DNA of 57,711 nucleotides from Candidatus Omnitrophota bacterium. Lineage in GTDB: Bacteria > Omnitrophota > Gorgyraeia > Zapsychrales > Fredricksoniimonadaceae. Both the position numbers and the translations under genes were made by a program. The stretch lies in NCBI GenBank assembly GCA_015233675.1, contig JADFXH010000012.1, positions 1 through 57,711 on the forward strand, given 5' to 3'. The notes beneath the pieces are model-generated. The model had not been told where the DNA came from. It did not search any database and was given only the letters and a program-made list of their open reading frames with translations. Shown piece after piece: positions 1-57,711 of the stretch; within the stretch, counting starts at the first letter, position 1, and every line of letters starts with the position of its first letter.

Positions 1-35
1 CGAATAAAGGACACGCACCCTCTTCTCCCAAGATC

Positions 36-593
36 GTGATTATTTCCGGCCCCTCGGGATGCGGCAAGACAACCCTGCATAAAGAGTTATTGACAATCCC
101 TCAGTTAAAGGGAATATTAGTCAAAAGCATCTCAGCCACTACCCGCAAGAAAAGACCGGGAGAGCGACATGGCAGGGAGTACTTATTTTTAAGCACAAAG
201 ACGTTTCAAGAGAAGATAAAAAAAGGTTATTTTTTGGAGTGGGAAAAGGTTTTTGATCATTATTACGGGACGCCCAAAAAACAGGCGGTAACACTGCTTA
301 AAAAAGGCATTAATGTCCTTTTATGTATTGATGTCAAGGGAGCAAAGTCCGTGGCCCAAGAGTTTCCTCATTCTTTGAAAATTTTTATCAAAGCCCCTTC
401 AATGAAAGTCTTAGGAGAACGCCTTAAGGCAAGAGGTTCTGAAAACAAAGAGAGCTTGGGACTGCGTTTAAAAACAGCCCGTAGAGAACTCAAAGAAGCT
501 AAGAGATATGATCATGTTCTTATCAACGCGGACTTAAAGAAAGCCCTGGATGCTCTGCAGCGTATTGTTTGCCGTGACCTAGGGATTAATTGA
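36..593 (+). CDS. gmk: Guanylate kinase (frame is open to the window edge, so the true start may lie upstream)
   Basis: P-loop ISGPSGCGKTT, SISATTRKKRPGE, FLEW..VFDHYYGT; precedes rpoZ. Confidence 0.95.
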   Translation: MIISGPSGCGKTTLHKELLTIPQLKGILVKSISATTRKKRPGERHGREYLFLSTKTFQEKIKKGYFLEWEKVFDHYYGTPKKQAVTLLKKGINVLLCIDVKGAKSVAQEFPHSLKIFIKAPSMKVLGERLKARGSENKESLGLRLKTARRELKEAKRYDHVLINADLKKALDALQRIVCRDLGIN

Positions 594-618
594 CAATCTC
601 CTTCGGATATGTTATAAA
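590..618 (+). promoter_or_regulatory. Sigma70-type promoter upstream of rpoZ
   Basis: TTGACA (590-595), 17 nt spacer, TATAAA (613-618) preceded by TGn. Confidence 0.6.
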
Positions 619-753
619 AAAGGTTTTCCTGCAATACTAGGACAAAGGAAATCCGGACGGATTTTAAATACAGGAAATTTTTATTTTTTAATAGAATTTT
701 AATGGAACAAAACCTGATTAAAAAGGTTTAATAACAATAGAGGGAGTATGCAC

Positions 754-1002
754 ATGGCGTATCAACCGCTCGAAGAATTATTGCCCAAGGCAAGCATGAG
801 TGTTTATCGTTTGGTCCGTTTGGCTTCAATGCGTGCCACTGAATTGGCATCAACCGGCGTAAGACTGGTCAATGTTCCTGCCGAACAGAAATTAGCGACG
901 ACAGCATTAGATGAAATCAGGGCAGGGAAGGTTGTTGAAAAAGGCGGAGATATCTTTACTGCGTATCAAGAAGGAAAAGATAAAAAGAATGCCAAGTCCT
1001 AA
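754..1002 (+). CDS. rpoZ: RNA polymerase omega subunit
   Basis: SVYRLVRLASMRATEL...KLATTALDEIRAGKV; gmk-rpoZ-coaBC synteny; start 748 or 754. Confidence 0.85.
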   Translation: MAYQPLEELLPKASMSVYRLVRLASMRATELASTGVRLVNVPAEQKLATTALDEIRAGKVVEKGGDIFTAYQEGKDKKNAKS

Positions 1003-1525
1003 AGTCAAAGAGGTAGTTTTAGGCGTCTGCGGCAGTATTGCGGCGTATAAGGCGGGGGATATCATCCGCCGGCTCAAAGATAATCATTGCGACGTGACTG
1101 TGATCATGACCAAGGAGGCGGCGCAATTTATAACGCCGCTGACACTGGCTTCTTTATCTGGCAGAAATGTTTATAGCGGCATGTTTGATAAAGACTCCAG
1201 TCCAATGGCCCATATTGAACTTGCTCGCAGCGCGGAGATTATTCTTATCGCACCGGCGACAGCCAATGTGATAGGGAAATTAGCCAACGGCTTGGCCGAT
1301 GATTTGCTGACAACCTTCGTGACAACTTCCAGAGCTGAGGTTTTTATAGCTCCCGCGATGAATGATGCAATGTATGCAAATCAAATTGTCAGGGATAACT
1401 GCGCCAAGCTTAAGAAGTATGGATTTAAATTTATTGAGCCCGTGAAAGGGAAATTAGCCTGCGGCACTGTCGGTGTCGGCCATTTGGCAGAAGTCGAAGA
1501 CATTATAAAGGCAATCCTAAAGTAA
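989..1525 (+). CDS. coaC: Phosphopantothenoylcysteine decarboxylase (flavoprotein domain only)
   Basis: VLGVCGSIAAYKA, APATANVIGKLANGLADDLL, APAMN, GKLACG; ATG at 989; no CoaB domain follows. Confidence 0.85.
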   Translation: MPSPKVKEVVLGVCGSIAAYKAGDIIRRLKDNHCDVTVIMTKEAAQFITPLTLASLSGRNVYSGMFDKDSSPMAHIELARSAEIILIAPATANVIGKLANGLADDLLTTFVTTSRAEVFIAPAMNDAMYANQIVRDNCAKLKKYGFKFIEPVKGKLACGTVGVGHLAEVEDIIKAILK

Positions 1526-1552
1526 TAATTGAAGTATGACAGTTTTAGGAGT

Positions 1553-1627
1553 GGCGTGGTAGCCAAGTGGTAAGGCAGTGGTCTGCAAAACCACTATTCA
1601 GCGGTTCGATTCCGCTCCACGCCTCCA
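1553..1627 (+). tRNA. tRNA-Cys(GCA)
   Basis: Acceptor GGCGTGG/CCACGCC, anticodon arm gtggt-ctGCAaa-accac, TTCGA loop, encoded CCA. Confidence 0.95.
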
Positions 1628-1661
1628 AAATAGAGCGGTATGTCTAAATTGAGGGAATCTG

Positions 1662-1745
1662 GGGCGGGTGGCGGAATAGGTATACGCGCAGGACTTAAAA
1701 TCCTGTGACCGTAAGGTCATGAGGGTTCAATTCCCTCCCCGCCCA
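1662..1745 (+). tRNA. tRNA-Leu(TAA)
   Basis: Acceptor GGGCGGG/CCCGCCC, cagga-ctTAAaa-tcctg, long variable arm, TTCAA; CCA not encoded. Confidence 0.92.
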
Positions 1746-1787
1746 TATTTAAATTTTTTAAGCATTTGTGAGAAAAGAGGATGGGAC

Positions 1788-1864
1788 GGACCCGTAGCTC
1801 AGTTGGTTAGAGCGTTTCCTTGACATGGAAAAGGTCACAAGTTCGAGTCTTGTCGGGTCCACCA
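1788..1864 (+). tRNA. tRNA-Val(GAC)
   Basis: Acceptor GGACCCG/CGGGTCC, tttcc-ttGACat-ggaaa, TTCGA, CCA. Confidence 0.95.
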
Positions 1865-1868
1865 GATT

Positions 1869-3599
1869 ATGGAATACAACAGAGACATAGATAAATTAAG
1901 ACACACGTGCGCGCATGTTATGGCCCAGGCAGTGCAAGAGCTCTGGCCGCAGACAAAGGTCACGATAGGGCCCGCCATTGATACGGGGTTTTATTATGAT
2001 TTCGATAAAAAAGAACCTTTCACTGACGAGGATTTACGAAAAATCGAAAAGGCCATGGCCCGTATTATACAGAGGAATGTTCCTCTGACAAGAGTCAGCA
2101 TGCCTCGAGAAGAGGCTAAGAAATTTTTTGCCGCGGCCAATGAAACGTACAAGCTTGAGCTGATCGACGGCATTGCCGACCAGGAAGTGTCTATTTATAA
2201 GACAGGCGATGAGTTCTCCGATTTGTGCAAAGGACCCCATGTGGCTTCAACGGGGATGATTAAAGCCTTTAAATTGCTTTCAGTTGCAGGGGCATATTGG
2301 CGCGGTGACGAAAAAAAACCGATGCTTCAGCGTATTTACGGCACGGCATTTTTTACACAAAAAGAGCTTGATGAGTATTTAAAAATGGTTGAAGAGGCTT
2401 CAAAGCGCGACCATCGCAAAATCGCCACCCAGCTTGATCTTTTTCATATTTATCACGACACCGCCGGAGCAGGGCTTATTTTTTATCATCCTAATGGTGC
2501 CATGCTTCGTAAAGTCATCGAAGATTATGCAAAAACACAGCATTTAAAGCGAGGCTATCAGCTGGTCATGACGCCCAACATTTTAAAGGGCAAGCTTTGG
2601 GAAGTCTCCGGACACGCGGAGAATTACCGCGAAAACATGTATTATTTTAAAGTTGACGACGAGGATTATGCAGTCAAGCCCATGAACTGCCCGGGACATA
2701 TACTTATTTATAAATCCCAGACACGTTCTTATCGCGATTTGCCCATCCGTTATTTTGAGCTGGGGACGGTTTACCGTCAGGAAAAGGCAGGGGTCCTGCA
2801 TGGGCTTTTACGTGTTCGTGGATTTACCCAGGACGATGCCCATATTTTCCTGCGTCCGGACCAGATCAAAAATGAGGTCATTGATGTTATTAATTTTGTT
2901 TTTGATACCATGAATGATTTTGGTTTTCATGACCTGCATATTGAATTGTCCACAAGGCCTGAAAAATTTATGGGCAGCATCGCAAATTGGGACAAAGCCA
3001 CTGCCGCCCTAAAAGACGCCCTGGACACCAAGGGTTTAAAATATGATATTAATGAAGGGGACGGGGCTTTTTACGGTCCGAAGATAGATATCAAATTAAA
3101 AGATGCCATTGGCCGCCAATGGCAGTGCGGAACGATCCAGTGCGATTTCTTTTTGCCTGAACGCTTTGAGCTTAATTATGTGGATGAAACGGGCGCTCAA
3201 GCGCCGCTCGTTATGCTGCACCGGGCGATTTTAGGAAGCCTGGAAAGATTTATCGGAACTCTGATCGAGCATTACGCGGGCAACTTTCCTTTGTGGCTTG
3301 CCCCCAATCAGGTGGCGGTCATTCCTATTAAAAATGAGCATCAAAATTTTGCGATGCAAATTAAAAAAGTTTTGCAGCAGGCAGACATCAGAGTTGTCGT
3401 CGATGATCGTAACGAATCTTTGTCCAAACGTATCCGAGAGGCTTCGGTTAAAAAGATACCTTATCAGATTGTTATAGGCGATAAAGAAGTGCAATCCTCA
3501 CAGGTGGCTGTGCGTCTGCAAAATGGCAGTGATTTAGGGGCCATGAGCCCGGATGCCCTGCTGGGGCTTCTCAAGCAGCAGATTATTGACAAGAAATAG
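1869..3599 (+). CDS. thrS: Threonyl-tRNA synthetase (lacks N-terminal TGS domain)
   Basis: LRHTCAHVMAQA, DLCKGPH, RDHRK, KPMNCPGH, GAFYGPKID, MLHRAILGSLERF. Confidence 0.97.
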   Translation: MEYNRDIDKLRHTCAHVMAQAVQELWPQTKVTIGPAIDTGFYYDFDKKEPFTDEDLRKIEKAMARIIQRNVPLTRVSMPREEAKKFFAAANETYKLELIDGIADQEVSIYKTGDEFSDLCKGPHVASTGMIKAFKLLSVAGAYWRGDEKKPMLQRIYGTAFFTQKELDEYLKMVEEASKRDHRKIATQLDLFHIYHDTAGAGLIFYHPNGAMLRKVIEDYAKTQHLKRGYQLVMTPNILKGKLWEVSGHAENYRENMYYFKVDDEDYAVKPMNCPGHILIYKSQTRSYRDLPIRYFELGTVYRQEKAGVLHGLLRVRGFTQDDAHIFLRPDQIKNEVIDVINFVFDTMNDFGFHDLHIELSTRPEKFMGSIANWDKATAALKDALDTKGLKYDINEGDGAFYGPKIDIKLKDAIGRQWQCGTIQCDFFLPERFELNYVDETGAQAPLVMLHRAILGSLERFIGTLIEHYAGNFPLWLAPNQVAVIPIKNEHQNFAMQIKKVLQQADIRVVVDDRNESLSKRIREASVKKIPYQIVIGDKEVQSSQVAVRLQNGSDLGAMSPDALLGLLKQQIIDKK

Positions 3600-3673
3600 A
3601 ATTTAGAGATAATAGAGCGCTCTTTATAATAAGAGCTATATGTTTAATTAATCGCATACAAGGAGGGTTAACT

Positions 3674-4189
3674 ATTTTAAAGAACATACGGATCAACAAT
3701 CAAATTCGTTCCAAAGAAGTCAGGGTGATCGGCCCTAATTCTGAACAGCTGGGAGTGGTGAACATTAACAGGGCCTTGGAGCTGGCTACTGAATACGGGC
3801 TTGATTTGATTGAGGTGGCTCCCACCGCGGCCCCCCCTGTATGCAGGATTATAGACTTTAGTAAATACAAATATGACCAGCAGAAAAAAGAACGCAAGGT
3901 CAAAAAGCACCAGCATGTGACGCACTTAAAACAAATCAGGATCAAGCCCCACATCGATGATCATGATTTGGAAACAAAAATGCGCCAGGCCATTGCTTTT
4001 TTGACCAAGAAAGACAAAGTTAAAATTAACATGATGTTTCAGGGCAGGGAGATGAGTTTTCGCGATCAATGGAAAGCGGTTTTGGAAAAAGTCGTAGCGG
4101 CCACCGCCGAGTTCGCCATTGTTGAAAAGGCCCCCATAGCGGAGGGGCGTATTGTTTCCATGGTTTTGTCACCTAAATCAGAAAAATGA
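3674..4189 (+). CDS. infC: Translation initiation factor IF-3 with ATT start codon
   Basis: AGGAGG at 3661-3666, in-frame ATT at 3674 giving ILKNIRINNQIRSKEVRVI; APPVCRIIDFSKYKY. Confidence 0.92.
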   Translation: MLKNIRINNQIRSKEVRVIGPNSEQLGVVNINRALELATEYGLDLIEVAPTAAPPVCRIIDFSKYKYDQQKKERKVKKHQHVTHLKQIRIKPHIDDHDLETKMRQAIAFLTKKDKVKINMMFQGREMSFRDQWKAVLEKVVAATAEFAIVEKAPIAEGRIVSMVLSPKSEK

Positions 4190-4255
4190 TACCTGTTTCC
4201 TTGGGAGGGTCATCCTGAGAATATAAGCGAAGGAATTTTTGAAAGGTATAAGGAT

Positions 4256-4468
4256 ATGGCAAAAAAAATAAAATTGAAAACCAAAAAAGCTGCGGCCAAA
4301 CGCTTGCGCATGACTAAAAGCGGTCTATTGAAAAAGCGTAATGCCGGACGTCAGCATATTTTGGGTAAAAAAACACGAAAACATAAACGTCAGTTACGCC
4401 ACAGCGGATACGTATCATCGACGGACGCCAAGCGTATAAGAAAGGTGTTGCCGTATGGTACGCATTAA
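4256..4468 (+). CDS. rpmI: 50S ribosomal protein L35
   Basis: KLKTKKAAAKRLRMTKSG...HILGKK; between infC and rplT. Confidence 0.93.
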   Translation: MAKKIKLKTKKAAAKRLRMTKSGLLKKRNAGRQHILGKKTRKHKRQLRHSGYVSSTDAKRIRKVLPYGTH

Positions 4469-4844
4469 AACAAATGTTTACTCCCATAAGCGTAAAAAAC
4501 GCGTTTTAAAGGAAGCCAAGGGCCAATTTGGCGATCGCAGCAAACGTTATAAAGAAGCCATCAAGTCATTGATCGGGTCCCGCCAATACGCGTATTTCGA
4601 TCGCAAGAAGAAAAAAAGCGAATACAGGAGCCTGTGGATCATCCGGTTAAACGCGGCCTGCCGCGAATCAGGGATTACCTACAGCCGTTTTGTCAGCGGA
4701 CTTAAAGCGGCGAACATCACCCTTGATCGCAAGGTTTTGGCGGATCTGGCAGTAACACAGCCGGAAGTTTTTGCCCAGATAGTTGAGAAGGCGAAAATAT
4801 TAAAGCCTAAATTGGCAACTAAAAAAACAGCCAAGAAAGAATAG
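4455..4844 (+). CDS. rplT: 50S ribosomal protein L20
   Basis: MVRIK...YAYFDRKKKKSEYRSLWIIRLNAACR...LDRKVLADLA. Confidence 0.95.
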   Translation: MVRIKTNVYSHKRKKRVLKEAKGQFGDRSKRYKEAIKSLIGSRQYAYFDRKKKKSEYRSLWIIRLNAACRESGITYSRFVSGLKAANITLDRKVLADLAVTQPEVFAQIVEKAKILKPKLATKKTAKKE

Positions 4845-4875
4845 TCGCGGGAATATTGTTTTTATGTTTTTGAGA

Positions 4876-4904
4876 TGCCCCGCTAAAAAGGCGGGGCAAT
4901 CTTT
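4876..4904 (+). terminator. GC-rich hairpin after rplT, possible intrinsic terminator
   Basis: tgccccgc-taaaaag-gcggggca followed by atctttt. Confidence 0.45.
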
Positions 4905-4917
4905 TAATAAGGCCTCT

Positions 4918-5931
4918 ATGCAGTGGAATTTTCAAGATATATATGATCAAGCCCAAGTTGAGTCTCAGGCAGTTGACAGCCCTCAGGCATTGGAAACTTT
5001 TCGTCTTAAATATTTAGGCAAAAAAGGCCTGGTCGCCGCTATTTTTGCTTCTTTGGCCAGCGCACAGTCAGGCGATAAAGCAGCCATAGGCAAGGGGGCT
5101 AATGATTTACGCGGCCTGGTTGAACGGCTGATCGCAGAGAAATCCGCGATTATCAGCACGGCTAAAATTTTTGAGGAACAGGTGGATGTTTCTTTACCCG
5201 GAACCGGAGAGACGTTGGGGCACACGCATATTTTAACCCAAACCATGCAGGAGATCATTTCGGTTTTTGAGCAGATGGGTTTTGTGACTATTGAGACACC
5301 GGAAATAGAAACAGAATTCCATAATTTTACGGGATTAAACATTCCCATCGACCATCCCTCCAGGGACGCATTTGATACTTTTTATTTAGATGCCCAAGAC
5401 CCTTCGGCAACGGGACGCCGCCTTTTGCTGCGCAGCCATACCTCTCCCGGGCAGGTGAGGATCATGAAACAAAACAAGCCGCCTATGGCGGTGATTGTTC
5501 CGGGCCGTGTGTATCGACCCGACGCGGTAGATGCCAGCCATTCGTTTATGTTCCATCAGATAGAAGGGCTTCTGGTGGATGAAAAGGTGCAATTTTCCGA
5601 ACTTAAAGGATTATTGACGGAATTCTGCAGGCGATTTTTCGGGCCCAAGGTTATCATGCGGTTTCGTCCGCATTTTTTTCCTTTTACTGAACCATCGGCG
5701 GAAGTGGATATCAATGCCGAGGTTTTGGGGATCCAGCGCAAAAAGTGGCTGGAGATTTTAGGCTGCGGCATGGTCAATCCGAAGGTATTTAAAGAAGCGG
5801 GGTATCCCAAGAATAAATACAAAGGATTTGCTTTCGGCATGGGAGTAGAGCGCATGGCCATGCTTAAATACGGCATTAATGACATACGTTTGTTTTACGA
5901 AAATGACGTACGGTTTTTGAAACAGTTTTAG
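4918..5931 (+). CDS. pheS: Phenylalanyl-tRNA synthetase alpha subunit
   Basis: HPSRDAFDTFY, LLRSHTSPGQVR, HSFMFHQIEG, RFRPHFFPFTEPSAE, GFAFGMGVERMAM; ATG at 4918. Confidence 0.96.
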   Translation: MQWNFQDIYDQAQVESQAVDSPQALETFRLKYLGKKGLVAAIFASLASAQSGDKAAIGKGANDLRGLVERLIAEKSAIISTAKIFEEQVDVSLPGTGETLGHTHILTQTMQEIISVFEQMGFVTIETPEIETEFHNFTGLNIPIDHPSRDAFDTFYLDAQDPSATGRRLLLRSHTSPGQVRIMKQNKPPMAVIVPGRVYRPDAVDASHSFMFHQIEGLLVDEKVQFSELKGLLTEFCRRFFGPKVIMRFRPHFFPFTEPSAEVDINAEVLGIQRKKWLEILGCGMVNPKVFKEAGYPKNKYKGFAFGMGVERMAMLKYGINDIRLFYENDVRFLKQF

Positions 5932-5952
5932 TTTATTCTTGTGGAAATAAAG

Positions 5953-6139
5953 TGCAAGGCCAGGAGCATAGCATAATTATCTTCCACACGGAATATTTTT
6001 GCCGTCTGCTTCGGTTTACAACAATTTTGTTCTAAAGATTCTCTTCATTTGGAACAAAATTATTGTAAAGCCTCGCAGACTTTTGGCAAAAAATTCCCGA
6101 ATGTGTGGAAGATAATTATGCTATGCTCCTGGCCAAGCA
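5953..6139. repeat. Long stem-loop 1 in the pheS-pheT gap
   Basis: 32-bp perfect inverted repeat 5958-5989/6103-6134, with imperfect pairing continuing to a loop near 6037-6047. Confidence 0.9.
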
Positions 6140-6178
6140 ATTCTATAGATTGCTGCAACATTTATTATGATTGCATGC

Positions 6179-6410
6179 GCCGGCAATTGGTGAATTTATT
6201 GGTTCGAAGCGACTTGTCATTTTTAGGCAAAAGTTTATTGGTGTTTCGGGAATCCCGAGGCTTTTGGCCGAGGGATGTCTGAATTTGTTTGAGCCTGAAG
6301 CTTCCAGAGAAGCTGAAGGCGAGTTATTCAGACACCGAAACAACAGAAAAACTTTTGACGTTAAAAAAATGACCCAGGAGCGAGAAGCAATAAATTCACC
6401 AATTACCGGT
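6179..6410. repeat. Long branched stem-loop 2 in the pheS-pheT gap
   Basis: Arms 6179-6205/6384-6410 (17-bp perfect core), further paired blocks gtcattttt, caaaagttt, tgtttcgg, tgtctgaat/attcagaca. Confidence 0.85.
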
Positions 6411-6426
6411 GTTCTGGACAAGACAT

Positions 6427-8451
6427 ATGAAACTTTCACTAAATTGGCTTAAGGATTATATTGACACTAAGCTCTCGACTGAAGAGCTTGTTGAGCGGTT
6501 GACCATGGCGGGGCTTGAGGTGGAGGCCCTTGAGACTGTCGACGGGGATACGGTTTTGGAAATTGAAGTGACCCCCAATCGTCCGGATTGCCTGAATATT
6601 TTAGGCCTGGCGAGGGAAATTGGCGCTATTACGGGCCGGAGGGTCAGTAATCCCAAGATAAAAAATTTTAAAACAGGCGTCCTTAAGAGTTTCATCCACA
6701 TTGAAGATAAAAAAGACTGCAGCCGCTACATCGCAACGACGATCCGTGATGTAAATATTACGGACGCGCCCCTTGAAATGAAAAAGCGCTTGGCTTCTCT
6801 GGGATTAAATGCGATCAATAACGCGGTCGATATTACTAATTTTGTTTTGATGGAAACGGGACAGCCGCTGCATGCATTTGATTTTGACAAATTAGCCGGC
6901 GGAAAAATAAATATACGCCGGGCCGCAGACGGTGAAAGTATTGTTACGCTCGACGGTATTGAGAGAAAATTGGACCCTTCCATTTTAGTCATCGCGGATG
7001 CCCAAAAACCTGTGGCCATTGCCGGCATCATGGGAGGCAGGGACACACAGATTACAGCAGGCACTAAAAATATTTTGTTGGAGAGCGCGCATTTTGACAT
7101 GGGCCTTATACGGCGCGCTTGCCGCACCCTGGGGCTTCGCAGCGATTCTTCTTATCGATTTGAACGCAATGTTAATTTTGAAGGAGTTTTAACGGGGGCC
7201 AACCGGGCGGCGGACCTATTAGAGAAGTTAACGGGAGGGTATGTATGCGGGCGCAGTGAGATTTCAGGCAGAGCTCCAAATATTGCCGCTAAAGTAAAAA
7301 TTAAGGTTTCAGAGATAGAATCTTTGCTGGGAGTCCAGATAACCCCTCTTCAAGTTAAAGGATGGCTTAGCAGATTAGGATTTAGGGTTAGTCTTAAGGC
7401 TGGCAATTTGACGGTGACGGCCCCGGATAACCGCGCGGATATTGCGCAAGAAGCGGATGTGATCGAAGAGATCGCCCGCATGATAGGATTTGACCGTCTG
7501 CCTTCCAGCCTTCCTATGATCAGAACGATCAATATTGCCGCGGATAAAAGACCGCGTGAGATTAAGGACAAGATCCGCCGGATATTAACAGCAGGAGGCC
7601 TTGATGAGACCATAACGCTTTCGATGCTTAATAGTAAATCATTAGTTAAAAGCAACATGGCTGACCTGCCAACGGTACGGATTTTTAACCCTCTTAGCCA
7701 GGACCAGGAGCTGATGCGTCCAAGCCTGCTTCCGTCTTTGCTGCAGGTGGTGTTGATGAATATTAACCGCGGACAAAAAGATTTACGGCTTTTTGAAATC
7801 GGCAAACGTTATTTTATTGATACAGAAAAAGAGACACTGGGAATTTTAATGACCGGCCGGCGTACTCATGACTGGCGCTCGCCTAAAAAAGAAGGGATAG
7901 AATTTTTTGATTTAAAAGGCGTTATGGAGGGCATTTTTAAGAATATTGGCACATACGCTGTTTATGAAAAAATCCAAATGCCGGCGTTTGACACTGCCTG
8001 TGCGGCGGCTATCATCGTTGGCGGAAAACAAATGGGGATTTTGGGCAAAATCGAGCGAAAGGTTTTGAATAATTGGGACATCAAGAACCATGATGTTTAT
8101 TTTGCCGAATTGTATTTAGAGGAGATTATCTCCCTGCCGGTCAAACCTTTGAAATACCAGCCTATTTCAGAATTCCCTGCCATTGTAAGAGATGTTTCAT
8201 TAGCTGTTAAAAAGGAAATTCCGTACAAAAAGATAGAAGAGGCCTGCCTGCGGCAGGGGGGAGATATTTTAAGATCCGTGCAGTTTATTGAGCAGTATTT
8301 AGGGGACAAGATCCAATCCGGTTATAAAGGCATCGTTTTTTCCTGCCAGTATCAATCCAGCGCTAAAACCCTGCGCGAAGACGAAGTTTCCGCAGTACAC
8401 GAGCACATCGTACAAGCGCTTATCAGCGAGCTTGCCGCGATCCGTCGATAA
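6427..8451 (+). CDS. pheT: Phenylalanyl-tRNA synthetase beta subunit (no B2 tRNA-binding OB fold)
   Basis: MKLSLNWLKDY, EIEVTPNRPDCL, GQPLHAFD, SDSSYRFER, FPAIVRDVS; ATG at 6427. Confidence 0.95.
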   Translation: MKLSLNWLKDYIDTKLSTEELVERLTMAGLEVEALETVDGDTVLEIEVTPNRPDCLNILGLAREIGAITGRRVSNPKIKNFKTGVLKSFIHIEDKKDCSRYIATTIRDVNITDAPLEMKKRLASLGLNAINNAVDITNFVLMETGQPLHAFDFDKLAGGKINIRRAADGESIVTLDGIERKLDPSILVIADAQKPVAIAGIMGGRDTQITAGTKNILLESAHFDMGLIRRACRTLGLRSDSSYRFERNVNFEGVLTGANRAADLLEKLTGGYVCGRSEISGRAPNIAAKVKIKVSEIESLLGVQITPLQVKGWLSRLGFRVSLKAGNLTVTAPDNRADIAQEADVIEEIARMIGFDRLPSSLPMIRTINIAADKRPREIKDKIRRILTAGGLDETITLSMLNSKSLVKSNMADLPTVRIFNPLSQDQELMRPSLLPSLLQVVLMNINRGQKDLRLFEIGKRYFIDTEKETLGILMTGRRTHDWRSPKKEGIEFFDLKGVMEGIFKNIGTYAVYEKIQMPAFDTACAAAIIVGGKQMGILGKIERKVLNNWDIKNHDVYFAELYLEEIISLPVKPLKYQPISEFPAIVRDVSLAVKKEIPYKKIEEACLRQGGDILRSVQFIEQYLGDKIQSGYKGIVFSCQYQSSAKTLREDEVSAVHEHIVQALISELAAIRR

Positions 8452-8459
8452 AACAAGGT

Positions 8460-10925
8460 TTATTCAGATGCAAGGACCGCCAGCGGGTTTTTGACCGGGG
8501 TGATCTTGAGAATCACCGGAACAATTCCTGAAAAATCATCGGACTTAAACTTCTCCAATAATGCGGGATCGAAGGTCATTTTAACACCTAATCCCTCGCG
8601 GGAAATTTCCAGCCCCATGTTCAGGGCGTTTAAATCAATACCGCCAGGGTCAGTCATCGACGCATCTTTATGCCCGGCAGGCGCAGGATTAAGAGCTTTC
8701 TGGATCGCCTCGATATGGTTATTAAATCTGCCCGCAATGATAGCTTGGGGCAAGTCTTTATTTGTATTCGCCTCATTCATGGCAGACAGTAATTTAAATA
8801 TTTCTGCAGCGATAAGGTCATTGGGATTAATGTCAGGATGGAACAAGGAGATTATTTTTATAATTCTTATGCCCTGCGCATTTTTTAATGTGGCATAGAG
8901 AGTGTCCAAGCTTTTTTGACGCCGCAGCACATTTTGATCGTTTACGATTTCTGTTATCATTTTTTTAATCCCCTCCCGGCTTATGTCTGCACCCGATGCC
9001 TTCTCAGAGGAGATCTCACCCAGCAACTCTTTTGACAAGCTTTCAGCGCTCCTATTGACTTCCTGAGCGAAGACAGGCTCTCCCCTTTGTCTGGTTACCC
9101 GCATCTGCCTGGTGATCTCAATGCGCAATAAAGATTCCAGAAACAGATTTCTTTTATTTTGTCCGTCTCTGAATGGATTGGAATACTGGCCTGTCAATAC
9201 ACGCAAGACCCAGTAACTTCCCCTAACATCCTGGTGCTGGTTTATTTCAGGGCATAGCGGTTTATTATATTCATCGAAACCGGTACCAGGCCAGCCTGTT
9301 ATTTCAATGCGCTTTAGTTCCGTAATTTCTTTTTTAAGAAAGTCCAAATCCCTTCGAGGGCTGTTGAGAACGGCTAGCAGGGCTTCACGAATATCATCAA
9401 TGGCCTTAAACTGATCGAAACGGTCCGGGCTCCACTCATGCTGGAAGACTTCAACCATCATCTTCTTAAAATACTGCCCGAAATAGGTTGCTTCAAAAGA
9501 CACATCAATAAAAGGCATAGAACGTCTGTTTTCCAGAATGCTTTCTGCCAGACGCTCCGCATGCTTTCCGTTATTGCTCTCCATGGCAGGGTCTCTCAGG
9601 GCAGATTTATTTTTAGCGGCCGTGGCAACGGAGTTCATGCTTGTTGTCACCATGGCCATGTCACCACTAACCAATAAATCGTCACCGGCAGACGGCCCAT
9701 GCGTAACCTGCATAGCATGATCGATACCAAGTTGTAAACCACCTGAAAAATATTTACGCGGTATCGGTAGTAGCTCCCCCTCTCCGGCCCTCCCCGCAGG
9801 TGGGAGGGAGGCAACAGTATCTTCCTTAATATAATTAAACACGCCCTTTTTATAGGCTTTCAAATATTGCTGATAAATTTTTTCTTTAACCTTAGGGTCA
9901 TCAGACAAAACACCACTGGTCTTACCTTTATTGCTATACACCTGATTGAGAAGAGATTCTTTAAGCTCCAATTTATACCAAGAGGCTAATATCATCGCGT
10001 AAAACATCTGGCGCAATGGCGTGAAGTTTTTGCCTTGGTTGACTTCTTTCTCGAGTTCGGGGAGGATGATTTCTTTGACGATTTGACTGGCAAATGAGTT
10101 GCTTGGCGAACGGTTTGTTCGCTGGGGTGCTTTCAGTTGCATCGCTTCGTTGGTTGGCAACGTGCTTGGGGACACGTCTCCTTCGGGGGCATGTCCCCTG
10201 GTTGGCAATTGGGTTAATTGGCCCTGGTGTTTTTCCAATGCCAGATAATCTTCTTCCAGCATGATTTTTAGATGAGAACCTACAACATACGCGGCGTTAT
10301 TTTGTTCCAACACTTTGGCCTTATCAGCCACGATCCATACTTTATTAAACGTATTGACAGGGACATCCGTTGTTCCGTACATCTGCAGGGCTTTGGTATA
10401 TACATTGTTCCAGAATTTCTTGCCTAATTCTTTTTCAGGGTAAATAAGGGACGATGTTAATTGCTTGAGGATGTAATCCTGCGCAAGCATGTCTTGTCCC
10501 ATTTCGGTTTGGCCCAACTCTTGCGGGATCATGCGGTTTTTCTCATAAGGGCTTAAGTTAACCCAAAGATCATCTTCTTTGATCGTTAATGCGGCCAAGA
10601 AATACTTGATCAATTTTTGGGATTCAGATTTAAACCCAGCACTGTCGAGTTTGAGTCCGGACTTACCTGTATCCAGAATAAAATCAAAAAGAAGAGGATT
10701 GTCCTTGTGGACCTTGACCCCCTTGATCATGACGGGCATATACGCAGGGCTTAAATTCACCATTGTCCCTGGCGCAGGCAGGCCAAGCAACTGAAGTTGT
10801 GATAGCTTGGCATAGGCTGGATTGCTTGTCGAATTCAAAAAAAATGCCACCAGCACTGTTATGGAAATGAACTTTCGAATGTATGTAACAAGGCATGTAT
10901 TACTATTTAAGGCATATGGGGACAT
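8460..10925 (-). CDS. Large modular, probably secreted protein of unknown function
   Basis: Uninterrupted ORF; AGGAG 7 nt before ATG 10925; signal-like RKFISITVLVAFFL...AYA; C-terminal GGIDLN...GIVPVILKITP. Confidence 0.85.
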   Translation of the reverse strand: MSPYALNSNTCLVTYIRKFISITVLVAFFLNSTSNPAYAKLSQLQLLGLPAPGTMVNLSPAYMPVMIKGVKVHKDNPLLFDFILDTGKSGLKLDSAGFKSESQKLIKYFLAALTIKEDDLWVNLSPYEKNRMIPQELGQTEMGQDMLAQDYILKQLTSSLIYPEKELGKKFWNNVYTKALQMYGTTDVPVNTFNKVWIVADKAKVLEQNNAAYVVGSHLKIMLEEDYLALEKHQGQLTQLPTRGHAPEGDVSPSTLPTNEAMQLKAPQRTNRSPSNSFASQIVKEIILPELEKEVNQGKNFTPLRQMFYAMILASWYKLELKESLLNQVYSNKGKTSGVLSDDPKVKEKIYQQYLKAYKKGVFNYIKEDTVASLPPAGRAGEGELLPIPRKYFSGGLQLGIDHAMQVTHGPSAGDDLLVSGDMAMVTTSMNSVATAAKNKSALRDPAMESNNGKHAERLAESILENRRSMPFIDVSFEATYFGQYFKKMMVEVFQHEWSPDRFDQFKAIDDIREALLAVLNSPRRDLDFLKKEITELKRIEITGWPGTGFDEYNKPLCPEINQHQDVRGSYWVLRVLTGQYSNPFRDGQNKRNLFLESLLRIEITRQMRVTRQRGEPVFAQEVNRSAESLSKELLGEISSEKASGADISREGIKKMITEIVNDQNVLRRQKSLDTLYATLKNAQGIRIIKIISLFHPDINPNDLIAAEIFKLLSAMNEANTNKDLPQAIIAGRFNNHIEAIQKALNPAPAGHKDASMTDPGGIDLNALNMGLEISREGLGVKMTFDPALLEKFKSDDFSGIVPVILKITPVKNPLAVLASE
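9775..9808. repeat. REP-like palindrome translated in frame inside the large ORF
   Basis: ctccccctctccggCCCTCCC-cgcaggt-GGGAGGG; peptide SLPPAGRAGEG; resembles 29127-29159. Confidence 0.5.
10151..10208. repeat. Hairpin flanked by a 10-bp direct repeat inside the large ORF
   Basis: TGGTTGGCAA at 10151-10160 and 10199-10208 flank ggggaca...cTTCGg...tgtcccc; 48-nt offset keeps frame. Confidence 0.7.
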
Positions 10926-11037
10926 ACCATTTCTCCTGAAATTCACATTCTAGCTAAAGGGTGCCATATAATAAGGACGCTGTCAAGAGAAGGGCAGCTA
11001 ATGACTAGAAGCTTTTGCGTGCATAAAAGATCTTCAG

Positions 11038-11046
11038 TGCTATAAT
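11038..11046 (+). promoter_or_regulatory. Extended -10 promoter for 6S RNA/rarA
   Basis: TGc-TATAAT 7 nt upstream of the 6S 5' stem. Confidence 0.55.
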
Positions 11047-11052
11047 AAATTT

Positions 11053-11208
11053 ACCCTGCGCTGTGCGACAGGATCTCGGATGTATTGAACCACAAAACAA
11101 TACTACGGGAGCCGGTCACCTGTTGGCGCGCCTTCGGCGGCCTCAAACTGGCACCCACTTGAGAATGATGGTTCTCATTTACACCAGATTCAACGGCAGA
11201 GGCGGGGT
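11053..11208 (+). ncRNA. ssrS: 6S RNA
   Basis: Terminal pairing accctgc/gcggggt and gctgt/acggc, ttgaacc/ggttc, motifs GGGAGC and GGCACCCAC; near ygfA-rny as is typical. Confidence 0.75.
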
Positions 11209-11214
11209 TTTTAT

Positions 11215-12528
11215 ATGTCCACCAATTTGTTTTCTCCTGATGAAAAACATATCCCCGCAGACGCTCCTTTAAGCGCCCGCATGCGTCCGTGTTCTCTGGA
11301 AGAGGTTGTGGGGCAAAAGCATATTTTAGGAGAAGGGAAATTACTTACCCGCGCCATTGAAGCAGACAGGATTTCATCCCTCATTCTTTATGGCCCGCCG
11401 GGGATTGGGAAAACGACCTTGGCCTTATGCATCGCGCATAAGACCCAATCGCATTTTGAAAGGATCAACGCTGTCTCCTCAAACGTTGAAGAGATGCGCA
11501 AGATCTTGGCCGGCGCCCAAAACCGCAGAATTTCCTCAGGAAATAAGACGCTCCTTTTTATCGATGAAATCCACCGATTCAACAAAGCCCAGCAGGATGT
11601 TTTGATGCCGGATATTGAAGAAGGCAACATTGTTTTGATCGGAGCGACCGTTTTTAACCCCTTCTTTTCTTTGGTCTCTCCGTTACTGTCCAGATCTTTG
11701 ATTTTCGAACTTCAATCGTTGTCGCCTGATGATTTGATGGTTTTAATGCGCCGTGCCCTTGATGACAAAGAGCGGGGATTGGGCAGTTTGCCGGTCACAA
11801 CGGATGACAAAGCTTTAGCATTCTTGTCTACAATCAGCGACGGGGACGGGCGCAAGGCGCTAAATGCTTTAGAGGTGGCGGTTTTAACGACACCTAAGTC
11901 GTCCGACGGAAAAATTCACGTTACTGTTGCCATTGCGGAAGAATCCATACAGAAAAAACAAGTGAATTATGACGCAGATGGGGATGCCCATTATGATACG
12001 GCCAGCGCATTCATTAAATCCATGCGCGGTTCGGATCCAGATGCGGCTCTTTATTGGATGGCCAAGATGATTTACGCGGGAGAGGATCCGCGGTTTATTG
12101 CCCGGCGCATTGTCATTTGCGCGGCTGAAGATGTTGGAAACGCTGATCCCCAAGCGTTGGTTTTGGCCAATGCCGCATTTCAAGCCGCGGAATTTATCGG
12201 ATTACCGGAAGCTCGTATTATTTTGGCCCAGGCCGCTGTTTATGTCGCATGCGCGCCTAAATCTAATGCGGTTTATTTAGCCATTGACAGTGCTTTAGAA
12301 GATGTTAAGAACCAACGTACATATCATGTCCCCACCCACCTTAAAGATGCCCATTACAAAGGGGCAGATAAATTAGGACACGGAGCCGGATATAAATACG
12401 CGCATGATTACCCCCAACACTATGTAGAACAAGAATATATGCCGCATGAGGCACTGTATTACAAACCCACTCTTCAGGGTTATGAAGCCAAGATCAAAGA
12501 GAGAATGGACAAATTAAAGAAAAAATGA
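11215..12528 (+). CDS. rarA: Replication-associated recombination protein A (MgsA/RarA AAA+ ATPase)
   Basis: PLSARMRP, YGPPGIGKTT, LFIDEIHRFNKAQQD, SAFIKSMRGSDPDAALYW, YKYAHDYP. Confidence 0.95.
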   Translation: MSTNLFSPDEKHIPADAPLSARMRPCSLEEVVGQKHILGEGKLLTRAIEADRISSLILYGPPGIGKTTLALCIAHKTQSHFERINAVSSNVEEMRKILAGAQNRRISSGNKTLLFIDEIHRFNKAQQDVLMPDIEEGNIVLIGATVFNPFFSLVSPLLSRSLIFELQSLSPDDLMVLMRRALDDKERGLGSLPVTTDDKALAFLSTISDGDGRKALNALEVAVLTTPKSSDGKIHVTVAIAEESIQKKQVNYDADGDAHYDTASAFIKSMRGSDPDAALYWMAKMIYAGEDPRFIARRIVICAAEDVGNADPQALVLANAAFQAAEFIGLPEARIILAQAAVYVACAPKSNAVYLAIDSALEDVKNQRTYHVPTHLKDAHYKGADKLGHGAGYKYAHDYPQHYVEQEYMPHEALYYKPTLQGYEAKIKERMDKLKKK

Positions 12529-12542
12529 TATTATAAATAAAC

Positions 12543-13094
12543 ATGATGGAGAAAGCCTCTTTAAGAAAGAATTATTTAAAGCTCCTTAAAGAGCAGAATA
12601 AAGAAGATCGTTTGCGTAAAAGCCGTCTGATTGCAGAGCAATTTTGGAAATTGCCTGCCATTCAAAAGGCTGAAAGTATTATGTTTTATGTATCCATGCC
12701 AGGTGAGGTGGATACCTTAGCGATGATTGACAAGGCAATTTTTTCCGGAAAACGGGTAGCTTTACCCATTGTTGAAAAAAATCAAAGGAAGTTAATCCCC
12801 ACAGTAATTTCATCTATGGAAGACGCACATAAGGGCACATATGGTATTGCCGAACCTCAGTATGATCCTGATAAAGAGCTTGATTTAAAGGACCTTGACG
12901 TGGTCGTCGTTCCTGGTCTGGCTTTTGACAGGCTTCATAATCGCTTGGGCAGGGGGGCTGGTTATTACGACCGGTTTTTAAGCATACTTCCACAGACTGT
13001 AACTACTGTCGGGCTCGCTTTTGATTTTCAACTCACCGATTGCCTTCCTACTGAGGCGCACGATATGCGCCTTAATCAAATCATCGCAGGGTAA
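12543..13094 (+). CDS. ygfA: 5-formyltetrahydrofolate cyclo-ligase
   Basis: GIAEP, DVVVVPGLAFDR..NRLGRGAGYYDRFL, PTEAHD. Confidence 0.92.
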   Translation: MMEKASLRKNYLKLLKEQNKEDRLRKSRLIAEQFWKLPAIQKAESIMFYVSMPGEVDTLAMIDKAIFSGKRVALPIVEKNQRKLIPTVISSMEDAHKGTYGIAEPQYDPDKELDLKDLDVVVVPGLAFDRLHNRLGRGAGYYDRFLSILPQTVTTVGLAFDFQLTDCLPTEAHDMRLNQIIAG

Positions 13095-13135
13095 AATTTA
13101 GAATAACGTCAGAGTGACAAAGTTAAGGAGTTGCC

Positions 13136-14707
13136 ATGGAAAGCAATACACTCGGCCAGGCATTAATTTATATTTTTGCAGCCATTGTTTGCGTCATTGT
13201 AGGTTTTTTTCTCAATCGTATTTTAGGCCGTCATCGCGCAGACCAGGCCAATAAAGATGCCGGCGGGATACGTGATTTAGCCCAGCGCGAGGCTGAAACA
13301 ATCCGTAAGGAAGCCCAGTTGCAGGCTAAAGATTTGCTGTTGAAAATGCGCCAGGATTTTGAGAAGGAAACAAAGGAACGCCGTGAAGAGTTAAGCGTCA
13401 TGGAAAAGCGTGTTTTGCAGCGCGAAGAAAATCTTGATAAACGTGTTGATTTATTAGAGAAAAAAGAAAAGGATTTAACCATTCGGCTGGAAGCATTGAT
13501 ACGAGGCGAAGCTAACCTCAAGCAAAAAGATGAAGAGCTGACGAAGGTCTTGGCCCAGGAAAAGGAGCGCCTTTATTCTATTGCAAACCTGACCGCGGAA
13601 GAAGCTAAGCAGATTCTTTTGCGCCGTCTTGAGGAAGAATTGCTTAATGAAAAAGCGCTGCGTCTGCGGCATATGAATGAAGAGATTAAAGAAACAGCAG
13701 AAAAAAAAGCGCGGGAGGTTATCAGCACTGCCATCCAGCGATGTGCTTCAGACCACACTGCTGAGACTACGATTTCCGTAGTGCCGCTGCCTTCTGATGA
13801 AATGAAGGGCCGGATCATCGGCCGAGAAGGAAGGAACATACGCACCTTGGAACAGGCTACCGGGGTTGATATCATCATCGATGACACGCCTGAAGCTGTG
13901 ACTATCTCAGGGTTTGATATGATGCGCCGTGAAATCGCACGCATGGCCTTGGAACAATTAATTGTCGATGGCCGTATTCATCCAGGGCGCATTGAAGAGG
14001 TTGTAGAAAAAGCCAAAGCAGAACTTGAAAAGAAAATCAAGGAAGACGGAGAGCATGCGGTCATTGAGTTAGGGGTTCACGGCATGCATCCGGAACTGAT
14101 TAAATTGGTGGGACGTCTGCGCTACCGCACTTCGTTCGGGCAAAACGGCTTAAATCATTCCATTGAAGTGGCCAAACTTATGGGAATTATGGCGTATCAG
14201 ATGGGAATTGATGTCAAAATCGCCAAACGCGCAGGGCTGCTGCATGATATTGGCAAAGTGGTTTCTTCCGATGTTGAGGAAGGCACACACGCCATTGTGG
14301 GGGGGCGTCTTTCGCGTAAATACGGCGAGTCAGAAGAAGTGGCTTATGCGGTGGAAAGCCATCATGGTGAAGTGGAGATGAATACTGTTTACGGTATTTT
14401 GGTTTCTGCGGCGGACGCTATTAGTGCGGCACGTCCGGGAGCCCGGGCGGAAAGCATGGAAACGTATGTTAAGCGCTTGGAAAATTTGGAGAAAATTTCC
14501 AATTCGTTTAAGGGCGTTGAAAAATCGTATGCTCTTCAGGCAGGCCGTGAAATCAGGATTGTGGTCATGCCAGAGAAGGTCAACGACGATGAGGCCGTGG
14601 TCATGGCGAGGGACATACGCAAAAAAATTGAAGAAGAAATGGAATACCCGGGGCACATAAAGGTCATGGTGGTGAGAGAAATCCGTGCCATTGAGTATGC
14701 AAAGTAG
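13136..14707 (+). CDS. rny: Ribonuclease Y
   Basis: N-terminal TM helix, coiled coil, KH ([14 protein letters not shown]), HD (AGLLHDIGK...SHH). Confidence 0.96.
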
Positions 14708-14738
14708 CGGCATGAGGCGTAAATAAGAAAGCAGGAGC

Positions 14739-15530
14739 ATGAATATATTATGCATCGGTGATATTGTCGGGCGTCCGGGACGTGAGGCAGTGGAATATGC
14801 TTTGCCGAAAATAAAAAAAGAACACCGCATTGATTTCGTGATCGCTAACGCTGAAAACGCATCCGGCGGGGCAGGACTAATCCCTAAAAACGCGAATGAA
14901 ATTTTAGCCTTTGGGGTTGATGTCATAACCATGGGAGACCATGCTTGGGATAAACCTGAAATATTCGCTTATCTGCAGGAACATCAGGACAAAATAGTGC
15001 GTCCAGCCAATTTTCCTGACGGGGCTCCGGGTGTGGGATGGACAATTGCAACGGCATCTAATGGCGTTAAGGTTGGTGTAATAAATCTTTTGGGCCGGAC
15101 CTTTATGCGTTATAATATTCCTTGTCCTTTTTTGGCGCTGGAAAATATTGTTGCTCAAATTAAAGAGCAGACAGCAGTAATCGTCGTTGATATTCACGCG
15201 GAGGCTACCAGTGAGAAGGTGGCATTAGGCCATTATTCGGATGGAAAAGTCTCTCTGATTTTTGGCACGCATACGCATATACAAACAGCTGATGAGAAAA
15301 TTTTGCCTCAAAAGACGGCTTATATCACGGATTTAGGAATGAGCGGTCCTTATGATTCAGTGATCGGTCAGGACAAGACAAAGATCATTAATCGGTTTCT
15401 GACGAGCCTGCCTAGTAAATTTGAAGTGGCTAAGTCACCAGGGGCTCTTCATGGAGTGATCGTTAAGGTGGATCCTAAAACAGGCAAAGCAGAAGGGATA
15501 ACCCGCCTGCAAATGGCCCATGGGGTATAA
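14739..15530 (+). CDS. ymdB: YmdB-family metallophosphoesterase
   Basis: GDIVGRPGRE, NAENASGG, TMGDH, RPANFP, DIHAEATSEK, GTHTHIQTAD; follows rny. Confidence 0.93.
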   Translation: MNILCIGDIVGRPGREAVEYALPKIKKEHRIDFVIANAENASGGAGLIPKNANEILAFGVDVITMGDHAWDKPEIFAYLQEHQDKIVRPANFPDGAPGVGWTIATASNGVKVGVINLLGRTFMRYNIPCPFLALENIVAQIKEQTAVIVVDIHAEATSEKVALGHYSDGKVSLIFGTHTHIQTADEKILPQKTAYITDLGMSGPYDSVIGQDKTKIINRFLTSLPSKFEVAKSPGALHGVIVKVDPKTGKAEGITRLQMAHGV

Positions 15531-15648
15531 AGTGGAATTTTAAGGAAGGGCGTTGGCCCGACCTAGTCAATGAAAAGGCCAGTGGAATTCTAAGGAAGGG
15601 TGTTGCCCGACCTAATCAGTGGAAAAACTTCTGGAATTTTAGGGAAGG
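15531..15648 (+). repeat. ~50-nt tandem repeat (2.4 copies), GGA-rich, each full unit with a hairpin
   Basis: Units at 15531, 15581, 15630: (a)gtggaatt(t/c)taaggaaggg(c/t)gttg(g)cccgaccta. Confidence 0.85.
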
Positions 15649-15655
15649 AGAGCAT

Positions 15656-16048
15656 ATGACTTGGGAGGGAATGGATCGCAGGAAATTTCCAAGAGTAATG
15701 TATCCTTGTATGGTTAAAATTATATCCTCTGACCTGGCCCAAGAGCATATTTTGACCCACACGGAGAACATCGGGTTGGGGGGCATTTGCGTTACTCTTA
15801 AAAATGTGATTAAGTTATTCACTCCCGTTGAAATGGAGATAGACCTTTTAGATCTTGACGAGAATTTAAAGCCTAAAGGCAAGGTGGTTTGGAGTGTCCG
15901 GCGTAAATCCATTGAAATGATCAAACCAATGTTTTATGATATCGGCATAGAATTTACAGAAATTTCCAAACGAGACCATGAACGTCTGCGAGAAGATATC
16001 AAGCGGTTAATTGACAAAGGCGCACAGCTTTCAAAGCCATTTATTTAA
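15656..16048 (+). CDS. PilZ domain protein
   Basis: RRKFPR, ENIGLGG, GKVVWS, DIGIEF. Confidence 0.85.
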   Translation: MTWEGMDRRKFPRVMYPCMVKIISSDLAQEHILTHTENIGLGGICVTLKNVIKLFTPVEMEIDLLDLDENLKPKGKVVWSVRRKSIEMIKPMFYDIGIEFTEISKRDHERLREDIKRLIDKGAQLSKPFI

Positions 16049-16051
16049 TTC

Positions 16052-16411
16052 ATGTTTGACTCCAATCGACGAAAATACCCGAGGATTTATTATCCCTGTC
16101 AGTTGATGATGTGGTTGGATGACGGCTCTAATGAGACAATAATGGCCAATACGACTAATATCGGGATAGGCGGATTGTCGGTGACTCTTAACCAGAAGGC
16201 TAATCTCGGCACAAAGGTGGATATTCAACTTAATTTTTCAAATCCAGCGACTTCCTTTAGATGTAAAGGGGCGGTGGTGAGTTGTCTGCCGGGGGAGAAT
16301 AAAATTTATAATACAGGAATTCGGTTCGAGCCCCTGGATGAAATAAAGGCTGTTTTTCTGGAAAGAAAAATATCCGAGCTTCTTCGGTTGACACAAAAAG
16401 GAAACAATTAA
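16052..16411 (+). CDS. PilZ domain protein
   Basis: RRKYPR, TNIGIGG, GAVVSC, TGIRF. Confidence 0.85.
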   Translation: MFDSNRRKYPRIYYPCQLMMWLDDGSNETIMANTTNIGIGGLSVTLNQKANLGTKVDIQLNFSNPATSFRCKGAVVSCLPGENKIYNTGIRFEPLDEIKAVFLERKISELLRLTQKGNN

Positions 16412-17682
16412 TGGTTCGTGTACGGTTTGCTCCATCACCAACGGGATTTTTGCATATAGGAGGCGCTCGCACGGCGCTTTTTAATTGGATGTACGCTAAA
16501 GCGCAAGGAGGGAAATTCATCCTGCGCATTGAAGATACCGATTGTGTCCGCTCAAAGCCGGAATATCTTGAAGAAATCCTTGAGAGCATGAAGTGGTTAG
16601 GCTTGACATGGGACGAGTATTATAAACAAAGCGACCGTTTTGAGCTATACCGGCAGTATGCAGATAAACTTCTTTCTGAGGATAAGGCATTCAAGGATGG
16701 AGATGCGGTTATCTTGAAGGTCCTCCCGAAAATAATTAAGGTCTATGACTTAATCAGGGGAGAAATCGTTGTTGACACCAAAGAGATCAAGGATCAGGTT
16801 TTAATGAAGTCGGACGGGTCTCCAACATATAGCTTCGCCTGTGTTATTGATGATGCATTAATGGAGGTTTCCTGTGTCATCCGAGGAGAAGACCATATTT
16901 CCAACACCCCCAAGCAGATCCTTATATATGAAGCGTTAGGGTTTAAAGTGCCAAAATTTGCGCACCTGCCGTTGATATTGGACCCGGAAGGCGGCCGCAT
17001 GTCCAAGAGGGCCGGAGCCACCGCGGTCACGGAATACCGTACCCAGGGCTATTTGTCACAGGCGATTGTTAATTATTTGATGCTTTTGGGTTGGTCGCCG
17101 GGAAACAATCAAGAGAAGGTTACGATGGAGGCTGCCCTTAAAAATTTTTCTATTAAAAAAATTAATAAAGCGGGAGCGGCCTTTTCTTTAGAAAAACTCC
17201 AATGGCTCAATAGCCAATACATTAAAGAAATGGACACATCTAAACTAGCAGAAGTCTTAAGACCTCTGGTCGCTGAAAAATATCCCGGTGCGAATATCCA
17301 GGGAAAAGATTTTGATCATATGGTGCAGCTGTTTAAAGGCCGTATGAGCACCCTTCTGGACTTTTTGGACTGGACAGATTTTATATTTAATGACAAGGTA
17401 AATTTTGAAGAAGAAGTCAGGTCCAAGCATTTGTCCCAGGACATGAGCAAAGAGTTCAATTTGTTGGCAGAACGATTAAGCGCTATTAGTGATTTTAATG
17501 TGAAAGCGGCCGAACAGGCTTTTCGAGAAGTGGTTGCCCAATTAGGCATTGAGGCAGGGGCTTTGGTCCATCCTGTAAGAGTGGCATTGACCGGCCGCGC
17601 GGTGGGGCCAGGGCTGTTTGATACCATGGTGGTTTTAGGCCGCGATAAGACCAGTCAACGATTAAAAGAATCTTTTAAATAG
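16411..17682 (+). CDS. gltX: Glutamyl-tRNA synthetase (short, no zinc-binding insertion)
   Basis: RFAPSPTGFLHIGG, LRIEDTD, IRGEDHISNT, RMSKR, C-terminal anticodon-binding domain. Confidence 0.93.
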   Translation: MVRVRFAPSPTGFLHIGGARTALFNWMYAKAQGGKFILRIEDTDCVRSKPEYLEEILESMKWLGLTWDEYYKQSDRFELYRQYADKLLSEDKAFKDGDAVILKVLPKIIKVYDLIRGEIVVDTKEIKDQVLMKSDGSPTYSFACVIDDALMEVSCVIRGEDHISNTPKQILIYEALGFKVPKFAHLPLILDPEGGRMSKRAGATAVTEYRTQGYLSQAIVNYLMLLGWSPGNNQEKVTMEAALKNFSIKKINKAGAAFSLEKLQWLNSQYIKEMDTSKLAEVLRPLVAEKYPGANIQGKDFDHMVQLFKGRMSTLLDFLDWTDFIFNDKVNFEEEVRSKHLSQDMSKEFNLLAERLSAISDFNVKAAEQAFREVVAQLGIEAGALVHPVRVALTGRAVGPGLFDTMVVLGRDKTSQRLKESFK

Positions 17683-17703
17683 CCACCAACACAGCGAGGC
17701 GGC

Positions 17704-17886
17704 ATGCGTAAATTATTAGTAATAACTATTTTATTTTTATTTTTTTGTAACGGATTAGCTTTTGCCGGTGATACTGCACAAAAGACCACAACTTTGGAGG
17801 CCAATACTACTGCCAAGGGAGTTGTTGGTGCCATTGTTAACACTGTTAAAAAATTGGATGAGTGGGTTCAAAATACACTTTGGTAA
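17704..17886 (+). CDS. Small secreted hypothetical protein
   Basis: 60 aa; signal peptide MRKLLVITILFLFFCNGLAFA. Confidence 0.6.
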   Translation: MRKLLVITILFLFFCNGLAFAGDTAQKTTTLEANTTAKGVVGAIVNTVKKLDEWVQNTLW

Positions 17887-17897
17887 ATAAGAAATAT

Positions 17898-17971
17898 TGC
17901 CTTGTCGTCTAATGGTAGGACATGAGATTCTGGATCTCAGTATCATGGTTCGAGTCCATGCGAGGCAACCA
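17898..17971 (+). tRNA. tRNA-Gln(CTG), integration target
   Basis: Acceptor TGCCTTG/CGAGGCA, tgaga-ttCTGga-tctca, TTCGA, CCA. Confidence 0.93.
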
Positions 17972-19438
17972 ATTTGGACAACCCTTCATTTTTGCTAAGA
18001 AAATGTAGGGTTTTTTGTATGCGGCAGTTATAGTTACGTCAAAAAGGGTATAGTTCGAGGCTAATTTTTTTAGGACAATAGCCTTTTCTTCGTGATTTGC
18101 CCTAACATACTGTGGGTACAACAAGTTTGTTAGTTCGAGGGTTTTAACGCCGTCTTCGTAAAAATTAGGGTTAATCTTTTGAGCCTCCACAATTTGGCTG
18201 GCTAAGTCTAGTAAGAGCGTTTTATATTCCGACTCTTTTGATATAAAGACCTCCTCAGCAACTCCACCATCGTATTTGTCGTCATAAAGCCGGTTAAGGC
18301 GATCCTTTACCTTACTGTGCTGGGTTTGAAGCGATTTAAGACGGTTGTCGTGCGCTAGGGACAGGTTTTTACGGTCAAATTCAAGCCCCTCTTTAATCCA
18401 TGAGGCCATGTCTTCGGTAATGATTACCTGCTTAACGGGTTCTTCAAAGAGTTGGGCTAAACGATTCTCTGGGTAATATCCTTTTCCTTCGTGTCTGCCT
18501 TTTGAAAAAGTGCAGTGATAATAAGTATAACGATTATTATTTGGTTTACGCTTCTCTTCCCCCAAGACTTTGCATCCACAATCACCGCAAACCAGAAGAT
18601 TATTAAAGGCAAACTCTTTACGATTGGCTGAGGGATGAAACTTGCCAGTTAAAATTTGTTGGATACGATCAAATAGGGGTTTGGAAATTAAGGGTTCGTG
18701 ACTGCCTTGATAGAGCTTCCCGTGCCAATTAAAGATGCCATAATAAAATGAGTTGTTAAGGATATAGCTCAGGGTGCTTTTGCGGATAGGGTTTCCACGG
18801 GGAGACCGGAAACCATCTTTGTTTAGAATATCTGCGACCATTTGTATTGAATACGTGCCAGAAGCAAAAAGGCCAAAGGCTTTGCGGAGGTGTTCAAAAC
18901 GCTCAGTGTCGATTTCTAATCTTCGGGTTTCCCTATTGTTTTTATAGCCTAGGGGAGCTGTGGCAGGGTATAAACCTTGCTCAGCTTTCTCAACCATTCC
19001 CATTCGAGTTTTGCGAGAAATGTCATTAGACATTTTTTTGGCTACAGCTACTTCAATGTCAAGCATGAAGAGATCATCAGGAGTCGAATCTCTATTGTAA
19101 ATCTTGTTCGAGCGGGAAAAGTGAATGGTTTTATTATGATGCTGAACTAGGTCATAGATTTTGAGCTTATCAAAATCATTACGGGTCATCCGATCAAGAA
19201 TATCAAATATGATGTGCTCAACTTCGGGGTGGGCTTTGGCATAGTCGATCATTTGATTAAAGGCCACACGGTCTTTTTTACGATCCCAAGCGGATTCAGA
19301 AACCTTCCATTGTTTGACTATACTAAAGCCTTTGCGCTGGGCATATTCATGCCCCAGCTTTTCTTGAGCATCAAGGGAATATCCCTCCTTTTCTTGCTCT
19401 TTACTGGATACTCGGACATATAAAAGGGCAGTCTTCAT
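17909..19438 (-). CDS. Large serine recombinase; last codons run antisense through tRNA-Gln
   Basis: YVRVSSKEQ catalytic motif, DRMTRN, APLGY, zinc ribbon CGDCG...YYHC, coiled coil; ends WLPRMDSNHDTEIQNLMSYH. Confidence 0.93.
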   Translation of the reverse strand: MKTALLYVRVSSKEQEKEGYSLDAQEKLGHEYAQRKGFSIVKQWKVSESAWDRKKDRVAFNQMIDYAKAHPEVEHIIFDILDRMTRNDFDKLKIYDLVQHHNKTIHFSRSNKIYNRDSTPDDLFMLDIEVAVAKKMSNDISRKTRMGMVEKAEQGLYPATAPLGYKNNRETRRLEIDTERFEHLRKAFGLFASGTYSIQMVADILNKDGFRSPRGNPIRKSTLSYILNNSFYYGIFNWHGKLYQGSHEPLISKPLFDRIQQILTGKFHPSANRKEFAFNNLLVCGDCGCKVLGEEKRKPNNNRYTYYHCTFSKGRHEGKGYYPENRLAQLFEEPVKQVIITEDMASWIKEGLEFDRKNLSLAHDNRLKSLQTQHSKVKDRLNRLYDDKYDGGVAEEVFISKESEYKTLLLDLASQIVEAQKINPNFYEDGVKTLELTNLLYPQYVRANHEEKAIVLKKLASNYTLFDVTITAAYKKPYIFLAKMKGCPNWLPRMDSNHDTEIQNLMSYH

Positions 19439-19611
19439 TTATTTTTTAGCAACTTCTCTATGTGGTAAGTTTGTATTTTGTTTGGTTGCGATTTTCCATT
19501 CAACCATCGGTTGACGGTAGAGAAGGCAACATTAAGTTTTTCAGCAAGCTCTTCCTGGGAAATTTTATTTTCTAATCTGTAGGTTTCTAGGTGGTCAATT
19601 AGATTTGTCAT
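19435..19611 (-). CDS. XRE-family HTH protein (58 aa, not in the ORF track)
   Basis: MTNLIDHLETYRLENKISQEELAEKLNVAFSTVNRWLNGKSQP; ATGA overlap with the recombinase start. Confidence 0.85.
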   Translation of the reverse strand: MTNLIDHLETYRLENKISQEELAEKLNVAFSTVNRWLNGKSQPNKIQTYHIEKLLKNK

Positions 19612-19654
19612 GGTTTAATCCTTTCTTGCAGAATATAGCGTTTAGTTTTAACGG

Positions 19655-20743
19655 TCAAGTTCTATTTTTAATGAGTTCACTAACCCTCTGAGCGATCTGT
19701 TCTGTCTGTTCCTCCTGTCTTGGTCTATTAAGTAAATTTCTTATTATCTCACCCTGACGATATTCCTCTACATATCCATAGCTAGAGAAAGTTGTTGAAA
19801 CATGGTCATGACCTAAGTTTTGACTCCACGCTTTAAAGTCTTCGGGGGTCTTGCAGAGCGTTTCCCCCAGACGGACAAGCGTTTTGCGAAACAAATGGGG
19901 AGAGGAATATTCTAGCCCAGTCTTTTCAAAGGCTTCTTTAAATATTCCCCGCATTTGATTTGCCGATTGCCAGCACACAGGCTCTATCCCAACACTTGTA
20001 AAGCAGTTGTTTTTATCTAAGCCAATCTTTGTGCGGGGGAATAAGGGGTCATTGATTCCATAGAGTTTTTCTTTAATCAGATAGTTTGCCCAATCCTTGA
20101 CAATTACCTTGATGTCCTCACCAACGGGGAAGAAATAGGTATAAATCGTTTTGCTGAATTTGGTATTTACCTCACCGCCGATTTGTTCAACAAGCTCATC
20201 TTCAAGTTTAAGGTGCTTTAACTTTAGGGAGACTATTGCGCTGTCTCTTATACAGGTAAGAAAGGTAAAGGCCACGATTGCACGGTTACGGCGTTCTATG
20301 TCCGTATTGGCTGGCATGGAAAAGATAACTTGCCTGATTTGCTCTGGTGTCGGCACGGCTTCCCTTTTGGGGGTTTGAGCGATTCTTGTATCCTTTTCGG
20401 ATAGATTGAAGTATTCAATCTCACGAATATCAATGTGGCGGAAGCCTTTTTGGTAAGCCAGCCATTTAAAGAAGTCTTTTAAGTGGCGAAGGGTTGAAAA
20501 AAGCGTAGATTTGCTTAAAGGTTCATGGGACAAGACAGCTTTTGTTTCGGCCAGATGTTTCTTAAAGGCAATCGCCTTTTGTTTGTTAAAAGATTTAAAG
20601 TCTTGAAATTTGGTATAAATTTCATAGCGGGTCATGGCTTGGCGGATATTATCAATGGAGTTCTGGCTTTTCTGGTTGGCTTCTTTTTGCCATTCAAAAT
20701 AAATACGCTTAACTCGCTCGTTGGAGGGGTTGAATTTTGTCAT
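19655..20743 (-). CDS. Tyrosine recombinase
   Basis: Catalytic set R (CIRDSA), K (TKFSK), HxxR (PHLFRK), LGH, Y (SSYG). Confidence 0.9.
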   Translation of the reverse strand: MTKFNPSNERVKRIYFEWQKEANQKSQNSIDNIRQAMTRYEIYTKFQDFKSFNKQKAIAFKKHLAETKAVLSHEPLSKSTLFSTLRHLKDFFKWLAYQKGFRHIDIREIEYFNLSEKDTRIAQTPKREAVPTPEQIRQVIFSMPANTDIERRNRAIVAFTFLTCIRDSAIVSLKLKHLKLEDELVEQIGGEVNTKFSKTIYTYFFPVGEDIKVIVKDWANYLIKEKLYGINDPLFPRTKIGLDKNNCFTSVGIEPVCWQSANQMRGIFKEAFEKTGLEYSSPHLFRKTLVRLGETLCKTPEDFKAWSQNLGHDHVSTTFSSYGYVEEYRQGEIIRNLLNRPRQEEQTEQIAQRVSELIKNRT

Positions 20744-21228
20744 GTTCCTGTCACCTCATTCTTGTCAGTGTTATAGATAGGGGAATTAGACCCAGATAAG
20801 TGTTCATGGTGTATTTTTTGAACCACAAAAATTTTGTGCAATTCATCTAATTTTTTAGGGGAGGATATTTTGTTAAGAGGGGTATTACATTGAACACAAA
20901 GGCCAACTATCATAAGGCGTTTTTCATTTAGGAATTTAATATCAACCACGTTTTCCCAACTGGTGCGGGGTACTCTGCACTTCATACAAAAGAACTCATT
21001 TGGCTGGCAATGCCTTTTTCGGCCACCTTGCCGTTTATCCAGAAATTCTTTTAGATGGAATCCCATAACAAAGAATGGCTTGAGATCATCAATACGGGGC
21101 AATCCTTGCGTGTACCACTCATGAACGGTTCTCTTGTGGACGCCGAATAAGGTCACTATGTCCTGGGTGGAATAGGAAAGGGTCAATTTAATGTGGTGCG
21201 TGTTGTAATTTCTTTTTCTCTTCGGCAT
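20740..21228 (-). CDS. MerR/excisionase-like HTH plus C4 zinc ribbon protein
   Basis: YSTQDIVTLFGVHKRTVHEWYTQGLP; CMKC...CVQC; overlaps the tyrosine recombinase start. Confidence 0.7.
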   Translation of the reverse strand: MPKRKRNYNTHHIKLTLSYSTQDIVTLFGVHKRTVHEWYTQGLPRIDDLKPFFVMGFHLKEFLDKRQGGRKRHCQPNEFFCMKCRVPRTSWENVVDIKFLNEKRLMIVGLCVQCNTPLNKISSPKKLDELHKIFVVQKIHHEHLSGSNSPIYNTDKNEVTGT

Positions 21229-21229
21229 T

Positions 21230-21583
21230 TTATAGCTCGAATATCCTGTCGGTTGCTATGATTTTGTGGGCGAGTTTTTGTTCAGCCTTTTTAATCCAGT
21301 TGCCGTTTAAATCACGTCGGCGTTTCCTTTTAGTTCCTAGAGCCAGGATTTTGGGTAAATCAGCTTTAGGGAAGTCCAGTAGCCATAGAGGGTCATCGGT
21401 GCTCAGTTCGTGCTCTATTAGGCTTTTAGATTTAACTAGGGAGGCAAATTTTGATGACCATGTTGATAGTCTAAAATGAGTTTTACAAAGATCAGGAGGG
21501 GAGGGGTAGATTTCCCCATAGTCAATTAAACAAAAAAGGTCTCCAAGCGCATCCTTCCAAACCAAATGTTGAGGAATTTTCAT
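21230..21583 (-). CDS. Hypothetical protein
   Basis: 117 aa, tightly packed in the island operon. Confidence 0.6.
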   Translation of the reverse strand: MKIPQHLVWKDALGDLFCLIDYGEIYPSPPDLCKTHFRLSTWSSKFASLVKSKSLIEHELSTDDPLWLLDFPKADLPKILALGTKRKRRRDLNGNWIKKAEQKLAHKIIATDRIFEL

Positions 21584-21759
21584 GGGATGGTTTCCCCGTG
21601 ATCTTTTTGGTTGGATTTTTTCAACTCAAGCAGGTAGGAATAAAGGCCAATTACATTGTCTGCAATCTCTTGGGCATCCGCCAATGTTAATGGCTCGGGA
21701 CTGTACGGTTGCCAGAGCTTAATCGTCTTTTCAAGGTATTCTTTGGGGTATTTTGCCAT
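21580..21759 (-). CDS. Small hypothetical helical protein
   Basis: MAKYPKEYLEKTIKLWQPYSPEPLTLADAQEIADNV; 4-nt overlap with the next gene; start 21759 preferred. Confidence 0.65.
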   Translation of the reverse strand: MAKYPKEYLEKTIKLWQPYSPEPLTLADAQEIADNVIGLYSYLLELKKSNQKDHGETIP

Positions 21760-21911
21760 ATAATCACGTTGGTTGAAATACAACGCCTTTAACCTATATG
21801 GCGACAAGTCGCAGTTTTCCCAAAGAATTTTTAGTTTGAATTTAAAAATTGATAAAGATTTTTAGAGGGGGCGAAGGGTTTGTCACGTGACAAATCGATT
21901 TGTCACGCTTG

Positions 21912-22886
21912 TTAAGAGTTAAATTGGATTCGGCAGGTGTAAGCGCCTTCTGATTTGTAGGGGAAGAAAGCGTCTTCGTTAATTTGGAAGTATTTTTGTA
22001 GGGTCTCAGAAAGTCGTTGTTTCTTCTTTTTTATTGTATCGTTGGCTTGAGGGCTATCCCAAGAAATTTGGCCGCTTTCTTTGGACAGGTATTCTAACAG
22101 CGACCACTGAGCATTAGGGGAAAGAGTTCGCTTGTCTTCAAAACCCATTTCTTTGTAATGTGCCACATATTTCTCAGTGCCGATTTTGATTTCGACATTA
22201 TTGCTATCTTTAAACGTCAGGGTAATGTTTTCCCATTTTGTCGGCTTAAAAGACTGGGAGAATTTTGTTGGCGGATCATTGGAAAGGTTTTTCGTCTCAA
22301 GAAGATCGGTTCGTTGTGATCGTGTTTTATAGGCTATAGCTACTTCCTTTTTGAAGTCGGTAAACTCTTCGATATTAACAATTATTGCGATTGTATCGAG
22401 TTCGGGGACGATTTTGGCGTAAGAAATAACAAGCTCCCTCTCTAAAAAGTCCAGAGCGTCTTTACGGAAGTTCGCCATAATTCTTGAATTTCCTATAATA
22501 TGGCTACTCATCAGGGGGAATTTATCAATATTAAGCGAATCAATTTTTATTGTAACCTTTTCAGAGGGGTTCATTTGTAGCTGGTCGTTAATGTCGGTTA
22601 TCAAATTGTATATTTTTTCAAGGTTTAAAGGGCTTAAATCATTCAAACTGGTATCTCTCTGAAAAACATATCCGGCATACCAATTATCAAAAGAATCAAG
22701 TATTGTTAGATGGAAACGAAGAGGGTCTTGACGGACGCCCACTGATATAGCGTTGGGTCTGCTGGGGGGATGGTAGTCTCTGGGGGAGTGGTCTTTTAAA
22801 ACTTTTTCTGCTAGTTCCAGCCAATATATGATGCTCTCTATATGCTCAAGAGGGATTTGTTGCAATGTAGGCAAGTGTCTATCCAA
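21912..22886 (-). CDS. Hypothetical protein with a C-terminal wHTH-like DNA-binding region
   Basis: QWSLLEYLSKESGQISW...KKKKQRLSETLQKYF; the frame stays open upstream to 23084. Confidence 0.65.
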   Translation of the reverse strand: MDRHLPTLQQIPLEHIESIIYWLELAEKVLKDHSPRDYHPPSRPNAISVGVRQDPLRFHLTILDSFDNWYAGYVFQRDTSLNDLSPLNLEKIYNLITDINDQLQMNPSEKVTIKIDSLNIDKFPLMSSHIIGNSRIMANFRKDALDFLERELVISYAKIVPELDTIAIIVNIEEFTDFKKEVAIAYKTRSQRTDLLETKNLSNDPPTKFSQSFKPTKWENITLTFKDSNNVEIKIGTEKYVAHYKEMGFEDKRTLSPNAQWSLLEYLSKESGQISWDSPQANDTIKKKKQRLSETLQKYFQINEDAFFPYKSEGAYTCRIQFNS

Positions 22887-23224
22887 TAAAATACGAACTC
22901 CCTCAGATTTGCCGTGTAAAGCTGTGTCAAGTAGGCTAGGGGCGGGGATTTCAACTTGAAAAGCAAGAGCAAGAAGATCAGGCTCTGGCGGAGTGATCGG
23001 ATTGTTTTTATATTCTTGCCGTATTGCCTGAATTACCAGACTGAACTCATTCTTAGAATAGCTTTTCGTAGTCTTCTCCCTTCTTTATATTGATTTCCAT
23101 ATTATAGCAAAGTATAATGCCTCACAATAAGATTTAGTTACTGAACCGGAGCAAAAGGAGGGTAATAACCCAAGCCATAAGGCTTAAAACACATATATAG
23201 GAGCACCGCTTTTCCTATAAAAAA

Positions 23225-23309
23225 CCAACTTGTCAGAGGAAAAGACTGTGTCCCGACGCACTTCCGTGCGTTCGGGGCAGGCGGTCTTTCGCTTTTACTG
23301 ACAAGTTGG
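23225..23309 (+). other. 85-nt multi-stem hairpin in island A
   Basis: ccaacttgtcag/ctgacaagttgg perfect 12 bp, aaagac/gtcttt, tgtccc/ggggca, gacgcac-ttcc-gtgcgtt. Confidence 0.75.
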
Positions 23310-23330
23310 GCGATGAGACTTAAAAATGCT

Positions 23331-23375
23331 TGCCCCTTTTTTATTTTTTAGGGGAAGCCTAAATAAAAAGGGGCA
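23331..23375 (+). promoter_or_regulatory. Hairpin pairing over the ribosome-binding region of the 323-aa gene
   Basis: tgcccctttttt-attt / aaataaaaaggggca ends immediately before GTG 23376. Confidence 0.55.
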
Positions 23376-24347
23376 GTGATGAACAAACTTGTCTTTTTAA
23401 CCCTTTCAGTTATAACCTCTTTTCTTTTTTTGAACAAACCCCTCTTTGCTTCCGATCAAGAAATAGCCGACCAAATTCAAGGTTTAAGGGATGATTTACG
23501 GCAACAAGCAGTGGATGACGAACAAGAAAAACAAAGAGAGGAATCAAATCAACGCCTAAAAAAGGCTATTGATGATTGGGGAGCTAAGGAAAAAGCAAAA
23601 ATTGATTTAGAAATTCAAAAGGAAAGATCAATAGAAGACCAACAAGATCAAGAGGCTATAAAAAATGCTGAAATAAATGAAAAGGCTCAAACAGAAGGGT
23701 ATATAGCCGGAAAGAAAAAAGAATGTGAGGATCATGCTGTTAAGCTGGGCGGAACCCCAAAAGAAGCCGAAGATGATTGTAGGGATGTAGTGGCCTCCAT
23801 AAGAGGTTTAATGGAATCGAAATCCCCCAAAGAGATTGAAGCAGATGAAAAACAAAAAGAACTCGAGGCTTCACTGAGCGATCTCGATAATCAGTTGGCC
23901 AGTGGAAGAATTTCACAAAGTGAACATGACGGTAAAGAAAAAATGCTACTTGATGATAATAGGAAATGGCAACGGTCTGAAAGTGAATCGTTGACCACGG
24001 CTACCAATAAATTGAAAGAAGATATAGCAGACTCAAAAGCCAGGAGGTTAAATAATTCTTTAAAAAGTACCGACAAGTTGTTGTCCGTTGGAAAGGTTAC
24101 CCAAACTGAGCATGATGTACTAAAAGAAACATTGCTTGCCCCCAACATTCCAGAGGCTGATAGGGAAGCCGTATATGATTTGGTGGGAGCGGTAAATAGA
24201 TATTTGGAATTGGGATGGAAAGAAACGAAGGCGACACAAGCATTGAAGTCAAGAATACTAGACATTGAGGTATCCTCTGGAAAGATAACTAAAGGCCAAT
24301 TTGACGAAGGGAAGATGGAATTGCTCGGGGGTCACGTTACTAAATGA
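23376..24347 (+). CDS. Secreted coiled-coil protein with three SHOCT-like repeats
   Basis: Signal peptide ...PLFA; SGRISQSEHDGKEKMLL, VGKVTQTEHDVLKETLL, SGKITKGQFDEGKMELL. Confidence 0.7.
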   Translation: MMNKLVFLTLSVITSFLFLNKPLFASDQEIADQIQGLRDDLRQQAVDDEQEKQREESNQRLKKAIDDWGAKEKAKIDLEIQKERSIEDQQDQEAIKNAEINEKAQTEGYIAGKKKECEDHAVKLGGTPKEAEDDCRDVVASIRGLMESKSPKEIEADEKQKELEASLSDLDNQLASGRISQSEHDGKEKMLLDDNRKWQRSESESLTTATNKLKEDIADSKARRLNNSLKSTDKLLSVGKVTQTEHDVLKETLLAPNIPEADREAVYDLVGAVNRYLELGWKETKATQALKSRILDIEVSSGKITKGQFDEGKMELLGGHVTK

Positions 24348-24838
24348 GACTAATCTTTTTGATAATGAAAATATTCCGAGTGTGCAATAAATGCAAGTCT
24401 AGGTATTTGCTATTTCATTTAAAGTCGGATTGTAAATTTGCAATAGAGAATTTTCAAGCCCTTAGAGACTTGCTTGTCAAAGCCGCTATTGACGGTCATT
24501 TGGGGGAATCCAATAAAGCCATGTTTGATCTGAGGCTTTCTAAGATAGCTTTCCCATCAGAACAGTTAGATAGAAAAACTAAAGTTTTTGAAGGCACAAG
24601 ATTTTCTAGCGTTCCATTTTTAACAATTCTTTTAATGGTTACCATTGGAACAGCATTGGGTCAAGATAAAGGTGGCTTGATGCAAGGGATAGGAGTGTTC
24701 TTTATTTTTATATGGTTTGTGTTCCTGGGGCGTGGTGGTTTTAATGTGCTTTTTAAACAAATTACCCTTTATGATTTAATGAAGAGGTATAAGTTCAAGG
24801 CAAAAGAAGAGAATTTGAGTTATGAACGTCGCTTTTGA
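24344..24838 (+). CDS. Hypothetical membrane protein
   Basis: Two hydrophobic segments; 4-nt overlap with the upstream gene. Confidence 0.6.
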   Translation: MRLIFLIMKIFRVCNKCKSRYLLFHLKSDCKFAIENFQALRDLLVKAAIDGHLGESNKAMFDLRLSKIAFPSEQLDRKTKVFEGTRFSSVPFLTILLMVTIGTALGQDKGGLMQGIGVFFIFIWFVFLGRGGFNVLFKQITLYDLMKRYKFKAKEENLSYERRF

Positions 24839-25250
24839 ATTTATTTTGATTAACCTGGTGATCTTCGGATCACTTTTTCTGTTTTTACGTTGGGTATGTA
24901 CTCAATCAGCTACATGGAGAAACGTAACGGCTTTTGTTGTTGAGCTGGGATCGGCCTATTCTGCCAGCTTTGTTTTTGATATGCTGGTACAAGCAATCAC
25001 CGGCAGATTGCAGTTTGATAATGTTGTTGCGCCGGTTTGTACATGGTCTGGCATAGCCATTGCTTGTCATTTTTTTGCTAGCGGAACAGCGGTATCAAAA
25101 AAGCCCCTCTATCTTGCCTACCTCATTCTTGGGCTAATAGCTACAGCCGCATGTTTTATTCATACATATAATCTAATAGTCGGCGTGTCTCTATTGGTAA
25201 TCGCTGGGGTTATTGCGTTGATCCCAAGAAATAACAGTCCCCGAATATAA
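24822..25250 (+). CDS. Hypothetical membrane protein
   Basis: About five hydrophobic segments. Confidence 0.6.
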   Translation: MNVAFEFILINLVIFGSLFLFLRWVCTQSATWRNVTAFVVELGSAYSASFVFDMLVQAITGRLQFDNVVAPVCTWSGIAIACHFFASGTAVSKKPLYLAYLILGLIATAACFIHTYNLIVGVSLLVIAGVIALIPRNNSPRI

Positions 25251-25327
25251 ATTATGGATTGATTTTTGAGCGAAATCTGCTTAAACTTACGTTAAGCCGC
25301 TTGGATCAGTTCGTGAGACTCGGTGAA

Positions 25328-25363
25328 AAGCCAGTTGCGAAACTCGTCCAAATGAGGCAACCA
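25328..25363. repeat. attR of island A / left junction of island B
   Basis: GAGGCAACCA identical to the tRNA-Gln 3' end; 25328-25351 matches 27280-27303 at 23/24. Confidence 0.8.
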
Positions 25364-25585
25364 CGTTGGACAAGAGGCCCTTTTGGCGAATATGCTGAAG
25401 GGCTTTTTGTATGTGAGGCAAGGGGTTGCGTCATTAAGGATAACAGCCTTTTCATGGGCGGTTGCCGCAAGATACTGGGAATACAGTAAGTTCATCAGTT
25501 ATTTTACCGTCCATCCTGTCATCAAACAATTTATTGATCCTGTGGGCTGACATTGTCATGTTGTGTTTGAAGCGCGGCAAACACA
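25364..25585 (-). pseudogene. Remnant of a second large serine recombinase C-terminus
   Basis: Fragments LQTQHDNV, RINKLFDDRMDG, NLLYSQY..HEKAVIL, YKKPFSIFAK..CPTWLP align with LQTQHSKV, RLNRLYDDKYDG, NLLYPQY..EEKAIVL, YKKPYIFLAK..CPNWLP. Confidence 0.85.
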
Positions 25586-25668
25586 GAATTAACAAATTTG
25601 ATAGCAGGGAGTAAGAAGTATACTTAACCTAAATTTGGGCACAAATCATTTTTTTACGGAGGAATCCT

Positions 25669-26432
25669 ATGGATGTGACGACAAAGTGGAAAGGCCTCTC
25701 TATTCAAGAAATGCTGGGGAACTCGTGGCGGCTATATCTATAGGGGATCTTTTTTTACAGCCTCAAGCGACAGCCACGAATGGATCGTTCACGCAATCAA
25801 TCCTGATATTTGTTGTATCTACTATCGTGGGCGTAATTTTGACGATATCAGAGTTATATATGTGTTTACTGGTCAGATCGTTAGAACAAAATGACGGGAC
25901 TTCCTGGCAGGATCTGCTGGATACCTCATTAAATAAGATTGGACCGATGATTGGATCGTATATCCCTGTATTTTTCTTTTTCTTGTTGTTTTTTCTGCCC
26001 GGCATAGCTGTTGTTGTATTTCTTCATCCCGATGAATCTACGCAGAAAATTGTGACGACTGGCTGGATGTGGTGCGGAACGGCATATTTTAGTTATAAGT
26101 ACGCTCTTTTACCTACAGTCGTAGCTTACGAGAAACCGGTGTTCATGTCCTACCTAAAGAGAAATGCACAGCTAATCAAGGGATCGTTCTATGATTTTTT
26201 TGGTGCTTATCTGGCGCTGGTCCTGGTTTTGTCCCCTGTCTTTGCTATTTCATTCTTTTCGAGCAGCATCCCTCAGCCATATCAAATGATACTGTCAATA
26301 GTTTCCATTGTCCTCTGGGTTCCTTTAACGCCATTTTGTTTTCACTATTTATATTTTGTATATACCGAGTTGATCCAGAGGGAAAGCAGCCTTCGTGGCA
26401 TTGCACCAGGGAGCGTAGCGCCGACACAATAG
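25669..26432 (+). pseudogene. Multi-pass membrane protein, probably broken near the 5' end
   Basis: GGAGG + ATG 25669 reads MDVTTKWKGLSIQEMLGNSWRLYL then TAG at 25741; the hydrophobic body is in another frame (track ORF 25635..26432). Confidence 0.55.
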
Positions 26433-26708
26433 TAGTTCAAATGCGCTGGCATTGGTCCATACATTAGCCCGGCGAGAGAAAATGTTTATTTACAAATAAT
26501 CAGTTGTCCGTTTTGAAACACTGGTGGATATTATAACTAACATACCTGCCACGCCTCTTGGCTTCGGTCAATGCGCATTTTGGGCAGGTTTTATTGATCT
26601 ACTCCCCGTTTGATGCCTTGTCAAAGGTTTGGTCGGGGTTGTTTTTTTGATTGCACAAGATGAGGGTTTGATATATCCTTTAAGTAAATAGACATTAGGA
26701 GGCTCACT

Positions 26709-26933
26709 ATGCGCAATGAAATTTCTATATCCAATATTTTGAAGCTGGATGTCTCCGAAAGAATCCAGCTGGTGGAAGATGTTTGGGATAGCGTTGCTGC
26801 TGTCCCCGAAGCTATTCCCTTGACAGACAAACAGACAAAAGAGCTGGATCAACGCTTGGCTGCCTACCACAGCAATCCATCAGCCGGATCTCCCTGGAAA
26901 GAAGTCAAACAGAGAATATTGTCCAGAAAATGA
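26709..26933 (+). CDS. Addiction module antitoxin (TIGR02574-like)
   Basis: LKLDVSERIQLVEDVWDSV...ELDQRLAAY...GSPWKEVKQRI; AGGAGG RBS. Confidence 0.88.
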   Translation: MRNEISISNILKLDVSERIQLVEDVWDSVAAVPEAIPLTDKQTKELDQRLAAYHSNPSAGSPWKEVKQRILSRK

Positions 26934-27229
26934 AATACGATCTCATTATTCGACCGGAAGCTGAGCAGGATATGCAAGGCGCTTTTGGCTGGTACGAAGA
27001 TCGTGTTTCAGGGCTTGGCCGAGAGTTTCTGCGTTGTGTGGACGCATCTATAGCTCAAATTAACCGTTCTCCCAAAACACATCCAGTCATATATCAGGAT
27101 ATTCGCAGGACATTGACCCGTCGTTTTCCTTTTGGGGTTTTCTATATTGTAGTTGGTCAAAAGATTATTGTGCTTGCTGTCCTTCATGCACGCAGGGATC
27201 CAAGCATGTGGAAAAGAAGGAAGAATTAA
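26930..27229 (+). CDS. ParE/RelE-family toxin
   Basis: IIRPEAEQDM..A..WYE....GLG.EF, RRFPFGVFY, VLAVLHARRDP; ATGA overlap with the antitoxin. Confidence 0.9.
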   Translation: MKYDLIIRPEAEQDMQGAFGWYEDRVSGLGREFLRCVDASIAQINRSPKTHPVIYQDIRRTLTRRFPFGVFYIVVGQKIIVLAVLHARRDPSMWKRRKN

Positions 27230-27279
27230 CAAGCAGTAAGAAGCTCTGTGGACATGAACTCTTGGGACTCAGGCGAGTC

Positions 27280-27314
27280 AAGCCAGTTGCAAAACTCGTC
27301 CAACAGAGCCAACT
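27280..27314. repeat. attR-like end of island B
   Basis: aagccagttgcaaaactcgtccaa plus gagccaact; the minus strand reads LDEFCNWLDSPESQEFMSTELLTAC*. Confidence 0.7.
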
Positions 27315-27330
27315 TTAACAGTTTTATTGG

Positions 27331-27363
27331 GGCTGTCCGTTTTAAAAATGGACAGCCTTTTTT
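27331..27363 (+). terminator. Intrinsic terminator, probably the displaced tRNA-Gln terminator
   Basis: ggctgtcc-gttttaaaaat-ggacagcc-tttttt. Confidence 0.75.
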
Positions 27364-27399
27364 CTTGTTTTTAACCCAAGAGGTCTTTACAATTAATTC

Positions 27400-29112
27400 A
27401 TGGAATTGCTAAAGAAACGCAGTTTTACCTGGGACCTTTTTTACATCGGACTTATCCTCTTTTTTTCTATCCTTATTTCCTTGCCTCTTTTTAAAGGGCA
27501 ATTTATCTGCAGCAGTGATTACGCCGGGACATTGAGAAACCTTTTAGCCATGAAGCAGTGTTTAGGACATGGCCAGTGGGTGGTACGATGGGTGCCTGAC
27601 CTGTATTTTGGGTACGGTTATCCCCTCTTTAATTTTTATCCTCCGTTATTTTATATTCTGGGAGCTATGATAGCGAATATTGGCGCAGGAATAACCATGG
27701 CCTATGATCTTTCTTTATTTATTATTCTTTTTCTTTCGGGCTGTGCGATGTACCTTTTTGCCCGAGAGCTTTGGGGGAAGCAAGGAGGGTTTGTTTCTGC
27801 GACGGCTTATCTTTTTGCCCCTTATCATATGGTGGACCTTTACATGAAGGCGGCTGGCGCTGAAACCATGTCTTTTATTTTTTTGCCTCTTATTTTATGG
27901 TCTTTTTATAAATTACAGCAAACATCTTTGAAGCGTTACATCGTATACTCGGCCTTATCCTGCGCGGGACTTCTTTTGACGCATAATTGCACAAGCATTA
28001 TTTTCTTTCCTTTGGTGCCTTTTTATATTTTATTGCTTTTTTGGCCGTATTCTTCCTGGCAACGATGGATATCTTTGATGCACAGCTTTCTGGTTTTGGC
28101 GCTGGGAGTTGGATTGGCCGCGTTTTTCTGGCTGCCGGCGTTTGTCGAGAAGAAATTTGTGCACGTGGAATTAATGGGGCAAGGCAATTTAAATTTTAAA
28201 GAAAACTTTGTATATTTTAAGGACTTGATCTCACCTGGTTGGGGCAATAATATGCCTTATTTTGGCAGTCCTCATATGGTTAGCCGTATCGGCATTGTGC
28301 ATGGCCTGTTGGTGTTAATCGTGCTGTTGGGTTTTAAGAAAATTGTTGAGCACAACCCGCGGCTAAATAGACAGATTTTTTTCTTCCTTGCGGCCCTGAC
28401 AGGATCAATCTTTCTTACTATTAATTATTCCATGGTTATTTGGGAGCATATCCGTGTTTTACAGTATTTACAGTTTCCTTTCAGGTTTTTGACTGTTGTT
28501 GTACTTGCGGGCAGTGTTATTGCCGGGGGGGTCGTTTTATGGGTACAGCAGGAGCATCGCTTTAAAGTAATGTTTGTTGCGGTTGTATTGATTTTTTTGA
28601 CAAACTTTTCTTATTGCCACCCGAGAGATACCTTTCCCTGCGACTTAAGGCTTGTCAAGACTGACCCGGGCAAATTTCTTTCCGTATTAGTTCCCCAAGA
28701 TGGAGGGGACTATATTCCGATTTGGGTCAAAAACGGGGTCAAGGGATTACCGAGTTCTATGCCATTACAGAAGCTACAATCGTTTTCAAAAGAGGGTCAA
28801 GTTATTGATTCTACAAAAAGATCACCTTTACGCTACAGGTTCATGGTCCAAGCGCAAAAGGTATCGATATTTTGTTTTAATAGTTTTTATTTTCCAGGAT
28901 GGACGGTAAAAGTGGATGGGCACTATGTAGAAGTTTTAACAGACAATCCTTGGGGGTTCATTATTTTTCCATGTCCTCAGGGTGTCCATAACGTGGATAT
29001 CTATTTTGGGACAACCCCGTTACGCCAAATGGCCAAACGCATCACGATAGGTTCCTTGATTCTGCTGGGGCTGGTCTTTATATTTCCGTTTAGAAAATTT
29101 AATACTGGTTGA
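27400..29112 (+). CDS. Polytopic GT-C-type membrane protein (PTPS-related/YfhO-like)
   Basis: GQWVVRWVPDLYFGYGYPLFNFYPPL, AYLFAPYH, LQFPFRFL, YFPGWTVKVDG. Confidence 0.75.
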   Translation: MELLKKRSFTWDLFYIGLILFFSILISLPLFKGQFICSSDYAGTLRNLLAMKQCLGHGQWVVRWVPDLYFGYGYPLFNFYPPLFYILGAMIANIGAGITMAYDLSLFIILFLSGCAMYLFARELWGKQGGFVSATAYLFAPYHMVDLYMKAAGAETMSFIFLPLILWSFYKLQQTSLKRYIVYSALSCAGLLLTHNCTSIIFFPLVPFYILLLFWPYSSWQRWISLMHSFLVLALGVGLAAFFWLPAFVEKKFVHVELMGQGNLNFKENFVYFKDLISPGWGNNMPYFGSPHMVSRIGIVHGLLVLIVLLGFKKIVEHNPRLNRQIFFFLAALTGSIFLTINYSMVIWEHIRVLQYLQFPFRFLTVVVLAGSVIAGGVVLWVQQEHRFKVMFVAVVLIFLTNFSYCHPRDTFPCDLRLVKTDPGKFLSVLVPQDGGDYIPIWVKNGVKGLPSSMPLQKLQSFSKEGQVIDSTKRSPLRYRFMVQAQKVSIFCFNSFYFPGWTVKVDGHYVEVLTDNPWGFIIFPCPQGVHNVDIYFGTTPLRQMAKRITIGSLILLGLVFIFPFRKFNTG

Positions 29113-29126
29113 TTCTTAGCGAGCGT

Positions 29127-29159
29127 CCCTCTCCCTTTCCCTCCCCTTAAGGGGGAGGG
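29127..29159. repeat. REP-like palindrome
   Basis: ccctctcccttt-CCCTCCCC-ttaag-GGGGAGGG. Confidence 0.6.
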
Positions 29160-29203
29160 AATTTTTTCTTAATACAGACCTGTTACGAAAAATAAAAAAA
29201 CAC

Positions 29204-29232
29204 TTGCAATTTATTTGTTTTTATTTTATACT
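29204..29232 (+). promoter_or_regulatory. Sigma70 promoter of the sulfur amino acid operon
   Basis: TTGCAA, 17 nt spacer, TATACT. Confidence 0.7.
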
Positions 29233-29292
29233 ATACTAACTTGATAGATTTAGATGGGAATGCTTTAGAATATTTTTTGAAAGAAGAAAAAA

Positions 29293-29382
29293 ATGAAAAA
29301 AACTTTTAGCGCTATTTATATGATGATGTGTTGCTATATGGCGATGTGCCGCCTTAGCGGCGGGGGAGGTCTTCCTGTGTGA
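29293..29382 (+). CDS. Met/Cys-rich leader peptide MKKTFSAIYMMMCCYMAMCRLSGGGGLPV
   Basis: 5 Met + 3 Cys in codons 10-19; lies between the promoter and a terminator upstream of metY/cysK. Confidence 0.85.
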   Translation: MKKTFSAIYMMMCCYMAMCRLSGGGGLPV

Positions 29383-29413
29383 CGCATCATTTAACAATTA
29401 GGCATGACGGGAC

Positions 29414-29460
29414 AACCCACTGCTAATACAAGGATAATAAAGCAGCGGGTTTTTTGTTTT
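29414..29460 (+). terminator. Attenuator terminator
   Basis: aacccactgct/agcagcgggtt stem followed by tttttgtttt, upstream of the first structural gene. Confidence 0.8.
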
Positions 29461-29478
29461 ATAAATTTGGAGGACAAA

Positions 29479-29670
29479 ATGAGTAAAAAGCAGAACCAAA
29501 AGAATATTGTGAATGATGCCATTATCAAGGATATTGCGGAAGCTGTCGGATCATTAGAATACGGAATAGTCACAATTAAAGTGCATGAAACTAAGATCAT
29601 TCAAATCGACATTACTGAAAAAAAGCGCTTTGATGATGTCTGGCGCATTGAAGGAGGTGGTGGAATATAG
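29479..29670 (+). CDS. YezD/DUF2292-like small protein with an EGGGGI tail
   Basis: GSLEYGIVTIKVHETKIIQIDITEKKRF; GGAGG RBS; ATG at 29479. Confidence 0.8.
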   Translation: MSKKQNQKNIVNDAIIKDIAEAVGSLEYGIVTIKVHETKIIQIDITEKKRFDDVWRIEGGGGI

Positions 29671-29754
29671 ACATCTTATATTAGAGAAGTTTGCTGTAAA
29701 TTGACCGTACAAAACGGCAATGTTAAAAAAATCAATAAAAAATAAAAATCGAAT

Positions 29755-29802
29755 GATTTTACCAGATAACTGGAGAATCCAAGCTAAATCAGGAGGATTC
29801 TT
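29755..29802 (+). promoter_or_regulatory. Overlapping alternative hairpins at the next RBS
   Basis: gattttaccag-ataa-ctggagaatc competes with gagaatcc/ggattctt, which overlaps AGGAGG. Confidence 0.45.
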
Positions 29803-29805
29803 AAA

Positions 29806-30669
29806 ATGAAACACGTAATCAAATTAGCATTAATCGTTTTAGGTGTTATTTTTGCTGGAAATCAGGCTTGGGCAGGACTTCCTTTAAATAACCTGGAAGG
29901 CGTTGGCGGTGTTGCGTTTAATCCGCTGGCGTATCCCGCAGAAGGAGACCCTCTCTATAGTATCGGAGATACCGAGGTCATAAGCAAGCCAAGGTTTGGT
30001 ACATGGTACGCCCGCCTGGAGCAACCAAAGATCGATTGGGGGTCTATTGGGGGTGCCACGACCTTATTTAAGAGATTAGAAGTTTCAGAAGGTTATCAAT
30101 ACATTTCATGGGCGATTCCTGGGAAGGATTTCCATAAGAATAATATTGGGGCCAAACTTGTGTTATTGCCGGAGAATTCTTTTGATACAAAGTTTCTTCC
30201 CGAAATCTCTGTTGGAACGATTTATAAAACAACGAGCGATAAAGTCCTTCGTCAACTGGGATTGCCGACACACGGATCAGGTGAGGATTGGTATGCTGTC
30301 GCGACGAAAACAATCACTCAGCTGCCTTTGCCGGTTGTCCTGTCAGCTGGTGTTCTTTCGTCAGAAGAGGTTGGGACCGGTGTTCTTGGTTTTACAAATG
30401 AAAGAAGAGAAACCGCTTTTGGAAACGTTGATGTTGTTCTGCCGCACAACTTTGCTGTGGGCTATGAATTCAAACAAGGAGAAGAATACAATAATACAAC
30501 ACCAATACATGGAAATGCCAATTATTGGGATGTGCATGTGGCATGGCTGGCGAATAAGAACCTTACTCTTGTTTTGGCCTATACCGATACGGGAAGGTAC
30601 AATCTTGCCCATAATACAAAGTATGGATTGGGAAGCGGGCCTGTTTTAAGCGCGCAATATGCGTTTTAA
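29806..30669 (+). CDS. Outer-membrane beta-barrel protein (DUF3034-like)
   Basis: Signal peptide ...AWA, LEGVGGVAFNPLAY, alternating strands, C-terminal YAF. Confidence 0.6.
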   Translation: MKHVIKLALIVLGVIFAGNQAWAGLPLNNLEGVGGVAFNPLAYPAEGDPLYSIGDTEVISKPRFGTWYARLEQPKIDWGSIGGATTLFKRLEVSEGYQYISWAIPGKDFHKNNIGAKLVLLPENSFDTKFLPEISVGTIYKTTSDKVLRQLGLPTHGSGEDWYAVATKTITQLPLPVVLSAGVLSSEEVGTGVLGFTNERRETAFGNVDVVLPHNFAVGYEFKQGEEYNNTTPIHGNANYWDVHVAWLANKNLTLVLAYTDTGRYNLAHNTKYGLGSGPVLSAQYAF

Positions 30670-30675
30670 AGAATT

Positions 30676-30716
30676 CCCCCTGCCCCTCTCTTTTTTATAA
30701 TGAGAGGGGCAGGGGG
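30676..30716. repeat. Perfect 15-bp inverted repeat inside the operon
   Basis: ccccctgcccctctc-11 nt-gagaggggcaggggg; no U tract after the stem. Confidence 0.8.
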
Positions 30717-30721
30717 CGTAA

Positions 30722-32059
<1,338 letters not shown>

Positions 32060-32068
32060 GAGGGGTTT

Positions 32069-33004
32069 ATGGCAAAAATATTTATAGACATCACTAAAAC
32101 CATTGGCAACACGCCGTTAGTACGGCTAAATCGCATCACCGAAGGCAGTGAGGCAGAGGTGCTGGTAAAACTGGAATCCTTTAATCCGCTTTCAAGCGTT
32201 AAGGACAGGCTCGGAATTGCGCTTATTGAAGATGCTGAAAAAAAAGGACTTCTTAAAAAAGACACAGTCATTATCGAGCCTACCAGCGGCAATACGGGAA
32301 TTGCCTTGGCTTTTATTGCTGCGGCTAAAGGCTACAAATTGATCCTTACTATGCCGGACACCATGAGTCTTGAGCGCAGGCAATTACTTAAGATTTTTGG
32401 AGCTGAGTTGGTCTTGACTGAAGGGTCAAAAGGCATGAAAGGTGCTATTGAAAAAGCCGAGGAACTCGCTCGCAGCACACCTAACAGCTTTGTCCCGCAG
32501 CAATTTAATAACCCTGCTAATCCTGAAATTCACCGCAAGACTACGGCTGAGGAAATTTGGAATGATACTGATGGTAAAGTTGACATCCTGATTTCCGGCA
32601 TAGGAACGGGAGGTACTATTACAGGTGTGGCCGAAGTCATAAAAAAAAGAAAGAAAAGTTTTAAGGCAATTGCCGTCGAGCCTGATGCTTCTCCGGTTTT
32701 GTCCGGGGGTGTTCCCGGGCCGCATAAGATCCAGGGCATAGGTGCCGGGTTCGTGCCCAAGGTTTTAAATCGTGATATCATCGATGAGGTTATCCGCGTT
32801 ACCAATGAAAATGCCGGAGAAACTGCACGTCGTGCCGCTCGTTTGGAAGGCATTCTTGTTGGGATTTCAAGCGGAGCTGCTTTGTGGGCAGGACTCGAGG
32901 TTGCTAAACGCAAAGAAAATAAAGGGAAAACCATTGTTGTGGTATTGCCGGATACCGGCGAACGGTATCTGTCAACATGGCTTTTCCAAGAAGTTAAGGC
33001 ATGA
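32069..33004 (+). CDS. cysK: Cysteine synthase A
   Basis: [52 protein letters not shown]. Confidence 0.96.
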
Positions 33005-33044
33005 CGAGCGGATACTCTTTGAGCTTGATGAAGGGTAATTAATT

Positions 33045-33308
33045 ATGGAAAATAAAAAGTTACGTATTTATTGCCCGAATGGACTTCATTTACGAGAAGC
33101 GGCCCGCGTTGTTACGGCTGCAAGAAAATTTATTTCTAAGATCCAGATTTGGCATAATTCTACCAAAGCCGATACGCATTCAATCCTCGAGGTGTTATTG
33201 TTGGGGGCCCCTCAAAATTCAGAAATCACATTGGTGATAGAAGGGGCGGACGAAAAAGAGGCAATGAATGAATTAATGCAGATATTTCAGGATGGGGGAG
33301 GGATTTAA
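33045..33308 (+). CDS. HPr-like phosphocarrier protein with a C-terminal FQDGGGI tail
   Basis: CPNGLHLREA (His15 equivalent), HSILEVLLLG (Ser46 equivalent), GADEKEAM. Confidence 0.85.
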   Translation: MENKKLRIYCPNGLHLREAARVVTAARKFISKIQIWHNSTKADTHSILEVLLLGAPQNSEITLVIEGADEKEAMNELMQIFQDGGGI

Positions 33309-33745
33309 ATAGAATACGTTGGTGCTTTTTTAACTGATTCAACCTGATCTGCCAGATCAGCGAAAGTGATATGATCTACAACATCGGAAGTTAATTTAAA
33401 CACCTTTTGCCAAATTGGCCGGAATGCGCATTTGTATAAGTCTCCGCAAGCGGTGTATTTTTTGTTGACGCAGGCAATAGGTTCGAGCGGACCATCGACA
33501 AATCGTACAACTTCTCCTAAAGTTATATTTTGGGGCGGCCTGGAAAGTAAATAGCCGCCAACCTTGCCTCGGCGGCTTTCAATAAAACCGCCTTTTTTGA
33601 GTTCTAATAAAATTTGTTCGAGAAATTTAGTAGGAGCATCAATGCGACTTGCAATTGCAGGAATGGTAACTAATCCTTCGTGATAGTGAAGCGCTAAATC
33701 TAGAATTGCTTTTAACGCGTAGTCGCCTTTATGAGTAATTTTCAT
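33305..33745 (-). CDS. Rrf2-family regulator (IscR/CymR-like)
   Basis: KGDYALKAILDLA, FLEQILLELKKGG, SRRGKVGGYLL, three Cys, ends PTYSI. Confidence 0.92.
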   Translation of the reverse strand: MKITHKGDYALKAILDLALHYHEGLVTIPAIASRIDAPTKFLEQILLELKKGGFIESRRGKVGGYLLSRPPQNITLGEVVRFVDGPLEPIACVNKKYTACGDLYKCAFRPIWQKVFKLTSDVVDHITFADLADQVESVKKAPTYSI

Positions 33746-33777
33746 ATATTATCCTATAATCTCCATTGACATAATGT

Positions 33778-33805
33778 AGTATAAAATATTTTTTGTTTTA
33801 GTCAA
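33778..33805 (-). promoter_or_regulatory. Sigma70 promoter for the Rrf2 gene
   Basis: Minus strand TTGACT, 16 nt spacer, TATACT. Confidence 0.6.
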
Positions 33806-33853
33806 GGCAGTATTTTTAATTTGCTTTTTTAAAAAATATGTGTTAAGCTTTTA

Positions 33854-33869
33854 ATGTAAAGCTTTACAT
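33854..33869. promoter_or_regulatory. Palindromic operator 1 (LacI-like)
   Basis: ATGTAAAGCTTTACAT, perfect 16 bp, just downstream of TTGCTT-17-TAAGCT (33821-33849). Confidence 0.75.
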
Positions 33870-33913
33870 AATAAAAAGAGTCAGTGATTTTTAGGGGGTA
33901 TTTTTTTATTAAG

Positions 33914-33935
33914 TTTATGTAAAGCTTTACATAAA
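33914..33935. promoter_or_regulatory. Palindromic operator 2 (LacI-like)
   Basis: TTTATGTAAAGCTTTACATAAA, perfect 22 bp; same core as operator 1. Confidence 0.75.
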
Positions 33936-33953
33936 TAACAAAGAGAGGACTTT

Positions 33954-35975
33954 ATGGCCAAAAATACTGCTTTGAATGCCGGTCAAAAGATCTTAAACCT
34001 TTTAGTTTTTATCTTCTTTGCAGTTTTTTGTTTGATAATTCCTTCCCTATTAAAAGCTCAAGAAAAAGATAATCCGAATGTTGAAAATTTTTGGAAAAAT
34101 TATTTTCAAGGCAATCTTTTGCCTAAACAGGCATTCAAATTGAACAATCCGGGGCAATCCGTTTTTATGGAGTATAGCAAATATGGTGAATTTCATAATT
34201 TAGGAGAAGCCAATTACCGGTATGCAATTAAGGACAAGGCGGCTTTACAGGAAGCTATAGGAGAGGGGATTTATCCTAATATGGATGTTTTTAAAGATCC
34301 GCAATACCGCAAATTGAATAAACAGGGACTGCTTGACGGGAATCCCTGGGAATATGTGCATTCAAAAGATTTTGAAAAGGCCTTTTATATATGGACTCAG
34401 GCTCAAGAGGATCCGGGGGTCAGAACGTTTTATACGGGCAAGGTTTTGGAAAATGCCGGCCTTATTACGCAGGCAATTAAGTCTTATTATGCGGCGATTG
34501 TTTATTTTCCGCACTCGGCCGCCTGGGCCGCTGACCATTCTTTTGTCTGGTATATTGCGCCGACGGCCATCAGTTCAATTCAGCGTTTGTGCAGGGATTA
34601 TCCTGAGCTTAGCTGTGAACTTAAGGGAGCTTCATTTGAGGTTCAAAAGGGGCTGGCTGTAGATTTAAGTCAGGACATCATTAAAGTTAACCCGGGAAAA
34701 ATAATTCGTAAAACTATCCAGGAAAAAATTAATGAAATGCCTAAGCTGGGTTCTTTAAAAATAGCGGAAACCAGGGGAAATGGTTTGGTCAGGATGATTA
34801 AATTTGCTAATGGCGAATGGCAAATGTTGGTTGAGGGAAAACCATATTTTATCAAAGGCATAACCTATGCGCCTACTGAAGTTGGGCTAGGCCCCAGCAA
34901 GGATTTCAATTTTGATGCCAGATGGATGTCCTCTGACAAAAATAAAAATGGGACCATTGATGCTCCCTATGAGGCATGGGTGGACGATAAGGGGCAAGGC
35001 GGCCAACACAAACCTATTGGTGATTTTGAGTTACTCAAAGAGATGGGGATCAATACTATCCGTATTTACGCGCCTAATAATCCCATTAGTAAATATGATC
35101 CAACCCTGGTTAATAAACCGCTTTTGCGTGATTTGTATAAAAAATTTGGCATTAAAGTGATCATCGGAGATCCGTTAGGCGCTTATACTTTGGGTTCGGG
35201 AGCCTCCTGGGAAAAAGGAACAGATTATACCGATCCCCTGCAACTGGCAAAGATGAAGGAAGTCGTAAGGGCAAAGGTCATGGACCTCAAGGATGAGCCG
35301 TTTGTACTTATGTGGGTTATAGGTAATGAAAATAATCTGCCTCCTAAATACTTAGGAGTTAATGCGAGCAGGACCAATGCGGCCTCACATCCTGAAGCAT
35401 ACGCCAGATTTATCAATGAGATTGCGCAAATGATTCACGAAATTGACGGCAACCATCCTGTTGCTGTCGGGAACCTTGAATTAGGCCTCATAGATTATTA
35501 TAAACAATATGCGCCTGCCATTGACATATTAGGGGTCAACTCTTATCGGGGAGAAGAAGGGTTCGGGGCTCTTTTTATTGATGTTAAAAAAGAGCTGGAT
35601 AAGCCTGTTTTAATAACGGAATACGGTTGTGATGCTTATACGCAGGCGCAAGGGCCGGATGAAGACAGGCAGTTAAAATATCTTCAGGGAAATCTCCATG
35701 ACATTATTTATAATATGCCGGGAGGTCCCGGCGTTGGCAATACCATCGGAGGGGTTGTTTTTGAATACCTGGATGAATGGTGGAAGGCGCCTAATGATCC
35801 CGAAGACCATCAATCAATCGCCTATCAACAAATGGGACAGTCGCCCGACGGATATATTCATGAAGAATGGTTTGGGATTGCAGGTCAGGGCAACGGCAAG
35901 AATTCACCTTTTGAAAGGCATTTGCGCAAGTCGTATTATTATTTGAAAAATATTTTAAACAGTATACCTGAATAA
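33954..35975 (+). CDS. Secreted clan GH-A (GH2-like TIM barrel) glycoside hydrolase with an N-terminal helical module
   Basis: YFIKGITYAP, MGINTIRIY, WVIGNENN (acid/base), KPVLITEYGCD (nucleophile), FEYLDEWWK. Confidence 0.75.
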   Translation: MAKNTALNAGQKILNLLVFIFFAVFCLIIPSLLKAQEKDNPNVENFWKNYFQGNLLPKQAFKLNNPGQSVFMEYSKYGEFHNLGEANYRYAIKDKAALQEAIGEGIYPNMDVFKDPQYRKLNKQGLLDGNPWEYVHSKDFEKAFYIWTQAQEDPGVRTFYTGKVLENAGLITQAIKSYYAAIVYFPHSAAWAADHSFVWYIAPTAISSIQRLCRDYPELSCELKGASFEVQKGLAVDLSQDIIKVNPGKIIRKTIQEKINEMPKLGSLKIAETRGNGLVRMIKFANGEWQMLVEGKPYFIKGITYAPTEVGLGPSKDFNFDARWMSSDKNKNGTIDAPYEAWVDDKGQGGQHKPIGDFELLKEMGINTIRIYAPNNPISKYDPTLVNKPLLRDLYKKFGIKVIIGDPLGAYTLGSGASWEKGTDYTDPLQLAKMKEVVRAKVMDLKDEPFVLMWVIGNENNLPPKYLGVNASRTNAASHPEAYARFINEIAQMIHEIDGNHPVAVGNLELGLIDYYKQYAPAIDILGVNSYRGEEGFGALFIDVKKELDKPVLITEYGCDAYTQAQGPDEDRQLKYLQGNLHDIIYNMPGGPGVGNTIGGVVFEYLDEWWKAPNDPEDHQSIAYQQMGQSPDGYIHEEWFGIAGQGNGKNSPFERHLRKSYYYLKNILNSIPE

Positions 35976-36003
35976 AATACCAACAACCATAAGGGGGTAA
36001 GAT

Positions 36004-36495
36004 ATGAGAAAACTGGCTTTGATTACAGCTATTTTATTTTTAACGGGGCATGTTCAGGGGATAGCTCAGGACCAGCCAAAGGGGCAAACGCCTTCCGGCG
36101 TTCAGTCGGCTGATTTTGGCGATTTTTCATCCAGCACCCTGACCACGAAAGCCTGGGGAGCATTGGCTGGCAATGATGTCAAGATGGTAGAAATTTATGT
36201 CAATAAAACTGTAGAGATGTATGGGGCCAAGGCCAAAGAGATGCAGGCCTCATTAAAGGAATATCCGTATGAATCAAAAGAAAAAATTCACAGTTTTTGG
36301 GCTTTGAACGATGTGGGAACCAGTCTTTATATTTTGGGTTTGGCCTATCAGAACGCCGGCCGCAAAGACGATGCCCGCAAGGCGTACAAGCAAGTGGTAG
36401 ATGAGTATCTCTATGCTCAATGCTGGGATATCAAGGGTTGGTTCTGGAAACCAGCGGAAGCGGCACAACAGAAGCTGGCGGCATTGGACTCTTAA
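36004..36495 (+). CDS. Secreted helical (TPR-like) protein
   Basis: Signal peptide; LTTKAWGAL, WALNDVGT, QCWDIKGWFWKPAEAA. Confidence 0.7.
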   Translation: MRKLALITAILFLTGHVQGIAQDQPKGQTPSGVQSADFGDFSSSTLTTKAWGALAGNDVKMVEIYVNKTVEMYGAKAKEMQASLKEYPYESKEKIHSFWALNDVGTSLYILGLAYQNAGRKDDARKAYKQVVDEYLYAQCWDIKGWFWKPAEAAQQKLAALDS

Positions 36496-36525
36496 AGCGT
36501 CATCGGATTTGTTCCGCAAACTCGG

Positions 36526-37560
36526 ATGGGAAAAATGACTATACATGAAATGGCAAAAAAAACAGGTGTTTCGATTGCTACGATATCACGGGCGATTAAT
36601 CCGCATACCAGAGAAAAAGTGGCGGCAGATACTTTGTTAAAAATCGATCAGGCTCTTAAGAAATATTCGTATACGCCTAATTTAGCTGCCAGAAATTTAC
36701 GGCAATCTTCCACCCAAACGATCGGAGTGGTTATACCGTTTTACAGGGATATTTTTTATAGCGCGTATTACATGCATTTTTTATCAGGGGTTTCTAATAC
36801 GCTAGAGGGTTCCGGCTATCAGTTTAAATTATTAACGTTGGGGCAAGAACAGAAATGGGACCATTATGATTTTCGGTCGGGCGAACAGGTGGACGGGCTA
36901 ATTGTTAGCCTTTGGTTCAGGTATTTTTCCAACAGGCGAGTATTGGAAAAAATTAAAGTTCCCACCGTTGTAATTGATGATTTTGAAGAGGATGTGAAGA
37001 CGATGTTTATAGGCGGTGACCATGTCCTTGGAGGCAGGATCGCGGCGGAACATTTATATTCCCACGGACATCGCAGGGTTGCTATTATTACAGGTCCTTC
37101 ATGGTCCAGAGATTGCCAGCAGAGAGTTAAGGGGTTTCAGGCATTTTGGGAACAACATGGCGAGACGCTTAATCAAGACCTTGTGGTTGGTGCCGATTAT
37201 TTGCAAGATAAGGCGCATGAAGCCTTTGATCAAATTATAAAAACCGACCCAAAAGTTACGGCCATTTTTTGTTGCACTGATATTATGGCCGCAGGGGTCC
37301 TGGAAAGGATTAAAGAATTAAATATTTCCTGCCCCCAGGACATTTCGGTGATTGGCTATGACGATGACTTTATAATTAATGCCCGTTTTCCGTATTTAAC
37401 ATCTATCCATGTGCCGGTTTATGAGATGGCCCAAAAAGCTGCCCAATATATTCTGGAACATTTAAAAAGTAAAAAGAGCAAGAAACTTTTTGCCGGCACA
37501 GAATTTCTGCCGGTACGCCTGATTGAGAGGCAAAGTGTCATGAATTTATCGTCCGTATAA
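36526..37560 (+). CDS. LacI-family transcriptional regulator
   Basis: TIHEMAKKTGVSIATISRAIN, YTPNLAARNL, CPQDISVIGYDD. Confidence 0.93.
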   Translation: MGKMTIHEMAKKTGVSIATISRAINPHTREKVAADTLLKIDQALKKYSYTPNLAARNLRQSSTQTIGVVIPFYRDIFYSAYYMHFLSGVSNTLEGSGYQFKLLTLGQEQKWDHYDFRSGEQVDGLIVSLWFRYFSNRRVLEKIKVPTVVIDDFEEDVKTMFIGGDHVLGGRIAAEHLYSHGHRRVAIITGPSWSRDCQQRVKGFQAFWEQHGETLNQDLVVGADYLQDKAHEAFDQIIKTDPKVTAIFCCTDIMAAGVLERIKELNISCPQDISVIGYDDDFIINARFPYLTSIHVPVYEMAQKAAQYILEHLKSKKSKKLFAGTEFLPVRLIERQSVMNLSSV

Positions 37561-37713
37561 TGCTAAAGAGAATGGACATACGAAGGGATTTCTTTTGTAT
37601 TTGGCAAATTTTCATGAGGATGTTATTATCTAGCGTCAATAGGACATTTAAGCTGGCGCATTTGCCTGCCGGAGCAGGCTCCCGGAGAATTTTCAAAAAA
37701 AAGGAGAGAGAAT

Positions 37714-38628
37714 ATGTTTATGATCGCAGTAGCATTATTAGTAGCAGCTCTGATTATGATTATTTCGAGGGATAAATTCAGGAATGAAAAGGAAGGTTAC
37801 GATTACTCAGGGACAGTAAGGAATTTTATTATTGGAGGAATCATTTTTGCAGGGGTTATTGGTTTTTTTAGTTTGGTAAGGACAGTCCCTGCGGGTCATG
37901 TAGGGGTAGTTGATTTATGGGGCAATGTTGAAGAGCAGGTGAGGAAGCCGGGGATAAATCTGGTGAATCCTTTTGTGAATTTAGTATTAATGGATGTTCA
38001 AACGCAGGAATTAAAAGAAACAATGCAAGTTCCTTCCAAAGAAGGATTGACAATGGATGTGGAAATTTCCATCCTTTACCGCCTTAGCCCCGATAAGGCT
38101 AGCAATATTTATAAAACGATCGGCAGGGATTATGATGAGGTGGTTGTTGTTCCTCAATTTCGTTCTGCCGTAAGAGAAGCCACCGTTTTTTATGAAGCGA
38201 AGGCCCTATATACGTCAAGCAGGGATGAAATAACAAATAAAATTTTTGCTGATTTAGAAAAAATGCTTTCTGAAAGGGGAGTTATTCTTGAGAAAGTATT
38301 GTTAAGAGCGGTTCAACTGCCGGGGACAGTTTCACAGGCAATAGAGCAAAAACTGAAAGCAGAACAGGAAAGCGAACAAATGAAGTTTGTTTTGACAAAA
38401 GAAAGCCAAGAAGCACAAAGAAAAGTTATAGAAGCCAAAGGTATCGCCGAAGCGCAGGGCATTATCAATAAAACTTTAACTCAGGCATATTTACAACACG
38501 AAGCGATTAAAGCTCAAATGATGATGGCTAATAGTTCAAATCACACAACAGTATATATCCCAAGCGGGGATAATGGGATCCCTTTAGTTAGAACGGTTAA
38601 TACAGAAAGCAATCAGACTTCCAAATAA
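37714..38628 (+). CDS. Prohibitin/SPFH domain protein
   Basis: Two TM helices, VPAGHVGVV, VPSKEGL, AIEQKLKAEQE. Confidence 0.88.
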   Translation: MFMIAVALLVAALIMIISRDKFRNEKEGYDYSGTVRNFIIGGIIFAGVIGFFSLVRTVPAGHVGVVDLWGNVEEQVRKPGINLVNPFVNLVLMDVQTQELKETMQVPSKEGLTMDVEISILYRLSPDKASNIYKTIGRDYDEVVVVPQFRSAVREATVFYEAKALYTSSRDEITNKIFADLEKMLSERGVILEKVLLRAVQLPGTVSQAIEQKLKAEQESEQMKFVLTKESQEAQRKVIEAKGIAEAQGIINKTLTQAYLQHEAIKAQMMMANSSNHTTVYIPSGDNGIPLVRTVNTESNQTSK

Positions 38629-38664
38629 AGCGGCAGGATTGATTTTTTAAGCAAAGGATGGGAC

Positions 38665-39053
38665 ATGATAAATAATCGCCAAAGCTTTCGTTTACGTAAG
38701 CAATTTTATGTTACCTGGTCTGTTCCTGTCAAAAAGATAGAGGGTGAAGGTATAATTTTTAATATCAGCCGGTCCGGAATGTTATTCGTTACGGACAAAT
38801 TGTTTGAGCCTGATCAGGGGCTGGATATGTTTTTTAGAATAGAACAGGTTCCCTCTTTTCCCTCCAAAGGTAAGTTGGTATGGTTCAGGAAGGCGGGAAG
38901 AAAGAGCAGTATCAATGCGGAGTGCAATTTTCATACGAGGATGTCCATAGACAGGCATGGATACAATGGATGGAAGATAATATTTTAAAGCTCGCAGATG
39001 CCCAGGACAGTAAGATTCTGGATCGTTTTTTGCACGATGAAGAGTCTTCGTGA
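38665..39053 (+). pseudogene. PilZ domain protein with a frameshift near 38900
   Basis: RQSFR, NISRSG, GKLVWFRK in one frame; KEQYQCGVQF...DEESS* continues in the -1 frame to 39053. Confidence 0.75.
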
Positions 39054-39066
39054 GGACTAAATAGTA

Positions 39067-40175
39067 ATGCTATTTTTGAAGAGACATCTTCCAATTTTTA
39101 TTCTCTGTTTTGTTTTTATTGCCTACCTGCCATGTCTTAAAGCAAATTTTGTAAATTGGGATGACGACGTCCATTTCCTTCAAAATCCTTTTTTAACAGC
39201 ACCCTCTGGGCCGAATTTTTTTGAGATCTGGACAGGCGCCATCAATTATACTTATATCCCTTTGACTACGACCACATGGGCTATCGAACATTATTTTTTT
39301 GGATTCAACCCGATGGTCTTCCACAGTCAGGCAATATATTTTATTTGAATATTATTGTGTTCATGGGGCTGCTTGGAACGTTATGGATTTTACGGCGAAA
39401 CCGGTTATTAATTTTTGCTTTTGCGTTTTATGTTGCGAATATTTTCTTTCTGTTGAGGCTTCACAATGTTTTGGGGCTGGTTTCTGATCGATTTATGTAT
39501 TTAGCGAGTATTGGGCTGTGTATGTTTGCTGCTGTTTTAGTTGAAAAGGCGTTTTCTTGGGCCCAAAACCGGCGTCCAATCTTATATGGGGTTACTTTAG
39601 CTTTGTTGCTGATTGTTGTAATATTGACAAGCAGGACTTGGAGTCAATGTGAGGTTTGGCAAAATAGTGTGAATTTATGGAATAATCAATTGCAATATAA
39701 TTCACGGACTTTGCCATGTTTCGCTTACTGTAAACTGGCGGATGCATATGCGGAAACTTATAAGCAGGCCGTTTCCAAGGGGCAACGATTTGACCAAATA
39801 CGGTCTCTCTATCAAAAAGCCATTGATTTAAAGCCGGATTTTGCCGGCCCTTATTATGGACTAGGAAATCTTTATGCGGACAAAAGAGATGATGTTAGTG
39901 CAGAACGCTTTTATAAAGAGGCGATTGCCCGGGATAGTAAGAATTTCGTGTCATTTTTTAGCCTTGGACAAATTTATCAACATAGAGGGAGCCCTAATAA
40001 AGCTATAAGTTTTTATCACGAGGCAATTTCAGCCCGACCAGAAAACATTAATCTATGTTTGGACATTTTGGAGCAATACAATGATGCCATTAAGGCGCAT
40101 GATAACGCGGAGATTTATCAAAAAGAGAAATCAAAAATGTCTGATTGTGAAAGGCCTGTTATCGTTAGACCTTAA
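39067..40175 (+). pseudogene. TMTC-like TPR glycosyltransferase, split and internally deleted
   Basis: NFVNWDD...YIPL...FGFNPMVFH joins in another frame to VSDRFMYL...W.NS..LW and TPRs; the usual intervening TM region appears absent. Confidence 0.7.
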
Positions 40176-40212
40176 GATGCTTCGCTTGTTACTGTTAATT
40201 GATGGTTCAAAA

Positions 40213-40241
40213 GGAACTTTATGCTGTGGAAATTTGTCTAA
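40213..40241 (+). promoter_or_regulatory. ECF (sigmaE-type) promoter
   Basis: GGAACTT (40213-40219), 17 nt spacer, TCTAA (40237-40241) directly upstream of the ECF sigma gene. Confidence 0.7.
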
Positions 40242-40254
40242 ATGACAGAAGGTA

Positions 40255-40821
40255 TTGATGGAAGATATTAACAAAGATATATTGATCAGGGCGGCTCAAG
40301 GAGATATACAGGCCTTTGAGGATGTTTATAAAGCAAGCAGTAGTTTTGTTTATAATGTTGCTTTCAGGGTCGTTAATAATAGGGAAGACGCTTTAGAGGT
40401 GTCCCAGGAAGTCTTTATGATCATCTATCACAAACTCAAAAATTTTCGTTTTGAGTCATCATTTAAAACCTGGGTTTACAGAATTACAGCCAATAGCGCT
40501 ATTAATTTTGCCAAGAAAAATGCCAGGAAAAAAACAGTGCCGTTTGAAGAATGTTTTGGTGAAGGCGCCGTTGAAAGCGAAGTCAAGGCACATATGGACC
40601 AGGAACATCAGGCCAGTCTGGTTGAAAACTTATTGGGAGAACTTAATGCTGACCAAAGGGCTTGTGTGGTCTTGCGCGATATTCAAGGGTTAAGCTATGA
40701 GGAAATTGCACAAGCGTTAAATATTAATATCAATACGGTGCGTTCAAGATTGAAAAGGGCGCGCGAGAAATTTATGAGTTTAAGAAAGAAGATGGATTAT
40801 GAAAAAGTGCGATCAATTTAA
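40255..40821 (+). CDS. ECF RNA polymerase sigma factor
   Basis: DALEVSQEVF, SSFKTWVYRITAN, LSYEEIAQAL, TVRSRLKRAR. Confidence 0.92.
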   Translation: MMEDINKDILIRAAQGDIQAFEDVYKASSSFVYNVAFRVVNNREDALEVSQEVFMIIYHKLKNFRFESSFKTWVYRITANSAINFAKKNARKKTVPFEECFGEGAVESEVKAHMDQEHQASLVENLLGELNADQRACVVLRDIQGLSYEEIAQALNININTVRSRLKRAREKFMSLRKKMDYEKVRSI

Positions 40822-41284
40822 AAGCCAGATCCTTACGGATTATATGGACAAAGAATTAAATAAAATTTCTATCGAAGAAATAGAAAGCCATTTATTGGAT
40901 TGCGGCGATTGCCGTGTTTTTTTTAAGGAAGTTAAAAATAGAACAGTATTGCCTTTTCAACAGGCAATGCGCCAGCCGGTTCCTGAGGAGCTTTGGGATT
41001 TGGTCAAGCAAAACATAGAACATTCAAATCATGCGACGGTTCATCTTGAGAATTTCATCGGAAAATTAAAAGGATTGATTACTTTTCCGAGAATGATCCC
41101 TGCTTTTGCCAGTCTTATACTAATGCTTTTAGCCGGTTCCGTAGCTCTAAACACAATTCAGACACAGCGCTACCAGGAAAAAGACCAGGGAGAATTTTTG
41201 GTTGCACTGCTGAGTTCAACAGGTTCTCAGGCGTTTTCGGACAGCAGCGATTTAAAAACGCCCATTGAGCATTATTTTCTTTAA
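40799..41284 (+). CDS. Zinc-binding anti-sigma factor
   Basis: DYMD...SHLLDCGDC (HxxxCxxC) plus one TM helix. Confidence 0.85.
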   Translation: MKKCDQFKSQILTDYMDKELNKISIEEIESHLLDCGDCRVFFKEVKNRTVLPFQQAMRQPVPEELWDLVKQNIEHSNHATVHLENFIGKLKGLITFPRMIPAFASLILMLLAGSVALNTIQTQRYQEKDQGEFLVALLSSTGSQAFSDSSDLKTPIEHYFL

Positions 41285-41301
41285 ACTATGAGGGTATTTT
41301 T

Positions 41302-41775
41302 ATGAAAAAATTAAGAAATGCACTACTGGGAATTATAGGGGTGTATGTTTTTGCGACGTTGTCTTTGGCCCAAGCTCAGGATGTCCAAGGCCCCTTCAAG
41401 GCACATTCGGGCCAAGGAATTCAGGAGCTTTACAGCAAGCTTAATTTAACAGATGCCCAAAAGCAGCAGCTGGAAACGAATAAACAGCAGCATCGGGCAA
41501 GGATGGAAAAAGCCCGCCAGGAAATGAAAACGGATAAAGAGGCGCTTCACGGGGAATTAATGAAGCCCCAGCTGGACATGGCCAGGGTCAAGGCAATTCA
41601 TAATCAAATTAAAAGCATTCAATCCGGGATGGAAGACGATAAACTAAGTTCAATTCTTACGGTCAGAGCGATTTTGACACCGGAGCAATTTTCAAACTTT
41701 GTAACCTTGATGCATAAACATAAACAAACTCATGATCAGGGATCAGCAGGCCGCCAGGAAAATGAAGCTAGATAA
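41302..41775 (+). CDS. Spy/CpxP-family periplasmic protein
   Basis: Signal peptide; LNLTDAQKQQL and ILTPEQF motifs. Confidence 0.85.
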   Translation: MKKLRNALLGIIGVYVFATLSLAQAQDVQGPFKAHSGQGIQELYSKLNLTDAQKQQLETNKQQHRARMEKARQEMKTDKEALHGELMKPQLDMARVKAIHNQIKSIQSGMEDDKLSSILTVRAILTPEQFSNFVTLMHKHKQTHDQGSAGRQENEAR

Positions 41776-41777
41776 GA

Positions 41778-42416
41778 TCAGTTTGATCTCTTGTGTTTGA
41801 TATATTCGATAATCGCAGGGATAAGAGAAATAAATACGATCGCTAGAATTACCAGAGAGAAATTTTTACGCACAAAAGGCAGGTTGCCGAAGAAAAAACC
41901 GCTTAATATCCCCACCAAAACCCACGCCGTTCCTCCGACCAGATTATAAATTATAAATTTACCATAAGGCATTTTTCCGACTCCCGCAAGAAAAGGAGCG
42001 AAGGTGCGGATGATGGGGACGAACCTGGTGATGATAATGGTTTTAGCCCCGTACTTTTCAAAAAAGTCATGTGTGCGTTTAATGTAAGCTTGTTTGACAA
42101 AAGGGATGGCGTGATTATTGGTAACCTTGTTTGACAAAAATACGCCGATCGTATAGTTAAGCATGTTTCCCCCAACGGCCGCGACAGTTAATTCCGGGAT
42201 CAATATGTTTAATCGCAGTCGTCCTAAAGCAGCCATTGCGCCTAATACAAAAAGCAGGGAGTCTCCAGGTAAGAATGGAGTGATGACCAGACCTGTTTCA
42301 CAGAAAATAATGAGAAAGAGGATCAAATAAGTCCAGGCATCATACTGGGCGCTGAGGGAAGAGATATGACTGTCTAAGTGGATAAAAAAATCTATTAAAT
42401 GATGAAGAATTTCCAT
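41778..42416 (-). CDS. dedA: DedA-family membrane protein
   Basis: IIFCETGLVITPFLPGDSLLF, RFVPIIRTFAPF; probable start ATG 42416. Confidence 0.9.
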   Translation of the reverse strand: MEILHHLIDFFIHLDSHISSLSAQYDAWTYLILFLIIFCETGLVITPFLPGDSLLFVLGAMAALGRLRLNILIPELTVAAVGGNMLNYTIGVFLSNKVTNNHAIPFVKQAYIKRTHDFFEKYGAKTIIITRFVPIIRTFAPFLAGVGKMPYGKFIIYNLVGGTAWVLVGILSGFFFGNLPFVRKNFSLVILAIVFISLIPAIIEYIKHKRSN

Positions 42417-42593
42417 GACGCAATCATAACTAATTGGGGCATGCTTTGCCATAGAAAACAATAATATTTTCGTTCGAGAGATTGCTAAAGAAAATTTCGT
42501 ATTAATTTACGCAACTTCGATGGACAGCTATTGCTTATCATGGGTTAAAATAGTACGATAAAGAGGTAATAAAATAAATGGAGAGGCGTTTAT

Positions 42594-43271
42594 ATGGGTA
42601 GATTTCTTTTTATTGTTTTTTGTTTGATTATTGCCGGTTTTTGGCTGATTTGGCATTTTAATAAAGAACATGTGTATCAGCAAATGTTGGACCGCCTTCA
42701 GGCAGAGTCTAGGGCCGCTTTGGTGATTGTGACTTCTGTTAATTATGACGAAAGGTCACACCAAAGGATAACTACCATCAAATTTGTCGAAGAAGACAGC
42801 CGGGGACATGCCTTGCCGCCTAAATATTTTACCTTTAACGGGAATTTGATCCAATTTCAATCCCTGGTGGTGCGTTTTGAGGACAAATTTGTTGCTGCAG
42901 GAGATCGTTTTAAAGGCAGGAGTGTTTATTTGTTCTGGAAAGTATTCAGGCTCGATGGCCCCCTTACCCAGGAATTTCCAATAACCCAAGTCAATGAGAT
43001 ACCCGGCGGTTATAAAATTCCCGGGAGGGCCAGTGTTTTTGAGAATAGATTCTGGAAGGACTTTTGGCGCTTTGCTTTTGATGAAAGCAAGGCCAGGAGT
43101 GCCGGCATCAAGAGTGTACAAATCGAGGCCCCGGGAGTTGTTTTTGTTCCAGGGTATTTGTACACGATCCATATTGAGCATAACGCAGGATTGCGGATAG
43201 ATGCCAAGCCCGTAGATTTGATCTTACGCGGAGAAAAGATTTTAAGCGGATTTAAAAAAGATCCCTGGTAA
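42594..43271 (+). CDS. Hypothetical protein with an N-terminal TM anchor
   Basis: 225-aa ORF with a GGAGAGG-like RBS. Confidence 0.7.
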   Translation: MGRFLFIVFCLIIAGFWLIWHFNKEHVYQQMLDRLQAESRAALVIVTSVNYDERSHQRITTIKFVEEDSRGHALPPKYFTFNGNLIQFQSLVVRFEDKFVAAGDRFKGRSVYLFWKVFRLDGPLTQEFPITQVNEIPGGYKIPGRASVFENRFWKDFWRFAFDESKARSAGIKSVQIEAPGVVFVPGYLYTIHIEHNAGLRIDAKPVDLILRGEKILSGFKKDPW

Positions 43272-43338
43272 GACGCATATTTCAAGCACATTTTTTATCG
43301 TAATTTATAGAAATTATGATACTATTCATATCAATCCT

Positions 43339-44472
43339 ATGAAAATCCACGAATACCTGGCCAGAAACTTATTTGCCGAATTCGGAATTCCCATAGCCGA
43401 AGGCGATGCGGCCCAAACGTCTGATGAAGCCCTTTTTATTGCCCATAAGATAGGCTTCCCCGTTGTTATCAAGGCCCAGGTTTTGGCCGGCGGCCGGGGC
43501 AAAGCGGGAGGGATTAAGATTGCCGGCAATGAAAAACAGCTTGTTTACGAATTTAATCGTATCAAAAATTTGAATATCAAAGGATATTGCGCCCAGCGTC
43601 TGTTGATTGTCAAGGCCATTGATATCAAAAAAGAATATTACCTGGCCGTGACCATCGACAATATTAAAGGGGACGCGGTTATTATCGCTTCTGCCGAGGG
43701 CGGGGTTGAAATTGAAGAAACAGCCAAGGCCCATCCAGATAAGATCATCAAATTTTATATGCAGGGGGATAAAATCCTTGATGAAGCGCGCTGGGGCCCG
43801 GTTGCCGTCAGGTTATTTAATGATGCGCGCCTGCAGCAGAGTGCCACTTCCATCCTGAAAAATTTACTTAAATTATTTTTTGAAAAAGATTGTTCTTTAG
43901 CGGAAATTAATCCCTTTGTTGTCAATAAAGACGGCAATTTGGTTGCCGCCGATGCCAAGGTCGTTTTTGATGATAATGCGCTCTATCGCCATCCGGAATT
44001 GATTGCCTTGCGAGACCTGAAATATGAAGATGCCGATGAGCTTGAAGCAAAGGATGAAGGGTTGAGTTTTGTGAAGCTGGAGGGCAATGTCGGCTGCATT
44101 GTCAATGGAGCGGGATTGGCGATGGGAACTATGGACACGGTTAATTTGCTTGGCGGCAGGCCGGCTAATTTTTTGGATGTGGGAGGGTCTTCCAATCCGC
44201 AAAAAGTGCTCAATGCAGTGAAGATTCTTTTGCGTAACAAAGACATTAAAGTCATTTTGATCAATATTTTCGGCGGTATTACCCGTTGTGATGATATTGC
44301 CAACGGGATTTTAACCGCTTTAAAGCAAATTGATATTCCGATCCCATTGGTCATCCGTTTGACAGGAACTAATGAAAAAGAAGCGAAAGCTCTTTTAACT
44401 CAGGCAGGTTTGACAATCTATACATCTATGCGCCAGGCTGTTACGCAAGCGGTAAAAATATCGAAAGATTGA
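43339..44472 (+). CDS. sucC: Succinyl-CoA synthetase beta subunit
   Basis: MKIHEYLA, KAQVLAGGRGKAGG, EINP, NGAGLAM, PANFLDVGG, NIFGGITRCD. Confidence 0.95.
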   Translation: MKIHEYLARNLFAEFGIPIAEGDAAQTSDEALFIAHKIGFPVVIKAQVLAGGRGKAGGIKIAGNEKQLVYEFNRIKNLNIKGYCAQRLLIVKAIDIKKEYYLAVTIDNIKGDAVIIASAEGGVEIEETAKAHPDKIIKFYMQGDKILDEARWGPVAVRLFNDARLQQSATSILKNLLKLFFEKDCSLAEINPFVVNKDGNLVAADAKVVFDDNALYRHPELIALRDLKYEDADELEAKDEGLSFVKLEGNVGCIVNGAGLAMGTMDTVNLLGGRPANFLDVGGSSNPQKVLNAVKILLRNKDIKVILINIFGGITRCDDIANGILTALKQIDIPIPLVIRLTGTNEKEAKALLTQAGLTIYTSMRQAVTQAVKISKD

Positions 44473-44475
44473 AGC

Positions 44476-45354
44476 ATGTCCATACTGATCGATCAAAATA
44501 CCAGGGTTATTGTTCAGGGAATCACCGGCCGTGACGGCTCTTTTCATGCCAAGCAGATGGCAGACTACGGCACTAAAATCGTCGGCGGAGTGACTCCCGG
44601 TAAAGGCGGTCAAGAAATCAACGGGATCCCTGTTTTGAATTCCGTCAAAGAAGCAAAGGATAAAACTAGCTGTGATGCCGCAGTCATTTATGTCCCGGCC
44701 AAATTTGCCAAAGACGCAATACTCGAAGACATTGCCAACGCCATCCCTTTGATCGTTTGCATCACCGAAGGGATCCCTGTTTTGGATATGGTAGAAGTCA
44801 AAAAAGCGTTGAGCCACAGCCAAAGCCGTTTGGTCGGGCCTAATTGTCCGGGATTGATTTCACCAGGTAAAGCTAAGATCGGTATTATGCCGGGACATAT
44901 TCATAAATCCGGCGATATAGGGGTTGTTTCTCGTTCAGGAACTTTGACTTATGAGGTGGTTTACAACCTTACTATTAATAATATGGGGCAATCTACTTGT
45001 ATCGGTTTAGGAGGCGACCCTATTATCGGCACCAGATTTGTTGATGTTCTAAAGTTATTTCAGGAAGACCCACAAACGAAAGCGATTGTAATGGTTGGAG
45101 AAATCGGCGGGGGGGATGAACAGTTGGCCGCAGAGTGTATCAAAAAGCATGTCACTAAACCTGTGGCGGCTTTTATTGCCGGACGCAGCGCCCCTTCGGG
45201 CAAGCGCATGGGGCATGCAGGGGCGATTATTTCTTCCGGCGAATCCACGGCCGACGCTAAAATGCAGATTTTGCGTGATGCGGGGGTTATTATTGTTGAT
45301 TTCCCTGATGAAATCCCTCAGGCTTTGACTGCCCGATTAAAATTAAGGGGTTGA
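44476..45354 (+). CDS. sucD: Succinyl-CoA synthetase alpha subunit
   Basis: [35 protein letters not shown]. Confidence 0.95.
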
Positions 45355-45360
45355 TATCTT

Positions 45361-46395
45361 ATGAGCAGTAATTCTTTTTCTTTATCTAAAGTCAAACATG
45401 TTATTGCGATCTCTTCTTGTAAGGGAGGAGTCGGCAAATCAACTGTTGCCGCCGCCTTGGCCTGGGAATTAGCCCAGAGGGGATTTAAGACAGGACTTTT
45501 GGATGCGGACATTTATGGCCCCTCTCTGCCGGTGCTGTTTAGACTTCAAAATCCTTTGATAGAATCCAATGAATTTAAAATGATCCTGCCCTTTGACTAT
45601 AAGGGGCTTAAACTTATGTCTTTCGGGTTTCTATTAGGAGATTCTCCAGCGGTGCTTCGCGGGCCTATTGTTGCGAGATATATTCAGCAACTATTGTTTC
45701 AAACGGATTGGGGAGAGCTCGATTATTTGATTCTCGATATGCCGCCAGGGACAGGGGATGTTCAATTAACCATAACCCAATCGATTAAATTAACAGGGGC
45801 AGTGATCGTATCAACACACCACAGCCTTTCCCTGGTGGATACCGCTCGCGGCATCCTGATGTTTGAAAAAGTCAAGGTGCCGATCTTAGGAGTGATTGAA
45901 AATATGGCGTATTTTTTAGCGCCTGATACAGGGAAAAAATATTATATTTTTGGGGAACAAAAAGCAGGGGCTATCTCCAAACGATTTGGGGTCAAGACTT
46001 TGGCCGAGATCCCCATCCAGCAGGAGCTTTCAGGGGACATGAGTGTTTACAAAGCCAATCCCTGCATTCAAAAGGCCGTTAATGAGTTGCTGCAAGCCGT
46101 TGAAGAAATGCAGTTGTCTCAATCAGATTTGAAAAATTCCGGCTATAGGGATGGCCATGTGGTATTGACTTTTAGCAACGGACGAGAAATATCAGCAAAA
46201 GCTTTTGACCTTCGGGCTAATTGCCGTTGTGCTTCATGTGTATCAGAGCTGACAGGACAGAGGTTAGCGGACATCAAGAAAATCCCGGAAGATGTCAAAC
46301 CTGAAGAAATTCTGACTTTGGGGAATTATGCCGTTGGTATAACCTGGAGCGATGGCCACGCCTCAGGTATTTATCCTTATAGCATGTTTAGTTAA
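45361..46395 (+). CDS. mrp: Mrp/NBP35 Fe-S carrier ATPase with a C-terminal DUF971-like domain
   Basis: SCKGGVGKST, DADIYGPS, DMPPGTGD, GVIENM; LRANCRCASC...GNYAVGITWSDGH. Confidence 0.88.
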   Translation: MSSNSFSLSKVKHVIAISSCKGGVGKSTVAAALAWELAQRGFKTGLLDADIYGPSLPVLFRLQNPLIESNEFKMILPFDYKGLKLMSFGFLLGDSPAVLRGPIVARYIQQLLFQTDWGELDYLILDMPPGTGDVQLTITQSIKLTGAVIVSTHHSLSLVDTARGILMFEKVKVPILGVIENMAYFLAPDTGKKYYIFGEQKAGAISKRFGVKTLAEIPIQQELSGDMSVYKANPCIQKAVNELLQAVEEMQLSQSDLKNSGYRDGHVVLTFSNGREISAKAFDLRANCRCASCVSELTGQRLADIKKIPEDVKPEEILTLGNYAVGITWSDGHASGIYPYSMFS

Positions 46396-46401
46396 TTATT
46401 A

Positions 46402-46437
46402 GAGGGCAAAGAATCTTAAGATCCTTTGCCCTTCTTT
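46402..46437 (+). terminator. Intrinsic terminator-like hairpin after mrp
   Basis: gagggcaaag/ctttgccctt stem followed by cttt. Confidence 0.55.
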
Positions 46438-46443
46438 GATGAT

Positions 46444-46505
46444 GGATCCCCGCTTGCGCGGGGATGACATAATAGATTTTGTCATTCCCGCGCAAGCGGG
46501 AATCC
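46444..46505. repeat. Inverted pair of REP units (REPIN-like)
   Basis: ggatccccgcttgcgcggggatgaca-taatagattt-tgtcattcccgcgcaagcgggaatcc. Confidence 0.8.
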
Positions 46506-46632
46506 GCTTTTACAAACGGACCCTTCATGTGGCGCAGTCTGTAAACAATCGCCTTTTTTTAAGTAGTTTTTCTTTAATGCAAATGTTAAAATTTTAATTT
46601 GTTAACAGAAATGAAAGTGAGGGTAAAGGACT

Positions 46633-47400
46633 ATGGCCATTTTCTTAATCCCGCTAACAGTAGTTTTGATAGCCTTTTCAGTCAGAATAATTCAGCAGTA
46701 TCAAACAGGTGTTGTATTTCAGCTGGGGAAGTATTCCAGAACGCTTCAACCCGGGTTAAATTTTATTATACCTATCCTTGAAGAAGCAAGGGTTGTGGAC
46801 ATGAGGGTGCTGACTAATGATATTCCCAAACAGCAGGCGATCACCAAGGACAATGTGCCGGTTTCCATCAATGGCGTCGTTTATTTTCAAGTGGTAGAAG
46901 CGCAAACAGCCGTTATAAAAGTTCAGAATTATTTGTATGCGGTCTCCCAATATGCTCAAGCGGCCTTGCGGGATGTGGTTGGAGGGATGACTTTTGATGA
47001 CCTGTTGGCGGAACGTCAAAAAATTGGCGATGAAATTGAAGCCATCATTCAGAAGCAGTCAGAGAATTGGGGACTGAAAGTATCGGCGATCAAGATTTTA
47101 GACGTGGATGTGCCTGAAGAATTAAAGAAGATGATGGCAAGGCAGGCTTCCGCGGAAAGAGAAAAAAGAGCCACGATCACAAAGGCCGAAGGCGATAAAT
47201 TAGCGGCTGTCAACTTAGCAGAAGCAGCAAAAACAATGGCCCAATCGCCAGGAGCCATGCAGTTAAGAACGCTTCAAACCATTGATGGTCTGGGGCCAAC
47301 ACCGTCTAATACGGTTGTTTTGGCAGTTCCGATTGATATCCTGGAATCGGTCAGAGCGCTGACAGCTAAACTCACGGATAAGCAACCGGCGCAATCTTAA
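46633..47400 (+). CDS. SPFH/stomatin-like protein
   Basis: VFQLGKY...PGLNFIIP, ITKDNVPV, QASAEREKRA, AMQLRTLQT. Confidence 0.9.
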   Translation: MAIFLIPLTVVLIAFSVRIIQQYQTGVVFQLGKYSRTLQPGLNFIIPILEEARVVDMRVLTNDIPKQQAITKDNVPVSINGVVYFQVVEAQTAVIKVQNYLYAVSQYAQAALRDVVGGMTFDDLLAERQKIGDEIEAIIQKQSENWGLKVSAIKILDVDVPEELKKMMARQASAEREKRATITKAEGDKLAAVNLAEAAKTMAQSPGAMQLRTLQTIDGLGPTPSNTVVLAVPIDILESVRALTAKLTDKQPAQS

Positions 47401-47414
47401 ACAGCAGGGGATCC

Positions 47415-48521
47415 ATGAAAAAAGTAAAACAGCTTAAAAATATTTTTATTTCAGCCATTCATCAAAATGCAGGTAAGACGACCATATCCCTGGGGCTTTT
47501 TAAGATTTTTCAGGAACGCAAGATCAAAACTGTGTTTATGAAGCCTGTTGGCCAGGAGACCGTCACGTATGAAGAAATGGCCATTGATAAAGACACTTAT
47601 TTGATAGGAGAGGTTTATCACTGCAAGAAACATATCAAAGATATGAGTCCAATTACCGTTGGCCGCGGTTTCACGGAAAAATATATTCTTGAGCCTCAAA
47701 AACAGCAGCTGCAAGATAAGATTTTTAAAGCTTTTCAGACGATCACTAAAGGCAAGGACGCTATTATTGTCGAAGGCACGGGTCACGCGGGGGTGGGCTC
47801 GGTATTTGATTGTTCTAACGCGGATGTTGCTGCCCTGCTTGGGAGCAAGGCCATTATCGTCTCCGGCGGCGGCATTGGCCGTGCTATTGATGAGGTCATG
47901 CTTAATAAAGCCCTTTTTGATCAATGCAAGGTGCCGGTACTGGGTGTCATTATTAATAAAGTATTACCGGACAAATTGGATAAAATTAAAAGCATTGTCG
48001 GCAAGGGATTGGAACGTAAAGGCATACGGCTTTTAGGCGTTATCCCTGAAATGGAAATGTTAAGCGCCCCGACGGTAGAGCAAATCAGGGAGCGTCTGGA
48101 TTTAAGGGTATTTTCAGGGGAAGAAAATTTGCGTGCCCGTGTCCAGAATGCTATTGTTGCGGCGATGGAACCGTATAACATGATCGGCCATCTGCGCGAT
48201 GGGGCGTTGGTGATCACCTCAGGTGACAGGGTGGATAATATGCTGGTGGCTGTTTCTTCGTATTTGCTGCAGCAGGGAAGGGCGGTCAAGGTTGCAGGCC
48301 TCATTTTGACCGGAGGGCTGACTCCTGACCATAAGATCGCGGGGCTGCTTAAAGACAGCCGGATACCGGTGCTTTATTCCGAACAGGATACTTACACCAT
48401 CGCTGCAGCTATCGAGAACATGACCCCCAAGATCCAGAAGACGGACCATGATAAGATCCTGGAAGCCAGGCGTCTGGTCAAAGATTATGTCAATGTGAAT
48501 ATGATCTTAGAAAATTTGTAA
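47415..48521 (+). CDS. BioD-like (AAA_26) plus DRTGG domain protein (Pta N-terminal-like)
   Basis: NAGKTTISLG, FMKPVGQ, IVEGTGHAGVGS, ITSGDRVD. Confidence 0.82.
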   Translation: MKKVKQLKNIFISAIHQNAGKTTISLGLFKIFQERKIKTVFMKPVGQETVTYEEMAIDKDTYLIGEVYHCKKHIKDMSPITVGRGFTEKYILEPQKQQLQDKIFKAFQTITKGKDAIIVEGTGHAGVGSVFDCSNADVAALLGSKAIIVSGGGIGRAIDEVMLNKALFDQCKVPVLGVIINKVLPDKLDKIKSIVGKGLERKGIRLLGVIPEMEMLSAPTVEQIRERLDLRVFSGEENLRARVQNAIVAAMEPYNMIGHLRDGALVITSGDRVDNMLVAVSSYLLQQGRAVKVAGLILTGGLTPDHKIAGLLKDSRIPVLYSEQDTYTIAAAIENMTPKIQKTDHDKILEARRLVKDYVNVNMILENL

Positions 48522-48556
48522 GTATTTTTATCAATTCAGTAAGTTTTTATCTAAAA

Positions 48557-48910
48557 ATGTTAGAATATCTGGCAATTATATTTGCTTTTTTATTTGCATT
48601 GGCGCTTGCGGCGTTTTTGTTGACCCTGCCTAAGATTTTAGGCCCGAAATTTCCCAGCGCAGCCAAATCAAAACCCTTTGAATGCGGCAAGGAGCCTTTT
48701 TCACTGCCCGGCGGCAACAGCCCGATGCATTTCTATATTGTGGCCATGCTTTTTATCGTTTTTGACGTTGAGCTTGTTTTTCTTTTTCCCTGGGCCGTGA
48801 TGTTCAGGGAATTGGGGATTTTTGGTTTATCGCAGATGGCTGTTTTTATGGGTTTTGTGGTCCTGGGATTTATCTATGTATTAAAAAAGGGAGCTTTGGA
48901 TTGGGAGTAA
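48557..48910 (+). CDS. nuoA: NADH-quinone oxidoreductase subunit A
   Basis: PFECG, FYIVAMLFIVFDVE..FLFPWA. Confidence 0.93.
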   Translation: MLEYLAIIFAFLFALALAAFLLTLPKILGPKFPSAAKSKPFECGKEPFSLPGGNSPMHFYIVAMLFIVFDVELVFLFPWAVMFRELGIFGLSQMAVFMGFVVLGFIYVLKKGALDWE

Positions 48911-48924
48911 CCGGGGGAGCTTAA

Positions 48925-49482
48925 ATGAGTTCGGCAGGGAATTTTTTTACTTCAAAATTAGACGACGCCATCGGCTGGGCGCGTAAATTTTCCATTTTTC
49001 AATATCCATTTGTCACTGCCTGTTGCGGTATGGAATATATGTCTACAGCTGCTGCTCACTATGATGTTGACCGGTTTGGTGCGGGCTTCCCGCGATTTTC
49101 TCCCCGTCAGGCAGACGTTCTGTTTGTGGTGGGAACCATCAGCCATAAATTAGCGCCTGTTTTAAAGACGGTCTATGATCAAATGTGTGAACCTAAATGG
49201 GTGATAGCTTTCGGGGTTTGCACGTGCACAGGAGGATTTTACGATAATTATGCAACGGTGCAGGGCATTGATACCATTATCCCTGTGGATATTTATATTC
49301 CGGGCTGCCCCCCGCGTCCGGAGAATGTTATTGACGGTTTAATGAAACTTCAGGAAAAGATACAAAAAAATGAGCAGTCAAGGGCCCTTTATGATCCTTG
49401 TTCAAAAATCGGCCGGCCTGACGGGATTCAGGGCAAGTGTTCCACTGAGGGAAAGATCAAACATATAGAACCTGCAAAATGA
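48925..49482 (+). CDS. nuoB: NADH-quinone oxidoreductase subunit B
   Basis: TACCGMEYM, RFSPRQAD, PEPKW-like CEPKW, YIPGCPPRPE. Confidence 0.94.
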   Translation: MSSAGNFFTSKLDDAIGWARKFSIFQYPFVTACCGMEYMSTAAAHYDVDRFGAGFPRFSPRQADVLFVVGTISHKLAPVLKTVYDQMCEPKWVIAFGVCTCTGGFYDNYATVQGIDTIIPVDIYIPGCPPRPENVIDGLMKLQEKIQKNEQSRALYDPCSKIGRPDGIQGKCSTEGKIKHIEPAK

Positions 49483-50012
49483 CAGAAAACCATACAACAT
49501 CAAAACAACCGGGAATTTTGACTCCTTTACAAAGACTCCAGGAAAAGTTCTCCGATAAGATCATCGAGTCCCATGTATTTCGGGGAGATGAAACTGCCGT
49601 CATTGGTCTGTTAAATTTGCGCAGTGTTGCCCGATTTTTAAAAGAAACGCCAGAAATGGATTTTAACTTTTTAATGGATTTGACCGCTGTTGATTATTTG
49701 TTTTATACCGGGGGACGCGTCCAGAAGGAGTTTCGTTTCGAAGTTGTGTATCATTTTTTTTCGTTGAAGTTTAACAAGCGGATTAGGATTAAAGTCCCTG
49801 TGGATGAGAAAAATCCTCAAGTGGACACGCTCAGCGATCTGTGGGCTTCGGCGAATTGGTATGAGAGAGAAGTTTGGGATATGTTTGGCATTCAATTTAA
49901 AGGACACCCTAATTTGAAGCGTATCTTGATGTATGATCAGTTTGAGGGGCACGCCTTACGTAAGGATTATCCGTTTAATAAACGTCAACCATTAATCGGA
50001 CCGATAAACTAA
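49479..50012 (+). CDS. nuoC: NADH-quinone oxidoreductase subunit C
   Basis: RFEVVYHF, ANWYEREVWDMFGI.F.GHPNLKRIL, LRKDYP. Confidence 0.94.
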   Translation: MTENHTTSKQPGILTPLQRLQEKFSDKIIESHVFRGDETAVIGLLNLRSVARFLKETPEMDFNFLMDLTAVDYLFYTGGRVQKEFRFEVVYHFFSLKFNKRIRIKVPVDEKNPQVDTLSDLWASANWYEREVWDMFGIQFKGHPNLKRILMYDQFEGHALRKDYPFNKRQPLIGPIN

Positions 50013-51334
50013 TGACTCAAAGGCGTTCCATGTTATTAAACGTTGGACCTTCGCATCCGGCAATGCATGGCGTTATCCGCATCATTATGGAATTGGATGG
50101 CGAGAAAATAAAAGGTGCCGATGTAGAGATCGGATATCTTCATCGGGCCTTTGAGAAAATGTGCGAGACAGTGATGTATTCACAGTGTTTTCCCTACACG
50201 GACCGGTTGAATTATGTTTCTCCCTTGATTAATAATGCGGGATTTGCTCTGGCTGTTGAAAAATTATTAGGGATTGACATCCCCGAACGTGCCCAATATA
50301 TACGCGTCATCATGAGCGAGATTTCGCGTGTTACCGACCATTTGACCTGCATTGGCGCTACGGCCATGGAGATGGGCGCAATGACAGCGTTCCTGTATAT
50401 GATCAAGGCCCGGGAATTTTTATATGAACTGATTGAAGAGATAACTGGGGCACGTTTGACTATTTCATATGTCCGTATAGGCGGGGTCAAGGCTGATTTG
50501 ACGCAAGGGTTTGCGGACAGAGCATTTCAAAAGATCGCTAAGGTACGCAAGGTCCTTATTGAGGCAGATGAAATGTTGACCCGTAACCGTATTTTTTCTG
50601 ACCGGATGAAGGATATCGGAAAGATATCGCCAGAAGATGCGATTGCGTATGGGATTACGGGGCCGTTTTTAAGGTCAACGGGAGTGTCGTATGATGTGCG
50701 TAAAGCAAGCCCCTATCTTATCTATGACAAGCTTGAATTTGAAGTTCCATTGGGCAGTAAAGGGGATAATCTCGACAGGTATTTTGTCCGTATGGCAGAG
50801 ATGGAACAAAGCCTCAGGATCATTGAGCAGTGTTTTGTGCAGATACCAGATGGGGAGATCGCTTGCGGATTGACGGGTGAGGTGATACCTGCTGCCCAAA
50901 TGGTGGACCGTGCCAAGATGGGAGAGACCGAAGAATTAATTGAGGATGAAGTCGCCCTGGACCCCACCTTGCAAGGCAGCACAAGAAAGTATCATGATGC
51001 GATCTACGCGCATAAAAAAGACGTGGTGCTTCCTGCCAAAGAAAATACGTACGGCAACATAGAAGGATTGATGAATCATTTTAAACTGGTTATGTACGGA
51101 CATGGGATCCAGCCGCCCGTTGGCGAAACGTACTTTCCAGTGGAGGGCGCCAATGGAGAGCTGGGGTTTTATATTGTTTCTGACGGACGCGACCAGCCTT
51201 GGAGGGTACGTGTTCATCCGCCGTGTTTTGCGATCATGGCCGCGCTGCCTAAATGTTTGATCGGAGGGATGATGGCGGATTTGATCCCAACCTTTGGGTC
51301 AGTCAATATGATTGCGGGGGAGCTGGATAGATAA
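50012..51334 (+). CDS. nuoD: NADH-quinone oxidoreductase subunit D
   Basis: GPSHPAMHGVIR, GYLHR, DRLNYVS, EGANGELG, GELDR. Confidence 0.94.
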   Translation: MTQRRSMLLNVGPSHPAMHGVIRIIMELDGEKIKGADVEIGYLHRAFEKMCETVMYSQCFPYTDRLNYVSPLINNAGFALAVEKLLGIDIPERAQYIRVIMSEISRVTDHLTCIGATAMEMGAMTAFLYMIKAREFLYELIEEITGARLTISYVRIGGVKADLTQGFADRAFQKIAKVRKVLIEADEMLTRNRIFSDRMKDIGKISPEDAIAYGITGPFLRSTGVSYDVRKASPYLIYDKLEFEVPLGSKGDNLDRYFVRMAEMEQSLRIIEQCFVQIPDGEIACGLTGEVIPAAQMVDRAKMGETEELIEDEVALDPTLQGSTRKYHDAIYAHKKDVVLPAKENTYGNIEGLMNHFKLVMYGHGIQPPVGETYFPVEGANGELGFYIVSDGRDQPWRVRVHPPCFAIMAALPKCLIGGMMADLIPTFGSVNMIAGELDR

Positions 51335-51452
51335 TATTGTTGTCGTTGCGAGCAAGTTGCCGGAGAAGCGAACAAAAACAAATTTATTCCTGCTGCCATG
51401 TGATGGAAATACAATCTAGGAGGGGTTTATTTTTAGTGCGGAGTACTTAAAA

Positions 51453-51893
51453 GTGTTTGATAAAATTGCGGCCAAGTATGAGCAAAAGCGTACGGCCATT
51501 TTGCCGCTGCTGCACATCATTCAGGAAAAAGAAGGATTGATCTCGTCAGAGGCAGAAAAAAACATCGCGGAGTATCTTGATGTTCCGGTTGTACATGTCC
51601 ATGAAGTCGTGTCCTTTTATCATTTATTCCGCCAGACACCCAAAGGGAAATATCATTTTTCAATTTGTCAGACTACCGCTTGCGCCTTACTCGGAAGTGA
51701 GGGAATAATTGAACATATTAAAGACAGGCTCGGCATTAAACCCGGAGAAACAACTCCTGACGGGAAATTCAGTTTGAGCGCAGTCGAGTGCTTGGGTGCT
51801 TGTGAAATTGCACCCGTCATGCAGGGGAATAAAGAATATATAGGCTGCTTAAATAAAAAGAAAATCGATGAGATTATCGATCAGAACAGCTAG
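51453..51893 (+). CDS. nuoE: NADH-quinone oxidoreductase subunit E
   Basis: CQTTAC...ECLGACEIAP (2Fe-2S). Confidence 0.92.
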   Translation: MFDKIAAKYEQKRTAILPLLHIIQEKEGLISSEAEKNIAEYLDVPVVHVHEVVSFYHLFRQTPKGKYHFSICQTTACALLGSEGIIEHIKDRLGIKPGETTPDGKFSLSAVECLGACEIAPVMQGNKEYIGCLNKKKIDEIIDQNS

Positions 51894-51896
51894 ATT

Positions 51897-53144
51897 ATGG
51901 AAAAAATAGTAACCCGGCATATGTTCCAAGCCAATACTCAGAATAATTTTATTGGTTATCTAAAAGATAATGGGTATCAGGCTGCCCGAAAAGCGTTGAC
52001 TCAAATGACGCCGGTGGGGGTCATTGACGAAATTAAGAGATCCAACTTGCGCGGACTAGGCGGGGCCGGATTTGGGGCCGGCATGAAGTGGAGCTTTATT
52101 CCGCAGAATAACCTTAAGCCCAAATATTTAGTCGTCAATGGGGATGAGGGCGAGCCGGGGACATTTAAAGATAAATACATTCTTGAACAAGATCCCCATG
52201 CAGTGCTCGAGGGGATCATCATCACTTGCTATGCCGTGGGCAGCCACAAGGCGTACATTTATATTCGCGGGGAATACACAAAATCTTTACATTCAATGCA
52301 AAATGCGGTGGCGGAGGCCACCAAAGCCGGATTCTTGGGGCACGATATCATGGGAACCGGTTATGATATTGATGTTGTTGTTCATCCCGGCGCCGGAGCT
52401 TATATTTGCGGTGAGGAGACAGCATTATTGGAATCGCTGGAAGGGAAAAAAGGATTCCCCCGCCTTAAACCGCCATTTCCCGCAGTGGAGGGGCTGTTTG
52501 GCTGTCCGACGGTCATCAATAATGTGGAAACTATTTCTTGCGTGCCTGCGATTATCAATAAAGGGGCTGAGTGGTACGCAAAATTGGGGAGCGAGAAAAA
52601 TGGAGGGAACCGTTTATTTTGCGTAAGCGGGCATGTCGTTAACCCGGGAGTTTATGAACTTGCACATGGAGTGACATTGCGTGAAATTATTTATGATCAT
52701 GCCGGCGGGTTACCCCATGGCCGTAAGCTTAAGGCAGTAATCCCCGGAGGCATTTCAGCACCGGTTTTGACGCCTGATCAAATTGATGTAAAAATGGATT
52801 TCGATTCTCTTAAAGCCATTGGTTCAATGGCAGGATCAGGCGGCATCATCGTTATGGATGATACCACGGATATGGTTTGGGCGGCGATGATTGCCGCACG
52901 GTTTTTTGCACATGAGTCCTGCGGCCAGTGTACCCCCTGCCGTGAAGGCAGCGGATGGGTTTATCGCATTATTAAAAGGATTTATCAAGGAGGCGCGCGT
53001 GAGCATGATTTACTTAATCTTCCCGGAATTGTGAATAATATCGGAGGCAATACAATTTGTGCGTTTGGAGACGCGATTTCAATGTCCGTCGGATCATATG
53101 TAACTAAATTTCGCAGTGAGTTTGAAGCTAAAATTAAGAGATAA
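51897..53144 (+). CDS. nuoF: NADH-quinone oxidoreductase subunit F
   Basis: LRGLGGAGF, NGDEGEPGTFKD, AYICGEETALL, ESCGQCTPCREG, TICAFG. Confidence 0.95.
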   Translation: MEKIVTRHMFQANTQNNFIGYLKDNGYQAARKALTQMTPVGVIDEIKRSNLRGLGGAGFGAGMKWSFIPQNNLKPKYLVVNGDEGEPGTFKDKYILEQDPHAVLEGIIITCYAVGSHKAYIYIRGEYTKSLHSMQNAVAEATKAGFLGHDIMGTGYDIDVVVHPGAGAYICGEETALLESLEGKKGFPRLKPPFPAVEGLFGCPTVINNVETISCVPAIINKGAEWYAKLGSEKNGGNRLFCVSGHVVNPGVYELAHGVTLREIIYDHAGGLPHGRKLKAVIPGGISAPVLTPDQIDVKMDFDSLKAIGSMAGSGGIIVMDDTTDMVWAAMIAARFFAHESCGQCTPCREGSGWVYRIIKRIYQGGAREHDLLNLPGIVNNIGGNTICAFGDAISMSVGSYVTKFRSEFEAKIKR

Positions 53145-53145
53145 T

Positions 53146-54735
53146 ATGCCAACCCTAACCATTGATGGGAAACAAATAGAAGTCCCCGCAGGGACAACGA
53201 TCATTCAGGCGGCGGACAAGTTGGGAATTACTATTCCCCGGTACTGTTATCATCCGGCGCTTCCCGTATCCGGCAATTGCCGAATTTGCATGATAGAAGT
53301 CGAGAAACAGCCAAAACTGCAAATCTCCTGCTATACGCCGGTTACCGAGGGAATGGTTGTTAAGACAAATTCTCCTAAAGTCCTTGGAGTCCGTAAAACT
53401 ATATTGGAGTTTTTGCTGGTCAATCATCCCGTGGACTGCCCTGTTTGCGACCAGGCAGGGGAATGCAAGCTTCAAGATTATTACATGGAGCATGGCCAGT
53501 ATGACAGCAGGCTTAGCGACGTAAAAGTTAAAAAAGAAAAGAAGGCTTTTTCCATTGGCCCCACGGTCATGCTTGATCAGGAACGCTGTATTCTTTGCAC
53601 CCGTTGCGTGCGCTTCACGGATAATATTACAAAGACCCATGAATTCGGGGTGTTTAACCGGGGGGACCATTCCCAACTGGATGTTTATCCCGGTAAACAG
53701 CTGGATAACAGCTATTCGGGGAATGTTGTTGATATTTGTCCGGTCGGAGCTTTGACTGACAAGGATTTCCGCTTTAAATGCCGTGTTTGGTATTTGGACA
53801 AAACTAAATCAGTTTGTCCGGGCTGCAGTATGGGATGCAATATCACCGTTGAGTGGGATAAAATGCGTCCCGCTCAACTCAAGAAGGCCCGGGTCATGCG
53901 CCTCAAGCCCCGGCACAACCAGGATGTTAATGACTATTGGATGTGTGACAAGGGCCGGTATAAGTACCGTTTTATCGATGAGAATAGAATTCAGCATCCG
54001 CAGCTTAATGACGACGTTATTTTATGGGACAGGGCCATTGATACCGTTGCGCAGGCCCTCAAATCACTTAAAAGTTTCAATCGTACGGACAGGATCGGTG
54101 TTTTAGCCTCTGCGCAATTGACCAATGAGGATCTTTTTGTCATCCGTAAATTATTTAAAGAAACCCTTAAGGGAGCGCAAGTTGATTTTAGGGTGCCCCA
54201 ACCACCTGGAGACAGCGATAGTTTCCTTATTAAAGCAGACAAGAATCCCAATACGGCAGGCGCTTTAAATATTCTTGAGCCTGATGCAGATGCCGCAGGA
54301 ATCGTGCAAAAAGCAATATCCGGAGATATTGATTTGCTGTATGTGTTCGGACATGATTTGATTGCTCTTTGGGACAAAAAGACTGTTGAGCAAATATCCA
54401 GGAAGGCGAAACTTTTTGTTTACCAGGGCAGTAACATCAATGACACATGCAACTATGCTCACCTGAATCTTCCCAGCAGTGTCTACGCAGAAAAGACAGG
54501 CACCTTTACCAATTGTCAGGGAAGGGTTCAGCGGATTTGGCCGGCATTTTTGCCTATAGGCGAGGCCAAAGGGGATTGGGATATCCTCTCATTGCTAAGC
54601 GCAAAATTAGGCGTGCCGTTGGGCTATCAAGATTCTCAGGAAATATTTAAGGACATAGCCGCAACGCTGGCTCCATTTTCCGAAATGTCCTATGAAAAGA
54701 TCTCTGATAAAGGGATGTTATTAAAACTTTTGTGA
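53146..54735 (+). CDS. nuoG: NADH-quinone oxidoreductase subunit G (short form)
   Basis: RYCYH...GNCRIC, NHPVDCPVCDQAGEC, CILCTRC, CPGCSMGC...WMCDKGRY; ATG at 53146. Confidence 0.9.
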   Translation: MPTLTIDGKQIEVPAGTTIIQAADKLGITIPRYCYHPALPVSGNCRICMIEVEKQPKLQISCYTPVTEGMVVKTNSPKVLGVRKTILEFLLVNHPVDCPVCDQAGECKLQDYYMEHGQYDSRLSDVKVKKEKKAFSIGPTVMLDQERCILCTRCVRFTDNITKTHEFGVFNRGDHSQLDVYPGKQLDNSYSGNVVDICPVGALTDKDFRFKCRVWYLDKTKSVCPGCSMGCNITVEWDKMRPAQLKKARVMRLKPRHNQDVNDYWMCDKGRYKYRFIDENRIQHPQLNDDVILWDRAIDTVAQALKSLKSFNRTDRIGVLASAQLTNEDLFVIRKLFKETLKGAQVDFRVPQPPGDSDSFLIKADKNPNTAGALNILEPDADAAGIVQKAISGDIDLLYVFGHDLIALWDKKTVEQISRKAKLFVYQGSNINDTCNYAHLNLPSSVYAEKTGTFTNCQGRVQRIWPAFLPIGEAKGDWDILSLLSAKLGVPLGYQDSQEIFKDIAATLAPFSEMSYEKISDKGMLLKLL

Positions 54736-54810
54736 AATTTATTACTTATAATGCACGCAGCAATGAGTAAATGTTTTTGAGCATACATTTATTGGAAGGG
54801 GAGTAAAAGG

Positions 54811-55893
54811 TTGAACGATGTATTAATCAAATTCATATTAAGCGCAGGCACATTGCTTATCGTGTTTGGCATCGCCGGACTTTTGACCTGGGTTGAACGC
54901 AAGCAAAGCGCGCTTATGCAAGACCGCATAGGCGCAAATCGCGCGACAATTTTTGGGTTTAAGGCCATGGGACTTTTTCATATATTTGCCGATGTCCTCA
55001 AGATGCTCAGCAAAGAAGAGTTCATCCCTGAAGGCGCGAATAAATTTTTGTTTAATCTCGCTCCATATTTATCAATCACTTTTGCTTTGGTTGGTTTCGC
55101 AGCCATTCCCATTGGAGGGGAGTTGGTTTTGAATGGTCACGCAATCCAGCTTCAGGCGGCCAATCTCAATATCGCGCTTATTTATATTTTTGCCATGATG
55201 TCCATGGGGATTTACGGTGTTGTTTTGGCAGGGTTCTCTTCAAACAATAATTATGCTTTCCTGGGAGGGATCCGCGGCGCGGCACAGATGATCTCCTATG
55301 AGATCACCATGGCCGCGGCCATAACGGGTGTTATTATGGTATTTAATACTTTGGACCTTCAAATGTTAGACCGTGCGCAGGGAGCGTACATGTTTGGAGG
55401 GTGGATCCCTAAGTGGGGGGTTTTTGTTCAGCCGCTTTCTTTCTTATTATTTTTGACCGCGGCCGCGGCTGAAACTAAACGTATTCCCTTTGATCTTCCT
55501 GAAGGAGAATCAGAGATCATAGGCTATTTTGTGGAATACAGCGGCATGAAATTCGGGATGTTTTTTATGGCTGACCTCGTTGAAACAGTGCTGGTTGCGG
55601 CTTTGATGACGACTTTATTTTTGGGCGGATGGCAGGTGCCGTATCTTCATCCGGATGGATTTTATTTTCCATGGGGCGGGCATATGGCCCTTTCTAATTT
55701 ACCGGTTGTGATTTTGGGGGTTTTGTCATTCTTTATAAAGGTGAGTTTTTTTATTTGGACCCTAATGGCTGTCCGATGGACCTTTCCCCGCTTTCGATAT
55801 GATCAGCTGATGAATTTGGGATGGAAAATTTTATTGCCCGCGTCGTTAGTTAACATTGCTATTACAGCTGTTGTGATAATTTTTTTGAGATAA
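54811..55893 (+). CDS. nuoH: NADH-quinone oxidoreductase subunit H
   Basis: ERK...MQDRIGANR, ADVLKMLSKE, GAAQMISYE, RIPFDLPEGESE. Confidence 0.95.
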   Translation: MNDVLIKFILSAGTLLIVFGIAGLLTWVERKQSALMQDRIGANRATIFGFKAMGLFHIFADVLKMLSKEEFIPEGANKFLFNLAPYLSITFALVGFAAIPIGGELVLNGHAIQLQAANLNIALIYIFAMMSMGIYGVVLAGFSSNNNYAFLGGIRGAAQMISYEITMAAAITGVIMVFNTLDLQMLDRAQGAYMFGGWIPKWGVFVQPLSFLLFLTAAAAETKRIPFDLPEGESEIIGYFVEYSGMKFGMFFMADLVETVLVAALMTTLFLGGWQVPYLHPDGFYFPWGGHMALSNLPVVILGVLSFFIKVSFFIWTLMAVRWTFPRFRYDQLMNLGWKILLPASLVNIAITAVVIIFLR

Positions 55894-55897
55894 ATTT

Positions 55898-56500
55898 ATG
55901 GGTAATATGACCGAAAAACGCCGCCTAGAGCTAGAGAAATACTTCGATCCCAAGGGCTCTTTTGCTTCATTACGTATGGCCCAGATGAAGCGCGCCTGGA
56001 AACAATCCAATCGCCGAGAGCTAAATTGGCTGGAAAACACTTATATACCGACACTGATGGAGGGGCTTTGGCTGACCTCTAAGCATTTTTTTTACAATTT
56101 AACTTTTCACGTTTTTCATCTTTTTGGTCTTTATAAAGAAATTCCCGCTGCCGTTACCTATCAATACCCGGAAAAACCGCGGCCATTGGCATTACGTTTA
56201 AGGACCCGCCATCGCTTGACCAAACGTGAAGACGGGTCTGTAAGATGCGTTGCCTGCATGATGTGTGAAACTATCTGTCCCGCCAGGTGCATTGAAATTA
56301 CCGCCGCAGAACATCCGGACCCTAATATTGAAAAATATCCTTTTGAATTCAACATTGATTTAGGCAAATGTGTCTATTGCGGTTTTTGTGTCGAAGCCTG
56401 CCCTGAAGACGCCATCCGCATGGATACCAATAAACTTGACATCGCCGAATATACTCGTCAAAATATGATCTACAATAAAAAACGCCTAATGGAAGGATAA
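55898..56500 (+). CDS. nuoI: NADH-quinone oxidoreductase subunit I
   Basis: TYQYPE, CVACMMCETICP, CVYCGFCVEACP. Confidence 0.93.
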   Translation: MGNMTEKRRLELEKYFDPKGSFASLRMAQMKRAWKQSNRRELNWLENTYIPTLMEGLWLTSKHFFYNLTFHVFHLFGLYKEIPAAVTYQYPEKPRPLALRLRTRHRLTKREDGSVRCVACMMCETICPARCIEITAAEHPDPNIEKYPFEFNIDLGKCVYCGFCVEACPEDAIRMDTNKLDIAEYTRQNMIYNKKRLMEG

Positions 56501-56505
56501 ATTAT

Positions 56506-57150
56506 ATGTTTAAACTAACCGGAAAAATAAATGTTGCGCTGGGTGCAGTTGCTATTGCAGGAATTTTTGTTTTGTTTTTAACTGCTTTGTCTCAAGCGGG
56601 AGAGAAGCCGGCTTCAGCTGGGCAGAAAGCGTTTGAGAAATTTTATGTTTACAAGGACAAACCATCTCTTAACCATTTTGCCGCTTCCGGCTTTATGCCG
56701 GATGGGAGATGTGTTTCGATCAATGATGTGTGGGTTGATAATTGCAATGGAAATAGAAGCTGTATTCAAGCTCAATTTGACAGAGATTGTGCGGCTATTG
56801 GTACAGGTTGGGCAGGAGTTTATTGGCTGGAGCCTTCTAATAATTGGGGGGATGTAAAAGGCGGTTTTAATTTAACCGGCGCCAAAAAGCTGGTTTTTTG
56901 GGCCAGGGGAGATAAGGGAGGAGAGGTCGTTACCTTCAAAATGGGAGGCATTGGGATGGGGCATTCCTATCCGGATTCAGACAGCGCTTCAAGCGAGCCA
57001 ATCGTTCTTACAAATAATTGGAAAGAATATTCCATTGATCTTACGGGCAAGGATTTGTCCCATATTATAGGCGGGTTTGCCTGGGTTGGCACAGCAAAAG
57101 AAAATCAGTCTAACATTACGTTTTATTTGGCCAATATTTATTACAATTAA
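56506..57150 (+). CDS. Secreted beta-sandwich (galactose-binding-like/CBM-like) protein
   Basis: Signal peptide; GWAGVYW...NWG...NLTGAKKLVFWARG...WKEYSIDL. Confidence 0.6.
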   Translation: MFKLTGKINVALGAVAIAGIFVLFLTALSQAGEKPASAGQKAFEKFYVYKDKPSLNHFAASGFMPDGRCVSINDVWVDNCNGNRSCIQAQFDRDCAAIGTGWAGVYWLEPSNNWGDVKGGFNLTGAKKLVFWARGDKGGEVVTFKMGGIGMGHSYPDSDSASSEPIVLTNNWKEYSIDLTGKDLSHIIGGFAWVGTAKENQSNITFYLANIYYN

Positions 57151-57171
57151 CCCTATGCAATACTTTGTGCT

Positions 57172-57567
57172 ATGAATATAGAAGTCTTTTCATTATGTGA
57201 TGCCGCAACGGTTGATATAGGCGGAAAATTAAATGTACTAGGCGCATTTGATACAATCTGGACGGCCAATATCCCTGTGCTATATCCTCAATGCGCGATC
57301 GCTTTTAGGGTCAGGTTCGAGAATATTGAACAGGGAGAACACAGGGTCACTGTAAATTTTGTTGATTTGGATGGTAAGCATATTCTACCAGGCGCAAACG
57401 GCACAATTAAGATTGCTTTTCCTGATGAACAAAGGTCGGGGTCAGCAAATTTGGTTTTTAACATTCAAATGTTAAAATTAGAAAATTACGGAGAATATTC
57501 GATTGATCTGGCTGTTGATAGCAGGAAGGAGGCGTCGTTACCGCTTTTTGTAAGGGAAAGGAAATAG
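57172..57567 (+). CDS. Conserved hypothetical protein (DUF6941-like)
   Basis: LCDAA...GKLNVLGAFDTI...GEYSIDL. Confidence 0.6.
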   Translation: MNIEVFSLCDAATVDIGGKLNVLGAFDTIWTANIPVLYPQCAIAFRVRFENIEQGEHRVTVNFVDLDGKHILPGANGTIKIAFPDEQRSGSANLVFNIQMLKLENYGEYSIDLAVDSRKEASLPLFVRERK

Positions 57568-57569
57568 GA

Positions 57570-57711
57570 ATGAGGCGGGTAGCTCATTCGAAAAACACCC
57601 GTACACATTTATATTTCTTATTATTTCTTGCCGTTTTTGGACTCTCTTTTTACATCCAGGTTGCTTTTTTATCCCCCCAAAGCATGTGGCCGGATGAGGC
57701 CCTGTATGGGT
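57570..57711 (+). CDS. Start of an ArnT/GT39-like glycosyltransferase (truncated by the window end)
   Basis: TM helix followed by SMWPDEALYG. Confidence 0.6.
   Translation, partial: MRRVAHSKNTRTHLYFLLFLAVFGLSFYIQVAFLSPQSMWPDEALYG

Follow-up and report, generated by a model that had tools for sequence, protein, structure and literature searches.

In MARTX toxins such as RtxA of Vibrio, a long secreted chain carries unrelated effector modules between conserved ends, and these modules are swapped among strains and freed by cleavage at short sites between them. Such toxins are exported by a type I C-terminal signal with no Sec signal peptide, their ends are formed by glycine-rich repeats, and an internal cysteine protease cuts after Leu. 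In polymorphic toxins (CdiA-CT, Rhs, MafB and LXG), the payload is a toxin located at the extreme C-terminus and is followed by an immunity gene. The T9SS cargo proteins of Bacteroidota place a Sec signal peptide and a small conserved C-terminal sorting domain around diverse functional domains. Within the Omnitrophota, giant proteins of more than 10,000 aa with C39 or S8 peptidase domains ('Archaeovorins' and a multi-enzyme class) have been described, in which a signal peptide or TM segment is joined to chains of cytoplasmic-type enzymes and of HEAT, TPR, NUDIX, HAD and GGDEF domains (10.1101/2023.11.21.568195; 10.64898/2026.06.07.730766). Cleavage of these giants is suspected, and the cleavage sites were stated as a gap (10.1101/2023.11.21.568195).

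Here, we examined an Omnitrophota gene whose coding sequence spans 8460..10946 on the (-) strand of the window (the whole stretch of DNA that was analysed, 57,711 nucleotides); all features given below lie on this (-) strand. The gene encodes 828 aa from a GTG start at 10946 to a TAA stop at 8460-8462, while an alternative ATG at 10925 gives 821 aa, the form in which the copy in the protein database is recorded. All of the strings quoted from this protein by an earlier, sequence-only reading were present in the translated ORF, including LPAPGTMVNLSPAY (residues 56-69), DDLWVNLSPYE (125-135), DMLAQDYILKQLTSSLIYPE (152-171) and PRKYFSGG (396-403), as well as PGGIDLN (767-773) and GIVPVILKITP (807-817) near the C-terminus. 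The chain begins with a Sec-type signal peptide, as that reading had proposed (residues 1-46, …RKFISITVLVAFFLNSTSNPAYA|K; 10809..10946), which was read from the sequence and has an n-region with RK, the h-region FISITVLVAFFL and the cleavage motif A-Y-A|K after residue 46; equivalent A-x-A signals were found in 24 of 24 aligned paralogs. The signal peptide is followed by a conserved N module (residues 47-405, ~360 aa; 9732..10808), delimited by paralog identity, AlphaFold and hhalign, within which alignment and pLDDT marked a variable low-complexity loop (residues ~244-285, PTRGHAPEGDVSPSTLPTNEAMQLKAPQ…; 10092..10217). A motif scan and the model placed a post-N linker at 9582..9731, containing the three junction motifs DHAM (residues 409-412; 9711-9722), DMAM (in GDMAM, residues 428-432; 9651-9662) and DPAM (in RDPAM, residues 451-455; 9582-9593). 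The cargo (residues 456-760; 8667..9581) is an orphan by database searches, with a low-confidence helical model, and measures ~300 aa instead of the ~260 aa first estimated. It ends at a pre-C junction, D-A-S-M, a variant of D-x-A-M (residues 761-764, within KDASM 760-764; 8655..8666), which stops 3 residues ahead of GGIDLN. The conserved C module (residues 765-828, 64 aa; 8463..8654), defined by a family profile and pLDDT, closes the chain. The linkers GDMAM, RDPAM and KDASM were thus where they had been reported, but DHAM had gone unlisted.

The gene occupies the spacer between pheT and the 6S RNA, the latter being the conserved element that adjoins it. Its neighbors encode PheT, a RarA-like ATPase, 5-formyl-THF cyclo-ligase and RNase Y, and the gene is antisense to all of them, in agreement with the earlier description of an antisense gene within a housekeeping run. 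Its stop lies 9 nt from the stop of the convergent pheT. The same pheT-6S RNA spacer was empty in four relatives (G154, G158, G159 and G161), and in two congeners (G155 and G156) it was occupied by different members of the family, whose cargo differs and which run opposite to the present gene. A transposon-like insertion was considered and rejected, as the ends of the insert carry neither terminal direct nor inverted repeats and the insert contains no transposase.

A constant frame around fast-changing cargo

A profile HMM of the N module matched the protein over residues 49-414 (E = 5e-165), and an HMM of the C module matched residues 760-826 (E = 6e-23), with the chain ending 2 residues beyond. 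The protein shows every feature by which the family was delimited, namely a signal peptide plus N module, a C-terminal GGIDL… module, D-x-A-M junctions and a private middle. The genome contains 34 family ORFs or fragments, which make up 6% of its bases; 30 family ORFs carry the C module, and a simple signal-peptide detector flagged 28 of the 34. In the protein database, 2630 of the 8000 candidates scored were matches, and each non-self match covered at most 60% of the query. The N module came first and the C module last in all complete members of this genome and in 56/56 complete ORFs of other MAGs, and the identities of the two modules co-vary between paralogs (Spearman 0.46). Similarity to the closest paralog ran from residue 23 to ~437, ending just past GDMAM, and resumed at residues 768-826. 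The cargo, which ranges in the family from ~100 aa up to more than 2000 aa, was common to just 1 of 253 paralog pairs. These results show that the gene belongs to a lineage-specific family of Omnitrophota that has undergone massive expansion and combines a constant frame with fast-changing cargo. The statement in the sequence-only reading that Omnitrophota possess paralog families with constant ends and swappable middles therefore holds here, with 34 family members, cargo shared by a single pair and different cargo at the same locus in congeners; when the paralogs were collected by HMMs of the N- and C-terminal parts, the middles varied, and neither full-length conservation nor a single copy was seen. 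Our literature search found no paper describing the family. Since the family takes up ~6% of the genome and one and the same locus differs among congeners, the family probably has a central place in the ecology of the organism.

The cargo of the present protein retrieved itself alone among 1.84 billion representative proteins, gave no Pfam, NCBIfam, PADLOC, PHROGs or PDB-sequence match, and is common to no paralog in the genome. AlphaFold modeled it as helical, as had been predicted for the insert, but with a pLDDT below 50 over most of its length, so the helices may be read as a low-confidence prediction and a Foldseek search on this part would be meaningless. Paralog cargo, in comparison, consists mostly of cytoplasmic-type enzymes, regulators and repeat domains, the repeats being ankyrin, HEAT, TPR and WD40 and the cytoplasmic-cofactor types including kinase, SNF2 helicase, DnaJ and NUDIX.

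The sequence-only reading had taken the protein for a polymorphic effector or toxin carrier, and we asked how well the family fits the classical picture of polymorphic toxins or effectors used to kill other bacteria or prey, with the frame as a secretion and delivery apparatus. Hypervariable cargo, the many copies, presence/absence polymorphism within the genus and the effector-typical repeats in paralog cargo are all in keeping with such a function, as are the toxin-type deaminase domains (PF14440) borne by actinobacterial homologs of the N module (described below). However, the present ORF has no toxin domain, and no toxin domain exceeded its curated cut-off among the family cargo of this genome, the one sub-threshold match being Zeta_toxin at 19.5 bits against a cut-off of 22.3. 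Furthermore, the variable part is internal and the C-terminus is a conserved module, nothing was found that ties the family to T5SS, T6SS or T7SS, and no immunity-like gene is present at the locus, because pheT abuts the 3' end of the ORF. We consider this explanation very unlikely, and the toxin label is not supported for this orphan cargo, paralog cargo being mostly of cytoplasmic type.

The D-x-A-M junctions

The pattern D.AM occurred at 2.34 per 1000 aa in the family and at 0.086 in the remaining proteome, a 27-fold difference, while the control patterns D.AL and D.A[ILV] were flat between the two. No protein outside the family has two or more D.AM copies in this genome. The D-x-A/S-M linkers, which the earlier reading had singled out, are thus real and family-specific junction marks. 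In most paralogs and in other genomes, D-x-A-M commonly stands ~3-10 residues before GGIDL, and it also occurs deep within long cargo, between unrelated domains remote from the N and C modules. Since synonymous positions of the D-x-A-M codons vary and the flanking DNA is not conserved, the motif is, on this sequence evidence, selected as a peptide and not as DNA; a DNA recombination site was rejected on the same grounds, the flanks carrying no signal. An internal translation start was also rejected, with Shine-Dalgarno-like signals at 9% against a background of 12%.

The Met of D-x-A-M was followed by a Sec, Tat or lipobox signal at 31 of 521 junctions, compared to 47 of 3610 other Met residues (OR 4.8, p = 1e-9); for example, at the junction NQAM-KRVVSRRKFLK… of congener G156, the Met starts an intact signal. 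Because an intact Sec, Tat or lipoprotein signal often begins with this Met as its residue 1, the sequences indicate that whole genes are fused at their own start codons. With the same detector, signal peptides followed 6% of junctions and ~30% of native N-termini, a frequency that fits decaying relics. Absence of Tat from the genus, which would have made the internal Tat signals relics, was rejected, as 13 of the 16 congeners encode TatC.

We tentatively favor, at a confidence a little short of even, a mechanism that combines Sec export of the chain, the N module with or without the C module as carrier, processing at D-x-A|M and in-frame gene capture. The intact chain would leave through Sec, and its N module, perhaps jointly with the C module, would serve extracytoplasmically for carrying, docking or targeting and would not be an enzyme of any known type. 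In this way, cargo would reach the periplasm or the surface or, via a secretin or TolC channel, the surroundings of the cell or the interior of a prey cell; the genome encodes 7 secretins and 6 TolC-like proteins as outer-membrane routes. D-x-A|M would be the processing site, so that each cargo unit would be freed starting at its own original Met. New cargo would arise when entire genes are joined in frame at the start codon, and selection would retain only those fusions that regenerate a D-x-A-M site. In favor of this mechanism we count the constant frame and the turnover of its cargo, the polymorphism of the pheT-6S RNA locus, the enrichment of the motif, its Met as the first residue of captured pre-proteins, and the modeling of the DMAM segment as a strand on the N module. 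An extracytoplasmic N module is suggested by the signal peptides in all aligned paralogs and by actinobacterial homologs that are secreted and anchored. Several results speak against the mechanism: much paralog cargo needs cytoplasmic cofactors, which is odd for periplasmic or surface proteins, and searches with the N and C modules yielded no match to an enzyme or sorting signal that might indicate such a role. A dedicated neighboring protease or transporter was also sought, and type IV pilin-like genes were the sole recurrent neighbors of family loci (4 versus 1.2 expected, p = 0.03, the loci not being independent); that this pilin/T2SS neighborhood is no more than weakly enriched also counts against the mechanism.

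The intact signals after D-x-A-M fit cytoplasmic cleavage at least as well as they fit export first, because a Tat or Sec signal would have no further use once Sec had exported the entire chain, and the genus does possess TatC. We considered a polyprotein that is processed at D-x-A|M inside the cytoplasm, co-translationally or shortly after synthesis, after which only the N module with its signal peptide and those cargo units with their own Sec, Tat or lipoprotein signals would be exported while cytoplasmic-type enzymes and regulators would stay inside, the family serving as a means of expressing captured genes as polyproteins. The motif Met as residue 1 of intact signals including their cleavage sites, the TatC genes of the congeners and the dominance of cytoplasmic-type cargo are all consistent with this order of events. 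It does not explain, however, why every member retains an N module that is exported and a tail at the C-terminus, no candidate cytoplasmic protease was identified, the low frequency of signals after junctions fits decaying relics, and the homologous actinobacterial module is extracytoplasmic. Overall, we regard cleavage before export as quite unlikely.

The conserved modules and their actinobacterial homologs

The N module is 44-80% identical to that of ~30 paralogs and has as landmarks a PGxMVxLSP hairpin, WVNLSPYE, TEMGxDxLAQDYxLKQ, VNTFNKVW and LKxMLEEDYL, followed by PELEKEVNxGKNF, LRQ, WYK, GVFNYIKE and PRKYFSGG. AlphaFold gave its core a pLDDT of 80-96. Foldseek found no significant PDB or BFVD match to the fold, and nothing significant was obtained from Pfam, NCBIfam, PADLOC, PHROGs or PDB sequence profiles. 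Since it lacks conserved Ser, His or Cys and has no known fold, the module gives no clue to an activity. Membership of the Erythromycin esterase/ChaN/Tiki/TraB superfamily was rejected on the lack of a conserved His and of a Pfam match, and an Ere-like fold was rejected as well, there being no such structure among the best 50 Foldseek matches listed, none of which was significant. The loop at residues ~244-285 (pLDDT below 50) is a recurrent in-frame mini-insert; 11 of 12 genome-wide matches to its VSPS[TR]LP core fall in N-module loops of family genes.

The C module follows the pattern PGGIDLN…G.G…DPA[ML]…G..PVI..I.P…L, invariably at the extreme C-terminus, and was modeled as three strands and one helix with a pLDDT of 72-93. 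It had no match in Pfam, NCBIfam or PDB-sequence searches, including known sorting signals, and profile similarity was likewise lacking for the idea that it duplicates the N-module hairpin. The sequence-only reading had assigned export to both termini; only the Sec signal peptide is evident, and the N and C modules match no known secretion or sorting domain.

Profile comparison with hhalign linked the N module to an actinobacterial module (99.8-99.9%, E = 2e-28 to 2.7e-36), the best alignment (99.9%, E = 2.7e-36) covering 250 columns from WVNL[SN]P to Y.GG[VI]D[LF]. By this sequence comparison, the N module is clearly homologous to a module that lies outside the cytoplasm and next to the membrane in actinobacterial proteins that are secreted and membrane-anchored. 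The residues N130, E135, R138, T147, R151, D157, K161, N303 and R312 are shared by the Omnitrophota and actinobacterial families. These proteins are ordered as signal peptide, head, PGGIDF, core, GGVDL and then TM plus RRRR, or alternatively end in a sortase-type LADTG signal. Their heads are mostly one conserved deaminase-like domain, and some members are annotated as 'nucleic acid/nucleotide deaminase domain-containing protein' (PF14440); an example homolog is WP_121549542.1 from plasmid p1 of Streptomyces fungicidicus. Homologs in culturable, genetically tractable Streptomyces offer a practical way to study what the conserved module does.

These homologs bear on a further explanation, that of an uncleaved protein displayed on the surface or in the periplasm, in which the N and C modules would form a clasp on the envelope, the cargo would be an exposed, fast-diversifying loop for adhesion, antigenic variation or extracellular enzymology, and D-x-A-M would be a strand of the clasp. 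GG[IV]D[LF] flanks the core on both sides in the actinobacterial homologs and recurs where the N module ends and where the C module starts, and DxAM often extends this strand (GGVDFAM). In the full-chain AlphaFold model, the DMAM segment was predicted as a beta-strand on the N module (strand 430-439, pLDDT up to 86), which recurred in an N-only model, this strand having a pLDDT of ~80 in the two independent models. The co-variation of N- and C-module identities and the anchored surface location of the actinobacterial relatives are also consistent with a clasp. However, D-x-A-M occurs deep in long cargo, far from both modules, and its Met falls on the first residue of captured proteins; moreover, the match between the C module and the actinobacterial PGGIDF segment is a short motif of 12-17 columns (E 1e-4 to 1e-3). 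Uncleaved display therefore seems unlikely.

Returning to export with processing at D-x-A|M, a bolder formulation is that of a bacterial gene-capture and polyprotein system, in which any whole gene could be joined in frame, right at its start codon, between an unchanging exported head and an unchanging tail and later be freed by a dedicated D-x-A|M protease; we hold this to be doubtful. If true, it would provide generic export or delivery of any protein for ultra-small, possibly predatory bacteria, and would supply the missing cleavage code for the multi-enzyme proteins of the phylum. If the frame is a carrier and D-x-A|M a processing code, this would explain how cytoplasmic-type enzymes and regulators come to be placed outside the Omnitrophota cytoplasm, and long modular Omnitrophota proteins would gain a concrete cleavage site.

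Comparison with known systems

The actinobacterial family resembles the Omnitrophota protein in having the module behind a signal peptide, with GG[IV]D[LF] strands on its flanks, joined to another functional domain. There, however, the module is C-terminal to the head and is followed by TM plus RRRR or a sortase signal, whereas in the Omnitrophota protein it is N-terminal and there is no C-terminal TM. D-x-A-M junctions, the C-terminal tail module and cargo arrays belong to the Omnitrophota family and are absent from the actinobacterial one.

The Omnitrophota giants come from the same phylum and likewise string cytoplasmic-type enzyme and repeat domains behind a signal peptide or TM segment, but the head/tail frame and D-x-A-M are absent from their descriptions (10.1101/2023.11.21.568195; 10.64898/2026.06.07.730766). 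The 42,429-aa giant of this genome had no N- or C-module match in a genome-wide ORF search, and D.AM occurs in it at background frequency.

With polymorphic toxins, the family shares a constant trafficking part and a hypervariable payload bounded by a short motif, as well as multiple copies and strain-level polymorphism. It differs from them in a payload that is internal, mostly non-toxin or orphan, and has no immunity gene. As in T9SS cargo, an N-terminal Sec signal peptide and a small conserved domain at the extreme C-terminus frame diverse parts; in contrast, the C module of the family is shorter (~64 aa), a large conserved N module is also present, the phylum is another, and no NCBIfam or Pfam match to a T9SS CTD (TIGR04183, Por_Secre_tail type) was obtained at E <= 1.

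The MARTX toxins share conserved terminal regions that enclose exchangeable, unrelated modules, and they are cleaved at sites between modules, as members of this family may be. The family has, instead, a Sec signal peptide, a globular N module, a 64-aa tail and D-x-A-M, with no protease domain; a Pfam scan of the protein found neither Peptidase_C80 nor RTX-type terminal repeats, and the neighbors here are pheT, the 6S RNA and rarA rather than rtxBDE-like genes. If export with processing at D-x-A|M is correct, the family would represent a new type of modular architecture for delivery, unlike those of MARTX, Rhs/CdiA and T9SS cargo.

The gene, its protein and its family

The gene is an uninterrupted open reading frame on the minus strand of the window (8460..10946; start GTG, stop TAA) encoding 828 aa, and an ATG at 10925 accounts for both the coordinates of the sequence-only reading (8460-10925) and the 821-aa form in the protein database. 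All peptide strings quoted in that reading are present in the order stated. The protein begins with a canonical Sec signal peptide (residues 1-46) that has a charged n-region, the h-region FISITVLVAFFL and the site A-Y-A|K. The N module that follows carries PRKYFSGG at residues 396-403, upstream of three D-x-A-M motifs (DHAM 409, DMAM 429 and DPAM 452); both of the linkers listed earlier are among them, and one had been overlooked. The middle, or cargo (residues 456-760, ~300 aa), is drawn by AlphaFold as helices with pLDDT <50 over most of its length, and D-A-S-M (residues 761-764) stands between it and the tail PGGIDLN…GIVPVILKITP…, the C module, which ends at residue 828. Base composition is 43.5% GC in the N module, 43.8% in the cargo and 49% in the C module, so composition along the gene is not mosaic.

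When the gene's own genome (2.12 Mb, 31 contigs, 65% complete) was searched in six frames, 64 segments matched the protein, and HMMs built from these matches placed the N and/or C module on 34 ORFs or fragments, which sum to 42,331 aa and account for 6.0% of all bases in the genome. Every complete member in this genome (778 to 2640 aa) has the N module directly after the signal peptide and the C module as its final ~65 residues, and the same layout was found in 56 of 56 complete ORFs from other Omnitrophota MAGs (662-2394 aa). Of 151 sampled Omnitrophota genomes, 15 carry the N module; these belong chiefly to the window's order and to a few further families in its class. Scoring of 8000 candidates from the protein database gave at least 2630 matches; each non-self match covers at most 60% of the query, mainly the N module, and the precomputed Pfam domains in the remaining parts are very diverse.

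The proposal that swappable middles lie between conserved ends was borne out. Among 23 complete paralogs (253 pairs), mean identity was 62% for N modules and 43% for C modules, and cargo similarity was detected in a single pair, where a common 164-aa block opens one cargo and closes the other. Similarity to the closest paralog (C22:163940; 2020 aa, URO-D cargo) runs from residue 23 to ~437, just past GDMAM, is lost in the cargo and returns exactly at GGIDL (768-826); homologs are thus neither conserved along the full length nor without a variable middle. Besides URO-D, paralog cargos contain WD40, GT2, SNF2 helicase with methyltransferase, histidine phosphatase, HAD, HEAT with ankyrin, TPR, DnaJ, NUDIX, protein kinase, cupin with P-loop NTPase and DUF1861 domains, and for many nothing recognisable matched. 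The present cargo (residues 471-755) had no relative besides itself among 1.84 billion representative proteins and no match in family libraries or PDB sequences. Overall, the original observation is confirmed, and the gene is genuine and, within a remarkable family, unexceptional. Its interpretation as a polymorphic effector or toxin carrier is supported in part: the evidence is solid for the architecture, for membership in the family and for the exchange of cargo; what the frame does, cutting at D-x-A|M and the compartment in which the cargo acts are inferred. Exchange of middles between conserved ends would suit a classical toxin system, which we hold to be improbable.

A low-complexity peptide of ~30 aa, PTRGHVPEGDVSPS(T/R)LP…LxxKAPQG, sits as an in-frame insert in an N-module loop (window 10092-10217, minus strand) and occupies up to three different N-module loop positions across paralogs (e.g. 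C11:42913, C25:193747, C26:160265 and C28:67189). Genome-wide, 11 of the 12 matches of its core fall in family genes, and it looks like a putative small mobile in-frame insert.

The junction motif and captured pre-proteins

One to three copies of D-x-A-M trail the N module; the motif stands ~3-10 residues before GGIDL in most members and also divides domains within long cargo. The family holds 99 copies of D.AM (2.34 per 1000 aa) compared with 49 in 567,674 aa outside it (0.086 per 1000), a 27-fold enrichment, and the control patterns D.AL and D.A[ILV] were flat between the family and the remaining proteome. At the DNA level, third positions of the motif codons vary (GAT 58, GAC 41; GCG 40, GCC 27, GCT 17, GCA 15), the 30 nt on either side carry almost no information, and Shine-Dalgarno-like tetramers precede 9% of motif Met, compared with 12% of other internal Met and 34% of called gene starts. 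The motif is therefore selected as a peptide. A recombination site was ruled out by the varying synonymous positions and uninformative flanking DNA, and an internal start by the background level of Shine-Dalgarno-like tetramers.

Non-family proteins with two or more copies of D.AM were not found, a giant protein aside, whose six copies are close to the background rate. This 42,429-aa ORF (127 kb; C27:31083-158372, plus strand) is of a kind reported for Omnitrophota, and the N- and C-module models did not match it in a genome-wide ORF search. A giant-gene preprint (10.1101/2023.11.21.568195) describes the cleavage points of giant Omnitrophota proteins as unknown, and in full-text literature searches neither the frame nor the motif nor a polyprotein idea was found described for Omnitrophota.

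Junctions were scored with a lenient signal-peptide detector in 245 family proteins (521 junctions). Signal-peptide-like segments directly followed 31 of 521 junctions. Among 3610 other Met the number was 47 (odds ratio 4.8, p = 1e-9), and among 2390 random positions it was 44. Examples include a Sec signal with an A-x-A-type site (DNAM-ASNRPILRKFVTGALAAVLLAGTTAEPVLA|QS), twin-arginine signals (NPAM-MSRREFGLKL…; NQAM-KRVVSRRKFLK… in the congener G156) and a lipobox (DQAM-…ILSGC); 13 of 16 congeners encode TatC. Since the motif Met is often residue 1 of a pre-protein, these data imply in-frame fusion of whole genes, joined at their start codons. The same detector flagged ~30% of native N-termini, so signal peptides are under-represented at junctions and the cargo is mostly cytoplasmic-type protein. 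The simplest reason for such precision of fusion is that the seam probably must regenerate a functional site with the cargo's own Met as P1', which would make D-x-A|M a putative cleavage site. The internal signals may be relics, if export precedes cleavage, or may still be used, if cleavage occurs first in the cytoplasm. We tentatively prefer an exported carrier that is then processed, a reading to which we give a little less than an even chance; a polyprotein cleaved before export, for which the captured signals would retain a role, is doubtful.

The window's genome encodes 7 secretin-domain and 6 TolC-like proteins, unusually many outer-membrane channels for a small (2.1-Mb, 65%-complete) genome, and type IV pilin-like genes beside four family loci are weakly enriched (p = 0.03). 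Channels and pilin-like neighbours make passage beyond the periplasm at most plausible. Four type IV pilin-like paralogs in tandem (KKGFTLIEIIVVL…; C28:64802-66797, minus strand), with conserved ends and variable centres, lie directly upstream of the family gene C28:66919-71247, and single pilin-like genes adjoin family genes at C11:168812 and C25:202664.

The 6S RNA locus

The neighbouring genes pheT (TIGR00472), a RarA-like AAA ATPase gene, 5-formyl-THF cyclo-ligase (TIGR02727) and RNase Y (TIGR03319) are on the plus strand. The sequence-only reading described a place where zapA often sits, which came close: a 6S RNA match between the gene and rarA (11050-11212, plus strand; RF00013, 54.9 bits against a gathering score of 46.4) identifies the ssrS neighbourhood. 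The 6S RNA gene has its own promoter-like TTGCGT…TATAAT upstream, ends in GGCGGGGTTTTT and is conserved at this position, upstream of rarA, in every relative examined. The family gene's insertion point is between pheT and 6S RNA; the insert consists of the gene and ~90 bp upstream, with the stop codon 9 nt from that of pheT, and contains no terminal repeats or transposase.

Between pheT and rarA, two congeners (G154, G158) and two genomes assigned to other families of the order (G159, G161) have 6S RNA and no family gene. A family gene in the same orientation as the flanking genes occupies this interval in the congeners G155 (862 aa) and G156 (~1300 aa, including a GNAT domain); the window's genome has a third, different member, inverted. 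Identity of the window's N module to its G155 and G156 counterparts is ~50-60%, compared with 80-88% for rarA, so these genes are different members and not orthologs. In G154, a small ORF with the signal-peptide-like start MRKGILSLLGIALLVCFIAFNGSAQG… lies between 6S RNA and rarA (L145, C16 ~5990-6360) and is absent from the window. In G156, pheT and the inserted gene (L144, C3:1147000-1158200) are both interrupted by apparent frameshifts that leave overlapping ORFs; these frameshifts are probably assembly errors in this 7-contig (long-read?) genome and not real pseudogenes.

The N module and its actinobacterial relatives

An AlphaFold run on the full-length protein (38-row alignment) gave a mean pLDDT of 60, with 80-94 in the N core, 72-93 in the C module and <50 in the cargo, and a run on the N module (79-row alignment) gave a mean of 73, pTM 0.68 and >90 in the core. 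The N module is predicted to fold as an alpha+beta domain that combines several long helices with two long beta-hairpins, and the segment around DMAM is modelled as a beta-strand in both (pLDDT ~80). No significant Foldseek match was obtained in the PDB (best E = 0.14-0.19, TM <0.25) or BFVD (best E = 0.015, TM 0.09), and PDB-sequence profile searches with the N or C module gave no match. An erythromycin-esterase/Tiki identity does not fit the N module, there being no conserved His, Pfam match or such fold match.

A tblastn search of plasmids matched four Streptomyces records (E down to 4e-24). Comparison of the N module with the actinobacterial profile by hhalign gave a probability of 99.8-99.9% (E = 2e-28 to 2.7e-36) over 240-250 columns, beginning at the helix that precedes WVNL[SN]P and ending at Y.GG[VI]D[LF], and we regard this profile comparison as decisive for homology. 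The C-module profile matched only the PGGIDF segment of these proteins (E = 1e-4 to 1.5e-2, 12-31 columns), which appears to be a common strand motif and no proof of homology for the whole module. Residues at least 90% conserved in both families include N130, E135, R138, T147, R151, D157, K161, N303 and R312, and the set lacks Ser, His and Cys; it is not compatible with a classical protease and would be compatible with an anionic-ligand binding site or an unconventional active site.

The actinobacterial family comprises at least 996 proteins (Streptomyces, Kitasatospora, Frankia, Actinacidiphila), in the order signal peptide, head, PGGIDF…, core, GGVDL, linker, then TM helix and RRRR, the last two replaced in one case by a sortase-type LADTG signal. 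This architecture indicates that the module acts outside the cytoplasm, beside the membrane, attached to another functional domain. Uncleaved display of cargo would resemble it and is unlikely given the precise seams; we place it after the exported, processed carrier and ahead of the cleave-first polyprotein, with the toxin system last. The actinobacterial head is mostly deaminase-like, with the HSE His invariant and both CxxC Cys nearly so, and some members match PF14440. The LADTG protein (WP_251091514.1; L133:4885-7263, Streptomyces sp. Caat 7-52 plasmid) instead has a head whose D…E-I-K motif looks nuclease-like by eye, so that heads vary to some degree in the actinobacterial family too.

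Follow-up and report, generated by a model that had tools for sequence, protein, structure and literature searches.

The 57,711-nucleotide window analysed here, the whole stretch of an Omnitrophota contig under study, carries at the end of a tRNA-Gln gene an integrative element of 7,392 bp (element A), and very probably the best explanation of the whole is that this 7.4-kb element was inserted by a large serine recombinase (LSR) whose gene contains the attP site. A decayed second copy (island B, 25364-27309) lies in tandem with it. The features of both are as follows.

17898..17971, plus strand: intact tRNA-Gln(CTG) gene (ARAGORN).
17909..19438, minus strand: LSR, 509 aa (Pfam Resolvase, Recombinase and Zn_ribbon_recom; translation).
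17962..17971, strand unassigned: attL core, GAGGCAACCA (exact repeat).
17976..18016, plus strand: terminator-like structure read with the tRNA, a hairpin plus U-run (supported by RNA folding at -13.2 kcal/mol, z -2.4).
19435..19611, minus strand: Cro/C1-type HTH protein, 58 aa (Pfam HTH_3, PHROGs, tblastn across loci).
19655..20743, minus strand: tyrosine recombinase, 362 aa, inside the element (Pfam Phage_integrase).
20740..22886, minus strand: conserved backbone genes p162 (weak HTH), p117, p75 and p324 (ORFs, tblastn synteny).
23376..25250, plus strand: three cargo ORFs of 323, 164 and 142 aa, convergent with the backbone (ORFs).
25292..25353, minus strand: tail-coding arm T_A, the P arm of attP, encoding HLDEFRNWLFTESHELIQAA and a stop (sequence and translation).
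25354..25363, strand unassigned: second core copy, GAGGCAACCA (repeat comparison).
25364..25507, minus strand: 3' remnant of island B's LSR gene, the second in the window, some 45 codons long (...YKKPFSIFAKRASCPTWLP; direct-repeat families D1 and D2).
25635..27229, plus strand: remnant cargo of island B, namely a 265-aa ORF, an antitoxin and a ParE/RelE-type toxin (Pfam).
27226..27305, minus strand: tail-coding arm T_B, encoding LLDEFCNWLDSPESQEFMSTELLTAC and a stop, of LLDEFCNWL... type (translation).
27306..27313, plus strand: third, degenerate core, GAGCCAAC, the attR of island B (one mismatch to GAGGCAAC).
27314..27366, plus strand: native tRNA-Gln trailer, displaced (TTTAACAG...), which has a hairpin and a T-run of its own.

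The 10-mer GAGGCAACCA occurs exactly twice in the window, in the same orientation, within stretches of 68 and 67 nt that are 70-72% alike; a chance repeat was considered and excluded, as the 10-mer is unique apart from this pair and its flanks are homologous. As expected of an Islander-type island, the element is flanked on one side by the intact tRNA gene and on the other by a displaced copy of the tRNA 3' part. The repeated tRNA stretch is 10 nt only (TGGAC is also held in common), far shorter than in typical tyrosine-integrase islands, and duplications across this family span just 8-10 bp. Positions 1-72 of tRNA-Gln(CTG) are chromosomal, and discriminator A73 and the encoded CCA (17968-17971) come from the element; native tRNA-Gln ends in same-genus genomes read GGCAATTT or GGCAACTTT, without CCA. 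Inferred from sequence alone, and not mapped, the crossover dinucleotide would be CA at 17966-17967 (tRNA C71-A72), or TG on the LSR strand. The reconstructed attP contains an imperfect dyad, GTCCAAAT-N10-ATTTGGAC, with TG at its centre, and GTTG is the sole block common to all three sites.

The recombinase is identified by its domains, its invariant residues and the fold of a homologue, its catalysis of attP x attB being inferred. The catalytic domain matches PF00239 (E 2e-19), the recombinase domain PF07508 (1e-16) and the zinc ribbon PF13408 (26.2 bits, cut-off 25.3); R9 and S11 are invariant among 30 homologues, and the zinc-ribbon cysteines C284, C287, C289 and C309 are likewise invariant among LSR homologues. 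A model of homologue L102, which served as Foldseek query in place of the window LSR, has long paired helices at 336-383 and 389-414 (the inserted coiled coil), and its top matches were 9dxd/9y66 (SPbeta), 9iu2 (Bxb1), 9rah (phiC31) and 4kis (LI), with E-values of 1e-12 to 6e-19. The AlphaFold2 model of the window LSR has a mean pLDDT of 70, with residues 474-509 below 50, and because of this low confidence it is not fairly comparable with the model of a tail-bearing form.

As the original prediction had claimed, the LSR reads ...CPNWLP across the attL core and then runs antisense into tRNA-Gln, giving the C-terminus ...KMKGCPNWLPRMDSNHDTEIQNLMSYH; the stop that it reaches there is a chance one. 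The final 63 nt of the ORF overlap the tRNA gene, of which the last 17 residues (RMDSNHDTEIQNLMSYH, 17912-17961) are the antisense; tRNA positions 68-76, read as the reverse complement, give the WLP codons TGG TTG CCT, with W matching CCA. On the minus strand at the second core the reading is ...SCPTWLP followed by HLDEFRNWLFTESHELIQAA, with the stop at 25292-25294, and T_A fits the family motif x[LV]D[ED]F[RC]NW[LC]. The prediction that this core is joined to a different tail, and that a similar tail sits at the end of island B, also held, as did the overall structure, here and across the family, of a crossover within the LSR ORF whereby integration swaps the tail. In the circle the LSR gene is whole, and integration leaves the tail stranded at the opposite end of the element. 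Upon excision T_A would rejoin ...WLP, although excision of the window copy is inferred and has not been shown. The tail swap is thus real as structure; its functional consequence is inferred only, no isoform difference having been shown, and the proposed switch for activity or stability remains an inference with support limited to structure. The hairpin at 17976..18016, which a simple consensus terminator scan missed but folding supported, lies antisense within LSR codons YKKPYIFLAKMKG, and equivalent hairpins are found in remnant B (z -4.3), in L007 (z -8.0) and at the L001 cassette end (z -5.2).

The LSR and all backbone ORFs of element A are intact. The stop of the HTH protein, which is 57-86% identical among relatives, overlaps the LSR start, and the tyrosine recombinase is found in most relatives and missing from several. 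Backbone synteny was recovered by tblastn in L001, L004, L005, L007, L008, L014, L017, L020 and L024. Searches of the Pfam and PHROGs type gave no family match for p117, p75, p324 or, beyond its weak HTH, p162, nor did Pfam or PHROGs for the three cargo ORFs. Island B retains an antitoxin (Unstab_antitox, 26709-26933), a toxin (ParE_toxin, 26930-27229) and the LSR remnant, which in an own-genome search matches residues 433-496 at 47% identity and contains one stop. This remnant was missing from the original prediction. Because 25364-25507 is the 3' end of a second LSR gene, the junction at 25354-25363 is a hybrid of the far arm of island A and the integrase arm of island B. The displaced trailer beyond the third core resembles native trailers of the same genus (e.g., GGCAACTTTTAAACC in L191), which were found by searching with the tRNA itself.

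Relatives of the element extend this picture. The LSR ORF ends antisense in tRNA-Gln or tRNA-Asn in about 25 of 39 homologue loci in MAGs, and the codons after W follow the target tRNA (TTGCCT or CTGCCC for Gln, CTCCCC for Asn). Tail-bearing LSRs occur naturally in L005, L102 and P0006. The predicted fusion of WLP to the other tail is supported by L005, which assembles as a 6.6-kb circle with a 30-nt overlap of its ends (k-1 for k=31) and closure inside the p75 gene, and whose LSR carries an LDEF-type tail (...KLPQVDEFCNWLLHQ... to a stop). The L005 LSR is only 57% identical, and two identical copies in tandem could give a circular assembly as well. A comparison of empty and occupied sites is offered by L001 and L002, which are the same up to ...AAAACTGCCCC, after which L001 goes on into the body of the tRNA, whereas TATTGGACGAGTTTCGCAACTGG follows in L002. 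Arrays in L001, L085, L088, L097, L119 and L163 have LSR-type tail arms as borders and a tRNA-Asn or tRNA-Gln anchor, and their single-gene cassettes bear the same tail arm; by analogy they resemble integron cassette arrays, although the integron criteria (an IntI tyrosine recombinase, attI, folded attC) are not met. Among far ends of relatives' islands, an exact-core search found only 2 and motif searches 6 more, and a search for an empty site by synteny in 40 relatives, through the downstream 570-aa gene, yielded none (best identity 43%, no tRNA nearby). The tail DNA pattern had zero matches in IMG/VR, suggesting that these elements are not catalogued as viruses. Hosts include Planctomycetota (anammox bacteria among them), Omnitrophota, Zixibacteria and Elusimicrobia, and the family of LSRs with a gene-spanning attP is large and apparently undescribed.

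Several lines of evidence indicate that the tail is probably a selected peptide, and not a binding site alone. A protein search with the C-terminal 55 residues of P0006 gave 3 matches only and was replaced by a DNA-pattern scan of metagenomes, in which the tail frame stays open across more than 110 sites. Its stop falls most often at codon 27-28, in 39 of 116 sites, and in 76 of the 116 it lies within codons 24-31. Among 112 dereplicated sites, 91% have no stop in the 12 codons or more beyond the fixed pattern; the control frames reach only 51% and 38%. The variable part is 17.8% acidic and 4.3% basic in frame, compared with 0-7.7% acidic and 12-17.5% basic in the other five frames, and pN/pS over the 112 sites is 0.42. 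It is on the open frame, preferred stop length, frame-specific acidity and pN/pS of about 0.4 that the peptide reading rests. Synonymous codons also vary (Leu by CTT, CTA, TTG and TTA; Arg by CGC and AGA), conservation (TEEAEKLxKELxxI) reaches 50-80 nt from the centre, and AlphaFold2 places a helix over WLPMLDEFSNWLIY in a natural tail-bearing LSR (pLDDT 73-80). The usual LSR half-site is about 25 bp. Conservation is nevertheless partly at the DNA level, as for a recombinase-binding site, because GAC and AAC in the tail motif are never replaced by T-ending synonyms and TGGAC is common to the tRNA T-stem. Counted from the P/A position, the window's own tails have 20 and 26 further residues; they fall short of the metagenomic consensus in length and are also less canonical.

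The domain order of the window LSR (catalytic, recombinase, zinc ribbon plus coiled coil) is that of SPbeta SprA, Bxb1, phiC31 and Listeria A118/LI, and the short, imperfectly dyad-symmetric att sites with few identical bases that are inferred for this system resemble those of phage and ICE serine integrases. Unlike in those systems, attP here lies inside the integrase ORF, so that the product alters the LSR C-terminus; insertion targets the CCA end of a tRNA gene, the element also has a tyrosine recombinase, and no RDF was recognised by family searches among its small conserved proteins. A crossover inside the integrase ORF is the criterion that unites the window LSR with Mx8 IntP and SSV-type integrases. 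In Mx8 (IntP/IntX), to which the original prediction correctly compared it, attP lies within int and integration yields a recombinant gene with a new 3' end, the altered integrase being reported as still active with modified properties (PMC6070905, PMC4383910). Mx8 Int is, however, a tyrosine recombinase of different chemistry and site architecture, whereas the piece exchanged in the window family is a short conserved helix-forming tail, replaced by tRNA antisense residues. The site of the 'suicidal' SSV-type integrases also lies inside the ORF, and their integration at a tRNA target divides the gene (PMC7253208); these too are tyrosine recombinases, their gene being split into two inactive halves, whereas the catalytic and DNA-binding body of the window LSR stays intact and the tail alone is exchanged. 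The window LSR works like these systems, recombination by it being inferred, and by its serine chemistry is a member of neither family. No published LSR with an attP-spanning gene was found in the literature searched, Mx8 IntP/IntX and SSV being the closest analogues. Engineered phiC31 integrase-RDF fusions demonstrate that a polypeptide attached at the LSR C-terminus, beside the base of the zinc ribbon and coiled coil, can set the direction of recombination (PMC5737554; 10.1101/2025.05.02.651858), and an influence of a natural C-terminal tail on directionality is therefore mechanistically plausible, although the fusion is artificial and carries a full RDF protein, whereas the window tail is a natural peptide of about 25 residues that the reaction itself adds or removes.

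An alternative account denies the tail any peptide function, such that the LDEFRNW-coding stretch is the P arm only, its stop falls by chance and integration has no effect of importance. The invariant synonymous third positions of GAC and AAC favour this view, as does TGGAC, which is placed equally far from the centre in the tRNA arm and in the integrase arm, where it is inverted; moreover, over the first 14 sites the frame stayed open past the motif for 14.9 codons on average, not clearly above chance. Against it, the 112 dereplicated sites are open far more often than control frames, with a sharply peaked stop, acid-rich composition is confined to the tail frame, pN/pS is 0.42, and conservation exceeds the usual half-site, all of which render this account unlikely.

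Two further rivals concern the insertion itself, and we hold both to be very unlikely. The tyrosine recombinase might have integrated the element into the tRNA, with the LSR abutting the junction by chance; only tyrosine integrases were reported at tRNA genes until at least 2014 (PMC4383910), and the enzyme is kept in most relatives. Yet L010-L012, L027, L029, L031 and L045 keep the LSR-tRNA junction without a tblastn match to it, and in L012 and L027 the ORFs of at least 130 aa tested upstream of the LSR, over 6-7 kb, lack a Phage_integrase domain. Persistence of the junction in elements without a detectable tyrosine recombinase points to the LSR as driver. In addition, the terminal LSR codons change together with the target tRNA, the tyrosine recombinase is 1.7-6 kb away from the junction and separated from it by variable cargo, and the duplicated part of the tRNA amounts to just 8-10 bp. 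Alternatively, the element might be a fixed, dead insertion, its repeat and tails relics without present mobility; island B is clearly decayed, and the source genome, a 65%-complete MAG, has only one copy. The intact LSR and backbone ORFs of island A and the exact core repeat speak against this, as do an LSR elsewhere with 92% identity to that of the window, and the circular assembly and empty/occupied polymorphism among relatives.

We therefore return to insertion by the LSR, and propose that the element was put into the last bases of tRNA-Gln(CTG) by its own LSR, most likely at C71-A72, with the Trp codon of W-L-P supplying the encoded CCA. The roughly 10 codons before WLP form the integrase-side arm of attP, and the 20-25 or so after it form the other arm and also encode the natural C-terminal tail, in which an acidic, hydrophobic stretch comes after the family motif. 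By inference, the LSR expressed from the circle, with its tail, would be the full-activity integrase, and the integrated gene would yield a tail-less isoform of altered activity or directionality, its expression perhaps further damped by convergent tRNA transcription and the terminator-like hairpin in its 3' coding region. LSRs are intrinsically unidirectional, which weighs against the need for a tail switch. A bolder reading, which we offer only as a possibility, is that the LSR is its own state sensor, each recombination rewriting its C-terminus, and that the acidic amphipathic tail of about 25 residues, by the base of the zinc ribbon and coiled coil, acts in cis on activity or directionality. 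The tail-bearing LSR from the circle would then integrate, and the tail-less integrated form would be locked, or excision-competent with a small partner, the tail being a built-in alternative or complement to an RDF.

Serine integrases are prized in genome engineering as simple, one-directional enzymes, and how their direction is set is an active structural question. The present family offers three defined proteins (tail-bearing, tail-less and tRNA-tailed) that can be compared on four short DNA sites. It also brings serine integrases to tRNA genes, a targeting that was not known according to the Islander paper of 2014 (PMC4383910), and it does so in hosts from poorly studied phyla. One short stretch of DNA takes on overlapping roles as codons, putative recombinase site, tRNA 3' end with CCA and likely tRNA terminator, in a natural LSR family that alters its own C-terminus as a product of its reaction. 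If the bolder reading is true, the tail arm on single-gene cassettes would make these arrays, on tRNA-Asn and tRNA-Gln, a serine-recombinase counterpart of integrons.

The gene for the large serine recombinase (LSR) spans the attachment site of its own element (attP), and integration at the tRNA end swaps a conserved tail of ~20-25 residues for residues read antisense from the tRNA. The original prediction had placed the att site within the recombinase 3' end, with alternative tails behind a repeated core; its recombinase, core, tails and coordinates were all confirmed:

17909-19438, minus strand: LSR open reading frame
17898-17971, plus strand: tRNA-Gln(CTG), identified by ARAGORN
17962-17971 and 25354-25363: the core GAGGCAACCA, in exactly two copies in the window
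27226-27305: a third, related tail, LLDEFCNWLDSPESQEFMSTELLTAC, then a stop

The recombinase translates as 509 residues ending ...KMKGCPNWLPRMDSNHDTEIQNLMSYH, contains Resolvase, Recombinase and zinc-ribbon domains, and belongs to the large serine recombinases, as its domains, invariant residues and fold show. Given the position of the tRNA, the final 63 nt of the ORF are therefore antisense to it. At the second core copy, the minus strand reads ...SCPTWLP and continues as HLDEFRNWLFTESHELIQAA to a stop.

Right of this second core, a 150-nt stretch (25364-25507) shows homology to the recombinase gene 3' end (direct-repeat families D1 and D2, and an own-genome search), and the locus therefore comprises two related elements in tandem, in the order tRNA-Gln, core, island A, core, island B, a degenerate core (GAGCCAAC) and the displaced native tRNA trailer. 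Island A is intact (7,392 bp) and encodes, on the recombinase strand, four backbone proteins without assigned function (p324, p75, p117 and p162), together with a tyrosine recombinase, the LSR and, with its stop overlapping the start of the LSR gene, an HTH protein of Cro/C1 type (58 residues); three cargo ORFs, also without assigned function, are convergent with this backbone. Island B (~1.95 kb) is decayed, retaining the last ~45 recombinase codons, a toxin-antitoxin pair and a tail arm, the DNA encoding the tail. The pair (26709-27229; Unstab_antitox and a ParE/RelE-type toxin, with a 4-nt overlap) is intact despite this decay, and the toxin stop overlaps the end of the island B tail arm.

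In same-genus genomes the native tRNA-Gln end is ...GCGAGGCAATTT or ...GGCAACTTTTAAAC, without encoded CCA, and these ends agree with what lies to the right of the third site (AACTTTAACAG). As GTTG on the recombinase strand is all that the three window sites have in common, and the dyad of the reconstructed attP (GTCCAAAT-TGGTTGCCTC-ATTTGGAC) is centred on TG, we place the crossover at tRNA C71-A72, an inference from sequence alone. The discriminator base and genomic CCA of the tRNA would be supplied by the element. The Trp codon of the W-L-P motif is CCA read on the opposite strand, and the conserved W-L-P codons correspond to CCA, the discriminator and tRNA positions 72-68. Across the genus, CCA is encoded in some tRNA-Gln genes and not in others. 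Three same-genus contigs (G006:C3, G012:C1 and G020:C194) carry partial tRNA-Gln 3'-half copies of 23-50 nt, 1-4.6 kb from the full gene, which suggests that this tRNA hosts further islands whose duplicated segments are longer.

Among relatives, two loci from sister samples (L001 and L002) form an empty/occupied pair. They share one homologous LSR (P0006), with downstream identity running to ...AATAAAACTGCCCC, past which L001 enters the tRNA-Gln body and L002 enters TATTGGACGAGTTTCGCAACTGG, a tail arm that belongs to a different element; the exchange falls within CTGCCCC, the counterpart of the window core. A further relative, L005 (6,649 nt), has a direct terminal overlap of 30 nt, the signature of circular assembly at k=31, and closes inside p75, far from the att site. 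Its LSR ends ...KLPQVDEFCNWLLHQSTDFQPEFEVTLLNSS, the tail-bearing form predicted for an excised element. Two identical copies in tandem would also be compatible with such an assembly. The backbone of L005 is that of island A, with the tyrosine recombinase 92% identical to that of the window and the LSR only 57% identical; its p162 is 80% identical (compared with window 19655-21228), and its LSR targets a tRNA-Asn-type end. It therefore appears that elements swap the LSR/att module and the backbone.

The structural interpretation in the original prediction was supported, and it extends to other relatives of the LSR. The family is very large: of the scored candidates, 2,923 matched at E <= 1e-10, and C-termini were compared for the best 120. 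Most had WLP[RG]xDSN... or a close variant, corresponding to a tRNA T-arm read antisense; many had a stop right behind WLPx, and a few read WLPxLD[ED]FxNWL.... The ORF ends within tRNA-Gln or tRNA-Asn in about 25 of 39 loci from named MAGs (Planctomycetota including Brocadia, Omnitrophota, Zixibacteria, Elusimicrobia and others). Both tRNAs begin with a U1-A72 pair in these loci, and the codons behind Trp track the tRNA (TTGCCT or CTGCCC for Gln, CTCCCC for Asn). Across genome loci L007-L045, the family lies almost exclusively at these two tRNAs, the two having that first pair here. The backbone order p75-p162-tyrosine recombinase-HTH-(cargo)-LSR is conserved widely, and in several relatives the LSR-tRNA junction persists where no tyrosine recombinase was detectable, which points to the LSR as the likely integrase for the tRNA site. 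On one contig (L150: 315-1817, 10721-12268), one of two LSRs, 26% identical to that of the window, bears the same kind of tail (WLPVMDEFRNWCLIKIDIQQFEELPIA), and the second, 37% identical and ~10 kb away, extends into tRNA-Asn. The tail therefore also occurs far outside the close family.

Part of the tail-arm conservation lies at the DNA level: TGGAC keeps one and the same spacing to the centre in three arms, that of the tRNA, that of the tail and, in inverted form, that of the integrase, and synonymous alternatives to GAC and AAC in the tail motif are never used. Coding selection probably acts on the tail as well. Across 14 independent sites, acidic residues make up 17.8% of its variable part in frame and basic residues 4.3%, compared with 0-7.7% and 12-17.5%, respectively, when the same DNA is read in its other five frames. 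Codons vary both for the Leu after NW (CTT, CTA, TTG or TTA) and for Arg (CGC or AGA). Scanning metagenomes with the pattern TGGYTNCCNNNNNTNGACGANNTTNNNAACTGG returned at least 120 stretches, representing 116 distinct sites with the consensus WLPx[LV]D[ED]F[RC]NW[LC]x[TS]EEA[EK]K[LI]x[KQ]EL[AV]x[IV]x and a stop. Of the 116, 39 reach their first stop at codon 27-28 and 76 at codons 24-31. After dereplication (112 sites), 91% remain open for >= 12 codons past the fixed pattern, versus 51% and 38% for the two alternative frames, and 65% stop 13-20 codons past it, versus 12% and 8%; pN/pS for the tail is 0.42 (34 moderately diverged pairs). Most metagenomic tail sites have no LSR in front, being far-end junctions that in many cases are closely preceded by a stop codon, and production of the peptide is therefore possible only when the arm joins an LSR gene. 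Its preservation under these circumstances implies that such joining recurs. The AlphaFold2 model of L102, a natural tail-bearing LSR (mean pLDDT 84.7), predicts a helix over WLPMLDEFSNWLIY (pLDDT 73-80) directly behind the last zinc-ribbon-domain helix, with the final 10 residues below 50. The model of the window LSR was poor throughout, and so nothing is drawn from comparing the two.

On the strand opposite the conserved LSR C-terminal codons ([YF][RK]KPF...[KE]G), a hairpin and U-run lie directly behind the tRNA:

17976-18016, plus strand: hairpin and U-run in the window
25370-25410, plus strand: hairpin and U-run in the window
L007:11395-11455, minus strand: hairpin and U-run in a relative

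The hairpin at 17976-18016 has a z of -2.4, and its equivalents in relatives -4.3 to -8.0. It is probably a terminator for the tRNA that the element provides. Codons, att arm and terminator appear to overlap. We propose that the enzyme made from the circle would be the complete integrase, and that the integrated gene would yield a variant with altered activity or directionality, for which there are no functional data; convergent tRNA transcription, together with the hairpin and U-run within the last LSR codons, may further lower LSR expression.

The functional switch envisaged in the original prediction accordingly remains an inference from structure, without functional data. In phiC31, the very end of the C-terminus forms part of the interface with the recombination directionality factor (RDF), and direction is set by a C-terminally fused RDF (PMC5737554), which makes the position of the tail suggestive. 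That the tail is required for efficient integration or synapsis is the reading given most weight, at somewhat less than even odds, and modulation of direction is a possibility. It is unlikely that the tail has no effect, and marginally less likely still that it serves another role, such as stability or partner binding. The arrangement resembles Mx8 IntP/IntX, where the integrase gene reaches across attP (PMC4383910, PMC6070905), and SSV-type integrases, whose gene likewise extends over attP (PMC7253208); as these are tyrosine recombinases, the window element belongs to neither family. According to the Islander paper, tRNA genes were not a known target of serine integrases (PMC4383910), and within the literature searched, coverage of which was incomplete, we found no description of an LSR with attP in its own ORF, nor of an LSR family targeting the tRNA-CCA end; this is absence of evidence only.

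Several relatives also contain arrays of small cassettes that lack an LSR:

L001:7064-8944: cassette array
L002:5047-6990: cassette array
L085, L088, L097, L111, L119, L163, L164 and L165: further cassette arrays

These cassettes are 0.6-3 kb and mostly single-gene, each starting with the same tail arm (WLPxLDEFRNWL...), and equivalent hairpins occur at cassette ends too. The arrays terminate at tRNA-Asn or tRNA-Gln, with the largest ORF in the same direction as the tRNA in 34/36 cassettes. Cargo, as assessed by eye from translations rather than by family search, appears diverse, including methyltransferases, a zeta-toxin-like P-loop protein, membrane proteins, a radical-SAM-like enzyme, a helicase and a nucleotidyltransferase. 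The arrays look integron-style, as if assembled by a serine recombinase.

Follow-up and report, generated by a model that had tools for sequence, protein, structure and literature searches.

Composite islands of the SCC and SCCmec type lie at the staphylococcal orfX (rlmH) and are moved by large serine recombinases (LSRs), either CcrAB or CcrC. SCC and SCCmec are also named in the study of the Dehalococcoides ssrA islands, whose recombinase DsiB is an LSR resembling CcrB (McMurdie et al. 2011, PMC3146451). Accretion of the ICESt1/ICESt3 type, CIMEs and IME tandems have been described (Pavlovic 2004; Bellanger 2011) and reviewed, and the review describes a three-step accretion model of exactly the kind considered below (PMC5704250). 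Tandem arrays are catalogued too among the Islander-type islands, with 125 arrays of at least two islands, and the same paper states that serine recombinases are not known to target tRNA genes (PMC4383910).

Here, two related LSR islands stand in tandem, head to tail, at the 3′ end of tRNA-Gln, and their accretion is well supported. The window, that is the whole stretch of DNA analysed, has 57,711 nt and belongs to a fragmented MAG of 65% completeness. The best explanation as a whole, with a probability of about 0.7, is two small integrative islands of one family stacked by accretion, B being the more likely first arrival. The target, the three att junctions with their arms, and the hairpins behind them are as follows.

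17898..17971, + strand: tRNA-Gln(CTG), the integration target (ARAGORN; Rfam tRNA, 59 bits)
17954..17979, + strand: junction 1, attL of island A, with tRNA arm GTCCATGC, core GAGGCAACCA and P′ arm ATTTGGAC
17976..18017, + strand: island-borne hairpin and T-run after junction 1 (-13.2 kcal/mol, z = -2.75)
25328..25361, + strand: P arm of island A, its right end (91-100% identity to P arms elsewhere)
25346..25371, + strand: junction 2, a P(A)-core-P′(B) hybrid of attP-like form, GTCCAAAT GAGGCAACCA CGTTGGAC
about 25370-25410, + strand: P′(B) hairpin and T-run after junction 2 (-22.2 kcal/mol)
27280..27313, + strand: P arm of island B and junction 3 (attR of B), GTCCAACA GAGCCAAC, then TTTAACAG...
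27329..27365, + strand: strong hairpin (27329-27359) and T-run after junction 3 (-21.2 kcal/mol, z = -5.5)

The cores are GAGGCAACCA at 17962 and 25354 and GAGCCAAC at 27306, exactly where the first-pass annotation had placed three att-like junctions. Its 24-nt segment shared between junctions 2 and 3 is also borne out. The 24-mer AAGCCAGTTGCGAAACTCGTCCAA (25328-25351) returns at 27280-27303 with one mismatch (23/24), while 100 dinucleotide-preserving shuffles gave 0 matches with up to three mismatches allowed, and the wider repeat around it spans 34 nt (88% identity). Junctions 1 and 2 also resemble each other rightwards of the core, in one block of 68 nt (72%) and another of 67 nt (70%), with an offset of 27 nt between them. 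Both the three junctions and the two P arms are genuine and lie well beyond what chance would give.

When attP is rebuilt for each island, it shows a matched inverted repeat particular to that island, GTCCAAAT-N10-ATTTGGAC for A and GTCCAAC-N12-GTTGGAC for B. The arm pairing follows the island type, the island of congener G010 having the B-type pair and that of BP4.bin41 the A-type pair, and the covariation between islands concerns a single position. Together with the B-type island of G010, these matched repeats agree with the annotation's reading of two related islands in tandem. The excision product, the empty site and the free attP were found in none of the collections searched.

The two islands carry the following genes, and here as well the annotation had seen correctly that an intact recombinase follows junction 1 and a decayed one junction 2.

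17909..19438, − strand: intact LSR of island A, 509 aa (Pfam Resolvase, Recombinase, Zn_ribbon_recom)
19435..19611, − strand: HTH_3-type regulator, 58 aa, overlapping the LSR start codon (translation; PHROG transcriptional regulator/repressor families)
19655..20743, − strand: tyrosine recombinase, 362 aa (Pfam Phage_integrase; PHROG integrase)
20740..22886, − strand: four genes of 162, 117, 75 and 324 aa, without a Pfam, PHROG or PADLOC family
23376..25250, + strand: three cargo genes (ORFs), by eye one secreted coiled-coil and two membrane proteins
25362..25541, − strand: LSR stump of island B, last quarter of the gene in two out-of-frame fragments (tblastn, frame translations)
25635..26432, + strand: ORF of 265 aa, apparent membrane protein without a Pfam, PHROG or PADLOC match
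26709..27229, + strand: intact type II toxin-antitoxin (TA) pair, an Unstab_antitox antitoxin (74 aa) and a ParE-family toxin (99 aa) (Pfam)

Island A (17972-25361) is intact in sequence. Its LSR reading frame runs across the att core into the tRNA, and the C-terminal tail of the protein differs between the integrated and the circular form. One homologue of 509 aa is 92% identical and more than 2800 relatives are found at E <= 1e-20. The LSR 3′ end overlaps or abuts a convergent tRNA gene (Gln, Asn or His) at 8/8 genome_contigs loci with an LSR at least 50% identical across most of its length, and on the ENA contig L032, which also has the same attL as junction 1. This LSR clade seems to target tRNA genes.

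The tyrosine recombinase beside the LSR is kept in related islands, with a homologue of 70% identity in G010 and tyrosine recombinase genes at the corresponding position in L032 and L033. The L032 equivalent of the 58-aa regulator matches Pfam HTH_3. In the block of four genes, the one of 162 aa encodes a product with a weak HTH, it and the one of 75 aa have homologues in the G010 island, and some stretches of the block match L032 and L033 in DNA. The three cargo genes have no family match in Pfam, PHROG or PADLOC. P arms like that at the end of island A also end islands or island remnants in G009, G016, G008, G005 and BP4.bin41.

Island B (25362-27313) is probably a deletion derivative of a G010-like island, and is a CIME-like remnant in the usual vocabulary. 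Both of its ends remain, together with two LSR fragments that are out of frame, an apparent membrane-protein gene and, at the right end, the TA pair. The fragments correspond to LSR residues ~380-399 (25482-25541) and 436-495 (25346-25498), the latter with a 9-codon deletion, and the first ~375 codons are lost. By eye, the stump is nearer to the C-terminus of the G010 LSR (~86%) than to that of island A (26/51 aligned residues).

The genes of island B are not conserved core, which would have spoken against the annotation's reading. The 265-aa membrane gene is found in 0/16 congeners and the TA pair in few, each time beside att or tRNA fragments. The TA pair may be the reason for the persistence of island B.

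The adjacency of gltX and tRNA-Gln is kept in every congener checked. At this tRNA-Gln, G010 appears to hold a B-type island that is seemingly intact. Its contig C42 has tRNA-Gln, a P′ arm 92.5% identical to the left end of island B and then an intact LSR, and its contig C82 has the TA pair (95-97% amino acid identity) just before a B-type P arm, other DNA and an ECF sigma factor gene; the continuity of these two contigs is what we infer. Between the window and G010, the DNA of the island B ends is 89-92% identical, and that of gltX and the sigma gene 76-77%. The island ends are thus more alike than the core genes, and therefore the B-type island has moved horizontally.

BP4.bin41 has one 9.2-kb island at tRNA-Gln, whose attR (P arm + GGCAAC + TTTT...) shares the form of junction 3, as does that of G010. 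P arms without an adjacent LSR follow tRNA-Gln in G005 (two), G008 and G016, and occur on two further G009 contigs. Decay of these islands is thus common.

The final tRNA-Gln bases, ACCA, come from island A. In the mechanism that we propose, the LSR would recombine the island attP, in which the core GAG(G/C)CAACCA stands between the P arm and a P′ arm with a short inverted repeat, with the tRNA end. The crossover would fall inside CAA of GGCAAC, most likely at CA, being bounded by the diagnostic G-to-C in the B-type P arm and by the flanks that diverge after CAA in the window and G010. An integrated island would then provide the last tRNA bases and its own hairpin and T-run just past the tRNA. 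Textbook LSRs recombine attP with attB only, and the use of a hybrid attL-type site by the LSR of A is assumed here. Island B would integrate and decay, island A would then insert into the tRNA-proximal hybrid site (tRNA arm and P′ of B), and junction 2 would become P(A)-P′(B).

The order of B and then A, as the annotation had told it, is plausible and the better bet, but it is a matter of parsimony because entry of A into attL(B) and entry of B into attR(A) give identical junctions. In the reverse order, A came first and B entered the distal junction of A, made of its P arm and the native flank, and B then lost genes by one or a few deletions. It predicts junctions 1, 2 and 3 exactly as observed. 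The decay of island B goes far beyond that of island A, with two frame-disrupted fragments and two internal deletions, so the younger island would be the more decayed, although one deletion could take at least 1.1 kb of the LSR together with its neighbours and the decay is therefore a weak clock. The reverse order also needs a target whose left half-site is P-type and has in common with the tRNA arm just the letters GTCCA and GAGG. The tRNA half-site is invariant and the sequences right of the core vary among at least seven attR sites, and thus a hybrid keeping the tRNA arm is the likelier target. We consider the reverse order unlikely. Still less probable is that the A-B composite was built elsewhere and gained whole by excision and re-integration through junctions 1 and 3, with no accretion in this lineage. 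Transfer of a whole composite after accretion is documented in other systems (PMC5704250) and was raised for the Dehalococcoides islands (PMC3146451), and it is compatible with everything in the window. Against it, the P-P′ pattern of junction 2 was found in the window only and not in the rest of 168 genomes from the order or in the viral and metagenome collections, A-type P arms elsewhere lead into non-island DNA and not into a P′ arm, and in G010 the B-type ends stand without A. A false joining of two strain variants, carrying A and the B stump respectively, is hardly credible: the MAG is fragmented and incomplete and several congener contigs break exactly at tRNA-Gln, but the exact repeat at junction 2 is just ~8-11 nt, far under assembler k-mer sizes, and the contig passes through both islands into conserved genes on either side. 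One more question of history lies to the right of junction 3 and involves two further features.

27400..40175, no strand given: 12.9-kb block (27314-40254) from junction 3 to the conserved neighbour (Pfam, synteny, att scan)
40255..40821, + strand: ECF sigma factor gene, the conserved right neighbour of tRNA-Gln (protein 73-82% identical in congeners)

The annotation had noted a strong terminator after junction 3, taken that at 27331 for the original one of the tRNA, and predicted an empty locus with tRNA-Gln directly followed by 27315-27365. The hairpin is real, but it does not set junction 3 apart because junctions 1 and 2 also have a hairpin and T-run, that of junction 1 falling in the LSR 3′ coding end on the opposite strand. 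The sequence matched nothing in the relatives, metagenome contigs and genome contigs, so the predicted empty locus is found in no relative or public contig. What argues against an original terminator is the conserved right neighbour: at least 11 congeners have the ECF sigma gene, with the same gene order downstream, at a distance of 0.17-8.4 kb past tRNA-Gln (on a single contig in G004, G011, G006, G014, G015, G005, G009, G012, G003 and G007; via contig C82 in G010), and therefore 27314-40254 is variable DNA too. The flank of junction 3 appears to be lineage-specific DNA within a 22-kb hot spot and not the ancestral tRNA neighbourhood, and the 27331 hairpin can at best belong to the flank that island B met on arrival. 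We give even odds that foreign DNA extends past junction 3, the block having been acquired later or rearranged, possibly as older eroded islands, with the ancestral flank near the sigma gene. The tRNA-sigma spacer is 0.17-1.3 kb in G015, G004, G009, G014 and G011, and the block (PTPS-related membrane protein, DUF3034, metY-cysK-HPr, Rrf2, GH2-like, TPR, LacI, SPFH and TPR) has no synteny with the relatives. Its first gene has homologues of 34-43% in 7/16 congeners, none near tRNA-Gln, and the metY-cysK cassette is found in other contexts in relatives, with two copies elsewhere. Other element types use tRNA-Gln as well, as tRNA 3′-end repeats in G004, G006, G012 and G014 indicate. On the other side, the block holds no recombinase or tRNA fragment, the att scan found no further LSR-type att site in it, and its base composition is unremarkable. 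Moreover, the TTTAA-type sequence after junction 3 resembles native post-tRNA sequences of congeners, and this flank may be the real one of the tRNA at the arrival of B even if it is not ancestral to the genus.

Among the known systems, the SCC and SCCmec islands are likewise stacks of related cassettes, built by LSRs at the 3′ end of a single conserved gene, with reiterated att sites and some members without recombinase genes. The protein-coding target, the paired Ccr recombinases, the larger size and the resistance cargo are theirs only. The ICESt1/ICESt3 type has tyrosine integrases and longer identical repeats, and its excision and cis-mobilisation were shown experimentally (PMC5704250), whereas a serine recombinase serves here and the islands are known from sequence alone. 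The Islander-type tRNA islands, with tyrosine integrases, likewise integrate at the tRNA 3′ end and restore the gene (PMC4383910). Here, in contrast, the displaced tRNA fragment is just a few bases and the far-end repeat belongs to the island itself, as its P arm, and does not copy the tRNA.

The Dehalococcoides ssrA islands are also small, non-conjugative and in tandem at the 3′ end of a tRNA-like gene, with the integration module beside attL on the reverse strand and an LSR of ~500-540 aa, and some members without the module are read as cis-mobilisable remnants (PMC3146451). They differ in a tmRNA target with a 20-bp direct repeat and a T-loop crossover, and in a second small serine recombinase, DsiA, as the LSR partner (PMC3146451). 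The islands here have a true tRNA with a ~10-nt exact repeat, a crossover at the acceptor end or discriminator, and a tyrosine recombinase with a small HTH protein as partners.

In summary, the locus is a clean yet ordinary case of island stacking at one site, unusual mainly for its serine rather than tyrosine recombinase. The proposed mechanism is that of the known accretion/CIME model, to which the Dehalococcoides ssrA islands offer the nearest precedent.

Three att-type junctions, all on the + strand and in one register, lie to the right of the tRNA-Gln(CTG) gene and bound an intact island A (17972–25361) and a reduced island B (25362–27313). Each is written below as left side, core and right side, with P arms left of the core and P′ arms right of it.

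17898–17971: tRNA-Gln(CTG), directly after gltX
core 17962, + strand: junction 1, GTCCATGC-GAGGCAACCA-ATTTGGAC
core 25354, + strand: junction 2, GTCCAAAT-GAGGCAACCA-CGTTGGAC
core 27306, + strand: junction 3, GTCCAACA-GAGCCAAC-TTTAACAG

The left sides of junctions 2 and 3 have in common a 34-nt P arm with 88% identity, and its first 24 nt agree at 23 positions, a match expected 0 times in 100 shuffles with up to three mismatches allowed. The right sides of junctions 1 and 2 have in common the P′ arm (CCA-NN-TTGGACAA), followed by ~140 nt at ~70% similarity. The attP sites rebuilt from the junctions, by joining the P arm of the right end to the P′ arm of the left end, carry inverted repeats of 7–8 nt around a 10–12-nt spacer, GTCCAAAT-N10-ATTTGGAC for island A and GTCCAAC-N12-GTTGGAC for island B. 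Repeat position 7 covaries, being A:T in A and C:G in B, so that the left half of junction 2 is assigned to A and the right half to B. The three junctions and their 23/24 segment are as the first-pass annotation described them.

This arm pairing points to two separate, related elements standing in tandem at tRNA-Gln, and that part of the history proposed earlier is upheld. Each segment type also occurs alone at the same site elsewhere. The B type does so in the congener G010, an A-type left end abuts tRNA-Gln in an ENA contig (L032), and P arms of the A type occupy a terminal position in the metagenome-assembled genome (MAG) BP4.bin41 and the congeners G008 and G016.

Island A holds an intact large serine recombinase (LSR) and a tyrosine recombinase, with the following genes.

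− strand: LSR, 509 aa, intact, with Resolvase, Recombinase and Zn ribbon domains
− strand: HTH_3 regulator, 58 aa, overlapping the LSR start
19655–20743, − strand: tyrosine recombinase, 362 aa
− strand: four genes without a family
+ strand: three ORFs without a family match, apparently secreted or membrane proteins

The LSR starts with the motif YVRVSSKEQ and matches Pfam Resolvase at residues 5–155 (E = 2e-19), PF07508 (E = 1e-16) and PF13408 (26.2 bits, cut-off 25.3). It thus combines an N-terminal resolvase catalytic domain with Recombinase and zinc-ribbon domains in a protein within the ~450–700 aa of an LSR. The cargo genes of island A and a 265-aa gene of island B gave no match in Pfam, PHROGs or PADLOC.

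An intergenic gap of island A carries a conserved structured RNA candidate of ~150 nt (23195–23352, + strand), present once in the window's own genome and with one or two counterparts at 84–95% identity in genomes from other genera and families of the order. RNAalifold on six sequences gives 45 pairs, seven of them with compensatory double changes, and a hairpin with a T-run stands at its end. Even with E relaxed to 10, no Rfam family is convincing, the best reaching 23 bits where the cut-off is 70 bits. Because the genes downstream vary from genome to genome, a free-standing sRNA seems likelier than a leader.

Island B retains its P′ and P arms, and its LSR survives only as two out-of-frame fragments right after junction 2, where the first-pass annotation placed a decayed recombinase. 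They cover residues ~380–399 and 436–495 with a 9-codon deletion, and everything upstream of ~375 is missing. This stump is of the G010 type; judged by eye, it is ~86% identical to the C-terminus of the G010 LSR, whereas the LSR of island A matches it at 26 of 51 aligned positions. After the stump come the 265-aa gene, an apparent membrane protein found in 0 of 16 congeners, and an intact gene pair whose ORFs overlap by 4 nt (Unstab_antitox PF09720, E = 6e-19; ParE PF05016, E = 5e-7), a predicted type II toxin–antitoxin (TA) pair of the ParE/RelE superfamily with Unstab_antitox. Among the congeners, the genes of island B do not behave as conserved core. In G007 a TA pair lies 640 nt after the tRNA, and the idea of a native tRNA neighbour was ruled out there, as tRNA-Gln fragments follow the pair, which places it in another small island remnant.

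The order of the two insertions cannot be read from the junctions, since insertion of A into tRNA+P′(B) and of B into P(A)+flank both give exactly junctions 1, 2 and 3 as observed, and here the earlier claim of a legible history does not hold. We favor the order it proposed, island B first and then island A, with a probability of roughly 60–65%. Two indirect arguments speak for this. Island B is far more decayed than island A, which favors its earlier arrival. Moreover, the tRNA half-site does not vary, whereas to the right of the core at least seven attR sites differ in sequence, so a hybrid that retains this arm is more plausible as a target. The same points make the reverse order, A first, unlikely despite its equal fit to the junctions.

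That a ready-made A–B composite was acquired as one is still less probable. Against it, a degenerate P–P′ pattern searched in 168 genomes of the order found only the window's own junction 2. The free attP(A) pattern had 0 matches in metagenome and viral contigs, and no second copy of the islands was found in the window's own genome, a 65%-complete MAG. From the sequence, junction 2 is unlikely to be an assembly artefact, because a false join there would rest on only 8–11 exact bases common to the variants.

To the right of island B, the first-pass annotation took the hairpin at 27331 for the original tRNA terminator and predicted an empty locus with tRNA-Gln directly followed by 27315–27365. 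Neither is borne out. In 11 congeners an ECF sigma gene, homologous to window 40255–40821 and with the same downstream gene order, follows tRNA-Gln at 0.17–8.4 kb, so that at the genus level a different sequence does formally stand after the tRNA, against the first-pass reading. The tRNA and the sigma gene lie 0.17 kb apart in G015, 0.3 kb in G004, 0.55 kb in G009, 0.63 kb in G014 and 1.3 kb in G011, and 22.3 kb in the window. The predicted sequence is absent from all relatives and public contigs examined; 27315–27400 had no match in a whole-locus blastn against 30 relatives, and the hairpin sequence after junction 3 had 0 matches in metagenome_contigs and genome_contigs. As proof of the original flank, the terminator is rejected, since a hairpin with a T-run follows all three junctions and is not diagnostic. 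When island B arrived, the 27331 hairpin was quite possibly the flank it met, as the TTTAA-type stretch that follows the core is similar to native post-tRNA sequences.

None of the 11 congeners shows synteny with the 12.9 kb that separate junction 3 from the sigma gene. This block encodes a PTPS-related membrane protein, DUF3034, metY-cysK-HPr, Rrf2, GH2-like, TPR, LacI, SPFH and TPR. Homologues of its first gene occur in 7 of 16 congeners, located elsewhere and only 34–43% identical. A still recognisable third LSR-type island at 27.4–40.3 kb was dropped as a candidate, since a search of that interval for arms of either kind (P or P′) and for 3′ fragments of the tRNA found none. The hot spot therefore spans 22 kb (17972–40254) against 9.4 kb in the earlier locus map.

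Within this block, the metY-cysK proteins (30767–33004) are 87–96% identical to some congeners' copies, versus 75–87% for gltX. The pair is often present twice in relatives in differing contexts, and the window's own genome has a second copy on contig C11. By these comparisons (G004 C49/C150, G003 C22/C33, G014 C18 and own C11), its behavior is that of a cassette that is mobile or has been exchanged.

Elements of other types use this tRNA-Gln as well and leave behind true repeats of the tRNA 3′ end. In G006 (L014) the repeat is 49 nt long and 2.3 kb away, in G012 (L020) ~22 nt long and 4.6 kb away, and in G004 (L012) and G014 (L015) the repeats lie only ~200 nt away; the G007 locus with the TA pair and tRNA-Gln fragments (L024) was also compared. 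The tRNA-Gln locus is a multi-element hot spot.

What appears to be one B-type island in G010 is split over two contigs. On C42, tRNA-Gln is directly followed by a P′ arm 92.5% identical to the left end of island B, an intact LSR, a tyrosine recombinase and an HTH gene. On C82, the TA pair (95–97% aa) and a B-type P arm with the diagnostic GAGCC precede unrelated DNA, and the ECF sigma gene stands 2.3 kb further along. The ends of island B are 89–92% identical to G010 DNA and gltX and the sigma gene 76–77%, and this difference indicates that the B-type island has moved horizontally.

BP4.bin41 has one 9.2-kb island of this family at tRNA-Gln, whose attR (P arm + GGCAAC + TTTTATT) has the form of junction 3. 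P arms that are 91–100% identical to that of island A and have no adjacent LSR follow tRNA-Gln in G008, in G016 and, as two successive copies, in G005, and also lie on two other G009 contigs; decay of such islands is common. Their cargo, compared at L033/L037 (BP4.bin41), L017 (G016), L020 (G012), L024 (G007) and L028 (G010 C82), is varied. The N6_N4 methyltransferase and ResIII helicase of BP4.bin41 look like a restriction-modification-type system, and several congeners' islands hold a homologue (44–49% aa) of the window's 828-aa ORF at 8460–10946.

The LSR, rather than the co-resident tyrosine recombinase (19655–20743), is the likely integrase, since it is the gene kept beside the tRNA across phyla. 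Its 3′ end overlaps or abuts a convergent tRNA gene in 9 of 9 related loci, namely all eight genome_contigs loci (LSR ≥50% identical over most of its length) and the ENA contig. The targeted genes are tRNA-Gln, -Asn or -His, in hosts labelled as Brocadia, Zixibacteria, Omnitrophota or unclassified MAGs. Close LSR homologues in other phyla likewise overlap the tRNA 3′ end. In the window the ORF runs across the att core, its integrated tail being encoded by the tRNA reverse complement (…WLPRMDSNHDTEIQNLMSYH, 17909–18020). In the rebuilt circular form the tail would be encoded by the P arm (…WLPHLDEFRNWLFTESHELIQAA, 25292–25361) and the protein would have 512 aa, so integration swaps the last ~20 LSR residues.

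Bracketed from the junction sequences, the crossover would fall within CAA. The B-type P arm has C where the tRNA has G (GAGCC versus GAGGC), which puts the crossover right of this base, and the flank diverges after CAA in the window and in G010, which puts it within CAA; the symmetry centre of attP is CA. The island would then contribute the last bases of the tRNA. In several congeners tRNA-Gln reads GGCAATTT or GGCAACTT with CCA not encoded, and junction 3 (GAGCCAAC-TTT) is likewise CCA-less.

Each P′ arm would also supply a hairpin and T-run just 3′ of the tRNA (−13.2 and −22.2 kcal/mol). These hairpins (17976–18017 and 25370–25410) lie inside the LSR 3′ coding region, on the opposite strand. 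Their stems are AACCCT/AGGGTT in the A type and GCCCTT/AAGGGC in the B type, and the hairpin kept despite different stem sequences suggests selection for a tRNA terminator overlapping coding sequence.

The textbook rule restricts serine integrases to recombination between attP and attB. It is conceivable, if on balance doubtful, that the tRNA-targeting LSR clade departs from this rule and accepts a site made of the tRNA arm and another island's P′ arm. The islands would then stack, junction 2 would be a live chromosomal attP-like substrate, and the LSR of island A could excise A alone or take the stump of B and its TA pair along. If true, this would be a serine-recombinase version of cis-mobilisation. 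To our knowledge, the phylum is without known gene-transfer systems.

The process as such is already known to biology, and the locus is valuable as an example rather than a discovery. It preserves a natural record, from an uncultured lineage, of small islands that pile up and decay at a single tRNA gene, and adds a case to the poorly documented class of serine-recombinase islands at tRNA genes. The att arms (P arm, core and P′ arm with the putative crossover within CAA) are candidate attP/attB pairs for integration tools.

The islands work like classical tRNA islands but differ from them in their likely use of a serine recombinase; a tyrosine recombinase is also present in island A. The Islander definition takes an intact tRNA with a displaced fragment, whereas here the far ends are the island's own P arm. 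They have only GTCCA and GAGGCAA(CCA) in common with the tRNA, so there is no real tRNA fragment and such islands escape fragment-based finders. According to the Islander paper of 2015, no serine recombinase was known to target tRNA genes (PMC4383910). A non-exhaustive literature search for a described clade of LSRs that target tRNA genes gave only this statement and the tmRNA case of Dehalococcoides, a close precedent in which LSR islands are stacked at the tmRNA gene ssrA (PMC3146451). As in cis-mobilisable elements (CIMEs), at least three att sites in direct orientation stand at one target, and one segment has both att ends and no working recombinase. The stretch works in the same way as the accretion and CIME systems of streptococcal ICEs, as the ssrA islands of Dehalococcoides and as the SCC composites.

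Follow-up and report, generated by a model that had tools for sequence, protein, structure and literature searches.

A tRNA-Gln island of an Omnitrophota bacterium carrying a large serine recombinase and a conserved tyrosine recombinase module

Small tRNA-borne islands that lack transfer genes form a major channel of gene flow that is poorly understood, and they are a main vehicle of anti-phage systems. The window analysed here (the whole stretch of 57,711 nt) contains an intact minimal example from the Omnitrophota, in which almost no mobile elements have been characterised. One operon of this island encodes both a large serine recombinase (LSR) and a tyrosine recombinase (YR). The reading favoured here, with moderate confidence, is an LSR-driven tRNA island that carries YR and its neighbour p162 as a second site-specific recombination system.

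Limits and gene content of the island

The features of the region are listed below in window coordinates.

17898–17971, plus strand: tRNA-Gln(CTG), integration target (ARAGORN; Rfam tRNA, 59 bits; repeat family D1; alignment)
17909–19438, minus strand: LSR, 509 aa (Pfam Resolvase, Recombinase and Zn_ribbon_recom; phrog_95, 3.4e-79 over residues 1–470)
19435–19611, minus strand: XRE-type HTH protein, 58 aa, ATGA-coupled to the LSR (HTH_3, 3.8e-11)
19655–20743, minus strand: YR, 362 aa, simple Xer-like build of core-binding and catalytic domains (PF00589, Phage_integrase; 6335 homologues)
20740–21228, minus strand: p162, HTH of the Xis/MerR/TerS type and Cys-rich zinc-ribbon domain (alignment; model pLDDT 84.8; fold matches; Atlas HTH_17; synteny)
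20762–20774, minus strand: diverged counterpart of a 13-nt motif, 8 of 13 bases (motif search, sequence)
21230–21583, minus strand: p117, one paralogue in the genome
21580–21807, minus strand: p75 (synteny, homologue searches)
21878–21906, no strand assigned: operator-like palindrome with a third half-site, overlapping a -35-like hexamer ahead of p75 (motif matches)
21912–22886, minus strand: p324, lineage-restricted, central winged-helix domain at residues 78–201 (12 homologues; model pLDDT 77.6)
23376–25250, plus strand: cargo, namely p323 (signal peptide, coiled-coil-rich) and the hydrophobic p164 and p142 (no family match in Pfam, PHROGs, NCBIfam or PADLOC)
25292–25345, minus strand: P arm of the island, encoding the alternative LSR tail of 17 residues that the excised circle is expected to have (translation; repeat D4, 88% to 27280–27313)
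25343–25507, minus strand: C-terminal remnant of a related, older LSR (residues 433–496, 47% identity, one stop)
25346–25363, no strand assigned: attR core, degenerate copy of the tRNA-Gln 3' end (repeat search, alignment)
25364–27315, no strand assigned: decayed older island that encodes a 265-aa membrane protein and a ParE toxin-antitoxin pair and has a third degenerate att copy at its end (repeats, alignment)

The integrative island spans 7.4 kb (17972–25363) and occupies the 3' end of tRNA-Gln(CTG), the sole match of the Rfam scan. The attL core (17954–17971) is the final 18 nt of the tRNA, and repeat search and alignment showed att repeats at 17954–18021 and 25346–25413. An earlier note on this DNA had ended the element at 22886, which is wrong; the att repeats put the far end at 25346–25363, and thus the plus-strand genes at 23376–25250 belong to the island. 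The seven co-oriented genes that it had described were all found on the minus strand between 17909 and 22886 with the domains it had named, and coordinates and sequence agree on the ATGA overlaps at XRE/LSR, p162/YR and p75/p117. The island sits in a tRNA-proximal region that has grown by accretion. Relative to congeners, ~22 kb is inserted at tRNA-Gln; in the congeners the tRNA is followed within 165–550 bp by an ECF-sigma operon, which in the window lies at 40255.

The LSR has an RVS catalytic motif at residues 9–11 and the Resolvase catalytic, recombinase and zinc beta-ribbon domains of integrase-type enzymes. Its gene is transcribed outward, toward and into the tRNA, and ends inside it, the final ~20 codons being the antisense of tRNA-Gln (17898–17971). 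LSR genes overlap tRNA-Gln, Asn or Arg in this way in the loci L011, L012, L093 and L147 as well. The LSR would have inserted the island into the 3' end of tRNA-Gln(CTG) by a crossover inside the 3' end of its own gene, and probably carries out tRNA integration and excision alone.

No capsid, terminase, conjugation or replication family was found in the ten island ORFs (Pfam, PHROGs, NCBIfam, PADLOC). Searches of the same ORFs with Pfam, PHROGs and NCBIfam found no primase, helicase or polymerase family, no structural, packaging or primase PHROG matched on the island, and PADLOC gave no island matches except a weak one of p162 to mad1 (E 0.0024). The att repeats together with the Pfam, PHROGs and NCBIfam searches bear out that the element is a small integrative island targeting a tRNA and that it has no recognisable machinery for transfer. 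The claimed lack of capsid and conjugation genes therefore stands, whereas that of replication genes is uncertain, given the winged helix of p324. This fold, suggested earlier, was borne out by the structure model and by a fold search, which ended in a tie among RepA WH1, Cdc6/ORC and PadR/MarR winged helices (Z 7.0–7.6). Because RepA WH1 and ORC/Cdc6 share in the tie, the modelled domain may have a replication role. In the related element L012, a weak Phage_rep_O match adjoins the p324 homologue.

Of the five matches in the window to the palindrome ahead of p75, three cluster at 21878–21906, against 0.85 expected for the window as a whole. In relatives, the palindromes at the equivalent position are different ones. 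The XRE protein probably represses the operon at this palindrome.

Co-inheritance of the recombinases and linkage of p162 to YR

The earlier note had taken YR and the LSR to be parts of one element, a claim that would fall if the YR block proved to be an independent insertion with its own att sites. The repeat search found no direct repeats flanking 19612–22886. The block is internally coupled by ATGA overlaps and lies 43 nt from XRE–LSR, and GC content is even along the whole island. The order p75-p162-YR-(XRE)-LSR-tRNA is shared by at least eight further loci (L011/L091/L190, L012, L093, L095, L098, L111 and L147), with the XRE gene between YR and LSR in L012, L093, L095, L098 and L111. In the recombinase phylogeny, the YRs of LSR-type loci form one clade (support 0.93). 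The missing repeats, the tight coupling, the recurrence and the single clade thus show that YR is not nested and that the two recombinases are inherited together. The pairing of the p162-YR module with many different integrases and the discrete edges of its DNA homology blocks would suit an element nested within the LSR island, which is nonetheless the least credible of the readings weighed here. The island belongs to an LSR-driven lineage with various tRNA targets, all of whose members have p162-YR in the LSR operon; the module itself is far more widespread than this lineage and probably much older.

The catalytic residues of YR are intact: R166, K195, H283, R286, H312 and Y322 are invariant across 27 sequences. 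Its homologues contain only PF13495 or PF02899 with PF00589, that is, a SAM-like core-binding N-terminus and no arm-binding domain. With this build and the R-K-HxxR-H-Y set, YR belongs to the simple Xer-like class. The best NCBIfam matches are XerA, XerC and XerD, all far under the cut-offs, and no PDB sequence matched. The closest homologues have 92% and 90% identity, and across phyla protein identity is about 50%. A Klebsiella-labelled copy had no match among E. coli genomes.

The reading of p162 as an HTH/Zn protein is supported by an N-terminal domain of the HTH_17 type and by five cysteines that are invariant or nearly so. Its HTH fold resembles those of excisionases and small-terminase DNA-binding domains (Z 4.5–7.6), the latter likeness being at the level of the general MerR-type fold only. 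The gene lies directly upstream of a YR homologue in 62 of 80 genome loci and 60 of 80 metagenome loci, almost all of them without an LSR. Thus, p162 is a partner of YR and not an obvious directionality factor of the LSR, a role that had been proposed for it and that found no support. Better candidates for that role would be p75 or p117. p75 fills the slot that AlpA has in islands with a tyrosine integrase, and all the homologues of p75 that were found belong to loci of the LSR-type clade. The paralogue of p117 lies directly upstream of tyrosine recombinases in a second LSR element of the same genome (contig C26); a search of 400 other genomes from the phylum found no p117.

The module and its DNA motif in other islands

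The p162-YR module occurs in hundreds of tRNA islands in many phyla, and no description of it was found in the literature and libraries searched. In Proteobacteria, Acidobacteria and Nitrospirota it takes the form AlpA-p162-YR with a P4-type tyrosine integrase adjoining the tRNA, often with restriction-modification cargo; a plasmid of Ruegeria conchae has a cargo-free version. The same module beside such different integrases indicates that the tRNA integrase is exchangeable and that p162-YR is the conserved core. Among 43 loci flanked on each side by at least 8 kb, 32 have a second recombinase, which lies within ~3.1 kb of YR in 26 of them. In L056 and L014, tRNA core repeats and the other integrase's arm-type repeats mark the island ends, and YR lies distally. 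The TGGGGGCA units that recur downstream of some YRs had been considered as YR sites; they are arm-type repeats from the att region of the other integrase.

These data bear on whether p162 and YR are a second true integrase/excisionase pair with a chromosomal or episomal target of its own, for example on a helper replicon, so that the island would have two landing sites. A YR homologue of 49% identity occupies the lysogeny-module position of a phage contig (partial record) with portal, terminase, primase and Erf genes, and the remaining 11 of the 43 loci have no other recombinase nearby; both fit a true integrase role, as do the excisionase-type fold of p162 and a YR-only block of 1,249 bp, 100% identical, at two unrelated sites of one chromosome. 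The phage-contig homologue has neither p162 nor the 13-nt motif described below. However, an arm-binding domain is missing from YR, judging from the domains of its homologues, every island with readable ends is bounded by the tRNA repeats of the other integrase, and no locus is flanked by a duplicated motif. A second integrase is thus considered unlikely.

A 13-nt DNA motif lies at a fixed distance of 31–33 nt before the YR start in 131 of 163 loci, with an exact match in 60; the background rate is 0.01 per 80 nt. It is kept in 38 loci in which no ORF of p162 length (at least 100 codons) runs across it, in some after the p162 stop and in others without a p162 gene; the motif is conserved independently of coding. 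It has no evident dyad symmetry. An RNA hairpin sequestering the ribosome-binding site was rejected as an explanation, as RNAalifold predicted no pairs. Its constant spacing from the start codon would suit a promoter or operator no less than a crossover site. Where islands share blocks of homology, these repeatedly stop 56–61 nt before the YR start, although such boundaries may also come from homologous recombination inside the conserved stretch. The cargo swap between L098 and L111 has no shared site at its boundaries.

That YR recombines DNA is suggested by its invariant catalytic residues; no second copy of a locus's own motif was found within 10 kb, and the window counterpart is diverged (8 of 13). 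In the favoured reading, p162-YR would be a second site-specific system acting at the single site next to the YR gene. The edges of the homology blocks and the YR-only block of 1,249 bp count in favour of this reading too. Resolution systems such as Cre/loxP or Xer/dif require just one site on each element. The module would most likely resolve multimers or tandem copies and thereby swap modules between related islands. Multimer formation is uncertain because a replication function is not established for the island.

A bolder form of this reading takes p162-YR and its fixed 13-nt site as an undescribed cross-phylum recombination system that works with any integrase class and exchanges whole integrase and cargo modules between related, tandem or multimeric islands. 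It is tentative and somewhat unlikely. If true, it would account for the assembly of defence islands and for the replacement of a P4-type integrase by an LSR, and the shuffling of integrase and cargo modules would offer a testable mechanism for defence-island mosaicism. If the module is only a second integrase or a resolvase, it is a useful, ordinary addition to the catalogue of dual-recombinase islands. The window in either case exposes a conserved second recombinase module, present in hundreds of loci with a nearly invariant DNA motif.

An integrase, a further DNA-cleaving enzyme and an adjacent cis site are also the layout of an integrative mobilisable element, and TcpM is a precedent for a tyrosine-recombinase-like relaxase. 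On this analogy, YR might be a relaxase-like or other DNA-processing enzyme for mobilisation by a conjugative helper, with the motif as an oriT-like site. However, the full recombinase catalytic set is invariant, pointing to ordinary recombinase chemistry, and conjugation genes were not seen at any of the loci examined. The relaxase and oriT that characterise such elements were not recognised on the island, no relaxase family being detected among its ORFs (Pfam, PHROGs, NCBIfam). We therefore consider this role very improbable.

Relation to known elements

Modules of a recombinase and an adjacent site are known from xerS/difSL, Cre/loxP and plasmid resolution systems. Like xerS/difSL and Cre/loxP, p162-YR combines a simple tyrosine recombinase without an arm-binding domain with one conserved DNA site beside its gene. 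It differs from them in that the site is a candidate only and has no evident dyad, in its residence on mobile islands, and in its dedicated HTH/zinc-ribbon partner.

The earlier note had proposed a tycheposon-like or satellite element that depends on vesicles or helper phage; p162 was its candidate for the LSR directionality factor, and YR would be an extra recombinase. In the portion of the tycheposon preprint consulted, these elements are small and cargo-carrying, sit at tRNA 3' ends with flanking partial tRNAs, accrete and lack conjugation genes, as does the island (Hackl et al., bioRxiv 10.1101/2020.12.28.424599). The integrase at one end beside the tRNA and the partial tRNA repeats at both ends (17954 and 25346) also agree. 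The way islands are built in the model given there agrees with the targeting of a tRNA, the partial tRNA repeats, the accretion in tandem and the cargo seen here, and the lack of detectable transfer genes (Pfam, PHROGs, NCBIfam) and the excisionase- and small-terminase-like HTH of p162 also speak for the proposal. However, tycheposons are defined in that portion by shared hallmark replication genes and an inward-facing integrase (bioRxiv 10.1101/2020.12.28.424599), whereas the island LSR faces outward and overlaps the tRNA, and no hallmark mobility or replication gene was detected with Pfam, PHROGs and NCBIfam, a set that does not include the authors' own profiles and leaves the winged helix of p324 ambiguous. 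According to the same text, the tycheposon integrase is a lineage-specific tyrosine recombinase in most members and rarely a large serine recombinase, which is the class of the island integrase; the hallmark genes it names do not include p162-YR, and the hosts are marine picocyanobacteria rather than Omnitrophota (bioRxiv 10.1101/2020.12.28.424599). Membership among tycheposons is thus not supported.

The satellite half of the proposal fares no better. The features of PICI, P4-like or PICMI satellites were not found, with no packaging, capsid or primase PHROG on the island and no AlpA in the window (Pfam). YR had no relatives in 2.9 million viral contigs with a single-protein query and only 15 with a profile, and no match in 50,697 phage records. 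With p162 accompanying YR in ~120 loci, almost all without an LSR, the proposal as a whole is judged improbable.

The tRNA/tmRNA defence islands of the I23/I44/I55 class carry intY and alpA and need a helper phage for transfer (PMC12595487). They match the proteobacterial relatives of the module in having AlpA, an integrase by a tRNA-type gene, ends formed by direct repeats, restriction-modification cargo and no genes for autonomous transfer, but their core set is YqaJ, RadC and an inovirus Gp2-like protein, with no second tyrosine recombinase and HTH/zinc-ribbon partner (PMC12595487). The window element differs from them further in its LSR integrase and lack of AlpA. Pipolins, like the island, are integrative and non-conjugative and often have two recombinases (PMC11551731). 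They are defined by a primer-independent PolB, whereas the island ORFs matched no polymerase family (Pfam, PHROGs, NCBIfam), and their second recombinase belongs to families other than that of YR, the pairs being IntSXT and IntP2 with an excisionase, or an LSR and a small serine recombinase (PMC11551731). Integrase exchange between lineages and defence cargo have been described for pipolins as well (PMC11551731).

The operon and the limits of the island

Seven co-oriented ORFs occupy the minus strand at 17909-22886. Profile searches against Pfam, PHROGs and NCBIfam identified three of them: a 509-aa large serine recombinase (LSR) that combines Resolvase, Recombinase and Zn_ribbon_recom domains (phrog_95, E 3.4e-79), an HTH protein of the XRE type (XRE; 58 aa) and the tyrosine recombinase (YR; 362 aa, PF00589); the other four, named by their lengths in amino acids (p162, p117, p75 and p324), have no family match in these databases. 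The domain guesses of the earlier note hold. The N-terminus of p162 is HTH_17-like and its C-terminal half is Cys-rich. Coordinates and sequence show ATGA overlaps at XRE/LSR, p162/YR and p75/p117, and a gap of one base between p117 and p162.

In an alignment of 37 p162 sequences, C74, C81, C84 and C111 never vary, and C114 almost never does. The predicted p162 model (pLDDT 84.8) matches MerR-superfamily HTH domains (Z 4.5-7.6) in small terminases, excisionases (Pukovnik Xis, TorI, GIsul2 Xis, RdfS) and MerR regulators. The predicted p324 model (pLDDT 77.6) has a central winged-helix domain for which the RepA WH1, Cdc6/ORC and MarR/PadR folds are tied at Z ~7, inside the stated noise range of the tool. 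At the related locus L012, a protein with a sub-threshold Phage_rep_O match precedes the p324 homologue, and p324, as modelled, may be a replication protein.

Features of the island and its site in the window
17898-17971, plus strand: tRNA-Gln(CTG) (ARAGORN, Rfam)
21878-21906: operator-like site, a perfect 20-nt palindrome with a third half-site, overlapping a -35-like hexamer ahead of p75
25364-27315: decayed older copy following the intact island, ParE toxin pair retained

Three of the five half-site matches in the window cluster in the operator-like site, against 0.85 expected over the whole window. Related elements have palindromes of differing sequence at the equivalent position, as expected of element-specific operators, and we infer that the palindrome ahead of p75 belongs to XRE.

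The LSR ORF runs antisense through the tRNA-Gln, and its final ~20 residues are translated tRNA. The segment 17954-18021 (tRNA 3' end and a terminator-like stretch) is repeated at 25346-25413 with 72% identity, and the 34 nt at 25328-25361 are repeated at 27280-27313 with 88% identity. The second att copy adjoins what is left of the C-terminus of a related LSR (residues 433-496; 47% identity, interrupted by one stop), and in frame with it the minus strand at 25292-25345 has an alternative 17-residue tail. A crossover in the tRNA-derived core would leave the excised circle encoding this tail. The repeats, the remnant and the tail therefore place the intact island at 17972-25363 (~7.4 kb), which also takes in three plus-strand genes, p323 (signal peptide, coiled-coil-rich), p164 and p142 (both hydrophobic). 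Thus, the seven-gene element of the earlier note is real, but its limits of 17909-22886 were drawn too narrowly. Just upstream of p323, a perfect 12-nt inverted repeat with arms ~60 nt apart surrounds a GC-rich hairpin (23226-23310; no Rfam match), possibly part of a leader or of a small RNA.

The upstream gene and the tRNA-Gln are kept in seven congeneric or confamilial genomes. In two of the seven, the ECF-sigma operon found at 40255 in the window lies 165-550 bp after the tRNA, indicating that ~22 kb after the tRNA are inserted or variable in the window. The region 17972-40200 as a whole is a tRNA-proximal variable region; it includes a metY-cysK sulfur operon, an Rrf2 regulator and a glycosyl hydrolase, and the relatives' operon (ECF-sigma/anti-sigma/LTXXQ) follows at 40255-41775. 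A congener genome, in the same record as locus L011, has an element of 70% identity inserted at this tRNA. The public record of L011/L190 is titled 'uncultured Planctomycetales bacterium', probably a mislabel, and its contig is placed in the genus of the window. In island-free relatives, a small XRE-like gene, 63-70% identical to the island XRE, lies just upstream of the ECF-sigma gene; it may reflect capture from the host or be what remains of an old element.

XRE-like gene in island-free relatives, orientation relative to the tRNA opposite
L183, 7324-7500
L184, 10636-10785
L185, 9559-9729
L189, 4992-5123

Two recombinases in one element

No direct repeats were found around the YR block, and the GC content is even over the whole island. 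The gene order p75-p162-YR-(XRE)-LSR-tRNA was found again at L011/L091, L012, L093, L095, L098, L111 and L147. Four of these loci have an LSR whose 3' end runs into a tRNA (Gln, Asn or Arg), and at L095 the LSR match stops 18 nt short of tRNA-Asp. A maximum-likelihood tree of 146 YRs groups the LSR-type loci in one clade (support 0.93), which also holds L092, whose flank is too short to show an LSR, and one phage contig. The single clade and the recurring order indicate that the LSR-YR pairing is inherited as a unit while the tRNA target and cargo change. The pairing proposed in the earlier note is genuine, and an independent YR insertion with its own att sites was not seen; such a separate insertion is ruled out by the missing flanking repeats, the even GC content, the translational coupling and the recurring gene order. 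The L098 and L111 elements share 83% DNA identity in the p162-YR-XRE block and 91% in the LSR, and their unrelated cargo is sited exactly between XRE and LSR. This slot holds a Type III restriction-modification pair in L098 and a Dcm/HpaII pair in L147.

The same genome has a second LSR element, unrelated to the island and with no tRNA nearby:
Contig C26, 188208-194282 (L207): in order, small ORFs (87 aa and 149 aa), a p117 paralogue (38% identity), a pair of short tyrosine recombinases, two more ORFs and an LSR of 641 aa

Thus, the serine-plus-tyrosine pairing is present twice in this genome. The 149-aa ORF has a sub-threshold Rep ORF2/G2P match. Six more LSR paralogues (22-33% identity) lie on contigs C1, C2, C25 and C26 of the 2.1-Mb, 65%-complete genome, whose serine-integrase load is unusually high.

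Tycheposons, as described (bioRxiv 10.1101/2020.12.28.424599), share tRNA targeting, partial tRNA repeats, accretion and cargo with the island, whereas the island differs in hallmark replication genes and integrase orientation. PHROGs matches in the island include none of the packaging, capsid and primase genes required by satellite families. On these grounds, the label of a tycheposon-like or satellite element is not supported. YR relatives are nearly absent from viral collections. Islands without transfer genes that move via helper phage are documented (PMC12595487), and pipolins exhibit dual recombinases and integrase exchange in non-transfer islands (PMC11551731). The island is a known kind of element; the conserved p162-YR module, now open to ordinary recombination assays, is its unexplained part, and no description of this module and its 13-nt motif was found in the literature searched.

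The p162-YR module across phyla

Database searches gave 6335 YR homologues, with identities of 45-60% in Proteobacteria, Acidobacteria, Nitrospirota and others. A p162 homologue lies directly upstream of the YR in 62/80 loci from genomes and 60/80 from metagenomes, and LSR homologues occur in only 3 and 6 of those loci, respectively. Since p162 is mostly next to the YR and the LSR seldom is, p162 is the partner of the YR, which removes the main ground for regarding it as the directionality factor of the LSR; that assignment in the earlier note is not supported, though p162 could still have such a role.

Neighbour-gene clustering placed AlpA (PF05930, E 1e-22) just upstream of p162 in 50/80 loci and a P4-type tyrosine integrase, often beside a tRNA, at most 7 kb away in 43/80, with restriction-modification genes as common cargo around the module. 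A second recombinase is present in 32 of the 43 loci whose flanks both extend for at least 8 kb, and in 26 of these 32 it lies at most ~3.1 kb from the YR; the LSR-YR pairing is part of a much wider pattern. Loci L056 and L014 have readable ends, each with a tRNA 3' core and tandem arm-type repeats; the P4-type integrase occupies the end next to the tRNA, and AlpA-p162-YR the opposite one.

Tandem TGGGGGCA repeats at each island end, ~100 bp away from the tRNA core
L056, 1102-1137 and 11117-11142
L014, 862-881 and 12630-12649

These repeats, which recur in ~32 loci, are probably the arm-type sites of P4-type integrases. A bare core is seen on a Ruegeria conchae plasmid (integrase, two hypothetical genes, AlpA, HTH protein, YR). 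The window element is the LSR version of the AlpA-p162-YR design, in which p75 takes the place of AlpA. The module occurs in 4 of 401 sampled Omnitrophota genomes at E 1e-30, the three non-window copies being 36-38% identical, a rarity that fits horizontal acquisition.

The 13-nt motif and possible roles of the YR

In 131/163 loci, 60 of them with an exact match, the motif TAAACAGTGACTT is found 31-33 nt ahead of the YR start; its background rate is 0.01 per 80 nt. It codes for the p162 C-terminus in 62 loci. In 38 further loci no p162-length ORF (at least 100 codons) runs through it; the p162 ORF ends just upstream in some of these and the gene is absent in others. The AT-rich codons at the motif are kept even in GC-rich genomes. 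Conservation without coding and these codons indicate a constraint on the nucleic acid rather than the protein. RNAalifold predicted no structure in the motif region, and no second copy was found within 10 kb. Blocks of inter-island DNA homology end again and again 56-61 nt before the YR start. A further block is 100% identical at two sites with unrelated flanks, one of them without p162, in one complete gammaproteobacterial chromosome:
L028, 9944-11192, and L029, 9944-11192: 1,249 bp, the YR gene with 57 nt upstream and 97 nt downstream

This block suggests that the YR gene is able to move as a unit. Together, the motif, the block edges and the 1,249-bp block suggest a cis-acting recombination site beside the YR gene. 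The motif could equally well be an operator, as its distance to the YR start codon is fixed.

The catalytic residues of the YR are invariant. Its domains are core-binding and catalytic and nothing else, a build like that of Xer, Cre and integron integrases and unlike that of arm-binding phage integrases. Resolution systems have one site per element. As the suggested site likewise occurs once per element, we favour a role in which the YR would resolve multimers or copies in tandem, and modules would be exchanged as a side effect. However, the window copy of the motif is diverged, with only 8/13 positions retained. The YR may also be a second integrase, consistent with the 11 well-flanked loci without any other recombinase and with a member of its clade at the integrase position of a true phage contig:
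L195, IMG/VR contig, 34 kb: portal, large terminase, primase and Erf; LSR-type-clade YR beside a Cro/CI-like gene, no p162, no upstream motif

Another IMG/VR contig of 55 kb has a YR copy at each end (L203 and L204; 82% DNA identity), and a Type III restriction-modification pair follows one of the copies, as in L098.
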